Program-made: the position numbers and the translations under genes
Source: Anthoceros angustus
Taxonomy: Eukaryota > Plantae > Anthocerotophyta
DNA length: 64,000 nt
Direction: 5' to 3'
NCBI GenBank assembly: GCA_010909165.1
Contig: VJWM01000108.1
Span: 806,001-870,000 of the forward strand
Notes under the pieces: generated by a model
Seen by the model: only the letters and a program-made list of their open reading frames with translations
Databases searched by the model: none
Told to the model about the DNA's origin: nothing
Shown here: positions 1 to 64,000 of the stretch, piece after piece
Position numbering within the stretch: position 1 is the stretch's first letter
How the letters are laid out: each line of letters begins with the position of its first letter

Positions 1-2029
1 TCACGTCTATGTAGCTGCCCTTCAAGCTTGTGCATTTGCCGCCGACTTGGAATCTGGCAGGAAAGTGCACTCTGATGTGTTGCACAGTGGCATTCCTTGT
101 AACATGTTTGTGGGAAATTGCCTGGTGGACATGTATGTAAAATGTGGTGAACTGAAAGATGCCCGCCACGTTTTTGACAGCATGGCCACTAAGAACGTTG
201 TGACATGGAATGCCCTGATAGCTGGGTATGCTAAATGTGGTGAACTAAAAGATGCACGCCAGGTTTTTGACAGCATGAGCACAAAGAATGTGGTGACCTG
301 GAATGCCCTGATAGCTGGGTATGCCCAGCAAGGGCTCGGACATGAGGCCCTCGCTCTGTATGGACAGATGGAGCAGGAGGGCCTCATTTTGGCTGACCGT
401 GTTACTTTTGCATGCCTTCTGAATGCCTGCACAAACACTGGTTCCTTACAGAAGGGCAGGCAGCTGCACTCACTGATTGTTGAACGAGGACTGCTGGATG
501 ACGTATTGGTGGGCAACTGCCTGGTGGACATGTATGCAAAGTGTGGTGAACTGAAAGACGCACGCCAGGTTTTTGACAGCATGGCTACAAAGGATGTGGT
601 GACATGGACCCTATTGCTGGGTATGCACAGCAAGGACTCGGCCAAAGGGCGCTGGACAAATGGAGCAGGAGGGCCTGATTTTGGCTGACCATGTTACTTT
701 TGCTTGCTGAAGGCCTGTGCAAGCACTGGTGCCTTACAGAAGGGCAGCTGCACTCAGATTGTGTTGAAGAGGACTGCTGGATACGTTGTGTTGGGCACTG
801 CCTGGTGGACATGTATGCAAAATGTGGTGAACTGGAAGATGCACGCCAGGTTTTTGACAAACAAAGGATGTGGGACATGGAATGCCCTGATTGCTGGTAT
901 GCTGGGAGGACTTGGCCAAGAGGCGCTTGTGTATGGACAAATGGAGGAGGGCTCATTTTGGCTGACGATGTTACTTTTGCTTGCCTTCTGAAGGCCTGTG
1001 GAAGCACTGGTGCCTTACAGAAGGGCAGGCAGCTGCACTCACAGAGGACTGCTGACGTACTGGTGGGCACCTGCCTGGTGGACATGTATGCAAAATGTGG
1101 TAACTGGAGATGCACGGTTTTGACAGCAACAAAAATGGTGACATGGACCACCTGATATCTGGGTATGGTATTGTGATGAAGGTCACAAGGCACTAGCTTG
1201 TTTTGAGAGATGTTAGTTGCTGTATTCAGCCTAATTACTGCTTGCCTTTTAGTAGCATGCAGTCATGAGGACTGGTCCATGAGGGTCCTCAAGCACTTTG
1301 ATTCCATGAACAGCATGGCATCAAACCTAATTGAGCATTACATTTGCATGATTGATCTTCTTGGGCGTGCAGGCCATTTAGATGAGGCAGAGAAGATGCT
1401 GTCATGTGAGGGCCAAAATAATGTTGTGGGGTTGACGTCTTTGTTGAATGCCTGCAAAAATCACGGGATATAGAGAGGGCGATTGGTGTTTTGAAAGCAT
1501 TGTCAGACTGGACCCTCAAAGGGCTTCTGCGTATGTGCTTATGGCCAATGCCTACGCAGATGCAGGTAGATGGACCGATGTAGACAGGATTGAAACACAC
1601 AGACGGGTAGCAGGAGCTAATAAGAAACCTGCAGTGGCGACCATTGAGGTGAAAAAGCAGGTCCATAGATTTCTGGTGGGAGAAACAAGAGAGGATATTG
1701 CCCGAAAGGTAGAGAGCGCGAATGCACTTCTGAAGGAGGAAGGAGGCCACGTTCCTCACACAAGATTGGTGTTGAAGCCACTGTGTGAGAAAGGAAAGGA
1801 AGATGTGCTTTGTGGGCATGCCGAGAAACTAGCTCTGGCGTTCGGTCTCTTGAACACTCCGAGTGGAACACCTTTGGTAGTAACGAAGAATCTACGCATG
1901 TGCAGTGACTGCCACAGCTCCACGGAGATCATGTCAAGGCTTGAACAGAGACATTGTTGTAAGGGATGGGTACCGTGTGCATCGATTCGCGGCTGTTGCA
2001 GTTGTAAGGGTCGACAGAAAGACGAGTAG
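1..2029 (+). pseudogene. PLS-PPR-E1-E2-DYW:KP RNA-editing factor, locus A (5'-partial, frameshifted in this sequence)
   Basis: ORFs 47-688, 691-1155, 1210-1473 and 1448-2029 give S/SS/P/L motifs, P2L2S2, E1/E2 and KKPAVATIEV…GHAEKLALAFGLL…CSDCH…GR. It is near-identical to locus C. The frameshifts may be consensus errors. Confidence 0.9.
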
Positions 2030-2347
2030 GCAGTGATCGGACGCCAGAGAATGTGCTTGATTAACCATGTCAAGACGTCTATGGAGGACCTGGATGGCTA
2101 ACACTGATCCTCCTCTCATCCTTAACAGGGATATTAAGAGCCGAACGAATATCTCTCCGGAGGAATTGGAGACTGATCCAATGAATTGAGCCCGAAACTA
2201 AGAAGCGTAGCTAACATGTTCGTTTCTGTCCAAAACCTGCAAACCAACCCTGTCTAGGCACTATCCTTCAGGTGGGGGTGGCATCAGGACAGCCTTCTGC
2301 CATAGTCTGTTGTCAAACTCGCATCGTCCGATAGCGAACCCTGAACG

Positions 2348-5120
2348 ATGACCACAGTATGGCAACCGGACCCGTTGTGGACCCAACAAATTGGTGTGTA
2401 CAGGGATTCTACGAGGAGCTCCTGCTCACCTCATCTTGGGAGTCACCCTGGCAAACACCAAGCCCAGGTGCAGCAGTGTAAGGAGCCCAGCACTTCCACC
2501 TGAGAATGTGGGGGGGGACGGATTTTTCCAGCGATGGTCGTCGCCAGGAGCAGGAGGAGCAGGAGCACTTGTGGCAACAATTTTTCTGGACCCTACCATG
2601 TGGTGGGACAACAGACGAGATAAGAAGAGCTGTTCGCCTGACTTCCGGCGTAAGGGGTCCGGCGAGGTGGTTAAACAACATGTTCAAGCCAGCTTGGGTT
2701 GATGAGCAGCTCGTTTCCTTGGATATGCAGATGGGTCATGGTGCCTCCTTCCAAGTCGAGCTCTCCGGATAAGCCTGAACCTGCAGGCGTGCAGGATCGG
2801 AAATGGGCGTCGTAACGGCTGGAACCGTGAGCATGTTATGTCAGCAGGGAAGCTTTCTGAGGCCGTTGGAGCCCTGGAATCTCTGGCGCAGACAGACTCT
2901 GCTATTTCAGTCTCTGTTTACACTGTGCTGAAACTGTGTACAGCTAAGAAGGATTTGGTTGTGGGGCGACGAGTTCATGATCTCACTGTCAAACTTGGGT
3001 ACGAGTCGAATGCATTTGGGAACCATATCTTGCGCATGTATGCATGTGGAGGTAGGCTGCAGGAGGCCATGGATGTGTTCACCAGGTGGGCAAACCAAAT
3101 GTGGTCTTCCATAATCGCCATGCTAAGCAGGGAAACCTAAGGAGGCCATACAACTGTACCATGAGATGCGTAGGTCAGGAGTGAAGGCGGATGGTCTTTG
3201 TAGCTTCTAAGCTTGTGCATCCGACTTGGAATCTGGCAGAAAAGTGCACTGTGATGTTGCACAGTGGCATTCCTCCTGACTTTTGTTGGCACTGCCTGGT
3301 GACATGTATGCAAAATGTGGAAATGGAAGATGCACGCCAGGTTTTTGACAGCATGCAAAAAGGATGTGGTGACATGGACGCCCTGATTGCTGGACAGCTG
3401 AACAGGCGCTTGTTGTGTATGGACAAATGGAGCAGAGGGCCTGATTTTGGCTGACATGTTGCCTTCTGAAGCCTGAAAGCACTGGTGCCTTAGACAGGCA
3501 GCTGCACTCAGATTGTGAGGACTATGCAAAATGGTGGGCAGCTGCCTGGTGACATGTATGAAAATGCACGCCAGGTTTTTGAAGCATGGCAAAGGATGTG
3601 GTGACATGGAATGCCCTGATTGCTGGGTATAGCAAGGGCTTGGACATGAGGCACTTTTTGTGTATGGACAAATGGAGCAGGAGGGCCTCATTTTGGCTGA
3701 CCATGTTACTTTTGCCTGCCTTCTGAAGGCCTGTGCAAGTACTGGTGCCTTACAGCAGGGCAGGCAGCTGCACTCACAGATTGTCGAAAGACGACTGCTG
3801 GATAATGTAGTGTTGGGCACCTGCCTGGTGGACATGTATGCAAAATGTGGTGAACTAAAGGATGCACGCCAGGTCTTTGACAGCTTGGCCACAAAGAATG
3901 TGGTTACATGGACGGCGCTGATTGCTGGGTATGCACAGCAAGGGCTCGGCCAAGAGGCACTTGCAGTGTATGGGCAAATGGAGGAAGGAGGCCTCATTTT
4001 GGCTGACGATGTTACTTTTGCTTGCCTTCTGAAAGCCTGTGGAAGCACTGGTGCTTTACAGAAGGGCAAGCAGCTGCACTCGCACATTGTGGAAAGAGGA
4101 CTCGTGGATTACGTGGTGTTGGGCACCTGCCTGGTGGACATGTATGCAAAATGTGGTGAACTGGAAGATGCACGACGGGTTTTTGATGGCATGAAGACAA
4201 AAAATGTCGTGACATGGAATGCCCTGATATCTGGGTATGGTACTTGCGATGATGGTCAGAGAGCACTAGCTTGTTTCGAGGAGATGTTAGTTGCCGGTAT
4301 TCAGCCTGATGATGCTACTTATACTTGCCTTCTAGCAGCATGCAGTCATGGGGGACTAGTCCACGAGGGTCGCAAGCACTTTCATTCAATGGCTGATCTA
4401 CATGGCATCAAACCAACTCTTGAGCATTACACGTGCATGATTGATCTTCTTGGGCGTGCAGGCCATTTAGAGGAGGCAAAGAACATGCTTCTGTCATGTG
4501 AGGGCGAAAGTAATGTTGTGGGCTTGACGTCGTTGTTGAATGCCTGCAAAAGTCATGGGGATATAGAGAGGGCGATGTGGTGTTTCGATAGCATTGTTAG
4601 GCTGGACCCCCAGGAGGCACCCGCATATGTGCTCATGGCCACTGCCTACGCAGATGCAGGTAGGTGGACTGATGTAGACAGGATTGAAAGACAAAGAATG
4701 GTAGCAGGAGCTAATAAGAAACCTGCAGTGGCGACCATTGAGGTGAATACGCAGGTGCATAGATTTCTGGTGGGAGAAAGGAGAGAGGATATTGCGGTCA
4801 AGGTAGACAGCACAAATGCACGTCTAAAGCAGGAAGGAGGCCATGTACCTCACACAAAGTTGGTGCTGAAGCCACTGAGTGAAAACGGAAAGGAAGACGT
4901 GCTTTGTGGGCATGCTGAGAAATTAGCTCTGGCATTTGGTCTCTTGAACACTCCGAGTGGGACACCTCTGATGGTAACGAAGAATCTACGCATGTGCAGT
5001 GACTGCCATAGTTCCACGGAGATTATGTCAAGGCTTGAACAGAGAGACATTGTTGTGAGGGATGGGTACCGTGTGCATCGATTCGCCAATGGTTGTTGCA
5101 CCTGTAAGGGTCGACCATGA
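2348..5120 (+). CDS. PDF-motif/PLS-PPR/DYW:KP (GRP) editing factor, locus B; 3660-5120 is an intact frame, the 5' part is frameshifted
   Basis: The leader starts ATG ACC ACA GTA TGG at 2348 and the PDF motif lies at 2566-2676. The 486-aa ORF runs PLS-P2L2S2-E1E2-KKPAVATIEV…HAEKLA…CSDCH…CCTCKGRP*. Confidence 0.9.
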
Positions 5121-5834
5121 GTATAAAAAACAACTCGCCAGTGCTCAAGTGTGAACGCCAGAGAACATTGCGTTTTCCTTTGCGAATGCTAAAGTGCACA
5201 CCGCTGTCCAAACTGAGACATGGATATGAATGACCCTTAGCAAATTCCTAAATGAAAATCAATAAAAAGCTGGCTGGGAACCTGCAAACGAGAGAAGGAC
5301 GCATGGAGGATGACTTCCTTGAAGTGTCCAAGCAGTCTGATGCTGAAGCCTCTAGCCCTTTCTTCTAGGTCGTGAGCCCTTGAAGTAGGGCCCGAATAGT
5401 GAGGGTCCTGATTAGAATGGAATGCAGACAATGGCCATAATCCAGCCGCATGTAGGCACTCCTTGCTCCTCGATGCTGTCCAGGTTGGTAGTTTCGCCCA
5501 CCGCCTCAGGAATTACTGCCTCAGCCTCTGCTGGAGCTGGTGGTTACCCGCACTACTCGGGACCCCACAGCTTACAGATGTGCTGGATCCTTGGCATCAG
5601 CGTCCCAGTCGCATCATGTGTTGTTTTCCTAGGTACGTGGTGAAAAATCGTGCATTAGGGTAGTGTGGTCTTACATACGTAGGCATCCGGCCATAGTCTA
5701 TCACTAGCCTCAACTTCCGACAGCGCGGTCCTTGAACGCTGGTTGTTAGCCTCAAGTTCGTGTTGTTAGCCTGACCTTCCGACAGCGGTCCTGGAACGCT
5801 GGTTGTCAGCCCTCGCCGACAGCGGTCCTTGACG

Positions 5835-5881
5835 ATGGTCACAGTATGGCAACCGGACCCGTTCTGGACCCAACAAATCGG
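5835..5881 (+). pseudogene. Truncated PPR leader (first ~15 codons) interrupted by an LTR-like repeat
   Basis: ATGGTCACAGTATGGCAACCGGACCCGTTCTGGACCCAACAAATCGG matches the start of loci B and D. The same fragment recurs at ~14719 and ~15834. Confidence 0.75.
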
Positions 5882-6235
5882 TGTAGACCTGAATACACCA
5901 TTCTTCTAGGATTCTACCCTCTAGCCCAAAGTCTCGCTTAAATTTGTTTTTTTTTTTCGTGCAAATGTACTATTTAACCCAGAAATACCAGCCAAGTAAC
6001 ACCCCGTTTTCAAGGAGGTGGGGCAGTCAAGCAGTTAGTGACAAAAACATCACCAAACACCAGCACTAGGCCTCCAAGTAGCCCGCCGTCCATCCACGGG
6101 AAGACTCGCAGTCAGCACGTTAGACTCGCAGACTGCTGTTTATTCCAAAGAAGAGTCAACAGAATACATGAGACAAGAGCTCCCGTTCGCCTGACTTCCG
6201 GCGTAAGGGGTCCGGCGAGGTCCTGTGGTTAAACA
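5882..6235 (-). mobile_element. LTR-like repeat, internally deleted/chimeric copy
   Basis: Near-identical to 14767-15060, then switches to 50 bp of PDF-coding sequence. Confidence 0.55.
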
Positions 6236-6852
6236 GACTTTCTTCCTTCCTTAAGCTAAGTCTTACCACCACTACTTACAACTTACTAACTAGATCCAGT
6301 GGCTGCATGTTTCTCATGCAAGGCTTACTAGCCCACTAAAATTGAGTGTTTGGAACCTTCTTATAATATTTGAAAATAATGACTCAATCATTTTCAGGCA
6401 TATAGTGGTGTTTTGTACCTCCATTAGAATTCATTTAATAGATAATTAAAAATGAATATTCTAATTTATATATGTAATACCAAATCTACTTGAATCTCTT
6501 CTTCAATCCTTCAATCCAAACAAAACTCAAAGGCTGTTTGTTGATATTCTAACCATAGCTTCATTTGTCCCTCGTGTGTTTGCCCATATAGTGCAGAGTT
6601 TTGGGAAATTGATCGGGTATTTGCATTCCGTGTGATTTAGAGGACCCCGAAGGACCTTACATCGGAGATCATATATCAAGCGCCCTTGACGACCTTCAAA
6701 ACCTTACAATAGCAGCGCTTTTTGAAGGTGAGACAACAAAGATTATATGTTAAGCGGCCTCGAAGGGCTTGGAGAAGCATGTCACCAAGGCTTGAGTAAT
6801 CGGGGTGGAGGTACCCCATCCCATTGGTGACCGGGGCACGTACCCATGGAAC

Positions 6853-6993
6853 TAACGAAGAATCTACGCATGTGCAGTGACTGCCACAGTTCCACGGAGA
6901 TCATGTCAAGGCTTGAACAGAGACATTGTTGTAAGGGATGGGTACCGTGCATCGATTCGCAGCTGGTTGTTGCAGTTGTAAGGTCGACCGTGA
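6853..6993 (+). pseudogene. Isolated DYW:KP C-terminal fragment
   Basis: Encodes TKNLRMCSDCHSSTEIMSRLEQR and ends in gtcgaccgtga, the end of the GRP domain. Confidence 0.85.
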
Positions 6994-7481
6994 GAATAGT
7001 GAACCACAGTGGTCAAGCGTGTACGCCAAAAAGTTTCTCTTTTGTTCTTGGGTGAAATGTTTGTGCATCCTGTCATGAGACGTGGATCAGCATCCATCCA
7101 TCATGTCTCATCACAGACAATGCAAGGCTCTTCAGAGGAGGACATGGAGCTTTTGCATTGCTGAATATTTCTGCTGAAACTTGAACCGTAACTCTCTCGG
7201 TACCCAATGAAAAACTGCCTGCAGGTCCTTCCTGGTGTGTCAACAGTGCCTCTGCATCTCCCTGTCATCTGTTTTGCAAACTCAGCCTTTCCGCGATGAA
7301 ATGGTGCGCAGTCACCATGGACTGCGTTGTCATCGTCGTTGCCTAACATCTCATGAATCTGGGCATGGTCTGCAACCATCACGTGGAGACCATCATCCTG
7401 GCGAACAGGCGCTGAACAGCCTTGTCCGGACTGCCGTGGACACAAGGTTGTGACTCCTGCTCAACAGCGGTCCCTGAGCAG

Positions 7482-10230
7482 ATGGCAGCAGTGGCAACCC
7501 ACTTCACCAACAAAATTGGGGTGTGTGGGGATTCTACAGGAGAGGTCACTTCAGAGCAAACAATGCAGGCTGGCAGCACTTCCACTTTTTCTGGACCCTA
7601 CCATGTGGTGGGACAACAGACGAGATAAGAAGAGCTCCCGTTCGCCTGACTTCCGGCGTAAGGGGTCCGGCGAGGTCCTGTGGTTAAACAGCATGTTAAG
7701 CCAGCTTGGGTTGATGAGCAGCTCGTTTCCTTGGATATGCAGATGGGTCATGGTGCCTCTCCTTCGAGCTCTCCGGATAAGCCTGAACCTGGAGGCGTGC
7801 AGGATCGGAAATGGGCGTCGTAACGGCTGGAACCGTGAGCATGTTATGTCAGCAGGGAAGCTTTCTGAGGCCGTTGGAGCCCTGGAATCTCTGGCGCAGA
7901 CAGACTCTATTCTCAGTCTCTGTTTACTGTGCTAAAACTGTGTACAGCTAAGAAGGATTTGGTTGTGGGGCGACGAGTTCATGATCTCACTGTCAAACTT
8001 GGGTACGAGTCGATACATGAGAACCATATCTTGCGCATGTATGCATGTGGAGGCAGCTGCAGGAGGCCATGGATGTGTTCACCAGGGTGGGAACCAGATG
8101 TTTCATGTGGTCTTCCATAATCTCTGCATATGCTAAGCATGGGAAACCTAATGAGGCCATACAACTGTACCATGAGATGCGTAGGTCAGGAGTGAAGGCG
8201 GATGCTCACGTCTTTGTAGCTGCCCTTCAAGCTTGTGCATTGCCGCCGACTTGGAATCTGGCAGAAAAGTGCACTGTGATGTGTTGCACAGTGGCATTCC
8301 TGACTTGTTTGTTGGCAACTGCCTGGTGGACATGTATGCAAAATGTGGTGAACTGAAAGATGCACGCCAGGTTTTTGACAGCATGGCCACAAAGGATGTG
8401 GTGACATGGAATGCCCTGATAGCTGGGTATGCAAAATGTGGTGAACTGAAAGATGCATAGGTTTTTGACAGCATGGCACAAAGAATGTGGTGACATGGAA
8501 TGCCCTGATAGCTGGGTATGCACAGCAAGGACTTGGCCAGAGGCGCTTGTCTGTATGGACAAATGGAGCAGGAGGGCCTCATTTTGACCATGTTACTTTT
8601 GCTTGCCTTCTGAAGGCCTGTGCAAGCACTGGTTACAGAAGGGCAGGCAGCTGCACTCACTGATTGTTGAAGAGGACTGCTGGATGACGTATTGGTGGGC
8701 AACTGCCTGGTGGACATGTATGCAAAATGTGGTGAACTGGAAGATGCACGCCAGGTTTTTGACAGCATGGCACAAAGGATGTGGTGACATGGACCCTGAT
8801 TGCTGGGTATGCACAGCAAGGACTCGGCCAAAGGGCGCTGGACAAATGGAGCAGGAGGGCCTGATTTTGGCTGACCATGTTACTTTTGCTTGCTGAAGGC
8901 CTGTGCAAGCACTGGTGCCTTACAGAAGGGCAGCTGCACTCAGATTGTGTTGAAGAGGACTGCTGGATACGTTGTGTTGGGCACTGCCTGGTGGACATGT
9001 ATGCAAAATGTGGTGAACTGGAAGATGCACGCCAGGTTTTTGACAACAAAGGATGTGGTGACATGGAATGCCCTGATTGCTGGTATGCTGGGAGGACTTG
9101 GCCAAGAGGCGCTTGTGTATGGACAAATGGAGAGGAGGCCTCATTTTGGCTGACGATGTTACTTTTGCTTGCCTTCTGAAGGCCTGTGGAAGCACTGGTG
9201 CCTTACAGAAGGGCAGGCAGCTGCACTCACAGAGGACTGCTGACGTACTGGTGGGCACCTGCCTGGTGGACATGTATGCAAAATGTGGTAACCTGGATGA
9301 TGCACGGTTTTTGACAGCTTAGCCACAAAGGATGTGGTGACATGGACCACCCTGATTTCTGGGTATGGTGATTGTGATGAAGGTCACAAGGCGCTAGCTT
9401 GTTTTGAGGAGATGATAGTTGCTGGTATTCAGCCTAACGATGCAACTTTTACTTGCCTTTTAGTAGCATGCAGTCATGAGGGACTGGTCCATGAGGGTCT
9501 CAAGCACTTCGGTTCCATGACTGAACAGCATGGCCTTAGACCTAGGATTGAACATTACATTTGCATGATTGATCTTCTTGGTCGTGCAGGCCATTTAGAC
9601 GAGGCAGAGAAGATGCTGTTGTCATGTGAGGGCCAAAGTAATGTTGTGGGGTTGACGTCTTTGTTGAATGCCTGCAAAAATCACGGGGACATAGAGAGGG
9701 CGATTGGTGTTTTGAAAGCATTGTTAGGCTGGACCCTCAAAGGGCCTGCGTATGTGCTCATGGCCAATGCCTACGCAGATGCAGGTAGGTGGACCGATGT
9801 AGACAGGATTGAAACACAGAGAAGGTAGCAGGAGCTAACAAGAAACCTGCAGTGGCGACCATTGAGGTGAATAAGCAGGTACATAGATTTCTGGTGGGAG
9901 AAAGAGAGGATATTGCCAAGGTAGAGCACGAATGCACGTCTGAAGGAGGAAGGGCACGTACCTCACACAAAGTTGGTGTTGAAGCCACTGTGTGAGAAGG
10001 AAAGGAAGATGTGCTTTGTGGGCATGCTGAAGCTAGCTCTGGCGTTCGGTCTCTTGAACACTCCGAGTGGAACACCTTTGGTAGTAACGAAGAATCTACG
10101 CATGTGCAGTGACTGCCACAGCTCCACGGAGATCATGTCAAGGCTTGAACAGAGGGACATTGTGGTAAGGGATGGGTACCGTGTGCACCGATTCGCGGCT
10201 GGCTGTTGCAGTTGTCAGGGTCGACCGTGA
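7482..10230 (+). pseudogene. PDF/PLS-PPR/DYW:KP locus C (frameshifted in this sequence)
   Basis: Degenerate leader, PDF motif at 7586-7689, PLS and SS motifs, and a DYW ending GCCSCQGRP* at 10230. Confidence 0.9.
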
Positions 10231-10563
10231 GAAAAACGACGAGGTAGGTAGTGATCAAGCGCGGACGCCAGAGAATAGTGCTTGATTAACTCCATCCCTG
10301 GCCATCAGACACATATGGAGACCTGGATGGCTAACACTGATCCTCCTCTCATCCAACAGGGATGAAGAGCCAGACAGAATATCTCTGAGGTGGAACTGAT
10401 CAATGAATTGAGCCCAACAAGAACGTGTTCTTGTTTCGTTTCTGTCCAAAACCTGCAAACCAACTCCTGGGTACCCACGGCACTATCCTTCAGGTGGGGG
10501 TCATGCACAGCAGGACAGCCTTCTGCCATAGTCTGTTATACTCATCCGATAGCGCCCTGAACG

Positions 10564-13500
10564 ATGGCACAATGGCAACCGGACCCGTTGTGGACCCAAC
10601 AATTGGTGTGTGTACAGGATTCTACGAGCTCCGCTCACCTCACATCTTGGGAGTCACCTGGCAAACAGCAGCCTCAGGTGCAGCAGTGTAAGGAGCCCAG
10701 CACTTCCACTTCCGAGAAAATGTGGGGGGGGCGGTTTCAGCGATGGTCGTCGCCAGGGCAGGAGCAGGAGCAGCAGGAGCACTTGTGGCAACAATTTTTC
10801 TGGACCCTACCATGTGGTGGGACAACAGACGAGATAAGAAGAGCTCCCGTTCGCCTGACTTCCGGCGTAAGGGGTCCGGCGAGGTCCTGTGGTTAAACAA
10901 CATGTTAAGCCAGCTTGGGTTGATGAGCAGCTCGTTTCCTTGGATATGCAGATGGGTCATGGTGCCTCTCCTTCCAAGTCCAGCTCTCCGGATAAGCCTG
11001 AACTGGCAGGCGTGCAGGATCGGAAATGGGCGTCGTAACGGCTGAACCGTGAGCATGTTATGTCAGCAGGGAAGCTTTCTGAGGCCGTTGGAGCCCTGGA
11101 ATCTCTGGCGCAGACAGACTCTGCTATTCTCAGTCTCTGTTTTACACTGTGCTGAAACTGTGTACAGCTAAGAAGGATATGGTTGTGGGGCGACGAGTTC
11201 ATGATCTCACTGTCAAACTTGGGTACGATTCGAATGCATACTTGGGGAACCATATCTTGCGCATGTATGCATGTGGAGGTAGGCTGCAGGAGGCCATGGA
11301 TGTGTTCACCAGGGTGGGCAAACCAGATGCCTTCATGTGGTCTTCCATAATCTCCGCATACGCTAAGCATGGGAAACCTAAGGAGGCCATACAACTGTAC
11401 CATGAGATGCGTAGGTCAGGAGTGAAGGCGGATGCTCACGTCTTTGTAGCTGCCCTTCAAGCTTGTGCATTTGCCCGACTTGGAATCTGGCAGAAAATGC
11501 ACTGTGATGTGTTGCACAGTGGCATTCCTCCACTTGTTTGTTGGCACTGCCTGGTGGACATGTATGCAAAATGTGGCGAAATGGAAGCACGCCAGGTTTT
11601 GACAGCATGGCCACAAAGGATGTGGTGACATGGAATGCCCTGATTGCTGGGTATGCACAGCAGGGCTCCAACAGGCGCTTGTTGTGTATGGACAAATGGA
11701 GCAGGAGGCCTGATTTTGGCTGACCATGTTACAGCTTGCCTTCTGAAGGCCTGTGCAAGCACTGGTGCCTTACAGAAGGGCAGGCAGCTGCACTCACAGA
11801 TTGTCGAGGACTGCTGGATGACAAACTGGTGGGCAGCTGGTGGACATGTATGCAAAATGTGGTGAACTGGAAGATGCACAGGTTTTGACAGCTTGGCCAC
11901 AAAGGATGTGGTGACATGGACGGCCTGATTGCTGGGTATGCACAGCAAGGGCTCGGACAGAGGCACTTGTTGTGTATGGACAAATGGAGCAGGAGGGCCT
12001 CATTTGGCTGACCATGTTACTTTTGCTTGCCTTCTGAAGGCCTGTGCAAGCACTGGTGCCTTACAGAAGGGCAGGCAGCTGCACTCACAGATTGTGGAAG
12101 AGGACTGCTGGATAATGTAGTGTTGGGCACCTGCCTGGTGGACATGTATGCAAAATGTGGTGAACTGGAAGATGCACGCCAGGTTTTGACAGCTTGGCCA
12201 CAAAGGATGTGGTGACATGGAATGCCCTGATTGCTGGGTATGCAGCAAGGACTCGGCCAAGAGGCGCTTGTTGTGTATGGACAAATGGAGGAGGAGGCCT
12301 CATTTTGGCTGACGATGTTACTTTTGCTTGCCTTCTGAAGGCCTGTGGAAGCACTGGTGCCTTACAGAAGGGCAGGCAGCTGCACTCACATTGTGGAAAG
12401 AGGACTGCTGGATAACGTGGTGTTGGGCAACTGCCTGGTGGACATGTATGCAAAATGTGGTGAACTGGAAGATGCACAGGTTTTGACAGCTTGGCCACAA
12501 AGGATGTGGTGACATGGACGCTGATTGCTGGGTATGCAGCAAGGGCTCGGACAAAGAGGCACTTGTTGTGTATGGACAAATGGAGCAGGAGGCCTGATTT
12601 TGGCTGACCATGTTACTTTTGCTTGCCTTCTGAAGGCCTGTGCAAGCACTGGTGCCTTACAGAAGGGCAGGCAGCTGCACTCACAGATTGTGGAAAGAGG
12701 ACTGCTGGATAATGTAGTGTTGGGCACCTGCCTGGTGGACATGTATGCAAAATGTGGTGAACTGGAAGATGCACGCCAGGTTTTGACAGCAGCCACAAAG
12801 GATGTGGTGACATGGACGCTGATTGCTGGGTATGCACAGCAAGGACTCGCCAAGAGGCGCTTGTTGTGTATGGACAAATGGAGCAGGAGGGCCTCATTTT
12901 GGCTGACGATGTTGCCTTCTGAAGGCCTGTGCAAGCACTGGTGCCTTACAGAAGGGCAGGCAGCTGCACTCACATTGTGGAAAGAGGACTGCTGGATAAC
13001 GTGGTGTTGGGCACCTGCCTGGTGGACATGTATGCAAAATGTGGTGAACTGGAAGATGCACGCCAGGTTTTGACAGCATGAACACAAAAATGTGGTGACA
13101 TGGAATGCCCTGATATCTGGGTATGGTACATGATGGTCAGAGCACTAGCTTGTTTTGAGGAGATGTTAGTTGCCGGTATTCAGCCTGATGATGCTACTTA
13201 CTTGCCTTCTAGCAGCATGCAGTCATGAGGACTGGTCCACGAGGGTCGCAAGCACTTTGATTCCATGGCTGAACATGGCATCAAACCTACTATTGAGCAT
13301 TACAATTGCATGATTGATCTTCTTGGGCGTGCAGGCCATTTAGATGAGGCAGAGAAGATGCTTTGTCATGTGAGGCCAAAGTAATGTTGTGGGCTTGACG
13401 TCTTTGTTGAATGCCTGCAAAAGTCACGGGGATATAGAGGGCGATGTGGTGTTTCGAAAGCATTGTTAGGCTGGACCCCCAGGAGGCACCCGCATATGTG

Positions 13501-13983
13501 CTCATGGCCACTGCCTACGCAGATGCAGGTAGGTGGACTGATGTAGACAGGATTGAAAGACAAAGAATGGTAGCAGGAGCTAATAAGAAACCTGCAGTGG
13601 CGACCATTGAGGTGAATACGCAGGTACATAGATTTCTGGTGGGAGAAAGAGAGGATATTGCGGTAAGGTAGAGAGCACAAATGCACGTCTGAAGCAGGAA
13701 GGAGGCCATGTACCTCACACAAAGTTGGTGTTGAAGCCACTGAGTGAGAAGGAAAAGGAAGATGCGCTTTGTGGGCATGCTGAGAAGCTAGCTCTGGCGT
13801 TTGGTCTCTTGAACACTCCGAGTGGGACACCTCTGGTGGTAACGAAGAATCTACGCATGTGCAGTGACTGCCACAGTTCCACGGAGATCATGTCAAGGCT
13901 TGAACAGAGACATTGTTGTGAGGGATGGGTACCGTGTGCATCGATTCGCCAATGGTTGTTGCACCTGTAAGGGTCGACCATGA
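10564..13983 (+). pseudogene. PDF/PLS-PPR/DYW:KP locus D with 5 near-identical PLS triplets (frameshifted in this sequence)
   Basis: Leader at 10564, PDF motif at 10780-10898, P1 motifs at ~11620, 11905, 12208, 12505 and 12805, and an end of CTCKGRP* at 13983. Confidence 0.9.
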
Positions 13984-14766
13984 GTATAAAAAACAACTCG
14001 CCAGTGCTCAAGTGTGAACGCCAGAGAACATTGCGTTTTTCCTTTGGGGCGAATGTGCTTGCTAAAGTGCACACCGCTGTCCAAACTGAGACATGGATAT
14101 GAATGACCCTTAGCAAATTCCTAAATGAAAATCAATAAAAAGCTGGCTGGGAACCTGCAAACGAGAGAAGGACGCATGGAGGATGACTTCCTTGAAGTGT
14201 CCAAGCAGTCTGATGCTGAAGCCTCTAGCCCTTTTCTTCTAGGTCGTGAGCCCTTGAAGTAGGGCCCGAATAGTGAGGGTCCTGATTAGAATGGAATGCA
14301 GACAATGGCCATAATCCAGCCGCATGTAGGCACTCCCTTGCTCCTCGATGCTGTCCAGGTTGGTAGTTTCGCCCACCGCCTCAGGAATTACTGCCCTCAG
14401 CCTCTGCTGGAGCTGGTGGTTACCCGCACTACTCGGGACCCCACACTCAAGCTTACAGATGTGCTGGATCCTTGGCATCAGCGTCCCAGTCGCATCATGT
14501 GTTGTTTTTCCTAGGTACGTGGTGAAAAATCGTGCATTAGGGTAGTGTGGTCTTACATACGTAGGCATCCGGCCATAGTCTATCACTAGCCTCAACTTCC
14601 GACAGCGCGGTCCTTGAACGCTGGTTGTTAGCCTCAAGTTCGTGTTGTTAGCCTGACCTTCCGACAGCGGTCCTGGAACGCTGGTTGTCAGCCTCAAGTG
14701 CCGACAGCGGTCCTTGACGATGGTCACAGTATGGCAACCGGACCCGTTCTGGACCCAACAAATCGG

Positions 14767-15349
14767 TGTAGACCTGAATACACCATTCTTCTAGGATTCT
14801 ACCCTCTAGCCCAAAGTCTCGCTTAAATTTGTTTTTTTTTTTCGTGCAAATGTACTATTTAACCCAGAAATACCAGCCAAGTAACACCCCGTTTTCAAGG
14901 AGGTGGGGCAGTCAAGCAGTTAGTGACAAAAACATCACCAAACACCAGCACTAGGCTCCAAGTAGCCGCCGTCCATCCACGGAAGACTCGCGATCAGCAC
15001 GTTAGACTACGGCTGATTTATTCCAGCAAGAGTCAACAGGAATACATGAGACAAGAGCTCCCAATCTTTGCCTGAGCTAGGAGCTTAGCTCTCTCCCCTC
15101 GATCTCCTCCTCAACAGCTCTCCTCTAGCACGCTCACACTCTAGGCTCCCAAGGCCTCTAGGCACCAAAGTCCTATCCTCACAAGAGTGTAGCTCCCAAG
15201 TGCTAGGATCCTTCTAGACATGCTCACACTCCACGCTCTCAAGGCCTTTAGGCTCCAAAGTCCTATCCTCCAGAGTGTAGCTCCCCATGCTAGGATCACA
15301 AGATGCTCCTCTAAGGCTAGCCTCATCTCCTTTAATAGGGTGGCTTACA
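14767..15349 (-). mobile_element. Solo-LTR-like element
   Basis: The minus strand begins TGTAAG and ends TCTACA, with a TATTAAA and an AATAAA-like signal. It shares a 30-bp block (cagcactagg.tccaagtagcccgccgtcca) with the element at 37045. No TSD, PBS or PPT was found. Confidence 0.55.
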
Positions 15350-15825
15350 ACATTTCCAAAGTAACTGGTTAAAACAGACTTTCTTCCTTAAGCCTTAAGC
15401 TAAGTCTTACCACCACTACTTACAACTTACTAACTAGATCCAGGGCTGCATGTTTCTCATGCAAGGCTTCTTACTAGCCCACTAAAATTGAGTGTTTGGA
15501 ACCTTCTTATAATATTTGAAAAATAATGACTGAATCATTTTTCAGGCATATAGTGGTGTTTTGTACCTCCATTAGAATTCATTTAATAGATAATTAAAAA
15601 TGAATATTCTAATTTATATATGTAATACCAAATCTACTTGAATCTCTTCTTCAATCCTTCAATCCAAACAAAACTCAAAGGCTGTTTGTTGATATTCTAA
15701 CCATAGCTTCATTTGTCCACTGTGTTTGCCCATATAGTGCGAGTTTTGGGAAATTGATCGGTATTTGCATTCCGTGTGATTTAGAGGACCCAAGGACCTT
15801 ACATCGGAGATCATATATCAAGCGC

Positions 15826-16920
15826 CCTTGACGATGGTCACAGTATGGCAACCGGACCCGTTCTGGACCCAACAAATCGGTGTAGACCTGAATACACCAT
15901 TCTTCTAGGATTCTACCCTCTAGCCCAAAGTCTCGCTTAAATTTGTTTTTTTCGTGCAAATGTACTATTTAACAGCCAAGTAACACCCGTTTTCAAGGAG
16001 GTGGGGCAGTCAAGTTAGTGACAAAACATCACCAAACACCAGCACTAGGCCTCCAAGTAGCCCGCCGTCCATCCACGGGAAGACTCGCAGTCAGCACGTT
16101 AGACTCGCAGACTGCTGTTTATTCCAGCAAGAGTCAACAGGAATACATGAGACAAGAGCTCCCAATCTTTGCCTGAGCTAGGAGCTTAGCTCTCTCCCCT
16201 CGATCTCCTCCTCAACAGCTCTCCTCTAGCACGCTCACACTCTAGGCTCCCAAGGCCTCTAGGCACCAAAGTCCTATCCTCACAAGAGTGTAGCTCCCAA
16301 GTGCTAGGATCCTAGACATGCTCACACTCCACGCTCTCAAGGCCTTTAGGCTCCAAAGTCCTATCCTCCAGAGTGTAGCTCCCCATGCTAGGATCACAAG
16401 ATGCTCCTCTAAGGCTAGCCTCATCTCCTTTAATAGGGTGGCTTACAACATTTCCAAAGTAACTGGTTAAAACAGACTTTCTTCCTTAAGCTAAGTCTTA
16501 CCACTACTTACAACTTACTAACTAGATCCAGGGCTGCATGTTTCTCATGCAAGGCTTCTTACTAGCCCACTAAAATTGAGTGTTTGGAACCTTCTTATAA
16601 TATTTGAAAAATAATGACTGAATCATTTTTCAGGCATATAGTGGTGTTTTGTACCTCCATTAGAATTCATTTAATAGATAATTAAAAATGAATATTCTAA
16701 TTTATATATGTAATACCAAATCTACTTGAATCTCTTCTTCAATCCTTCAATCCAAACAAAACTCAAAGGCTGTTTGTTGATATTCTAACCATAGCTTCAT
16801 TTGTCCCTGGTGTGTTTGCCCATATAGTGCAGAGTTTTGGGAAATTGATCGGGTATTTGCATTCCGTGTGATTTAGAGGACCCCGAAGGACCTTACATCG
16901 GAGATCATATATCAAGCGCC
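15826..16920. repeat. ~1.1-kb tandem duplicate of 14715-15830, including a third LTR-like copy at 15881-16447
   Basis: Direct near-identity; the junction lies at the 9-bp microhomology ccttgacga. Confidence 0.85.
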
Positions 16921-17358
16921 CTTGACGACCTTCAAAACCTTACAATAGCAGCGCTTTTTGAAGGTGAGACAACAAAGATTATATGTTAAGCGGCCTCGAA
17001 GGGCTTCAGGACAGAAGCATGTCACCAAGGGCTTGAGTAATCGGGGGTGGGAGGTACCCCATCCCATTGGTGACCGGGGGCACGGTACCCATGGAACTAA
17101 CGAAGACATGTATGGAGCAGCACCTGTTGGATCCCACGGTCCATGGATTTGATTATGGGAAAGCTTCATATAGAAAAAATGATTAATAGTAATTAAATGG
17201 ATCAGCTTTGAGCCAAATCTTATAGTTTTTAGGCTTTAGAATTTGCCTAGATTTTCACAAAAAATAGGTTTTTTGAAGGAAAAAAAATTGAATGAAAACC
17301 AATTAAAACTTACCAACCTATCCACATAGGCTTTCATCACAATTCCGTCCATTTTCAA

Positions 17359-17480
17359 ATTCCAATCAGATTTCAAGGTGTCAAAGCTGGTTCAAAAAAT
17401 ATTCCAATCAGATTTCACGGTGTCAAAGCTAGTTCGAAAAGTGTTCCAATCGGGTTTCAAGGTGTGAAAACTAGTTCCAA
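17359..17480. repeat. 42-bp tandem repeat, ~3 copies
   Basis: attccaatcagatttca.ggtgtcaaagct.gttc starts at 17359, 17401 and 17443. Confidence 0.8.
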
Positions 17481-17639
17481 AGCAGTCCAAAGCTCAGTCC
17501 GTGTGGGTCTACTGTCGACTCGCAAACAACTTGCATTCGCTTGCTGTTTCGGCCACCGTTTTGGATGCGTTGGAATCGCATAGAATATATAATGACAACC
17601 ATCGGACCAAAGGGAAGTCGGAAACGCCATACCGGCACA

Positions 17640-18000
17640 CACCTTTTAAAGGCAAGCAAAAGCAACAAGGTCAGCCAAAATGAGGCCTCCTGCTCCATCC
17701 GTCCAGACACGACACGGGCGTCATACCCAGCCACCAGGGCATTCCATGTCACCACATTTTTCGTGTTCACACAGTAAAAATCTGGCCTGGCGTACATCTT
17801 CCACTTCCACCACATTTACATACCCAGATATCAGGGCATTCCACATCACCACATCCTTCGTGGCCATGCTGTCGAAGACCTGGAGCGCATCTCTCAGCAG
17901 TTTGCCACATTTTGCATTCATGTCCACCAGGCAGTCGCCAACAAACAAGTCAGGAGGAATGCAGTGCACTTTTCTGCCAGATTCCAAGTCGGCGGCAAAG
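17640..18000 (-). pseudogene. PPR (L-S-P) fragment fused to the 3' flank of locus E
   Basis: DLESGRKVH…DCLVDMNAKCG…DVVMWNALISGY. Confidence 0.8.
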
Positions 18001-18124
18001 GATCAGTGTTTTGCCATCCATATCCATGTCTCTGTTTGGCAGGGGTGGAGTTAAGCCAGCACATTCACCCGAAAGCAATATTCTCTGGCTCACACACATG
18101 AGCACTGGCTACTGCTTCATTATT

Positions 18125-20002
18125 TCACGGTCGACCCCTACAACTGCAACAACCATTTGCGAATCGATGCACACGGTACCCATCCCTCACAACAATGTCT
18201 CTCTGTTCAAGCCTTGACATGATCTCCGTGGAACTGTGGCAGTCACTGCACATGTGTAGATTCTTTGTCATGTCACAGAGGAGTCCCACTGGGAGTGTTC
18301 AAGAGATCAAACGCCAGAGCTAACTTCTCAGCATGCCCACATAGCGCATCTTCCTTTTCCGTCTCACACAGTGGCTTCAACACCAAATTTGTGTGAGGTA
18401 CGCGGCCTACTTCCTGCTTCAGACGTGCATTCGTGCTCTCTAACCTTCAGCGAAATATGCTCTCTGTTTTCACCCACCGGAAATGTATGCACCTTCCTGC
18501 TCACCTCAATCGTTGCCGCTGCAAGTTTCTTGTTAGCTCCTGCTATCCTTCTGCGTGTTTCAATCCTGTCTACATCGGTCCACCTACATCTCCAAAGGCA
18601 TTGGCCATGAGCACATATGCGGGCACATCTTGGGGATCCAGCGTAACAATGCTTTCATAACACCACATTGCCCTTTCTACATTCCCGTGACTTTTGCAGG
18701 CATTCAGCAAAGACCTCAAGCCCACAACGTTACTTTGGCCCTCACATGATAATAGCATCCTCTCTGCCTCGTCCAAGTGGCCTGCACGCCAAAAAAGATC
18801 AATGATGCAAATGTAATGCTCAACTAAAGGGTCAAAGCCATCCTGTTCAGCCATGGAATCAAAGTGCTTGCGACCCTCGTCCACCAGTCCCTCATGAGTG
18901 CACGCTACTAAAAGGCAAGTAATAGTAGCATCATTAGGATGAATACCGGCGACTAACATCTTGTGCCTTCCGACCTTCAACGCAAGCACCATACCCAGAT
19001 ATCAGGGTCGTCCATGTCACCACATCCTTTTTGGCCAAGCTTTCAAAAACCTGGCGTGCATCTTCCAGTTGGCCACATTTTGCATACATGTCCACCAGGC
19101 CGGTGCCATCAAACAAGTCAGGAGGAATGCCACTGTGCAATACATCACAGTGCACTTTCCTGCCAGATTCCAAGTCCACGGCAAATGCACAAGCTTGAAG
19201 GGCAGCGACATAGACGTGACCATTCGCCTTCACTCCTGACCTACGCATCTCATGGTACAGTTGGATGGCCTCATTAGGTTTCCCGTCCTTGGCATGTGCA
19301 GAGATTAGGGTAAACCACATGAAGCCATCTGGTGTGCCCACCCTGGTGAACACATCCACGGCCTCCTGCAGACTACCTCCACATGCGCAAAATATGGTTC
19401 CCCGAGTACGCATCCGACTCGTACCCAAGTTTGACAGTCAGGTCATGAATTCGTCGCCTCAAAACCAGATCCTTCTCATCGCCACACAGTTTTAGTACAG
19501 CGTAGAACAGAGACTGAGAAATAGCACAGTGTGTCTCCGCCAGAGATTCCAGGGCTCCAACGGCCTCAGAAAGCTTCCCCTGTTGACATACGGTGCGCAC
19601 GGTTGAAGCCGTTCCAACGTCCATTTCCGATCCTGCAGGCCTGCCAGATTCAGGCTTATCCGGAGAGCCAGCTAGACTTTGGAAGAAGAAGCACCAAGAG
19701 CCAGCTGCATATCCAAGGAAACGAGCAGCTACGGGAGCTCTCCTGTATCTTGTCTGTTGTCCCACCACATGGTAGGGTCCAAAAACCCTAAACCCTCCTG
19801 CTCCTGGCAATGTGCATCGCTGGAAACCCCGTCCCCACGCGCACATTTCATCACAAAGTGAAAGTGCTGGACCTGGAGGCTCGGTCGTTAGCCAGGGGTC
19901 GAGTCCCTGTCAATTGAGCGAGAGCTCCTGGTGGAACCCCTGTACACGTACCAATTTGTTGAGAGGACTCCAGCACGGATGGGGATGCCATACTGCGGTC
20001 AT
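18125..20002 (-). pseudogene. Short PLS-PPR/DYW:KP locus E with a partly deleted PDF motif
   Basis: The leader ATG is at 20002. WWDNR is retained but SPDF…LWL is deleted. Only the N-terminal triplet and P2L2S2 are present, and the DYW ends CSCRGRP* at 18125. Confidence 0.85.
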
Positions 20003-20940
20003 CGTTCAGGGGAGGAAAAATGTATTGGACAAACAGGTATGATTCAGTAGGGTCCATGGATTGTGGAGTCCTCGGAGGGCAGACAGAAAGCGGCAGTTGA
20101 GTGTGCACCGATCGATCGTCTTGCATAGCCGACATATGTATGTTGACGGTTTCAAGAGTCCAGCATGCATACATAAATTTGTTGTCGCCATGCTGAGGCT
20201 GAGGCTGAGGCTGAGGCGGTGACAGGTAGCAGCCGGTGACCGTAAACCCTGAGATGATGTGTACCAGCCGGTAGACAGTAAACCCTGATGACGTGACCCA
20301 GCAAGCATCCTGCGCTCGCACGCCATATATATCAGGCCATCAGGAAAAAATAGCCCGGTCTACCAGGGCAGCAGATTTCCCGATGCGAACAACCAGCCTG
20401 ATGGCCTGATGGCCTCACGGGCCGATGTCGTCGTGCTCCAGCGTATGTACCTACATAAGTACCTAGTTTGTATTAGGGAAACTTTATTACCTTGCACGGT
20501 GAAAAAAATGGCCTACATAATAGGACTAACATGTACCAAAGTGCGCTAAATAACCGGAATACCTAGGTACCGTCCTCCGGGAGTATCGAGCGCCTGAGAC
20601 ATACATGCACCTGCTATGATCTTCATATTACTCGGCAGCAGATGTCACGCCACACCTGCCCCACCAAGGGAGGGAGGGCAGATCCAGCCTTCACCAAGTA
20701 GCTGAAACGCACGTATCCTATCGCTAAACCATCCAAGCCATACAAGCCACCGATGGTTATGCACAAATTACTCAAATCACCCACTGTAATTATTGCGAGC
20801 TCGTGTTATCATCGCCGCTATCCCCTGCTGATGCGCAGAGCTCATATGTTGTTGGTGGTCAGGGTTGAGGTTTCGGGTGTAGGCATTCAACGCAGCCAGC
20901 ATTCCGAGATGACCCTCACCTGCCAGTCCCAACCCAGCCC

Positions 20941-22311
20941 CAGAAAGCTTCCCTGTTGACATACGGTGCGCACGGTTGAAGCCGTTCCAACGTCCATTTC
21001 CGATCCTGCAGGCCTGCCAGATTCAGGCTTATCCGGAGAGCCAGCTAGACTTTGGAAGAAGAAGCACCAAGAGCCAGCTGCATATCCAAGGAAACGAGCA
21101 GCTACGGGAGCTCTCCTGTATCTTGTCTGTTGTCCCACCACATGGTAGGGTCCAAAACCCTAAACCCTCCTGCTCCTGGCAATGTGCATCGCTGGAAACC
21201 CCGTCCCCACGCGCACATTTCATCACAAAGTGAAAGTGCTGGACCTGGAGGCTCGGTCGTTAGCCAGGGTCGAGTCCCTGTCAATTGAGCGAGAGCTCCT
21301 GGTGGAACCCCTGTACACGTACCAATTTGTTGAGAGGACTCCAGCACGGATGGGGATGCCATACTGCGGTCATCGTTCAGGGAGGAAAATGTATTGGACA
21401 AACAGGTATGATTCAGTAGGGTCCATGGATTGTGGAGTCCTCGGAGGGCAGACAGAAAGCGGCAGTTGAGTGTGCACCGATCGATCGTCTTGCATAGCCG
21501 ACATATGTATGTTGACGGTTTCAAGAGTCCAGCATGCATACATAAATTTGTTGTCGCCATGCTGAGGCTGAGGCTGAGGCTGAGGCGGTGACAGGTAGCA
21601 GCCGGTGACCGTAAACCCTGAGATGATGTGTACCAGCCGGTAGACAGTAAACCCTGATGACGTGACCCAGCAAGCATCCTGCGCTCGCACGCCATATATA
21701 TCAGGCCATCAGGAAAAAAATAGCCCGGTCTACCAGGGCAGCAGATTTCCCGATGCGAACAACCAGCCTGATGGCCTGATGGCCTCACGGGCCGATGTCG
21801 TCGTGCTCCAGCGTATGTACCTACATAAGTACCTAGTTTGTATTAGGGAAACTTTATTACCTTGCACGGTGAAAAAAATGGCCTACATAATAGGACTAAC
21901 ATGTACCAAAGTGCGCTAAATAACCGGAATACCTAGGTACCGTCCTCCGGGAGTATCGAGCGCCTGAGACATACATGCACCTGCTATGATCTTCATATTA
22001 CTCGGCAGCAGATGTCACGCCACACCTGCCCCACCAAGGGAGGGAGGGCAGATCCAGCCTTCACCAAGTAGCTGAAACGCACGTATCCTATCGCTAAACC
22101 ATCCAAGCCATACAAGCCACCGATGGTTATGCACAAATTACTCAAATCACCCACTGTAATTATTGCGAGCTCGTGTTATCATCGCCGCTATCCCCCTGCT
22201 GATGCGCAGAGCTCATATGTTGTTGGTGGTCGGGGTTGAGGTTTCGGGTGTAGGCATTCAACGCAGCCAGCATTCCGAGATGACCCTCACCTGCCAGTCC
22301 CAACCCAGCCC
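20941..22311. repeat. 1.37-kb tandem duplication (copy of 19567-20940) joining the locus E leader to the TCP 3' end
   Basis: The two copies are near-identical; the junction lies at the microhomology c.gaaagct. Confidence 0.9.
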
Positions 22312-23899
22312 CGGAAAGCTGCTGGGAACCCTGTTGTAGCAGCATGTTGCCGAGGGGATGGTGACCTTGGTGTCCACCTTGTAGCTCCAGGCCCGAAGTC
22401 CCGGAAATGCTGATTCTGGGCACTCCACTGGGCAACGCTGTCAAGGGCATCATCAGGTTAGTGGGTGAATTCAGATTTGACTGCCCGCTCCCGCCAGACC
22501 CCAGCTGAATCTGTGTCCCAGCCGGAGCTGCCACTCTGTACATGGTGCCGCCAGAGGCTCCTGAGGGGTAAGCCGTCCACAGTTGCTGCTCCGAGGGGCC
22601 GGACATAACGGCCGGTGTGTTGGAACTGGCACTCACAGGCAGCATCCAAATGGTTCCAGGCATGGATCCGCTGCTCGCAGGACCCATCGCCCACATGGCA
22701 GACATGATGCCTGTAGAGCCCGGCTGCGATATCCCGCCGGGAACTCCAGGCCTGGCCTGCGACCGGACGGGTCGGACAGGCTCCGGATCGTCTTTGAGAC
22801 GCGTCAGCGGGCCGCCGCCCCTGTGTCGTTTCTTGAACCTGTTGTCGGACGACTCTCCGAGCCCTAACGCTTCTCCAGCATCGGAGCTAATTAAGCCTTC
22901 GTGCTGGAACATCACTTCATGGGGGCTAAGTCCAGAGTCCCCGTGACTGATTGCGGCAATCCTCCTGCTCGCCTCCAAGGCCCGGTTCACCTCCAGTACG
23001 CGGTCCTGCACATCGGAGTCCCACTCGCCTCGTCGTACATGCTCCTGCATCCGGTCAGCGTCCGAAGGTCCAATTCCTCCTATCCCCATGCCTGAATGGA
23101 GCGTAGCGTGACGGGCGGACCCAGCCGACATGCTGGCCTGCTGGCTCATGCGGCCTTGCATGGATGTACTACTCAAAGCCGGCACCGTGCCCGTTCCAGT
23201 GGCAGCAATAATGGCTGGCTCGGCCTGCTGTAGCAACCACTCGATTGTTTCGCCGTCGGACTTGTGACCCAGCTCTCTGGTAAGCTGGAAAATCCTGGCT
23301 GCACAGGTGGCCGGCATTCGAATGCGCCGACCCCTTCCATCCACTTTGGTGTGCCTATCCTTGGTGGAAGATCTCTTGGGTGCAGGCTTCTTAGGAGGGG
23401 TTTGACCCTGATCCTGAGGACCCTGGACTCCTCCACCGCCTGCTGCTCCACTCGATATTTCTTGCTGATTACCCCGAGACATGGAAAGTCCTCCCAAGCC
23501 AGACATGCCTCCACCGGACTGTTCCTGTGAGTACTCCTGCCCGATGTTAGGCATCCCTAGAGGTGGGTCACCTGCACCGCCCATGGCTGCCATTGCCTGC
23601 GCAAGAGTACCCCCCGAGATATGAGGCCCTGGACTCTGCTGCTGTTGTTGTTGTTGATGTTGGAGCGAATGTTGGTGAGAGTGGAGTTGCTGGTGCTGTT
23701 GCTGTTGCTGCTGATGTTGCTGGTCTAATATTGCCGAATTCGATGGAGCTCCATACCCCGACAGAGCCCTCGACTGGGATTCTTGCTGCTGTGGATGATA
23801 CTGCTGTGCCAACTGCGTTGCCAACCCACTCTCTGAACTGCGGTCACCTGACTCTCGCTGTGCATCTGCTTTGCTTAAGCCATGACCACCTGACTCCAT
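22160..23899 (-). CDS. TCP: Class I TCP transcription factor (579 aa, intronless)
   Basis: [62 protein letters not shown] is the class I TCP domain. Poly-Q tracts are also present. Confidence 0.95.
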
Positions 23900-26269
23900 G
23901 AAATTTTTTATCCCCGCCCAAGCTATGGGTAGAAGTGTCTATCCAAACAGCTTCTAGGGGAAACCGCCCAATCCCTGACTCACAGTGATACGACTGTGGT
24001 TGAGCACTGCAACAGCTGACGAAGAAAACATCCAAGAAGCACACAAATTTCAAAGTGGCTACCCTCAGAAAACCGATACAGATCGGAGGTGCTTCCTAGC
24101 CGTGCTCAGGAGAGACAGCCTGATAGTTCATAACTTGGAGCAAAACAAAGAGTACCTCTGGGGACAGGACATAGGGTGGAGATGCCAACAAAAAAAGGAG
24201 GAAACAGGAGGAGTATAGAAGGGAGTTCTGGTCAACCAGGTTGGGAAGCTACCAGGATTTTAATCTGCTCCAAGAATAGGTGGCAGAGATATTCGAGTGT
24301 TGAGACCCCGTTCGCTCGATGCCAAGACTAGTCTGAGGGTTGCATACCACGAAACAAGTAGTTAACCAGTGCGCATGGTCGGCGAATAGGCTGGCCATGC
24401 GCAAGAAATTCTGCAAGCTTGCAGTCCCCGACCCATGAGCCACGACCAGATAAGAAGAGCGGCACCCTAGCCAGTCCCCAGCTCCTGGCAGCCAACACAA
24501 ACTGACCAAACCGCATGCAGCACGCTCCAAGAGGCAGGGCAAACCTAGTCTTCACCACAATCCAGTCCGTACTGAACGCCCTGATGAAGATAGAGCTCTT
24601 CCCAACTGCGCATAGTGCCGTGAATCTTCCGCCATACATAGCTGCCTAGACACTTGTAACCACGGTCCTGACACCTGGCTATCTCGAACTGCTATCTTAA
24701 AACTACTTCTGGTGCTGATGCTGCTCTCCTAGAAGGACTCAGACCTCTCATCCTCCTCCCCACCATTCGGTCTGCAACCCTCTGCACTGCCGGCTGATTC
24801 TCCGATATATGAATGTTCCCACGCGTTCCTTCACGCCACACTCCACGGTCTTATCGTACTTCACCATTCCCACCAAAGACTGTCGACCATTATCAGCTTC
24901 CGAAGTCCCCGACTAGCTCGCCGTAAGCTGCGACACCACCATAGGGGATTGTAAGATGCGCAATGCCTCATGCATAGCCCTGTTATGCAATCGTGCATCT
25001 TCAACCATCAGGTTGCTGACATTGCAAAATGACTGACAAGGCACTGCTGACACACGCTGGGGCCGTCACCTATCAAACCGCCTCTCGCCACACAAGAAGA
25101 AGCTGGGGGCCAAAATGCTGATACCTCGGGTTGCTGAAAAGAGCGATGGTAGGATCCGCCTCCTCAGCTCCAGAGACTCAGCTTGTGGAGCGCGCTGCGC
25201 AACTCCCGCTACATCGTGACCACCATTTTGGTACCAGACTATGTAACCATGGAGGAAGTAAATAACCTAAATGCTCTCACAACAGCTCGGCCCCGCGCGC
25301 AGAATGCGGATAAGGGGACTGAGGCGAGGCCAGCCAGGAGCCCGCAATTTGATCAGGAGCGGCTTTGGGTTTGGCACACGGGACCCTGAGTACAAGCTGT
25401 AGCCCAAGTTTCCAGCCGGACATAGGGAAGATGATGGCAGACCCCGCAGAGCGTGGGAGACATGGGAGGGTCCACCATCCGCCGGCTGCCGTTGGCTTCT
25501 CTTAGGGTGGGGTGCGGGCTGAGGTGTGACACTGAACTTTCACACGCTAATCCAGGGTTAGCAGCTCCCTAGGTCATGTCAACTTGATCGGATTAGGGTT
25601 CACGACCACATACATGTACAGAAAGTACGAGTCCGGGGTCGGGGTCGGGGTCGGAACGGGAGTTGGGACGCGGAGACGGGGTGCAGGAGGGGGAACGAGG
25701 AGGGGAGGCCGCGGGGTTCGGGGTTTTTGTGGTGGTGGATGGGAGGCGCTAGAGGACGAGAGGCGGGGGAGGATCGGGCAACGGGGTGGGTTTTTCTTCA
25801 CCTAATACGTTTTTTACGTAGGTATTAGTTAAGTTTAGGGTTTTTTTTAAACTTAATAGGTACCTATTGATTCGCCCATATTAAGTAGGGTTGGAAGCAG
25901 TTGACAAAAATTGTTTTAGTCCATTACGAACGGATGAATGTCATGGGATTAAAAATATGATATGTATGTATATAGATTATGCAAAAAAAAAAAAAGAGAA
26001 CTGCTCACGCTTCCAAAGGCTTATAGGCCTCAAGGAGCTCAGTGGAATTTTGGGCAGCTAATGATGACTATGATCCCAAGGCTTCCACAAGGAAGTAATC
26101 ACTAGAATGGTAAATTGTAGAAGCTATGTACTTCTAAATAGTTTAGGGTCAGAAGCAGCTCATTGGAATTCTCGGTTCGAAGCAGCTTAGTGGAATTCTC
26201 GGCAGTTGATGATGAATATGATTATTTGGCTTTCACAGGGAAATAATCATTGGAATGATAGACTGTAGT

Positions 26270-27530
26270 AGCTACTTCCAAATGCCTATAGGCTTGAAGC
26301 AGCTCAATAGAATTCTCAACAGTTGATAATGAATATGATTACTTTGCTTCCACAAGGGAAGTAATCGTTGTAGCTATGTTGTAGCTATGTGATGCTCTCT
26401 AGGTCGCTCATCTGGTGGGGCTATGTGTATTTGTTCTGTCACTAGGAGTTGTAACAGCTTATGTCACTAGGAGTTGTAACAGCTTATGAAGTGCTTAGGA
26501 GTGCAATTATGTATGAGCACAGCGTTACAGATGGATCAACAGAGAGGGTGAACAGAATCCAAGAAGAATACTTACAACACTATGTACTGATGGACCAGCA
26601 AGACTGGAGTAATTATCTTGAGGTGGAAGAGTTTTGTCATAATGACATTGTATATAACTCCATATGCTATACACCTTTTCAGATGACATGGCCAATTTCA
26701 TATGGCTCGGTCACCATCAACCCATCAGTCGTTCTGTTGAATAAACGGCACGAAGATGAACAAAGTTTGGTTTAGCTGCGCCACGGTCGAGCCAAAACAT
26801 GTGGGTGTAAAGACATCAACTATCCGTGTTCAAAGGCATAGAGAGCGTCAGCGGGGTCTTGACTGTAGTAGCTACTTCCAAATGCCTATAGGCTTGAAGC
26901 AGCTCAATAGAATTCTCAACAGTTGATAATGAATATGATTACTTTGCTTCCACAAGGGAAGTAATCGTTGTAGCTATGTTGTAGCTATGTGATGCTCTCT
27001 AGGTCGCTCATCTGGTGGGGCTATGTGTATTTGTTCTGTCACTAGGAGTTGTAACAGCTTATGAAGAGCTTAAGAGTGCATTTATGTATGAGCATAGCGT
27101 ACCACCCTGATACAGATGGATCAACAGAGAGGACACCCTGATACAGATGGGTCAAATGAGAGGGTGAACAGAATCCAAGAAGAATACTTACAACACTATG
27201 TACTGATGGACCAGCGAGACTGGAGTAATCATCTTGAGGATGAAGAGTTTTGTTTTAATGACATTGTATATAGTTCCATAGGCTACACACCTTTTCAGAT
27301 GACATGGCCAATTGACCTTGTTACCATATAAGTAGGTACCATTGGTTTTGCAGCTTCATATGGCTCGGTCACCATCAACCCATCGGAGTCGTTACGCTGC
27401 GAATAAACGGCACCAGAAGATGAACAAAGGGCTGGTTTAGCTGCTGCCCTGGTCAGGCCAAAACATGTGGGTGTAAAGACATCAACTATGCGTGTTCAAA
27501 GGCATAGAGAGCGTCAGCGGGGTCTTGCTG
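26270..27530 (+). mobile_element. Degenerate Ty3/gypsy integrase remnant, tandemly duplicated (~600-bp unit)
   Basis: HPDTDGSNERVNRIQEEYLQHYV…DWSNHL…EFCFN…IGYTPFQ resembles the gypsy integrase HPQTDGQ-ER-N…TGYTPF region. Confidence 0.75.
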
Positions 27531-27646
27531 TAGTTTCTGGTGTTTAGGAATGCTCTGTGCGTCGGAAGCAGGATGTGGCTTGCCAATTAGCGCACTAGTT
27601 CCTTGACCTTACAAGTTCATATACAGGGGAGTGTCGGAAAGACATT

Positions 27647-28108
27647 TTGGAGATGTTCAACTTTGCGCCATTGCTGAAGATGTACTGGCCAGCAGTTGCA
27701 AAGGATGCAAAAGAGCACCACCTTGGAGCATTGTTATTGAAGAATGTGCATGAGGCTTGCACAAACATGAAGGCAGTTCAAGTTGGAGACCATCTACGAG
27801 CAAGGAACACCCTGTTCAACGTCATCTTGTCTAAGGACATCCAAGGGAACCACCTGGTTTCAACACTTTCGCGGCACATTGGAGTGAGCAAAAGGCAGAT
27901 CCATCGAACCCCGGGCAGAAGGCAGGGAGTGCATGTTCCTCGTGAGAGAACTTGGTTGGGTGCTAGAAGGAAACCAAGGTTTTATATTCTTTCGTCGCTT
28001 GTCAAAGCCACCATAGTCCAGTTTTGGGAATTAGCATCCCGTCCGTCGTCAACATTAAGGATACAAAGCGACAGCAGACAACGCCTAAAACGTTCATCAA
28101 GCACATAA
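27647..28108 (+). mobile_element. Probable transposon-derived ORF remnant, family unassigned
   Basis: 153-aa ORF containing RKPR…LS…K.TIVQFW…SRPS, with no conserved domain I can name. Confidence 0.25.
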
Positions 28109-28830
28109 TGCACTTTCATGTCGTAGGTGCGTGTGTAGACATATAGTTGCAGATTATGTTTTAGGGTCAGCTTGGGCATCTAAACATTAAAATGCAATAC
28201 TGTTTTGGGGTTATGGGTTGAACGTGGTTCCTTGTCCAATCTGGTGAGATTTAAGTGTGCTATTTACACAGTCTGTTTTGGCAGAGTATCTATATTGGCA
28301 AAGGGTAAGCCACTGCTCCTTTTTGCTTTACGGTTGCTGGTGTTCATTGAGTGTTGCTGGTGGACCGTATGAAAATCGTATCGTGCGTTTGAGGTATGAC
28401 CATGTTTGTGTCCATATAGTGTTGGTCCTTGCATGCATGGTCTATTTGTGGGTGAGTTTGTGCTCAGCTTACATTCGCCCCCAATCAGGCCGAAGGCCAA
28501 AACTTTTAGAAACTTTCTTTTTTCTTTTCTTTGGGAAGGCATCCAAGAGGGAGAAGGGGGTATAGCCTGCTCCCCTGAATGAGCAAAATTTAGCAGAGAA
28601 TGAGCTTTGCGAAGCCTCTTCTCTCAAGCTTGATAGCCCACCCGGAAATCAGAGTAAAACTTTGTTGTTCCTGTGCATTCAGTGTTTGCGAGTGTCACGG
28701 AGCTGTGGTTTTAACAGCTGTTCGGCAAGTGTAGTGGTTTAGCTACCCCTGGTGAGTTCGTGCTTGGCCTGATCTTGTGCATTCACTATTTGCATAAGTG
28801 TCATGGAGCCGTGGAGTTCCTAATTGTTGG

Positions 28831-28980
28831 GCACATGTGGTGCTGGCTTAGGGACATGTGGTGCTGGTTTAGGGACATGTGGTGCTGGTTTAGGGACATG
28901 TGGTGCTGGTTTAGGGACATGTGGGACAGGTTTAGGGACATGTGGTACTGGTTTAGGGACATGTGGTGCTGGTGGCCACA
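28831..28980 (+). repeat. 21-bp minisatellite containing the plant telomere heptamer (TTTAGGGACATGTGGTGCTGG), ~6 copies
   Basis: Directly visible tandem units. Confidence 0.9.
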
Positions 28981-30043
28981 TGTGGTATTGCTGGCCATAT
29001 GCACATGGCGCTGCTGGCCACCGGAGTGGCCTCTAGGCTATAACCTGATGGCAAACTGTGCATGTGGCAACCTGGATACTTGCTTAACTGCTCACTTTGT
29101 TTGTGCATATGTGGGAATCTGGTCATGTGGCTGTTTCACCACTTGCTCACGTACCCTTTGAGCACTTTGTCACATGCTCCCATGTCAGCTTTTTGCCCAA
29201 GGTTGCCCTGAAGCTACGCTTATATGCTTTCACTTTGACATAATGTTTTAGGTTGATGTACTCATTCTTCTGGTGCATGTTCAGACAAAGTTCTACCTTC
29301 GATTTATTAAGAGCACATAGAAACACAAGTAGGGCAACGGTCATTTGAGAAGTTGAAGCCGTTTTTTGCACGGTGTTTGTGGCATTTATGGCAGCTAAAT
29401 AGGTACTACAAATACCGTAAATAGGCGTCAAGTGGCAGCAAGAGATGACCATCCTAGACCTTGTAGAATAAATGAAAAGAAATGTTCATATCGGGTCAAG
29501 GAGGTAGTACATGTGGTTTATAATGAATTTGTATCATGCATTTCATTTACAAGTAGCCTTGTAGGGCTCTTGGGCCCTTACAAAGAGATAGCCCATTAGG
29601 ACGTTGTCAAGAGGTTTTGAAGTAGCCCCGATGCACTTTTTACAATAAAGGTTCAAAAGTAGCTCCCGTGGGGCTCTTACACAGGCCGCCAAATAGGACT
29701 TTTTACGACTAACGGCCCCACGAGGACCATGAAATGCAGGACGGGTGACACCCCATACTAGGTAGTAGCCAATGTAGTCCTCCATAACCGATTGTCGTTC
29801 CAACCATATTTATTTAGTTTCAAAAGAATAATAATCTAACTAGTGGGATACATCATGAGAATATAATCCATCCATGATATATGAAAGATAATCTTCCCAG
29901 ATATATATATCTCTTATATATAATTTATTTATCATAGATGTGATACTCAATGACATCATATAATATCATATCCTATGGGTAGGGTGTATCTTGTATGGTA
30001 CACCGATATCGTCACCTAACGTTTTTCAACTATTTTTTGGACT

Positions 30044-30187
30044 CTACAGGGACCCTGTAGGTGTACTCTACAGGGACCCTGTAGGTGTACTCTACAGGCA
30101 CCCTGTAGGTGTACTCTATAGGGACCCTGTAGGTGTACTGTACAGGGACCCTGTAGGTGTACCCTGCAGGGAGCCTGTAGAGTACAT
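30044..30187. repeat. 24-bp palindromic tandem array, 6 copies (CTACAGGG-A-CCCTGTAG-GTGTACT)
   Basis: Units start at 30044, 30068 and every 24 bp to 30164. Each carries an 8-bp inverted repeat. Confidence 0.9.
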
Positions 30188-30267
30188 AGGTGTACGGTGG
30201 AACGGTTACGATTCAATGGGGGTGGGTTCACTGGCGCGAACGAAGTCTCCCGAGGTTCGGTGGCCTG

Positions 30268-30421
30268 ATGGGTGCGCCGTGGCCGCGGACCCGTCATGGG
30301 CCCAACAAATTGGTGTATGTACAGGGATTCTACCAGGAGCTCCCGCTCACCTCACCGTAGGGATTGAACGCGTGGCAAACAATCCAGCCCCCAGAGGCAT
30401 TTCCAGCGGTGGTCGTCGCCG

Positions 30422-30463
<42 letters not shown>

Positions 30464-33462
30464 CTTGTGGCGACAATTTTTTCTGGACCCTACCATGTGA
30501 TGGGACAACAGACGAGATAAGAAGAGCTTCCGTTCGCCTTACTTGCGGCGTAGAGGGTCCGGCGAGGTCTTCTGGTTGAACAACATGTTCAATCCAGCTT
30601 GGGTTGATGAGCAGCTCGTTTCCTTGGATATGCACATGGGTCATGGTGCCTCCCGTTCCGACTCCAGCTCAGTGTCAAACTTGGGGACGAGTCGACTGCA
30701 TACTTGGGGAACCATATATTGCGCATGTATGCACCTAGAGGTAGGCCAGAGGAGGTCATATGGATGTGTTCACCAGGGTAGGCAAACCAGATGTTTTCAC
30801 GTGGTCTTTCATCGTCTCTGCATATGCTAAGTGGAAGCTGCACGCCAGGTTTTTGACAGCATGGCCGAAAAGGATGTGGTGACATGGAACGCCCTGATAG
30901 CTGGGTATGCAAAATGTCGTAAACTGAAAGATGCACGCCACATTTTTGTTGACAGCATGAACACAAGGAATTGCCTTGATAGGTGGGTATGCCCAGCAAG
31001 GGCTCGGACATGAGGCACTCGTTCTGTATGGCCAGATGGAGCAGGAAGGCTTGCTTTTGGCTGACGATGTTACTTTTGCTTGCCTTCTGAAGGCCTGTGC
31101 AAGCACTGGTGCCTTGCAGAAGGGCAGGCAGCTGCACTCACAGACTGTAGAAAGAGGACTGCTGGATGACGTAGTGTTGGTTAACTGCCTGGTGGACATG
31201 TATGCAAAATGTGGTGAACAGAAAGTTGCACGCCAGGTTTTGGAAAGCTTGGCCTCGAAGGATGTGGTGACTTGGACCACCCTGATTGCTGGGTATGCAC
31301 AGCAAGGGCTTGGATATGAGGTGCTCGCTGTGTATGGACAGATGCAGCAGCAGCAGATGCACCAGGTGCATGAACAGACTTCTTTTGGCTAACCATGTGA
31401 CTTTTGCTCGCTTCCGAAGGCCTGTGGAAGCACTGGTGCCTTACATAGGGGCAGGGAGTTGCACTCCCAGATTGACAGAAGAGGATTGCTGGATGACGTA
31501 GTGGTGGGCACCTCCGTGGTCGACATATATGCAAAATGTGGTGAACTGGAAGATGCACGCCAGGTTTTTGACAGCTTGACCACAAAGAAGGTGGTGACGT
31601 GGAATGCCCTGATCGCTGGGTATGCACAGCAAGGACTCGGCCAAGAGGTGCCTGTTGTGTGTGGACAAATGCAGTAGGCTGGCCTCATTTTGGCTGACGA
31701 TGTCACTTTTACTTGCCTTCTGAAGGCCTGTGGAAGTACTGGTGCCTTACAAAAGGGCAGACAGCTGCACTCACTGATAGTCGAAAAAGGGCTGGTGGAT
31801 GACGTAGTAGTGGGTACCTGCCTGGTGGACATGTATGCCAAATGTGGCGAACTGGAAGATGCACGCCAGGTTTTTGACAGCATGAACACACAGAATGTGG
31901 TGACATGGAGCTCCCTGATATCTGGGTATGGTTCTTGTGATGAAGGTCACAAGGCACTAGCTTGTTTTGAGGAGATGTTTCATGCCGGTATTCAGCATAA
32001 TGATGCTACTTTTGGTTGCGTTTTAGTGGCATACAGTCACGAGGGCCTGGTTGACGAGGGTCATGAGCACTTTGATTCCATGGCTGAACAGCATGGCATC
32101 AAACCTAGTATTGAGCATTACACCTGATTGATCTGCTTGGGCGTGCTGGCCATGTAGATGAGACAGAGAAGATGCTATTATCATGCAAGGGCCAAAGTAA
32201 TGTTGTGGGGTTGACGCCTTTGGCCGCATATGTGCTCATGGACAATGCCTACGCAGATACAGGTAGGTGGACCGATGTAGACAGGATTGAAACACACACA
32301 AGGGCAGCAGGAGCTAACAAGGAACCTGCAGGTTTGACCATTGAGGTGGATAAGCAGGTCCACAGATTTCTGGTGAAGTTAAGGTAGAGAGCACGAATGC
32401 CCGTCTGAAGCAGGAAGGAGGCCATGTACCTCACGGGAAGTTGGTTTTAAGCCACTGTCTGAGAAAGAGAAGGAAGACTTGCTTTGTGGGCACGCTGAGA
32501 AGTTCTAGGTGCAGCTTCCTCCTGCCAAACACGCAAAAATCATCCAGAAATACCTCCATGAACTTCCGCAGAAAATCTCGGAAGATAGCATTCACCACAC
32601 GCTGAAAAGTGGCAGGAGCGTTGCACAAGCCGAAAGGCAGCTTGGAATAAGCGTAAGTGCCCCAATCGGTTGTGAACGTAGTCTTGTCCTGATCCTCCCT
32701 CCTCAACGAAATCTGATTGTAACCCGAGTACCCATCTAGAAAACTGTACATTTCATGGCCAGCCACCGTGTCCAGCACGCTGTCCATGAAAGGCAAGGGG
32801 TGGTGGTCCTTCTTCGTTGCTTCATTAAGCTTCCTGAAATCCTGACACACCCGTACCTTCCCCTGTTGCTTCTTAGGTACAATTACAATGGGGGCGACCC
32901 ACTCACTGGTAAGCACCGGATAAATCACCCCGGCTTCCAAGTATTGGTCCAGCTGATCCTTGACGACCATAGAATACTTGGGATTCAGCCTGTATTGCTT
33001 GATCCTTCAGAGTGCCCTCCTTCAAATCAATTCGTGTATCCCAGTTCTTCCGAATTCGCCATGTCGTAATCTTGAAGGCAAACACATCGACATATTCTCT
33101 AAGGACCCTATAAAATTCTTCTTTTCTACCACTCCTAGGTGCACGGAGATCTTGACCACCTTCGGGCTCTAGCTCCAAGTCTTCTACAGCTGGATCTACA
33201 TAAGTCCCTTCCGGACTGCTACCTGCACTATTCCCTGATCCTTCGTCGGGAAAATCGCGATCATAGGCTCTACCCTTTGGCGTTTGGTCTCTTGTCCCAG
33301 TGGGACCCCTCTGGTGCTAACAAAGAGATTACGTGTGTGCAGTGACTGCCACAGTTCCACGGAGATCATGTCAAGACTTGAACAGAGAGACTTCGTTGTA
33401 AGGGATGGTTACTGGTGCATCGATTCGCCAATGGTTGTTGCACTTGTCAGAGTCGACCTTGA
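30268..33462 (+). pseudogene. PDF/PLS-PPR/DYW:KP locus F, a genuine pseudogene
   Basis: TGG>TGA in the PDF motif (TM*WDN), further in-frame stops, a deletion in E1/E2, and an RT fragment inside the DYW. It ends CTCQSRP*. Confidence 0.9.
32503..33269 (-). mobile_element. Ty3/gypsy reverse transcriptase fragment inserted in the DYW of locus F
   Basis: WVAPIVIVPKK…RVCQDFRKLNEAT…FLDGYSGYNQI…PFGLCNAPATFQR…FMEVFLDDFCVF. No LTR or TSD is present. Confidence 0.9.
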
Positions 33463-35854
33463 GAAAAATAACTGTTGTCCAGTCCTCAAGTTTGAACGCC
33501 AGAGAACATTACTTTTCTAATTTGAGGTGAACGTGCTCGCTTAACTCCATCCCTGTCCAAACTGAGACATGGACATGGGATGGCGAACACTTGATTCTGG
33601 CCACCGATTTCGAGGTGGGTAGGTTCTAAATAGGAACTATGTAGAACAGGTGAGGAAAAATGTCTGAACCCAAGTTGGAAGAGGAACTGAGAACTGAACA
33701 TGAAGTTCGAATAGATGGCTGAGAGCCTCGATTTATGAGCGACATGTGAAAGCGCCGAGACCTGCCTATTTCTTGGTACGAATTAAGAGAATCTGGTGAA
33801 TTTGGCGTGTATGGAGGGCCGAGGGTTTCGGGGTTTTGCGGCAGCAAAGATGTTGCGTATCGGGCCTCAAGTCGGCGGTGATGAGGACATCGAGGATGAG
33901 GCCGTCGAGGATGAGCACAGCTAGGATGAGGATAGCCAGGATTTCAGCGATGAAGAGACTTTCCAGAACGATGTGGAGAACGTGGAGTTCCGTGTCTCCT
34001 GGCTAGCTGAAAGCAGTGAAGTTACAAAGCCAGAGGCGCACGCCAAGTACTATCCCCATTTGTTGCTTTAACTGGTTGAGGATGAGCTTGGTGATGACGG
34101 CTCTACCAGCGCAGCAGCAGGCACTGTGGTGCACACTATGGTCTGTCAGACATTGCCGGAGGAAGTGGTGGAACAAGTGCTGCTGTGATTACCGGCGGCA
34201 GCGCAGGCCCGCTGCCGAGCTGTGTGCAAGAGAGAGTTCGAACGGCGCACATTTCTCCCGTCACTATTGCGGACCTCGTCGCCTTCCCTCTGCGGCACGA
34301 GGTCTTCTCTTTTCCGAAGGGGACCTGTAGTACAAAAGGACAAGTAGGACCACAGGGAGGAGGAAAATGGGCTCCTACAGTCAACCACTGTGAGGTGATG
34401 ATCATTTGCCAGACTACGGCACCTCGCAGTTGTGCCTTGCTACATTTCAGGGCCCCCCAGCCTGAACTCATCAGATGCCATGAACCAGCAGCAATGACGC
34501 TTTCAGAAGGAGCTCATCTGCACAGCTAGAATTTCGACTAGTACATATCCCTAGAAGCATTTTGCCAGGCAGGAAGGGCACATGCACTCGGTTTGTGGGA
34601 CAGAGTCTTTGATGAGCATGTTGACCTGTCACACCATGATGTACAGGAGTATGCAAGACCTGGAGATCATTGCCAGAGCAAGAAAACATACCCTGCATGG
34701 CAAGGTCACTTAGGCAGAAGTTCAACCTGTTCCCTAGTCAGTTTAGTACAGGTGCCCTTAGCTTACGTGGCCGGGCTGAACAATTTCTCGCCTTTCCAGC
34801 TATTTGCTTATTGTTGCTTGGCCATTGGCCGATCCAGCCAACAGTGGACCTGGATTTCTCAGCAGGCTCATGAGCTCTTGGTTATGGGTTGGAAGGTGGA
34901 AGGAGTCGACCATTCTTTGGCAGCACGCCTGCGCTCTCATCCCTCGACCTCGAGGGCTTTCCCCCCCATGTGTTATTAGCCCTTTTACCTATGATGTCCC
35001 CGTCCCGGGAATCCACGGGGATATCCCGCTATCCGAGACGCCCTTGTTGTTGCCAGGGGATTCTGGCCTTCATCAGGCCAGCATCTCCTGCTGTGCCATT
35101 TCTCTCTGCCCTTTCCTTGCCATTTTCTCTCTGCCTTCCCTTGCTATTTTCTCTCTGGCCTCCCTTGCCTCTACTTGGCAGGCCAAAAATACATATTGCG
35201 CCACGCGAAGCAAATCAATATCGACCAACGATAACGGAAATAACAAACCAATAACGAATCTGCAAGTCGCACTGAAACAGGAGAAGTAGGAGCAGAAGAA
35301 TCAGCGGAAGCATTCTTTCTGTGGGTCGGCATTGGGCATCGGGGCGGACGAAGCTGGTAGTCCAGGCCCTTGCGCCGGGCCGAACACCCTTTTGCAAGTC
35401 CAGTGCTCGCTCCCCTCAGCATCACGCTGTTGCGGAATTGGATTGGATGAGTGTGGTTTGAAGCCGAAACTGAGCTCCCGAGATGGCGTGGTGCGAGCTC
35501 CTCACCTGCTATGTTTCACCACCTAGGTGGTTACAGGGGCTGGAGCCCTACTGGCAGCCCCTTCCACTGCTGCAAAAGCTTGCCCTTGCTGAAAGTATAA
35601 CGGTGGACGGTTTCAAATTGTCAGGCCACAGTCTTTCCAGCGCTGGAGGCTAACAGACTCCAGTTCAGGCGGGGTTTATCAGATTGCAGAGAGATTTTGC
35701 ACAATGCCGACAACAACTCAGAACGGTCGTATGGTGTCAGGCTGGAAGTCCCACACTTCAACAAGCCCCACAAGTTGAAGGGCAGCGCGTCCAGCGCCTG
35801 ACTCTTCTACATTTAGGGTTAGGGTGTCTACTACTAGCTTGCCCGCGTGTTCTT

Positions 35855-36060
35855 CTCTGGGGTAGCTTGCTTTAGAGCCTTGCGAAAACCCTCTGGGCCA
35901 GCTGGCCCTAATGACTTGCGAAAACCCTCTGCGGTAGCTGGTTGTAGAGCCTTGCGAAAACCCTCTGGGGCAGCTGGCCGTAATGGCTTGCAAAAACCCT
36001 CTGGGGTAGCTGGTTCTAGAGGCTTGCGCAAACCTTCTGTGTAGCTGGTCTTAGAGGCTT
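35855..36060 (-). repeat. 36-bp tandem repeat, ~5.5 copies (12-aa EGFRKAL.PA.. on the minus strand)
   Basis: cttgcgaaaaccctctgg recurs at a 36-bp period. Confidence 0.8.
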
Positions 36061-37044
36061 GGGAGGGTTTCCTTCTGTTGGATGCGGTTCTTGTGCGCGC
36101 AGGGCCGCGAAGATCATCCGTTCTCTGCCCCATGCCTGGTGATGTATGTATCAAAGAAACTACTGACGTCCTTGCGGACAGCTGTGGAAACTTTATGCTG
36201 AAGGCCATCCTGTGTGTTGGGGAAGCAGCTATTCTTCTCTGTTGATTGGTTGTGAACCTCTTCCGGAAATGTTGTAGAAGGTGCTCGCTAGCCTGTGATG
36301 AAATGTTATCTTACCTACATTGCCTGAACCGCCATGTTGAGAAGATTGGATGACTTGAGGCCTGGCCACACCTGTTTGAAACGTGTAATAGAATTCTTGC
36401 GGGTTGGAGGCAAATGATGAATCTTGACTCACTTATTTTGTGAGAGCTGGAAATGTCGGTGATCTCTAACAACCAATAGATCCTCCTGAGCCTCCTACCG
36501 TGAATTAATGCGTCGGTTCGTCTGCGAAGTCTGATTCCTGCAGTTTGCAAAGCTTTCCGCCTCGCTGTCGAAGGCCATGGACGTGATGACAGTTGTAACT
36601 GATTTGCATTGATGCGAAATTACAGACTACAATTCCCTGATCCATAGAAGCCTTGGCAGTTGTGTCTTGTCTGCTATTCATTCGCCTTCGGAGATGAGGA
36701 GTCCGTAACTAGACTGGGGCTTATTTATTACACACAAGTGTCACGGGAAGCTCTTGTCAGATTCGCCGATCGGGGACCAGGTGCAGGCCTGGAATATGGC
36801 TGGGATCCAGTGGAATCGGGGGATGCGCTTGCCGGAGTGAGCTTGTTGTTTTATGTATGTACTGAGATGCTCTCGAGAGCCGTTTCGCAAGGGTTTTTGC
36901 AACCTCTCGCCAAATACAGCATTGATTTCAAAATTCTCTTTCTTCTGGCTGTGACCGTCTGGATTAGTGGTGTGATTTACCACAAATATACGTCGAAAAT
37001 GTTTATATTAAAAATTTTAATATGATATAGTCAAAAATATTGTT

Positions 37045-38177
37045 TGTAGAGCAAAAGTAACACCCCTTACTATGCGGCCAGTAACGAAGCGACAAGTGCT
37101 GGCTTCCCAGCAGTTTAGTCACTACACAGCCAGTAAGGAAGCAACAAGTGTTGGCTTCCCAGCAGTCTAGAACCTCGCCAATTCACTCCACAAGAGACTT
37201 GCACGATTCTCAGCGCTCTCAACCTCGCGACACAGCACTAGGTTCCAAGTAGCCCGCCGTCCACTGACGGCTCGCAGGCCACCTCCTCGAGGTGCTGCTC
37301 TTTATTGCAAGAATACAACGATGGAATCTGGCTATCTACGCCCTCTTTATTGCAAGAATACAACGATGGAATCGCTATCTCGCCTCTTTATTGCAAGAAT
37401 ACAACGATGGAATCGGCTATCTCACGCCCTCTTTATTGCAAGAATACAACGATGGAATCGGCTATCTACGCCTCTTTATTGCAAGAATACAACGATGGAA
37501 TCGGCTATCTCGCCCTCTTTATTGCAAGAATACAACGATGGAATCGGCTATCTCGCCTCTTTATTGCAAGAATACAACGATGGAATCGGCTATCTCGCCT
37601 CTTTATTGCAAGAATACAACGATGGAATCGGCTATCTACGCCTCTTTATTGCAAGAATACAACGATGGAATCGGCTATCTACGCCCTCTTTATTGCAAGA
37701 ATACAACGATGGAATCGGCTATCACGCCTCTTTATTGCAAGAATACAACGATGGAATCGGCTATCTCGCCCTCTTTATTGCAAGAATACAACGATGGAAT
37801 CTATCTACGCCTCTTTATTGCAAGAATACAACGATGGAATCGGCTATCTCGCCTCTTTATTGCAAGAATACAACGATGGAATGCTATCTACGCCCTCTTT
37901 ATTGCAAGAATACAACGATGGAATCGCCTATCTACGCCCTCTTTATTGCAAGAATACAACGATGGAATCTAGCTATCTACGCTCAAGCTCGCCTTGATTC
38001 CATGACAAGCTCACTAGCTAGCTCTCCACAGCTCTCTCAACATAAGGCTTGCAGCGCACACTTGCCCGCTCTCTCAAAGAGTGAGTCCCACTTGTTCCTC
38101 AAAGCCCTTCTCTAGCCCTTATATATCCCGCAGCCTAACCTTAACTAGGCAGCTGTTAAAATCTAGGGATTCTTACA
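37045..38177 (-). mobile_element. Solo-LTR-like element with an internal minisatellite
   Basis: The minus strand runs TGTAAG…TATATAA…AATAAA…CTCTACA and is homologous to the LTR-like repeat at 14767. It is flanked by a 103-bp direct repeat (36949-37052 and 38360-38462). Confidence 0.6.
37297..37983. repeat. ~43-bp minisatellite, 16 copies (ctctttattgcaagaatacaacgatggaatcggctatctacgc)
   Basis: A constant 31-bp core with a slightly variable tail; there are no unique spacers. Confidence 0.95.
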
Positions 38178-38651
38178 GACCACTGATCACTAAGAGTCCT
38201 CTCTAAGCAGCTCTTCATTTGTGGCTCTAGCAATTCCTCTCTAACAAGAGATTGCATGAAGCATGCAACACATGCATCTTCTTAACAGGACAGCTACTAA
38301 CTCAGCTTTTTACCTCTTTCAACTTTTCACCTTTCTATCTTGTTTCACCAGTACCGTTACTGTGACCGTCTGGATTAGTGGTGTGATTACCACAAATATA
38401 CGTTGAAAATATTTTTATTAAAAATTTTAATATGATATAGTCAAAAATATTGTTTGTAGAGCCTTTTATGGAGATCGGGATACAAGGACATAAAGAAATT
38501 CGTTTTGGGACTTAAAAACAACAACTCCAGAATCATAATTAATTTTCGTTACAACGTCTCTAGAGTTATAGTTAACTTTTGGTTTGCGATATACACTTCA
38601 CACTTAGATGTAAATGATTGACATATCAAGAAATAATAGCTCCTGAAATTA

Positions 38652-39519
38652 GAGATGATTTATTGAGGTGAAAGAACGATGGAACGAGACCATCTAGGAA
38701 GGGACAACAAATGGGGACCCGGGGGTCGGAGTGAAGAGGAGCAACCGAGCTCCCTACCTAAAGTGACCAATCGCACCCACAATGTCATATGCGTGTAGAA
38801 TAAACGGCTGCAAACCACAGAGGAAGAGGAAAAGGCATCACCCACCGCCGCCTTATGGAGAATCGCTGAGAGCGCCATCAAGAGCAATAGAAACCCCGCC
38901 GGAGTATCTTGTGAAGTACGAGAGGGACCGCACTATGCTGCGCATGGTAAGTTTTGGCACAAGACTTGATGAATTTGTCAAAGTCCAGCCCATTGCCCCA
39001 TACGCTTTAGAGCAAGCGGATAAAGAGGTGGCCCGCTTGCATCCTGCTATACTTGCGGACCTTAAGAGCCGCTGCACGGGCAGCAGCCCAGCCTGGACGG
39101 TTGGTGATGACTGGCGGAGGTGGCGCCACGTGCGGTCGGTAACCACTACATCCGCCACCACAACCGTCGCCACGGACAAGGTATAAGTCATACGATTGAG
39201 CGACACAGAAGAAGAGTATACTCCCGCTCCCTCCAGGCCATATAGCCACTTTCGCGAGCAATGGCAAACATGACGTCACGGATGGCGTCGTGAGTGGCAA
39301 TGCGATGACCCCCGTGGGGACAACGAGCAAGGTGGACACCAGAGACGTCAAGAGCAGAGCCGCACTCACAAGTGAGGAGCGAAGAAGCCACAGGCTGGAG
39401 TAGGCCGAGACGGAATCGCATCGCAGTAGTGAAGGTGGTTGGTGCGATGTGAAATCCCCGTATGCATGGGCGGGCCAGTAGCCAAGCACCTGCTCCCTTC
39501 CCAGAACAAGAGCGAACTG
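38652..39519 (-). mobile_element. 5'-truncated non-LTR retrotransposon with a restriction-like endonuclease (CRE-like)
   Basis: Flanked by a 14-bp direct repeat agctcctgaaatta (38638-38651 and 39520-39533). It encodes CECG…LD..G.HL.RC…RIATHDAIRD, a D…VADVVVT segment, AAA…K.RKY and YGAMG. AATAAA lies just before the 3' end. Confidence 0.75.
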
Positions 39520-40458
39520 AGCTCCTGAAATTATGAACAAAGAAACATATGGATGTGATGTCGAGAGCTACCTGAATTTAAGTAAACCAAAATCCTATAT
39601 TGAAGAACATTGATAGGGTCCACTCATTTAAGAGCAGTTTTGTATGAATCTTTCTATATGTATCTTACCATATAACGCTTGTTCTTGTTCTTATATCTTC
39701 AATATTTTTTATATTTAATAGATTATTTTCAGTGTAAAAGTTGGAAGATATATTATATTTTAGTTGCATATAAAATTGTTATTTATATTTTTTCCTAGAT
39801 ATATAAAAAGTTAATAGTGAGAATCTACTTTTGTACGTAATAAACACAATTTTTGAACTAATGGGCGGATTTGAAGCTGAAGCAAATGGACTCCCTTCCT
39901 TGATATGAAACAGCTACCGTATCTATCTATCTGTCTTATTTTTGTCCACCTCAGCCTGAGCCTAAGCAGTTATGAGTCCCTTTTTTTTTGGCAAAGAAGA
40001 GGGCTGAGGGATGCATCGATTAAAAGTGAAGGATTCCGTAATGGAGCTCCGGGCATTTTTTGGTCCAGGGTCCAGGGTCCAGGCAGGTCCTTGTGCTTGC
40101 AACGCGGGGGGGTTATACGTATGTATATAGGGCGGTCGCGTCCCTTGGATGTGAAATGGGGATTCTCTTCTCCTTCCGTTCAGTGAGCCTGCAACGATTC
40201 TGGTCCTGTCACTGGGTACTGGGTCCTGCCGAACTTGGTATGTGACATAACTTCCGTGCACGCATTCAGGTCCAGCGTCTCTTTGCCAGAGGTGGTGGTG
40301 ACGAGGATGCTCACCGGCGCCCGCTTTCCTCTCCTAATTTCTGTTTGCTCCTTTGGCGGGGCAGTGTCTGTAAGATCGGAGAAACTTTAAGGAGGAAGAG
40401 AAAAAATTGGATGTGTTGTAGCACACATCACATCCGCATCCGATTCGGTGATCTGGAG

Positions 40459-42597
40459 ATGGTGGATATTCGAAAAGCCAGCAGCGCTTCCAGGCGCAGC
40501 AGCAGCAGCAGCAGCAGCAGCACATCAGCAGCCCATGACAAGGGTCCCGGAGCGGAAGCGTCGTCAGCCGTGTACCCTGTGAAACGCTTGTCCACGGTCC
40601 CAAAGCGAGCTTCTCAGCAGAATCCTGTACAGGAGGGGGGGAATCCAGTGACCAGCGCCGCCGATCTCCAGAAGCGGCCGTCTACAGGCGGCTCTTCAGC
40701 GCAGTCGGAAGCCGATAATGCCCAGGCTGCTGCTGCTGCCGAGGTTGCCCGGCTGACAAAGGAAATCGCTTCTCTGAGACAGGAGGCCCAACAGAAGTGT
40801 GCGGACTTGGCCAGCCTGCAGCTCAAATTGGACGAAAGAAGCAAAGAGGTGGCGAGCTTGGAAGTTAAGGTCGATGAGGGCAACCGGGAAGTGGGCAAGC
40901 TGAGGCAGCAGGTGGCAGACAGGGACCAGGAGCTTGCCATTCTGCAGCAGGCCATAGGGAAGAAGAAGGATCCTTCCAAGCCGGTGCCGGTGAAGGAAGC
41001 GGAGGCGGGCATTCCAAGCCTGAACCCTGGAGACGCACAAGATTCAACTGCGCAGTTTTTCGTTTCCTTGGAGGAGTGCCTGAAATGCAGGGAATGCGGG
41101 AGGCCCAATCTGTACACGGAGAAGGACCACCCGTTGCTGCGGGCAGCCGAGGACTCCAAGTGGTTGTCGGACGAACTGGACATTTTGAGCCACAACAAGC
41201 AACTGTACCTGGAGATGGAGCAGAGGCTGGCGCACATCAAGGAGCAGCTGGTAGCGCCGGATGAATCCAAGCAGCAGCAGCAGCGGCAGCAGCAGCAGCA
41301 GCCCTTCTTCCAGCCCAAGCCCGGGACGGACAGCAGCAGCTTCTACAGAGCTCGAGGCCTGGACCCGGCCAAGTGGAAGCAAGAACGCAACTTCTCCAAG
41401 GGCAAGAGAGGTAAGTCCTTCCAGTGCGCTCTCATTTACACCGATTGCACGCAGGTGCTGGATGTGAGCAACCCCCCGGCCGGCCTGGCCATCGAGGACA
41501 TCCCCTCCTTGATGCACTCCGACATCGACCAGTTCCTGGCCGCCAGGGGTCTGCGGGAGTTCGATGCCGCCGTGTACGAGTGGTTCGTGGTCCCCGGCCT
41601 GCCTCTGGACCGAGAGGCCAGCAGCTTGGAGAATGTGAGCAACGCGGCCATAGTCATCCACCCCAAAGACCGCAACACCTTCTGGCACAACAAGACGCTG
41701 CACTCTCAGCTCAGCCTCTCCCTCAAGTACCTCGGGGACAGGACGGGCGAGCTCCTGCACCGCCTGCGGGTGCACGAGGACTGCATGGACGCTCTCTGGC
41801 AAGAACGCTCCTACTTCACGCGAGAAGTGCTGAGCCGGCAGCTATGGCCGGCGGATGCAAAGAGCGAGAAGGGAGCCAAGGGTTTGCTGGCCGGGATGCT
41901 GGCAGGCCTGAGGAAGAACGTGGTAGGGAAGGAGGAGGAGGTTTGCAGGCTGGAGGCTAGGTTGCAGGCGGCGGAGAAGCGGGAGGAGCAGCAGGGAGCG
42001 TTCTTACAGGAGGCCAAGACGCTCATGGCCAAGAAGGACGAAGCCCTAGCCTACTACAACCATGCCCTCCAGACTTGCCGAGGTCAGGTGAAGACGATCC
42101 AGAGCAAGAGCGAGGCGAGCGAGTGCCAACTCTGGGCTCTCCGCCACAAGCTTGCGGTCTTGGCCGAGCCCATGTGCAAGATCTGGGTGCGGACGTTCCT
42201 GGACTCTGTTCGCAGGCAGATCGGGCAGGACCTGTGTGCCGCGTTCGCGGACGTGGTTCCATTTCAGGAGGCGGCGACCAGCCCGCACTCCAGCAAGAAC
42301 TGGAATGCCACCCTGTTTCAGATCTACCAGACTCCGGATGCCTGCGCACTCTTGGCTTCCAAGGGCCTGCACCGGGAGCTCCTGGAGCTCACCCGGGTGG
42401 GTGCCCAATACACCGACGGCCACCAGACGTTGCAGGAACTGGGAAACGCGGCCGCCACCAGCGCCCGCAAGCCAGAGGTTGCGGAAGCCATCTGCAGTTT
42501 GGATGTGCCCGACTCCTACCGCCACGCGCTCAAGCAGCTCTACGCCTACGCCTATGGCTCCGATAACGATGTCCAACACGATCGCCTGGCTCTCTGA
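40459..42597 (+). CDS. Intronless coiled-coil protein of unknown function (~712 aa from ATG 40459; ORF track starts at 40345)
   Basis: A long uninterrupted ORF with strong GC3 codon bias, a good Kozak context (gagATGG) and two heptad-rich segments. Confidence 0.8.
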   Translation: MVDIRKASSASRRSSSSSSSSTSAAHDKGPGAEASSAVYPVKRLSTVPKRASQQNPVQEGGNPVTSAADLQKRPSTGGSSAQSEADNAQAAAAAEVARLTKEIASLRQEAQQKCADLASLQLKLDERSKEVASLEVKVDEGNREVGKLRQQVADRDQELAILQQAIGKKKDPSKPVPVKEAEAGIPSLNPGDAQDSTAQFFVSLEECLKCRECGRPNLYTEKDHPLLRAAEDSKWLSDELDILSHNKQLYLEMEQRLAHIKEQLVAPDESKQQQQRQQQQQPFFQPKPGTDSSSFYRARGLDPAKWKQERNFSKGKRGKSFQCALIYTDCTQVLDVSNPPAGLAIEDIPSLMHSDIDQFLAARGLREFDAAVYEWFVVPGLPLDREASSLENVSNAAIVIHPKDRNTFWHNKTLHSQLSLSLKYLGDRTGELLHRLRVHEDCMDALWQERSYFTREVLSRQLWPADAKSEKGAKGLLAGMLAGLRKNVVGKEEEVCRLEARLQAAEKREEQQGAFLQEAKTLMAKKDEALAYYNHALQTCRGQVKTIQSKSEASECQLWALRHKLAVLAEPMCKIWVRTFLDSVRRQIGQDLCAAFADVVPFQEAATSPHSSKNWNATLFQIYQTPDACALLASKGLHRELLELTRVGAQYTDGHQTLQELGNAAATSARKPEVAEAICSLDVPDSYRHALKQLYAYAYGSDNDVQHDRLAL

Positions 42598-42981
42598 TGA
42601 TCGGGAGGATACACTGCATCATCCATACACTACTACACACCATCAAGCGCGAGCTGCTCCTCATCGAACGAGCAGCTCCATGCCCATCCTGCTACTCCTA
42701 GATATCATGGCAATTCCACCAAAGTCACCACCGCATTTCTGCAACCGCACGAGCGAGCTGCCACACTTCGCAGTACACATACATGTGCACCGAGCCGTTA
42801 CAAAAGACCAGGCTCCACCCCAGCAGCCCCACCATCACAGGGGGACGGGGGAGCATGACGACCCAAGTGCATATCACACAGATTGAGAATCGAGGTTTGT
42901 AGAGGCAAGGAGCATGTAAATAGTTTGTGGCGCTGTTGAGAAGAAGAGAAGTCTGCCAGAACCCTACTACTACTACAGCTA

Positions 42982-43734
42982 CTACCGGTCGTCGGACGGT
43001 GCCTGCGTGATGCCATACTTGAGCAACAATTGGTTCAAAGCGTCAGCTGAAGTGACCTGGTACTGCACACTGCCGTCGTGACCTAAGCTCACTTCCGCCA
43101 CCTCAAGCTTTTCGGCTGACAGACTGGTGCTGTCCATGGTCTTACTCAAAATCTTCAAAGCCAGCTGCACAGCTTCCTCTCTGGTGATGTCATCCTTGTA
43201 GTCCTGCTTCAACATGGACTGCGCGGCCTGGTTGTTGGCACCGATAGCCCCGGCCTTCCATCCACCGTAATTGCCGCTGGGATCACTCATGTAGAGCTGA
43301 AACCCGAAATTTTTGTCGTACCCTGCGAACAGAAAAGAGACACCGAAGGGGCGCAAACCCCCGAACTGCGTGTACCCTTGCTTGGTGTCACACAGGGCCT
43401 GCACCAGCTGCTCCACTGGAATGGCCTCCTGGTACTGGTAGGTGAACCTCTGGGCCTGCAACCTAGCCGTGTTGATGAGGATGTTAGCGTCCGCCATAAT
43501 CCCGGCCACTGCGCACGCTACGTGGTCATCGATCTTGTACATCTTCTCGGTGGACTTGGCTGTGGCCAGCAGCTTGGACGTGACCATCTTCTCGGCGGCA
43601 AGCACCACCCCGTCTTTGGCCAAAATCCCGATGGTTGCCCCGGCATTGCCGATGGCCTGCATGGCATACTCCACCTGGTACAGTCTCCCCTCGGGAGAGA
43701 AAATGGTAGTCCTGGAATCATAGCGTCTCGACAT
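42982..43734 (-). CDS. PAC1: 20S proteasome subunit alpha type-4 (250 aa)
   Basis: [25 protein letters not shown]…[14 protein letters not shown]…[11 protein letters not shown]. The true ATG is at 43734. Confidence 0.97.
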
Positions 43735-43938
43735 GGCGTCAATCAACCCTCTCCTCTGAACAATTTCCTGCTCCCAATGTCCTCAATTCTTCCAATCTCA
43801 ATGCACGTTCCGTGTGCTCAATTGAAGAAGACTTACCCAATACCCTAACCTTGTTCTCGTCCGTTAGAAATTTCGCCTGTTCTCAGGAAACGAAAAAACG
43901 AAGATTCTAAATTCCGAACGAAAAGGAGTATCTTCAAC

Positions 43939-44019
43939 CGCAGCCTGAGAGATTCGAACTCTCGCGGGCGAACCCATGTACTTAGCAGGCACACGCCTTA
44001 ACCACTCGGCCAAAGCTGC
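43939..44019 (-). tRNA. tRNA-Ser(GCT): tRNA-Ser (anticodon GCT)
   Basis: GCAGCTTTGGCCGAGTGGTTAAGGCGTGTGCCTGCTAAGTACATGGGTTCGCCCGCGAGAGTTCGAATCTCTCAGGCTGCG. The acceptor stem pairs, the variable arm is long, and a TTTT terminator follows 15 nt downstream. Confidence 0.96.
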
Positions 44020-44346
44020 TTCGTGCCATAAGATGGCACACTTAAGATATATAATAATTTACGTAAATACTTTCGTGCCTTGATTAAGCATCCTGAACTT
44101 GGATCGGTACTTAGATGGGGTGCCTAAGCTACTTGCACCAAGTCCCTCCCGACAGCTTGGATCGGTACTTAGATGGGGTGCCTAAAGGGAGTGGATGCCC
44201 TTGGTGAAAGTAGCTTAGGCACACCATGGTACAAGTTGTGAAGTACCAAGTCCCATGACGGAAATCCGTCCTTAGTGGACTTCAATAAAATTCAAAAATT
44301 CACTCATCTCTCCCGACAGCGTTCCTTCAACGACGATGGCCGCAGT

Positions 44347-47300
44347 ATGGCCACAGTTGTTTGGACGCAACGAATTGGTGTCTGCTCAGGGATTTTACGA
44401 GGAGCTGCCGCTCACCTCATCTTAGGGAGTCAACCCCTGGCAAAGAAAGGCTCCAGGTGCAACAGTGTAAGGAGCCCGGCACGTCCGCTTCCGAGAAAAT
44501 GTGTGGGTGGTGACGGGTTTTCCAGCGATGGTCGTTGCCAGGAGCAGGAGCACTTGTGGCAGCAATTTTTTCTGGACCCTACCATGTGTTGGGACAATAC
44601 ACGAGATAACAAGAGCTCCCGTTCGCCTGACTTCCGGCGTAAGGGGTCCGGCGAGGTGCTGTGGTTAAACAGCACGTTTAAGCCAGCTTGGGTCCACGAG
44701 CAGCTCATTTCCTTGGATATGCGGATGGGCCATGTTACCTCCCCTTCCGAGTCCAGCTCTCCGGATAAGCCACGACTTGGCAGGCGTGCAGGATCGGAAA
44801 TCGGCGTCGTAACTGCTGCAACCGTGACCTTGTTATGTCAGCTGGGGAAGCTTCTTGAGGCCGTCGAAGCCCTGGAATCTCTGGCGCAGACGAATTCTGC
44901 TGTTTCTCAGTCTCTTTTTTACACCGTGCTAACACGGTGTACAGCTAAGAAAGATTTGGCTGTGGGGCGACGAGTTCATGATCTCGCTGTCAAGCTTGGG
45001 TATGAGTCGAGTGCATACTTGGGGACCCATATCTTGCGCATGTATGCATGTGGAGGCAGACTGCAGGAGGCCATGGATGTGTTCACGCTAAGCACGGGAA
45101 ATCTATGGAGGCCATACAACTCTACCATGAGATGCGTAGGTCAGGAGGGAAGGCGGATGCTCACGTCTTCGTAGCTGCCCTTCAAGCTTGTGCATTTGCC
45201 GCCGACTTGGAATCTGGCAGAAAAGTGCACTGTGATGTGGTGCGGAGTGACTTTTCTACTAACTTGTTCGTCGGCAGCTGCCTGGTGGATATGTATGCAA
45301 AATGTGGTGAATTAGAATATGCTCGCAGGTTTTTGACAGCATGAACGCAAACAATGTGATGACATGGAATGCCCTGATCGCCGGGTATGCAAAACGTGGT
45401 GAACTGAAAGATGCACGCCAGGTTTTTGACAGCATGATTACAAAGAATGTGGTGACATGGAATGCCCTGATCGCCGGGTATGCAAAACGTGGTGAACTGA
45501 AAGGTGCACGCCAGGTTTTTGACAGCATGATCACAAAGAGTGTGGTGACATGGACGGCGCAGAGTGCTGAGTATGTACAGCAAGGACTCGGCCAAGAGGC
45601 ACTCCTTGTGTATGGACAAATGGAGCAAGAGGGCCTCACTTTGGCTAACGATGTTACTTTTTCTTGCCTTCTGAAAGCCTGTGGAAGCACTGGTGCCTTA
45701 CAGAAGGGCAGGCAGCTGCACTCACAGATTGTTGAAAGAGGACTGCTGGATGACGTAGTGGTGGGCAACTGCCTTGTGGACATGTATGTAAAATGTGGTG
45801 AACTGGAAGATGCACGCCAAGCTTTTGACAGCCTGGCCACAAAGAATGTGGTGACATGGACGGCGCTGATTGCTGGGTATGTACAGCAAGGACTCGCCAA
45901 GAGGCGCTTGTGTATGGACAAATGGAGCAGGAGGGCCTCATTTTGGCTAACCATGTTACTTTTGCTTGCCTTCTGAAGGCCTGTGGCACTGGTGCCTTAC
46001 AGAAGGGCAGGCAGCTGCACTCACAGATTGTCAAAAGAGGACTGCTGGATAACGTTATGGTGGGCAACTGCCTGGTGGACATGTATGCAAAATGTGGTGA
46101 ACTGGAAGATGCACGCCAGGTTTTTGACAGCTTGGCCACAAAGATGTGGTGACATGGACCCTGATTGCTGGGTATGCACAGCAAGGACTTGGCCAAGAGG
46201 CGCTTGTTGTGTATGGACAAATGGAGGAGGCGGGCCTCATTTTGGCTGACCATGTCACTTTTTCTTCCCTTCTGAAGGCCTGTGGGAGCACTGGTGCCTT
46301 ACAGACGGGCAGGCAGCTGCACTCACAGATTGTCGAAGAGGACTGCTGGATGACGTAGTGGTGGGCAACTGCCTTGTGGACATGTATGTAAAATGTGGTG
46401 AACTGGAAGATGCACGCCAGGTTTTTGACAGCATGATCACGAAGAACTTGTTGACATGGACCGCCCTGATATCTGGGTATGGTACTTGTGATGAAGGTTA
46501 CAAGGCACTAGCTCTTTTTGAGGAGATGTTAGTTGCCGGTATTCAGCCTCATGATGCTGCTTTTACTTGACTTTTAGTAGCATGCAGTCATGAGGGACTG
46601 GTGGATGAGGGTCGCAAGCACTTTGACTCCTGGCTGAACAGCATGGCATCAAACCTACTATGGAGCATCACACCTGCATGATTGATCTTCTTGGGCGTGC
46701 AGGCCATTTAGATGAGGCAGAAGATGCTATTATCATGTGAGGGCCAAAAGCGATGTTGTGGGATTGACGTCTTTGTTGAATGCCTGCAAAAGTCACGGGG
46801 ATATAGAGAGGGCGATGTGGTGTTTTGAAAGCATTGTTAGACTGGACCCTCAGCAGGCGTCTGCGTATGTGCTCATGGCCAATGCCTACGCTGATGGAGG
46901 TAGGTGGTCTGATGTAGACAGGATTGAGACACAGAGAAAGGTAGCAGGAGCTAACAAGAAACCTGCAGTGGCAACCATTGAGGTGGAGAAGCAGGTGCAT
47001 AGATTTCTGGTGGCAGAAAAGAGAGATGATATTGCGCTGAAGGTAGAGAGCACAAATGCACGTCAGAAGCAGGAAGGAGGCCACGCACCTCACACAAAAT
47101 TGGTCTTGAAGCCATTGTGTGAAAAGGAAAAGGAAGATGTGCTTTGTGGGCATGCTGAGAAACTAGCTCTGGCGTTTGGTCTCTTGAACACTCCGAGTGG
47201 GACACCTCTGGTTGTGATGATGAATCTACGCATGTGCAGTGACTGCCACAGTTCCACGGAGATCATGTCAAGGCTTGAACAGAGACATTGTTGTAAGGGA

Positions 47301-47358
47301 TGGGTACCGTGTGCATCGATTCTCAGGTGGTTGTTGCAGTTGTAAGGGTCGACTGTGA
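44347..47358 (+). CDS. PDF/PLS-PPR/DYW:KP locus G; leader, PDF and first PPR are in one open frame, with downstream frameshifts
   Basis: ORF 44275-45174 reads MATVVWTQ…HLWQQFFLDPTMCWDNTRDNKSSRSPDFRRKGSGEVLWLN…GKLLEAVEALESL…. It has two SS motifs, and the DYW ends CSCKGRL* at 47358. Confidence 0.85.
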
Positions 47359-47791
47359 GAAAAATGCAGAACCAGGCATTGCTGAAGTATGTGAGGCAGA
47401 GAAAATTGCTTTCGTGGTGAATGTGGTTGCCTAGCTTCGTTCCTGTCGAAACTGAGTGGTGTACATGGATGGCTAACACTGATCCTGGCACCAGTGTAGC
47501 GGTCATGTTCTGTAGGCAAGTGGATAGCTGGAAATTCTGGCTTGACTAGAGGCAAGAAATGAATCTGTTGATTGTTGTTCATCGTGACGCATTCTCGTAA
47601 GAGCATGTGTATGAATTCAGTAGGCGCAGCATGAGACCCTACCTATGCGAGCTGCTGCACCGAGTTGTCTTGGAGGAGGGATGTTTGTGTTTAGTCGGAC
47701 CGAATCCAACAGGATGCAAAACAGGCTTGTGAAAAGTTAGTTCCTGCTGCAAGTCCAACCTCTGAAACTGAGCAATCAAGAGCCCGTGCAT

Positions 47792-48206
47792 CAGGGTGTC
47801 ATTTTGACCCCGTCCCAAGCTCGGTCCCGGTCCCGGCATGTGTTAAAAGAAACATGGGACCGGAGGTTCTTCAGGAGTCCGGTCCCGACCCTCGGTCCCT
47901 GAAAAGATAAGAGACCGAGGGTTCATAAAAGGTCCGGTTTAAAATTAGTAAATTATTTAATTTTATATCCAAGGATTTATATTTATTATGGACACATGGA
48001 CCCATCTTATAATTGTTATGGTCATAAAGACGCTTACTAGACATTTTTATTTTTATATTATTATTTATAAATTATTTATTAATATTTATTGTATTTAGTG
48101 ACCAAGGGTCGCATAAAGGCACGGTCCCTGCTCGGTCCGGGACCGAGCGTAGCTAGGCTAGGCGGTCCCGGGGACTGAGCTAGTACTCGGTCAAAATGAC
48201 ACCCTG
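47792..48206. mobile_element. hAT-family MITE
   Basis: 18-bp TIR cagggtgtcattttgacc/ggtcaaaatgacaccctg and an 8-bp TSD ccgtgcat on both sides. Confidence 0.92.
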
Positions 48207-48469
48207 CCGTGCATCCTTATCAGAGGGGCTTTAGGCAGTAGTGTGTATCCTCATTTCCTGAATTGTTTCCCCAGCCACAACACCAGCCCAGAAGCGCAAT
48301 GGAGGTGGCCGTATGTCCCAGCAGGGACGCTGTCGGATCTTTGAAAACGTACCCAATCCCTAATTTATGTCGCCTTTTCTGAAAGCTCTCTCCCGCAAGG
48401 ATGAATCGAATTACGGTCTCAGGGTATAGTGTTGCGAAATTGAGAAAAAGGCGGGTAAGTCGTTGCAAG

Positions 48470-48566
48470 TTGCCGTTTCGGGTCGGGACCGGGAATCCCG
48501 TGAACCGCCGGTCCCCAGGGATTCGTGCGGACCGACCCCGGGGGACTATGTCAAAATGACACCCTG
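48470..48566. mobile_element. Orphan right end of the same hAT family
   Basis: gtcaaaatgacaccctg at 48550-48566, preceded by GGTCCC/GGGACC subterminal motifs. No partner end was found. Confidence 0.6.
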
Positions 48567-49464
48567 GAGGACAAGTGGGCGGACGGCAATCGGTGAATCG
48601 TCACCTACATTAACAAGCCTATCTAATATAGGATAACATACATGTATGTATATATATATATATTTCTAAGTAGAAAAGGAGAGCTTGATACACACTTTAG
48701 TACAGTACAGTACAATACAAGTGGGTATATGGATATGTACGGGCTGTCCCACGCTCCTAACCCTAAAGTTGGTCCCAAGTTTGCAAGTTGTCCTGGTCCT
48801 AGTCCTGGTCCTGGTTTGATGTGGTGGGGTCCAGCGTCCAGAAGAAGATGCAGAACATGACTTTGCCGGAGGATGAAATTCGATTGGGAAGCCGTATAGA
48901 TAGAAGACAAACGACATCCCATCCCCGAATTGAGAGGATGCTTTCCTTGAGAGTTGTGAAGAGAGCATATGGCACCCATGAGTTCGGCGGTTGCCGGGAC
49001 ATGGCAGCATGGCATGGCCACAAGATATGCAGCATATGGGACATATGGATGCATGGGCTCATGGGGTATATGGGGGAGAGTCAGGGTGGGCTCTACAACA
49101 TCATCTCATCCTCGCATGAAAGCCCGCCTGCGTCTCAATCTCCGAAGCAATCAAAGCTTCGCGAGTGTGAAATCTGGCGTGGCATGCCATGCCTCGCCCA
49201 TCACGATTCTCTCTCATCATGTATACTTTAAACGCAACACCATGTACCGGTCCATACAGGATGTCACTGCCGTATTTTGCCCAGCACGGCACAACCCCAG
49301 TATGCGCACCCACCACAACGAGGTTGTGCTGTAAACCAACCATGCTTCATTTTAGAACCGTGCGCGAGAGTATGAACTGAGCGCGGGGTGTCTCAAACAA
49401 ACCATCCCTAAGACAAATAGATTAACCTAAACCAAGCATTCTGGCCACCAAGCTCTCTCCGTCC

Positions 49465-52400
49465 ATGGAGTGCCCGCTGAAGGTGCAATTTCCAGGGCTT
49501 GGTCAATTTTGCACCGATAATCTAACTTGGCAGGTTCTCAAGGATTTGAAGATTGCCTATATTCCATGGAATAGAGTAGAAGATTTTATTTCTGGTGAAG
49601 GCTTCAAATGTGCTGCAAGTTTCTATCGGAAAGATTCAAAGACTCAAAATTCACTACCACCACCAATTGTGCCATCCTTAGACACTGCAATCACATATAT
49701 CAGGTACCTTCTGCAACTTCCAAGTTCTCTACTCTAATTTCCCTAACCACTTTCCTGGCTTGGTGGCCTCTGTCCATGTGCTTTCTTTGCCTTAAGTTGA
49801 AGCCAAATCTTGGTATTTGCTGTCGTGTGTTTCTATGTAGGTATTGGTGTTCATATGGACGGAGGATTTCCATGCTACCACACCCAAGAATGTGCGCATG
49901 AAGACCGGATGTATGGCCAATTTTGTTGTGAAGCGATTGCGCTTATTCCTGAAGTTGCTCAAATCCTTCTTCATGAAGAGCGCACGAGATCGGTGATATC
50001 CGTCATGGTCCGCGGTATGTGGGACACCCTAAATTGTCTAGAGCTCCTTGGATCTCGAAGAGAAAAGGATTGGGTTAAACATTGTCTTTATTGCAAGGTT
50101 TCGTGTCGGAGATTATGCGTCGGCATGTTGCAGTTGTGTATGAGAAGATGAGTCACTACATAGGACATGAGCGTGGTGGTGGCGTTCGAGATGACTACAT
50201 GCGCAAGGATGTGTTGAACATGAAGCGACAAGTGGAAGCGGGTGAGTGGAAACTAGACCACGATGATGTAAAGTCCACCGAGATGTGGCTCAAAGTGAAT
50301 CTTGACCTTATCTTCCATAGATCGAACGTGAACCTTTTGTTTTAGGGTTGCAAACTCCTTTCATGCGGCATGTTCATCAAGCATGGTAACAATAGTGTTT
50401 TAGCCATGGACGCCACATTTGGTATGAACAAGTATAGGTACCACTTATTTACGGTGATGGTTTTGATCAACACCTTAATGGTATTCCATTGCTTGGGCAC
50501 TAACACGAGGCTACTATACTTTCTTTGGTATCATGGTTGACGCCACTCCGACATGTCGCTCTTACAACATGTGCAACATGGGTCCCTAGTTGCTTCCTAG
50601 TTGATGATTGTTTTAGCGAGATAGGTGCCTTTAAGCGGTATGGGGCCAACATACATGTTGTGTTGTGTCTATGGCATGTAAGGAAGGCATGGCAGCGGAA
50701 CCTTCTAAAGAAGGTAAAGTGCATTATTGCAAGGAAGAAGATTTGGGCAGCTCTTGCGGAGATCATGTATGTCAGAGGCCATAATACGCAAGATGGTATT
50801 GTCGCATGGGGTAAGGTATTGTTAGAGTTCTTCTACAAGGAGTGGCATGGAAGTCAACCAGCCTTTGTTGAGTATTTCAAGAAGCAGTGGGGTGACTCTA
50901 TAGGTATTATTCTTTGCCCAAAGTGCACTAGTTTCTTTGTGTGCGGTAAGGGTTGGTTGAATGGATGTTTACATGGTGTCGTGTGTTTCTATGTAGGTAT
51001 TGGTGTTCATATGGACCGGAGGATTTCAGCCGCTACCACACCCAAGAATGTGCGCATGAAGACCGGATGTATGGCCAATTTTGTTGTGAAGCTTGCGCTT
51101 ATTCCTGAAGTTGCTCAAATCCTTCTTCATGAAGAGCGCACGTAGATCGGCGGTGATATCTGTCATGGTCCAAGTATGGGACACCCTAAATTGTCTAGAG
51201 CTCCTTGGATCTCGAAGAGAAAAGGATTGGGTTAAACATTGTCTTTATTGCAAGGTTTCGTCGGAGATTATGCGTCGGCATGTTGCGCTTGTGTACGAGA
51301 AGATGAGTCACTACATAGGACATGAGCGTGGTGGTGACGCTCGAGATGACTACATGCAAGGATGTGTTGAACATGAAACGACAAGTGGAAGCGGGTGAGT
51401 GGAAACTAGACCACGATGATGTAAAGTCCACCGAGATGTGGCTCAAAGTGAATCGACCTTATCTTCCATAGATCGAACTCGGTGAACCTTTTGTTTTAGG
51501 GTTGCAAACTCCTTTCATGCGATGTTCATCAAGCATGGTAACAATAGTGTTTTAGCCATGGATGCCACATTTGGTATGAACAAGTATAGGTACCACTTAT
51601 TTACGGTGATGGTTTTGATCAACACCTTAATGGTATTCCATTGCTTGGGCACTAACACGAGGCTACTATACTTTCTTTGGTATCATGGTTGACGCCACTC
51701 CGACATGTCGCTCTTACAACATGTGCAACATGGGTCCCTAGTTGCTTCCTAGTTGATGATTGTTTTAGCGAGATAGGTGCCTTTAAACAGTATGGGGCCA
51801 ACATACATGTTGTGTTGTGTCTATGGCATGTAAGGAAGGTATAAATGAACCTTTTAAAGAAGGTAAAGTGCATTATTGCAAGGAAGAAGATTTGGGCAGC
51901 TCTTGGAGATCATGTATGTCGAGGCCATAATACGCAAGATGGTACTGTAGCATGGGGTAAGGTATTGTTAGAGTTTTTCTACAAGGAGTGGCATGGAAGT
52001 CAACCAGCCTTTGTTGAGTATTTCAAGAAGCAGTGGGGTGACTCTATAGGTAATATTCTTTGCCCAAAGTGCACTAGTTTCTTTGTCCAAAGTGCACTAG
52101 TTTCTTTGTACGGTAAGGGTTGGTTGAATGGATGTTCACATGGTGTCGGCTGTGTGTAATAATGTTTCGCATTTCTTTATGCCAGACATGTGGTTGAAGA
52201 ACTGCAGGATGTTTCCCCACGCTGGACAGGATACCACATCTGCTCTGGAGGCCTTTCATCGATTCTTGAAGGAAAGAGTATCTTTTACCAAGGCTGCGTT
52301 GCCAGGAAGGCGTATGGATTGGCTTCTACATCAACTTGTGAGCAGTATACGGCATTCTTGGTACCTTGATTTCACCAAGACTGGGGGTTACAAGCCGAAT

Positions 52401-52845
52401 TTAAAACTCGAGAAGGTATATGAGCATGTTTTGTCCGCAGCGAGCACCATCAGACGAGGCTGTCATATTCCCGTCTGTAGTTGGGTCTACTGTTGCATAT
52501 TGCATGTCCTCTGAGGATAGTGACAAGGTTTACGTCATTGAGGCTGCACATTCTCCATGGGCATTTTGTACTTGTGGGATGGGGCAGAAAGGATTCATTT
52601 GCAAACATGTTGTGAAGGTGCAACAGGTATGTGGTATATTTGAACATACTTCCCAGTTATTGCGCCTTGCTTGGTGTACCAATGGATCTTATGTTTGGGC
52701 ACAAGAAGAAGGAAGAACATTACGACCTAAATCTTGTTCGGAGAATGAGATATCACATGATAATCATGTTCGGGATACACAACAATCTGGCAATCTTGTT
52801 GTCGCATCTTCCCATCAACCCGGTAGCTTGGAGGAGTTGAAGTGA
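49465..52845 (+). pseudogene. MULE transposase with a SWIM zinc finger, disrupted, with an internal ~1.15-kb duplication
   Basis: DATFGMNKYRY.LFTVMV, LCLWHVRKAW, TTSALEAFH and CTCGMGQKGFICKH are present. 49820-50975 is repeated at 50975-52100. Confidence 0.85.
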
Positions 52846-53559
52846 ACGACGTCGAGACTTGGATGCAATCATGGGGTATTCCAAGCATTGTGGAAGCCAA
52901 GCCTGCTATTTTGTTTGAGGTCTGCGCAATAATGGAACAAGCACAACATCGTATTAGGGAAGTTGCAGCTTAGGTGGACGAGGCCTCAAGCAATAAACCG
53001 GTATTAGAGGAGTTTGTTCCGAATGACGGGACCAACCGGTTAGTGCGTTTCAAGGGCATTGAAGAACGCTCAAGACCGAAGAAGAAAAAAGTGTTTACTT
53101 TGTGATGCCTTTGTGTTAGTCTCTAAAGGCTTGTGTGTAGGAGTGCGGCCTCTCACACATTTGCAACCGAGGGCTGAGGGCTGAAAAATTGGGCTGAGGG
53201 CTGAGGTATTTTGCAATCGAGGGCTGAGAAATTTTGCAATCGAGGGCTGAGGAATTTGTTCAGACTGTTTCTGGCCTTGTATAGCCTGGACTCCTTCACT
53301 AGCATGTTTCACAAATTAGCACAATACCCAATCCGAACTGCAAAACAAGCATACAGCATGCCAACCTTTGTGCAGTGACAAGGTTCAGTTAATCCTATCG
53401 ATTGGTGCAACATCCTATGAATAGCATTGCTATCCACATTGTGGGGAATGGGGCATGCTTCTCTTTCTCTTCAGAAAAATACATGGCAAATCTGCATCTC
53501 TACAGGATTTTGGCAACCTACGTTCCTCCAGCTTCCTTCACCAACTGACAGCGCCTGGC

Positions 53560-54290
53560 CCCCGCCTGCCTCCTCGCCCGCCCGTCGTCGGAAGGAGCCC
53601 CGTCCGGCCTCGCCCGCCCGCGCCTCCCGCCCGCCTCGGAAGGAGCCCGTCCTCGGCCGCCCGCCGCCCGGCCTCCTCGCCCGCCCGGCCTCCCCGCCTC
53701 GGAAGGAGCCAATATCCTCGGCCTCCCCGCCTCGCGCCCTTCTCGACCTCGCCGCTCGCGAGACCGCTGCCTCCCCACCCGCCCGGCCTCCCGCAAGAGG
53801 GTGGCCCGCCCGCCTCCCGCCTCCCCGCCTGCCCGGCCTCCCGAGGGTGGCCCGCCCGCCTGCCTCCCGAGGGTGGCCGCCCGCCCGCCCCGCTGCCTCC
53901 CCACCCACCCGCCTCCCGCAAGAGGGTGGCCCAGGCGGCCGCCCGCCCACCCGCGGCCTCCCGCGAGGGCGGCCGCGAGGGCGGCTCGCCCGCCCGCCCG
54001 CCCGCCTCCCGCGAGGGCGGCTGCCCGCCCGCGCCTCCCGCGAGAGGTCGGCTGCCCGCCCGCCCGCGGCCTCCCATGAGAGGCGGCTGCCCGCCCACCC
54101 GCCTCCCCAAGAGGGTGGCCTCGCCCGTCCGGCCTCCTCGCGCGTCGCGGCCTCCCGCGAGACCGCGGCCTCCCCGCCCGCCTCCCCAAGAGGGTGGCCC
54201 GCCCGCCTGCCTCCCCGCGCCTCCTCCCGTGGCCCTCCCTCCCCGCCTCGCGCCCGCGCCCTCCCCGCCCGCCTCCCCGCCTTCCTAAGT
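53560..54290. repeat. Extremely GC-rich, C-skewed low-complexity block inside the MULE
   Basis: Built from gcccgcccgcctccc(g/a)agagggtg-like modules, with very few A/T. Confidence 0.85.
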
Positions 54291-54675
54291 CTTTAATTTG
54301 AAATACCGCTCACTTCATACTCGCACGGTTCTAAAATGAAGCATGGTTGGTTTACGACAACCTCGTGGTGGTGCGATATCTGCCAGTGCCATCTTTGGGC
54401 AAAATCTGGCGGTGACATCCTGTAGGGACCGGTACATGGTGTTGCGTTTAAAGTATACATGATGAGAGAGAATCGTGATGGGCGAGGCATGGCATGCCAC
54501 GCCAGATTTCACACGCGCGAAGCATTGATTGCTTCGGGGATTGAGACGTGTGCATGAAAGCCCGGACCCGGACCCGGACGCGGCCGAACATAGTCAAAGA
54601 TGCGGTGGCGAGACGCGGGGCCATCACTTCCATGGCGTGCTCACTACTCAGCCATGGTGGGTTCAGGGGTTCAGT

Positions 54676-54800
54676 CATGCTTCATGCTTCATGCTTCATG
54701 CTTCATGCTTCATGCTTCATGCTTCATGCTTCATGCTTCATGCTTCATGCTTCATGCTTCATGCTTCATGCTTCATGCTTCATGCTTCATGCTTCATGCT
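54676..54800. repeat. (CATGCTT)n heptanucleotide microsatellite, ~18 copies
   Basis: Perfect tandem units. Confidence 0.97.
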
Positions 54801-54839
54801 GCCTACCAGCTCTCAACCTCTCAAGATTTGGCCTGAAGC

Positions 54840-55220
54840 TTGCAATGGGCATAGTGGAGTCATGTACGGCTTGATCCTGGGTTGCTTTGCCGTCCCCTGC
54901 TTCTACTCCTACACGGCGCGTACCAAGCTTCGGGTGAAGTACTCGTTGCCGGAGGATCCTATGAATGATCTGTGCACTCACTTCTTCTGCGAGCCTTTTG
55001 CGCTCTGCCAGGAGTACCGCGAGCTCAAGAACCGCGGCATAGACCCTGCACTTGGTGCGTCCCCAGCCGTTGCTTTGCTTTGCCCAGGACTAGTACTCCT
55101 AGGCATGCAGGTGGCAGTTGATTAGGTGCACGGTGTGCGCATGCGGTGGGCCATCAAATCAAGCAAAACCAGGAGATGATGATGATGATGGCTCCAGGCA
55201 CGCCACCCATGTCCAAGTGA
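54840..55220 (+). pseudogene. 5'-truncated PLAC8 (PCR/CNR-like) paralog
   Basis: HSGVMYGLILGCFAVPCFYSY…CEPFALCQEYRELKNRG. The last splice acceptor is damaged, exons 1-2 are missing, and the 3' flank is homologous to 57800-58680. Confidence 0.85.
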
Positions 55221-56519
55221 CAGGCTGCTGCATCACCTTCTTGCAATTGGTGTCGATCCTCTTCGAATTCTCTAGATCTCCAGGGATAAGTTGAAGGGCC
55301 CTGGTACACGCGGGCAGACTTAACTTCTTCCTTCACACACGGACCCGCACCAAGGCATTTGGCGTTGCTTTCGCAGACAATGCGCAATGCGACAATTTTG
55401 ATTCTGACGTGAGGATCAAAGTTGAAGGAATGTTTCTTGTCGAAACGAACACGAACGTTAGTCAAGAAGTGACTACCGATTTGTAACTTGTCCATCAAGC
55501 AGCTTACCTGCTGCATTATATAACTAGCTAAATACTGTTAGGAGTGCGAGTGGTTTTGAATTGAGGTGATGTGTGTCCTCAGAGGGCCGAGGTGGCCGAG
55601 ACTCCCCTGAACAGAAGGCATCACTCCCGAGCTGGTAGCTACGGACATTTTCTGAAGGCTGCGCATGCTCTGCCATTCCAAATCGGCACTAGGAATTGTT
55701 TGTGGAGGACGTACCGCGCCGCGTGATGCAAGGCTCACGGTGACTTGGCTGTCTTGTCCAACGTGTATGGTGGGCGACATCGATAGAAGCACATTGCAAT
55801 TGGCTGTGTGTCTAGCTGTTGTCGTTCCTATGTCAAGTTGTGTTTAGCCAGCTAGCTACACCTAGCTGATAGTCGACTAGTGGAAACCCACCCAGCTGCA
55901 TATCGGGCAGCAGCCCCTCAAGCTTGCTTGTCATTGCATACCTGCGTGCTAGTCTGACCTGCGGAGAGCTCATCGGCTGCAGCTTATCATCCCAACGACG
56001 TCCCGGGCCCCCTTGTCCATGTAAAGAACCCGAGGAAGAGGACATGTGTGTGAAAACAATGCCGTGCCTCGTAAGTTTGTCGTGAAGTTCCTTGTCTACA
56101 CACGAGACATGTTGGACAAATCAAGCTCAACTCTCTCAACCGGGAATTCCTCATTCTGTCCTCGGCCACGAGGCATGCCAACATGGCATAGCCACAAAAC
56201 GATGCATATGTCCGGACATATGGATACATATATGGCACCGGGTGCATGGAGCATGGACAGGATCGGAGGGGACCGGCAACGACTTTGCCGCCCCAGGGAA
56301 TAAAGGGTGGGGTCTGCCACATCCTTCTCGTATGAAAACCCGCCCCAACATCCGCCCGTGTTGGTGTCCTTTTTTTCTTTTTTTCCGGACATGATTTATT
56401 ACATAGATATAAGATGTCGTTGAGGCTCACGAACTGCAGTCGCACACGGTCGTCACTCCGATCGCCAGATTTGAGATCTGTGACTTTGAAATTCTTGACT
56501 CTCAGATCTGCGACCGAAG

Positions 56520-57800
56520 ATGGATGGATCTGCCTTCGTACCAGGTGGTGGCGGCCCGCCCATCTTCTACTCACAGGGCGCTCCTGATGAAGCCATCTTC
56601 CAGCAGCAGCAGCAGCCGCCGCCATCCTATGGAGTTCCACACCAGCAGGCCTATGGTATCCCAGAGCAGCAGCAGCAGCAGCCGCCGCCACCCTACGGAG
56701 TTCCACACCAGCAGGCTTATGGTATCCCAGAGCAGCAGCAGCAGCAGCAGCAGCAGCCTTTCTACGGCGTGCAACCCCAACCTTACTATGCCACGCAACA
56801 CCAACCTGCTCCTTACGGCCACCCACCGCAGCAAGCTCAAGTTCCGCCTTATGCCTACCATCCGCAACCAGCGCCGCCGCTGCCGCCTAATGCCCCGTTT
56901 GCTCGGCCAGGGATCCAGAGCCCTCAGATCCTGCCGCCGCAGCAGCAGCAGTACTGGACATCCGGCATCTTCGACTGCTTCCAGGATATGCAATCTTGTC
57001 AGTCCCTGAGCCAAGGACACTCTAGTAGTGTGTGCGGTGTTTGGTGCATTTGGGTGTTGCTGGAGGAGCCTCAGGATGGAATGCAAGTCATCCATCTCAT
57101 GTCGGATGATCCCCCACTGCTTCCAGGTTTCCTCACCACCGCCTGTCATTTGCTACTGCGCAGGTATCATCACCACGTTTGTGCCTTGCGTCACCTATGG
57201 ACAAATCGCAGAAATTCTGGACCAAGGCACCACAAGTAACGCTCGCCCTAGGCCTCCTCCTCCTCCTTCACCTCATTCGCACCAGCTGCTCTGTTCCTGG
57301 CTACAGCGGATTTCCTCTCCTTTCCGACACACATGTACAGCTTTGTTGACACGCAATATTATCGGTGTGTGGATTATCTGCAGCCTGTGCCCATAGCGGA
57401 GTCATGTACTGCTTGATCCTGTGGTGCTTTGCCGTCCCCTGCTTCTACTCCTACACGGCGCGCAGCAAGCTTCGGTACAAGTACTCGTTGCCGGAGGATC
57501 CCATGAGTGATCTGTGCACGCATTGCTTCTGCGAGCCGTTTGCGCTCTGCCAGGAGTACCGCGAGCTTAAGAATCGCGGCATAGACCCTGCACTAGGTGC
57601 GTCACACAGCTGTAATTTGTGTGTTTCGACTTGCCATTGCCTTTGCTTTGCCCAGGACTCCGTGCCGTGCATTTGTACACTGCCTTGATTGTGGGTGCCT
57701 GGCCTGCGCATGCGCATGCGCAGGCTGGACTGGCTATCAAATCAAGCAAAACCAGGAGATGATGATGATGGCTCCAACCGCGCCAGCCATGGCCAGGTGA
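56520..57800 (+). CDS. PLAC8/PCR/CNR-family Cys-rich protein with a Pro/Gln-rich N-terminus; exons 56520-56997, 57164-57235, 57384-57596, 57724-57800
   Basis: Three GT-AG introns give a continuous frame: WTSGIFDCFQDMQSC-IITTFVPCVTYGQIAEILD…R.KY.LPEDP…HCFCEPFALCQEYRELKNRG…MAR*. Confidence 0.9.
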
Positions 57801-58838
57801 CCTGCTGCATCACCTCTTCTCGATCGACTGGCCGAGGTCCTGGTCCTGGCCATGGTAGCTTGTGTTGCAACTTGCCATCAATGTCTGCCTACACACACCG
57901 GACCCAGACAGCCACCAAGCTGTTTGTTGCTCGCAGCCTTCTTGTCTGAGCGTAAGGAAATAAGGAATCCTTGACAGATTAGACAGCTTCTAACCTGTCC
58001 ATCATCGGACAGAAGGTTACCTACTGCATACCTAGGCACTGTTAGGAGTGAGAGTGTTTTGAATTGAAGTGATGTGTGTAAGGGCCGAGCTGGAGACTCC
58101 CCTGAATAGCCACGAGGTATCCCGATTCAGTAGGGACATTTTCTCGAGGCTGCCCATTCTAAACGTTGGGATGGCTACCTGGACTTCATGGCAGCAGTTG
58201 TTGTTTTTGAAGAGGAGGAAGGAACTATGAGATGGGTCCTCAGACATGCCGTTGGGCTCCTAATATGTGTGTGTCTATCAGAGTCTGATCTCGCCATCTG
58301 TCTAGGCAGGAATTGTTTGTGGAGGACGTGATACAGGCTGTTGCTTGTAGGCAAGGCAGTCTCTGGAGGTACAAGCAAGACTCTCACACCTTGGTATGAC
58401 TGGTATTTAGCTACCTGACAGTAGAAACCCGCCAAGCTGCATATCAGCCACCCCCTACTGATAGAAAGTCTAATGCTTCCTGATAGAAAGTCTAATGCTT
58501 TTCGTTATCAGCGTGCTAGGCCTGACCTGAGGACAACTTCAGCAGTTTTCGTCCTAACGTCCTCCTGTGATGACCCAAGGAAGTCTTGTGTGGAAAAAGT
58601 AGGTGTTTGTGAAGTTTATTCTCCACACATGACAAATGTTCTACAAATCAATCGGGAATTCCTTTTTCTATCCTCGGTCCCGATTCACAAGTCGGCGGCA
58701 CTGAGCACCTACTTAACCTGTCCCAGTCCTTTGACAGGCTCGTGTCTGTTTGTTTGTCAATCGGCTCGCTCACGATGATGTCTGTCGTGGCTCGGTCTGA
58801 TCTTTCCCCCATCCTCGTGTGGGACGTCGTAGAAACGC

Positions 58839-61800
58839 ATGGTATTTCTATTGGCACTCGACGACGGGTCTGTGCGCGTGGCATCAAGATGCTCAGCGCC
58901 ATGGTTGTCTGGAGCGTTTCAATCCGGTGGTGGAAACGCTCCCATCCTCCTGACTTCGAGGAACCAACGCTGGGCGCACAGCCGAGTCTTGAGGTGCAGC
59001 TTTCCCTTTGCAAACAACAAGCCAGCTTGCGTGGATGTGCAGCTTGCTGCTCCGGACATGAGGGTGGGTCGTTCTGCCTCCGACAGAGGCTTACTGGTTG
59101 ATGCTGTCCTTGGCAGCCCCGTACCAGATGATAGGCGTGTAACGGTGGAAACCGTGAGCACGTTGTGTGGTGAGGGAAATCTCGCTGAGGCTGTTGAGGC
59201 TTTGGGACTTCTGGGGCAGACAGCAGAATGTCGCGTTTCCAAATCTCTCTTTTATGCTGTCCTGAAGGAGTGTGTGGTCAGGAAGGATCTTGCTGGAGGT
59301 CGCCGTGTGCATGCCTTGGCAGTGAAGGAGGGGTACCAGTCGGACACGTTCCTGGCCAACCACATACTTCGAATGTATGCCTCTCTTGGCAGCTTGCAAG
59401 AGGCGATGGATGTGTTCACCGTGGTTCCCAAACCAGATACCTTTATCTGGTATTCCATCATTTCTGCCCATGTCAAACACGGGCTAAACAAGCAGGCCAT
59501 AGAGCTGTATCATCGGATGCGCAGGTCGGGTGTGAAGCCAGATGGTAGCCATGTGTTTGTGGCAGCCCTTCAGGCTTGTGCGAGGGGTTCAGACTTGAAA
59601 ACTGGCCAGCAGGTGCATGCTGATGTTGTGGCCAGTGGCGTGGAGCTCGATTTGTTCGTCTGTACCTGCCTGGTGGACATGTACGCAAAGTGTGGGAGCT
59701 TGGAGGATGCTCGGGGTGTGTTTGACGGACTTGGTCAGAAGAATGTGGTGACGTGGAATGCCATCATAGCAGGGTATTCACAGCACGGCAGGGGGCAGGA
59801 AGCCCTCCGTCTGTACAGGGCTATGCAAGATGAGGGCATCGTTGAGCCCAATTCGGTGACATTTTTGTGCCTCTTACAGGCATGTGCAAGTGTAGGCACC
59901 CCAGCTTTGGAGAACGGGAAGCAGCTTCATGCACAAATCGAAGCACTAGGACACCAGGCTGATGTGTTTGTAGCTAGCAGTTTGGTGAACATGTATGCAA
60001 AGTGTGGCAGCTTGGGAGAGGCTCACCGAGTTTTTAACGGACTTGGTAGGAAAGATGTTGTGACATGGAATGCCATGATCGCAGGGTATTCCCAGCAGGG
60101 CATGGGGCAGGAAGCCCTTCAGCTGTACAGGGTAATGCAAGATGAAGGTATTGTTGCGTCCAATGCTGTGACATTTGTGTGCCTCCTGCAGGCATGTGCA
60201 AGTGTTGGCAGCCCTGCTTTGGGGAACGGGAAGCAGCTTCATGCTCAAATCAGAGAATGCGGATATGAAGCTGACGTGTTTGTAGCCAACAGTTTAGTAA
60301 ACATGTATGCAAAGTGTGGCAGCTTGGGGGCTGCTCGGAGACTGTTTGATGACCTTGGTGAAAAAGATGTGGCGACATGGACTGTGATGATAGCTGGATA
60401 TTCCCAGCAGGGCATGGGCCAGGAAGCCCTTCATCTCTACAGGGCTATGCAAGCAGATGGCATCACTGTGCCTGATCCAGTCACATTTGTGTGCCTTGTG
60501 CAGGCATGTGCAAGTGTTGGCCCTATGGCGTTAGAGACAGGGAAGCAGCTCCATAAGCAGATTAGAGAACATGGACACCAAGCTGATGTGTACGTAGCTA
60601 GCAGTTTGGTGAACATGTATGCCAAGTGTGGAAGCCTGGAAGACGCTCAGAGTCTGTTTGAGGAAATTGATCAAAAAACTGTGGTAACATGGACTGCCAT
60701 GATAGCCGGATATTCCCAACAGGGAATGGGCCAGGAAGCCCTTCGTCTGTACAGCACTATGCAAGAGGAAGGCATCACAGTGCCTGATTCGGTGACATTT
60801 GTGTGCCTCCTGAGGGCATGTGCTATCGTGGGCACCGCGGCTTTGGAGAAGGGGAGGCAGCTTCACACACAAATCAGAGAACAAGGACATCAAGCGGATG
60901 TGTTTGTAGCCAATAGTCTGGTGAACATGTATGCAAAGTGTGGCAGCTTGGGGGATGCTCAGGGTGTGTTTGATGGACTTGGTCAAAAAGATGTGGTAAC
61001 GTGGAATGCTATGATAGCAGCATATTCCCAGCAAGGCATGGGCCAAGAAGCCCTTCGGCTTCACACTGCTATGCAACAAGAAGGCATCGTTGTGCCGGAT
61101 TCTGTAACCTTGGTGACCCTCCTGCAGGCCTGTGCAAGTGTGGGCACCACGTCATTGGAGAAGGGGAACCAGCTTCATATGCAAATTAGAGAACAAGGAC
61201 TTGAAACTGATGTGTTTGTTGCCAGCAGTTTGGTAAACATGTATGCAAAGTGTGGCAGCTTGGAAGATGCGCAGAGTGTGTTTGATGGACTTGGTCAAAA
61301 AGATGTGGTGACATGGAATGCCATGATAGCAGGATATTCCCAGCAGGGCATGGGCCAGGACGCCCTTCGTCTGTACGGTGCTATGCAAGAAGAAGGCATG
61401 ACAGTGCCTGATTCCCTGACATTCGTGTGCCTCCTGCAGGCATGTGCAAATGTGGCAGCTTTGCATCTGGGAAGACAGTTGCATGCCCAGATTGTGGAAC
61501 AAGGGCTTCAAGCTGATACGTTTGTAGCCAACAGCTTGGTAAACATGTATGCGAAGTGTGGCAGCATGGTTGATGCACAGCAAGTGTTTGATGCTCTGTC
61601 CCGAAGGGATGTTCTTGCCTGGAATGCACTGATTGCAGGCTACACCTGTCAAGGAGATGGCGACTTGGTCTTTGGCCTTGTCCATCAGATGGAAGAAGAT
61701 GGCATATGGCCAGACAGCATCACACTCCTTTGTGTACTGACAGTGTGCAGTCATGCGGGTCTGGTGAACAAGGGACAGGAATACTTTGCGGCTATGAGCA

Positions 61801-62387
61801 GATGCTATGACATCACTCCTACAGTGGACCACTACACATGCATGGTGGATCTCCTGGGTCGTACAGGGCAACTGGATGATGCCCTCGCTTTAGTAAGCAC
61901 CATGCCTGACCGGCCTAATTCTGTAGTTTTGCACACTCTCCTAGGTGCTTGTCAAAAGTGGGGCAACCTGGAGGTGGGACGCCATGCTTTCAATCAAGCA
62001 GTGAAGCTAGACAAGCAAGATTCTGCAGCATATGTGTTGATGTCAAACATATACACAGGTGCCCGGATGTTGAAGGAGGCACAGGAGCTGCAGGCCAGGA
62101 GAACCAATATCAGGGCGTTGAAGCAGCCAGGCCAGAGCTGGTGGACAGACAGAGAAGGACTCGTGCATAGTTTTGTAGTTAAGCCTCCCAAAAGAGAAAG
62201 CAAGGCTGATACATGTCCTCTCCAATATGGAAAGCAAGCTACTCGTGCCACATCTACCAGCAAATATACTGGATGGGATCATAGAAAGGAAGACGATATT
62301 CGTGGTCAGCAGCAAGAAGCTCGCTATGGCAAATACCTCACAAAACAACTCACGCGAGCGACGTGGTATTTATCGTGGGAATGTTGA
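58839..62387 (+). CDS. Organelle-targeted PLS-PPR of the WW type (1182 aa), E1-E2-PG box, with the DYW decayed
   Basis: An intact intronless ORF with about 27 PLS motifs, then E1/E2 and KQPGQSWWTD…VHSF. The N-terminus is transit-peptide-like and there is no PDF motif. Confidence 0.93.
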   Translation: MVFLLALDDGSVRVASRCSAPWLSGAFQSGGGNAPILLTSRNQRWAHSRVLRCSFPFANNKPACVDVQLAAPDMRVGRSASDRGLLVDAVLGSPVPDDRRVTVETVSTLCGEGNLAEAVEALGLLGQTAECRVSKSLFYAVLKECVVRKDLAGGRRVHALAVKEGYQSDTFLANHILRMYASLGSLQEAMDVFTVVPKPDTFIWYSIISAHVKHGLNKQAIELYHRMRRSGVKPDGSHVFVAALQACARGSDLKTGQQVHADVVASGVELDLFVCTCLVDMYAKCGSLEDARGVFDGLGQKNVVTWNAIIAGYSQHGRGQEALRLYRAMQDEGIVEPNSVTFLCLLQACASVGTPALENGKQLHAQIEALGHQADVFVASSLVNMYAKCGSLGEAHRVFNGLGRKDVVTWNAMIAGYSQQGMGQEALQLYRVMQDEGIVASNAVTFVCLLQACASVGSPALGNGKQLHAQIRECGYEADVFVANSLVNMYAKCGSLGAARRLFDDLGEKDVATWTVMIAGYSQQGMGQEALHLYRAMQADGITVPDPVTFVCLVQACASVGPMALETGKQLHKQIREHGHQADVYVASSLVNMYAKCGSLEDAQSLFEEIDQKTVVTWTAMIAGYSQQGMGQEALRLYSTMQEEGITVPDSVTFVCLLRACAIVGTAALEKGRQLHTQIREQGHQADVFVANSLVNMYAKCGSLGDAQGVFDGLGQKDVVTWNAMIAAYSQQGMGQEALRLHTAMQQEGIVVPDSVTLVTLLQACASVGTTSLEKGNQLHMQIREQGLETDVFVASSLVNMYAKCGSLEDAQSVFDGLGQKDVVTWNAMIAGYSQQGMGQDALRLYGAMQEEGMTVPDSLTFVCLLQACANVAALHLGRQLHAQIVEQGLQADTFVANSLVNMYAKCGSMVDAQQVFDALSRRDVLAWNALIAGYTCQGDGDLVFGLVHQMEEDGIWPDSITLLCVLTVCSHAGLVNKGQEYFAAMSRCYDITPTVDHYTCMVDLLGRTGQLDDALALVSTMPDRPNSVVLHTLLGACQKWGNLEVGRHAFNQAVKLDKQDSAAYVLMSNIYTGARMLKEAQELQARRTNIRALKQPGQSWWTDREGLVHSFVVKPPKRESKADTCPLQYGKQATRATSTSKYTGWDHRKEDDIRGQQQEARYGKYLTKQLTRATWYLSWEC

Positions 62388-63254
62388 TGGTCACTCCGCC
62401 AAAGGAGAACTCGTTTGCAGTACTTTAAATTATCACTTGTGGGTATTATTAAATTCCAAACATACAAATCATCTACTGGACTACCTAGTGGTTGTCCCCC
62501 GGCGGCCGTGATTGGGCAGCACCCGGTGAAATGGCCCTGCTGGATCCTGGTTCCTCCTTTACGCGCCCGAACATAGTCTGGTAAAGTAGCTGACACCTGC
62601 ATGCTAAACCCTAGTCCTGGGGCAGAGCACTGTCCAACTGAAAAACGTGTGAACCATTGGATCAACCTGCTGGGATGATACGATGTGTAACATAGGGGAA
62701 TCAGAAGATTTCTCTCCCGGGGTTGTTTTGATTTATTTTTAAAATACCAAATTAAAAAAAAAACCATTGGATCAAACTCGCACAAAACACACTCGTTGGG
62801 TGGGAACAATGCCGTTCTCCGGGGCCTGGGTTTAGGGTTTCCGACAATGTCCCTGATCGAAAGGGCACAAGAGCTGCGTGGGGGGCTGATTTTCACAATC
62901 AAAGAGGCTGAGTTTGCCGTCGGCGAAGTTCCCAGCCATGAGGGAGGATGTCGGATTTTGTTGGGCGTGAATGTGTTGAGGCACGTTAGAATGACCTGCT
63001 CCCAGTCATCGAAGATCTGTGCACTTGGAGAGGCCCCGGGTGTGGGTAGTCGATAAGACTCGATTGAACAGGCGTCCACAAGCTCTTCGCTAACTTTCGA
63101 TGCACAGGAGTCATTCAAGGAATACTGCCACGTATCGGTAATAAAATGTTCAACAACACCTCAAAATAAGCTAATAAAATCTCATAGAATAAAGGCTGTA
63201 TTAATAGGCCATGGATGGTACTAGATAAATAAAAACATAGCCCATAGATCCATG

Positions 63255-63710
63255 GTAAGTGTCTTTTATGACCATACCAATTATAAGATGGGTCCATGTG
63301 TCCATAATAAATACAAATCCTTGGATATAAAATTAAGTAATTTACTAATTTTAAACCGGACCTTTTATGAACCCTCGGTCCCCGAAAAAAATAGGGGACC
63401 GAGGGTGGGGACCAGACTCCTGAAGAACCTGCAATCCCATGTTTTTTTTAACACATGCCGGGACCGGGACCGAGCTTGGGACGGGGTCCCATGTTTTTTT
63501 TAACACATGCCGGGGCCGGGACAGAGCTTGGGACGGGGTCCCATGTTTTTTTTAACACATGCCGGGACCGGGACCGAGCTTGGGACGGGGTCCCATGTTT
63601 TTTTTAACACATGCCGGGACCGGGACCGAGCTTGGGACGGGGTCCCATGTTTTTTTTAACACATGCCGGGACCGGGACCGAGCTTAGGACGGGGTCAAAA
63701 TGACACCCTG
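63255..63710. mobile_element. hAT MITE (inverted relative to 47792) with five 52-bp subterminal repeats
   Basis: Reverse-complement homology to 47792-48040 and a TIR ending at 63710. Repeat units start at 63436, 63488, 63540, 63592 and 63644. The left TIR was not found. Confidence 0.85.
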
Positions 63711-63714
63711 TTCA

Positions 63715-63967
63715 GGAGGCTATCTCGTGTGCCCTTTTTGAAGAAAGCCAAACTCAGCCTCCGTATAGTCTAATAAGGGCCTGAACAAGGCATGGTTGAG
63801 CTCGTCCAATGAAAGAGGAAACCTAATCCTTTCATCCCCACCTCCACAACTATGTACCCTTTCATAGGCTTCTTGCTTTCTTTTCCATTGCTATCCTCAT
63901 CACATGCATTACTTCTAAGACCCAAGAACGGCTTTAGAAAGTTCATGGAGCTTTGTTTTGATTTCAT
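63715..63967 (-). pseudogene. SAUR: SAUR (small auxin-up RNA)-like gene, frameshifted and abutting the MITE
   Basis: KGYIVVEVG, then a +1 shift in a G-run, then DERIRFPLSLDELNHALFRPLLDYTEAEFGFLQKG, which matches the SAUR pattern KGY..V.VG.E..RF…LNHPLF..LL…EEFGF. Confidence 0.65.
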
Positions 63968-64000
63968 TTTGAACTATCAATTTGGTTCTTTGCAAGAACA

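Follow-up and report, generated by a model that had tools for sequence, protein, structure and literature searches.

Programmable RNA base editors are being developed from PPR editing factors, among them U-to-C editors based on the hornwort GRP-type consensus. The GRP-subtype PPR-DYW:KP editors of hornworts were reportedly described in Gerke 2020 and Gutmann 2020, and the PDF domain of the plant organellar ssDNA-binding proteins OSB1–4 is said to have been defined by Zaegel et al. 2006. To our knowledge, MORF proteins are absent from seed-free plants. In the DYW:KP domain, KP replaces the PG box and HAE replaces HSE in the zinc site; designer proteins of the GRP type (KP2/KP3) exist, and GRP designs show low activity, 22–26% in E. 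coli (PMC9478123). Lys88 of the domain is essential for U-to-C editing (PMC11845758). Among OSB proteins, the PDF of AtOSB1 alone suffices for ssDNA binding, and OSB1/2 favour ssDNA over dsDNA or RNA (reviews PMC6963530 and PMC4166229); AtOSB2 assembles as a tetramer, and OSBs are proteins associated with nucleoids, where they are abundant (PMC6963530). Known editosome helper modules comprise MORF, ORRM (RRM) and RRM-PPR fusions, so that helper modules fused to PPR proteins have precedent (PMC13386178).

Locus G lies in the window, by which we mean the whole 64,000-nt stretch of DNA that was analysed. Its family shares with hornwort GRP editors the PLS repeats, the E motifs, KP in place of PG and HAE in place of HSE. 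Natural members of the GRP clade also possess a conserved, foldable N-terminal domain that is absent from the designs; accessible accounts of these editors begin at the PPR tract and make no mention of an N-terminal PDF. We regard locus G as probably a dead or decaying copy from a genuine nuclear family of PDF-PLS-E-DYW:KP editors, in whose intact members the PDF would serve as an unspecific single-strand grip. Taken by itself, the locus is a modest result, one degenerate copy among the degenerate copies of a tandem cluster. The family is represented in intact form by P0062, a single PDF-PLS-E-DYW:KP(GRP) protein from a hornwort-type contig built from the reads of a public sequencing run. The N-terminal part of locus G is laid out as follows.

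44347–44550, + strand: start codon and presequence-like leader, residues 1–68 (from translation)
44551–44730, + strand: OSB-type PDF domain, predicted to fold as helix, three short strands and helix (profile, pairwise and fold matches)
44731–44808, + strand: Ser/Pro-rich linker from the PDF to the PPR tract (from translation)
44809–45174, + strand: first PPR-like helices in the PDF frame; homology departs from this frame near 45087, and TAG stands at 45172–45174

The ATG at 44347, which lines up with the ATG in copies B and D, opens a frame of 275 codons on the + strand that the TAG closes. Residues 1–69 contain 10 R/K and have their first acidic residue at position 56, a presequence-like composition, and a short QE run at the end of the leader is encoded by a CAGGAG-type microsatellite. 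The preliminary description had placed a 40-aa segment at 44551–44670 behind a targeting-like leader; its position is correct and it is in frame with the ATG. The domain extends beyond that segment to 44730, with SPDF at 44623–44634 and LWLN at 44659–44670, and continues through KPAWV...LDMRMG. PPR repeats come after it, and the intervening Ser/Pro linker is poorly conserved relative to P0062.

The segment had been proposed to be the PDF motif of OSB proteins, and both profile and structure comparison match it to that family. A profile built from the PDF copies of the window and run against a library of 1.84 billion proteins returned 555 matches at E<=1e-3, several of them carrying SSB domains, and included named OSBs (Populus OSB1-like, 3.5e-24; Chenopodium OSB3-like, 1.8e-49). 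The same profile scored locus G at E 9e-51; with values down to 1e-49 for OSB proteins, the resemblance is far beyond chance. In pairwise alignment, the PDF of locus G is 46% identical to the Populus OSB1-like protein over 70 aa (E 3e-17). The AF2 model of the segment reached a pLDDT of 81.6, and a fold search of the Swiss-Prot AFDB, in which both sides are predicted structures, matched only AtOSB1–4, in their PDF regions, with OSB1 matched at 183–244 (TM 0.78, rmsd 1.2 Å, again between predictions). Fifteen near-invariant positions are common to 79 PDF domains. The segment had no match in the PDB by sequence or fold, Pfam holds no model for the domain, and the ESM Atlas returned phage-like clusters only, with scores <=0.75, under the noise level. 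By sequence and predicted fold, 44551–44730 is thus assigned as a true OSB-type PDF domain. It might be argued that the resemblance is fortuitous or that the segment is merely part of a cleaved targeting peptide, since it stands close behind a presequence-like leader; the E-values against named OSB proteins, the confident predicted fold identical to the PDF regions of OSB1–4 and the shared near-invariant positions led us to reject chance resemblance and make this alternative as a whole highly improbable.

Like the PDF of OSB1–4, the domain in the family of locus G spans about 55–60 aa, follows the pattern LW..FF..P..WWDNR..K...PDF..K..GE.LW....P.WV..QL..LD and has a predicted helix/beta-hairpin/helix fold, and in both cases the hosts are organelle-targeted proteins, a statement that for the family of locus G is a prediction. 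The domain contexts differ: in OSBs the PDF is C-terminal to an OB-fold and often present in 2–5 copies, whereas the family of locus G has a single PDF N-terminal to the PPR tract and no OB-fold. Pfam found no SSB/OB domain in the N-terminal ORF of locus G, where the leader runs directly into the PDF; because no OB-fold or SSB-like domain precedes the PDF, locus G does not encode an OSB protein. In a tree of PDF domains the PPR-linked ones group together, and unlike the OSB PDFs they form a cluster of their own marked by LWLN...KP.WVD.

Downstream of the first PPR-like helices, locus G is readable in pieces only.

45084–46743, + strand: PLS repeat array (tblastn with P0062, three-frame translation)
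45084–45335, 45326–45910 and 45910–46143, + strand: PLS pieces in frames 3, 2 and 1
46122–46340, 46337–46678 and 46630–46743, + strand: further PLS pieces in frames 3, 2 and 1
about 45087, 45330, 45905, 46142, 46337, 46630, 46718/46749 and 47280, + strand: frame breaks as assembled
46568–46570, + strand: private nonsense codon TGA, where A, B, C, D and F have TGC (Cys)
46749–47285, + strand: E motif and most of DYW:KP in one frame (Pfam E_motif 3.2e-14, DYW_deaminase 7.5e-21)
47220–47222, + strand: ATG (Met) at the position of Lys88, AAG in copies A–D
47281–47358, + strand: last 25 codons of DYW:KP in another frame, with GRL-stop in place of GRP-stop

Pieces of locus G and the ORF of copy B match the Pfam models PPR, E_motif and DYW_deaminase, identifying both as parts of PLS-class PPR-DYW proteins. 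The assignment of the C-terminus to DYW:KP was borne out, with the domain belonging to the hornwort GRP subtype: the KP box KKPAVATIEV lies at 46956–46985, GHAEKLA, with its HAE, at 47148–47168 and CSDCH at 47235–47249. The GRP C-terminus of the hornwort editors also ends copy B and P0062, while locus G has GRL, reached only past a frame change that follows a 2-nt (AG) deletion at 47280. Where copies A–D have VTKNLR, locus G has VVMMNLR; the position concerned is residue 88 of the 133-aa domain, K in copy B, and base 47221 is A in contigs of related organisms, which are paralogue contigs of about 100 nt. Unlike the hornwort GRP editors, locus G is broken as assembled, has Met in place of Lys88 and ends in Leu.

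The preliminary description had read PDF, PLS, E and DYW as one frame, which does not hold, since the ORF ends at the TAG, tracing the homology takes eight frame changes and a TGA stands in frame. With the intact relative P0062 as tblastn query, residues 81–752 of which were covered, the frame path runs 1>3>2>1>3>2>1>3>1. As assembled, with these eight changes and one nonsense codon (taken from comparison with A, B, C, D and F, the five other copies having that stretch), locus G cannot make a PDF-PLS-E-DYW protein. Its private substitutions fall 6:5:7 over the codon positions and look neutral. At 3 of the 15 positions that are near-invariant in the family, the PDF itself is changed (W>C, R>T and K>N), so that CWDNT stands where the family has WWDNR, a motif retained in B, C and D. 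Homopolymer errors were considered as the cause of the frame breaks and rejected, the sites lying outside long homopolymers and three of the defects being substitutions.

Other copies of the family are distributed through the window.

2563–5120, + strand: copy B, PDF split by a T5/T6 frameshift together with 3-nt and 5-nt deletions
7588–10227, + strand: copy C, PDF without its first helix (no LWQQFF), many small deletions
10777–13980, + strand: copy D, PDF split by the T5 frameshift that B also has, more frame changes downstream
17628–19785, − strand: copy E, a remnant, PDF truncated after WWDNR
30459–33409, + strand: copy F, PDF with TGG>TGA and PDF>PYL

A PDF consensus had been noted in B, C, D and F, with a remnant in E. 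The segments are indeed present (B 2563–2751, C 7588–7760, D 10777–10969, F 30459–30650), accompanied by remnants on the minus strand at 19732–19785 and about 21105–21140 and by a fragment at 6187, but the motifs of B, C, D, F and E are all broken. The frameshift common to B and D is a T5 in place of T6 between LWQQFF and LDPTM. Copy B combines a decayed N-terminal half with an intact 486-aa C-terminal ORF (3660–5120) ending in CKGRP; the private substitutions of copy E are even across codon positions; and in copy F some 770 nt of inserted sequence (about 32506–33277) interrupt the DYW domain.

The state of these copies could alternatively reflect the assembly, in that locus G and its neighbours would be working genes of a high-copy family whose consensus errors lie beyond polishing. 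Several observations lean this way. The dN/dS among the window copies is 0.14–0.41, which would be odd if all copies were long dead, and private substitutions in copy C look selected despite its deletions. Seven of the eight frame changes in locus G are in the direction of a 1-nt loss, and several breaks fall in short AG or A/T runs. For the unique 3.4-kb neighbour, a DNA run of the organism itself contains 0.79 of the words, yet this run does not figure among those containing locus G, and an RNA run of the same organism has 0.25 of locus G versus 0.63 of the unique neighbour. Against this, three defects of locus G are substitutions rather than indels (the nonsense codon, Met for Lys88 and Leu for the terminal Pro), its private substitutions appear neutral, copy F has both a large insertion and a nonsense codon, several indels are common to members of an old two-gene segmental duplication, and the window also contains an intact 3.5-kb PPR ORF and an intact 1.46-kb DYW:KP ORF. 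On balance we consider assembly error a rather unlikely explanation of the damage. The proposal that the window encodes a family of transit-PDF-PPR-DYW:KP editors therefore survives in one part only: the architecture is intact elsewhere, in P0062, but the window loci are probably not working editors, because every copy is frame-broken as assembled and locus G in addition lacks Lys88.

PDF-PLS proteins were also found in Adiantum, Ceratopteris, Pteridium, Selaginella and Diphasiastrum, where they are annotated merely as hypothetical or PPR proteins. Like the family of locus G, proteins such as those of the ferns Adiantum (KAI5076972.1) and Ceratopteris (KAH7429238.1) and of Selaginella (XP_024517303.1) and Diphasiastrum (KAJ7231026.1) have an N-terminal PDF directly before PLS-type repeats; unlike it, the fern and lycophyte proteins have no DYW domain, and their leaders are short or absent. 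In some of the gene models the PDF is preceded by hardly any leader, so that organelle targeting is not evident for them. We found no paper on PDF-PPR fusions in the accessible literature, and the literature search likewise returned no prior description of the PDF-PPR-DYW:KP architecture, in agreement with the preliminary description, which knew of none.

These proteins bear on a further question, whether the fusion tracks DYW:KP, and on the related idea that U-to-C editors have the PDF as a particular adaptation, for instance holding the substrate for the reverse reaction or targeting ssDNA. Every PDF-bearing copy in the window and the intact P0062 are DYW:KP/GRP, and the PDF-PPR clades among the best 150 profile matches (hornwort-type contig, lycophytes, ferns) are DYW:KP clades. 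However, nine of the ten PDF-PPR cluster representatives among those 150 matches have no DYW domain at all, and one comes from Selaginella moellendorffii, although Selaginellales edit C-to-U only. An intact PG-box PLS gene in the window (58839–62387) can be aligned with locus G starting at the last PDF helix; this remnant of the PDF makes descent from an ancestor with the domain look likely by sequence. With PDF-PLS proteins lacking DYW in both ferns and lycophytes, including a Selaginella without U-to-C editing, a tie of the PDF to U-to-C editing is not supported, and we judge such an adaptation to be unlikely.

Under the reading of locus G as a decayed member of a real editor family, the family products would be organelle-targeted PLS-class PPR RNA-editing factors composed of a presequence, one OSB-type PDF, a flexible linker rich in Ser and Pro, PLS repeats, E motifs and a GRP-subtype DYW:KP domain. 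Because a PPR tract lies parallel to its RNA, with its N-terminus towards the 5' side, the PDF of intact members would be placed at the 5' (upstream) end of the RNA that is bound, distant from the editing site. There it may act as an unspecific single-strand grip, adding affinity and keeping upstream RNA unfolded, or alternatively it may hold the factor on the single-stranded nucleic acid of the transcribing nucleoid. Since OSBs favour ssDNA over RNA, a grip on RNA is not the obvious reading of a PPR-linked PDF. Specificity would still come from the PPR code and chemistry from the DYW domain, and the role would extend to PLS proteins of seed-free plants in general rather than being confined to U-to-C editing. 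The PDF may instead be a protein–protein or oligomerisation module or a nucleoid-localisation tag, a possibility that we consider rather improbable: AtOSB2 is tetrameric, OSBs are abundant at nucleoids (PMC6963530) and a flexible linker separates the PDF from the PPR tract, but ssDNA binding is the sole reported biochemical activity of a PDF.

The single-strand grip that we favour resembles MORF, ORRM and RRM-PPR systems in the idea of an unspecific nucleic-acid-binding or helper module beside a PLS specificity factor; it differs from the MORF and RRM helpers in the domain used, in its N-terminal position in cis and in its occurrence in seed-free clades. Only tentatively can this be extended to a single ancient fusion of PDF and PLS before the hornwort/vascular split, with the built-in module taking on part of the helper role in MORF-less seed-free plants. 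On this view the PDF could strengthen RNA binding or couple editing to the nucleoid during transcription, and lineages in which other helpers arose would have lost it. Its absence could account in part for the low activity of GRP designs, provided that the PDF increases affinity, holds RNA unfolded or positions the factor; in that case an editosome helper would also be indicated for plants without MORF. For OSB research, the fusions provide a second protein context for the PDF and a natural test of its action on RNA.

A word-indexed protein search, working with a length window and 5-residue words and hence blind to fusion frequency, was run with three queries: residues 55–110 of the N-terminal ORF of locus G gave an empty result and residues 80–145 of P0062 retrieved only P0062 itself, and residues 17–80 of P0064 retrieved the query and one relative from Adiantum nelumboides. 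In a transcript-like contig, P0003, three PDFs occur in tandem.

The segment preceding the PPR repeats of locus G (44347-47358, plus strand) had been proposed to be the PDF motif, the single-stranded DNA-binding element of plant organellar OSB proteins. A 74-position profile made from the window's own PDF pieces and searched against 1.84 billion representative proteins returned 555 matches at E<=1e-3 (137 at E<=1e-10), including a Chenopodium OSB3-like protein (E 1.8e-49) and a Populus OSB1-like protein (E 3.5e-24). Many matches carry 2-13 motif repeats close to the C-terminus, and the Pfam SSB domain is present on several. Used alone, G aligns with the Populus protein at 46% identity over 70 residues (E 3e-17), both PDF copies of the latter being matched. 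Pfam has no model for the PDF domain, and no solved structure matched the G segment by sequence or by fold. An AlphaFold2 model of the segment, built from an alignment of 79 PDF domains, consists of a helix, three short strands and a second helix (mean pLDDT 81.6). Its only real fold matches in the Swiss-Prot AFDB set are Arabidopsis OSB1, OSB3, OSB2 and OSB4, each in the PDF region, with OSB1 matched at residues 183-244 (TM 0.78, rmsd 1.2 Å, 40% identity); OSB-type proteins also occur among the AFDB fold-cluster matches. Judged by profile and predicted fold, the segment is a PDF domain, and the proposed identity is borne out by these named OSB proteins.

The quoted 40-aa peptide of G (44551-44670) lies in the same frame as the ATG at 44347, which opens a frame of 275 codons. 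Residues 1-68 include ten Arg/Lys, with no acidic residue before position 56, and look like an organellar presequence. The conserved block extends to 44730 (KPAWV...LDMRMG); next come a linker rich in Ser and Pro and then the first PPR helices. Related segments in copies B, C, D and F were found where the preliminary description had placed them.

PDF segments and a PG-box PPR gene in the window
2563-2751, PDF segment of copy B
6187, PDF fragment
7588-7760, PDF segment of copy C
10777-10969, PDF segment of copy D
near 19767 and 21140, minus strand, PDF remnants
30459-30650, PDF segment of copy F
58839-62387, plus strand, intact 1182-aa PLS PPR gene with a PG box (KQPGQSWW) and a decayed or truncated DYW part

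A CAGGAG/GAGCAG microsatellite at 44520-44550 encodes a (Q/E) run directly before the PDF of G; it recurs at the equivalent place in B, D and F, with a length that varies from shortest in G to longest in F.

The earlier reading of G as one in-frame leader-PDF-PLS-E-DYW protein held for the leader, the PDF and the first PPR helices, but not for the remainder. The PDF-bearing frame terminates at TAG 45172-45174, and tblastn with P0062, the closest intact relative, follows frames 1>3>2>1>3>2>1>3>1, that is, eight changes. The homology path also contains an in-frame TGA (46568-46570), where all five other copies having this stretch read TGC, and the final 25 DYW codons are reachable only past a 2-nt loss at 47280. 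The other copies are damaged as well. In B and D, a T5 run replaces T6 between LWQQFF and LDPTM, and the motif of B has further deletions of 3 and 5 nt; the PDF of C lacks the first helix; F shows TGG>TGA and PDF>PYL in the motif, and its DYW domain is split by an insertion of ~770 nt, perhaps a transposon fragment (about 32506-33277, plus strand). Among the copies, a long ORF survives in B alone (486 aa, 3660-5120), comprising the last PLS repeats, E motifs and DYW.

The C-terminal class was correctly anticipated as DYW:KP, and is here of the GRP subtype. Copy B has the features by which the hornwort GRP group is defined in the literature, namely a KP box, HAE and a GRP end (PMC9478123); G likewise has KP and HAE, and its C-terminus is GRL. 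Position 88 of the 133-aa domain of B is the lysine in TKNLR. This lysine is essential for U-to-C activity; designer proteins in which it is replaced edit C-to-U instead (PMC11845758). It is kept in copies A-D and is Met in G (47220-47222), base 47221 being A in contigs of related organisms.

These breaks could reflect assembly error rather than decay, and several observations point that way: dN/dS between copies is 0.14-0.41, copy C seems selected although it carries deletions, and seven of the eight frame shifts of G run in the same direction. Moreover, X25, a DNA run of the window's own organism, contains 0.79 of the words in the unique neighbouring stretch 40345-43746, yet is not among the runs listed for G, and an RNA run of that organism holds only 0.25 of G's words. 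Against this, the TGA, Lys88>Met and a Pro>Leu change in G are substitutions rather than indels; its private E/DYW substitutions fall 6:5:7 by codon position (6 synonymous, 12 not); and 3 of 15 near-invariant PDF positions are altered in G only. In addition, the breaks lie outside long homopolymers, several indels are common to more than one copy, and other long ORFs of the window are intact. In runs from two organisms, the family, PDF part included, is very abundant under both DNA and RNA labels, and ~100-nt paralogue contigs show both indel states at several break sites. On balance, G is probably a genuine pseudogene.

Intact forms of the architecture exist elsewhere and are not tied to DYW:KP. 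An N-terminal PDF occurs on PPR proteins in ten of the best 150 representatives of the profile search. P0062 (753 aa), encoded by a 9.1-kb contig that was assembled from one public run, combines leader, PDF (80-145), PLS repeats and E motif; its DYW domain contains KKPAVAGIEV and GHAEKLA and ends in GRP. It is the intact counterpart of the window's copies. The other nine, from Adiantum (two), Pteridium (two), Ceratopteris, Selaginella moellendorffii, Diphasiastrum and two further contigs, one of them with three PDFs in tandem, have no DYW. The suggestion that the fusion tracks DYW:KP is therefore not supported; C-to-U is the sole editing direction in Selaginellales (PMC4915041). A further search added a close relative from Adiantum nelumboides. 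The contig with the three PDFs (L002, transcript-like, 4.7 kb, from run SRR4210093) encodes P0003, in which they precede a long PLS tract with no DYW; as in OSBs, therefore, the number of PDFs is variable among PPR proteins. A tree of the domain places 11 of 12 PPR-linked PDFs in a single group of 15 (SH-aLRT 82); the PDF of the window is paired with that of P0062, and clustering of the PPR label exceeds all 500 shuffles. A single origin is possible; the tree does not establish it, because 76 columns resolve little.

The PG-box gene and G share 51% identity across 146 residues. Their alignment begins exactly at the last PDF helix, and the first two thirds of the domain are missing from the PG-box gene, which therefore looks as if it once bore a PDF and has lost the greater part of it.

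Bound to RNA, PPR tracts have their N-terminal repeats toward the 5' end, and the DYW domain is positioned at the edited base. Given this polarity and the flexible linker, the PDF of intact members would sit upstream of the PPR footprint, tethered to the first repeat. Its simplest reading would be an unspecific single-strand grip that adds affinity and keeps upstream RNA open, or else keeps the factor attached to the transcribing nucleoid; a role in protein interaction is a live rival. The sole known PDF activity is ssDNA binding, preferred over dsDNA and RNA (PMC6963530, PMC4166229). The literature searched, including a 2026 survey of editing-factor domain fusions and a 2026 OSB family paper, does not describe PPR proteins that bear a PDF, and the preliminary description was likewise aware of none; a remark in Gerke 2020, Gutmann 2020 or Zaegel 2006 is possible.

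Positions 1-4239 match 8206-12536 at 89.5%, and 3284-6184 match 12121-15062 at 91.6%; the array thus grew when a two-gene unit (A-B and C-D) was duplicated together with its spacers, the units being 89-92% identical. At its head, C is more similar to the head of D (94%), suggesting that copies later exchanged sequence. A 1.39-kb tandem duplication (19563-20949 and 20937-22320, 99.3% identity) holds both truncated PDF remnants and extends to the 3' end of a TCP transcription-factor ORF (22160-23899, minus strand). A 750-aa ORF at 40345-42597 (plus strand) has no Pfam match; another, at 37321-38115, has weak Pfam matches only and contains tandem repeats (37298-37982, plus strand; period about 43 nt, about 95% identity). 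An intronless ORF for a proteasome alpha-type subunit (42982-43746, minus strand; 250 aa from ATG) lies 600 nt upstream of the G start in divergent orientation and may be a retrogene or an intron-poor gene.
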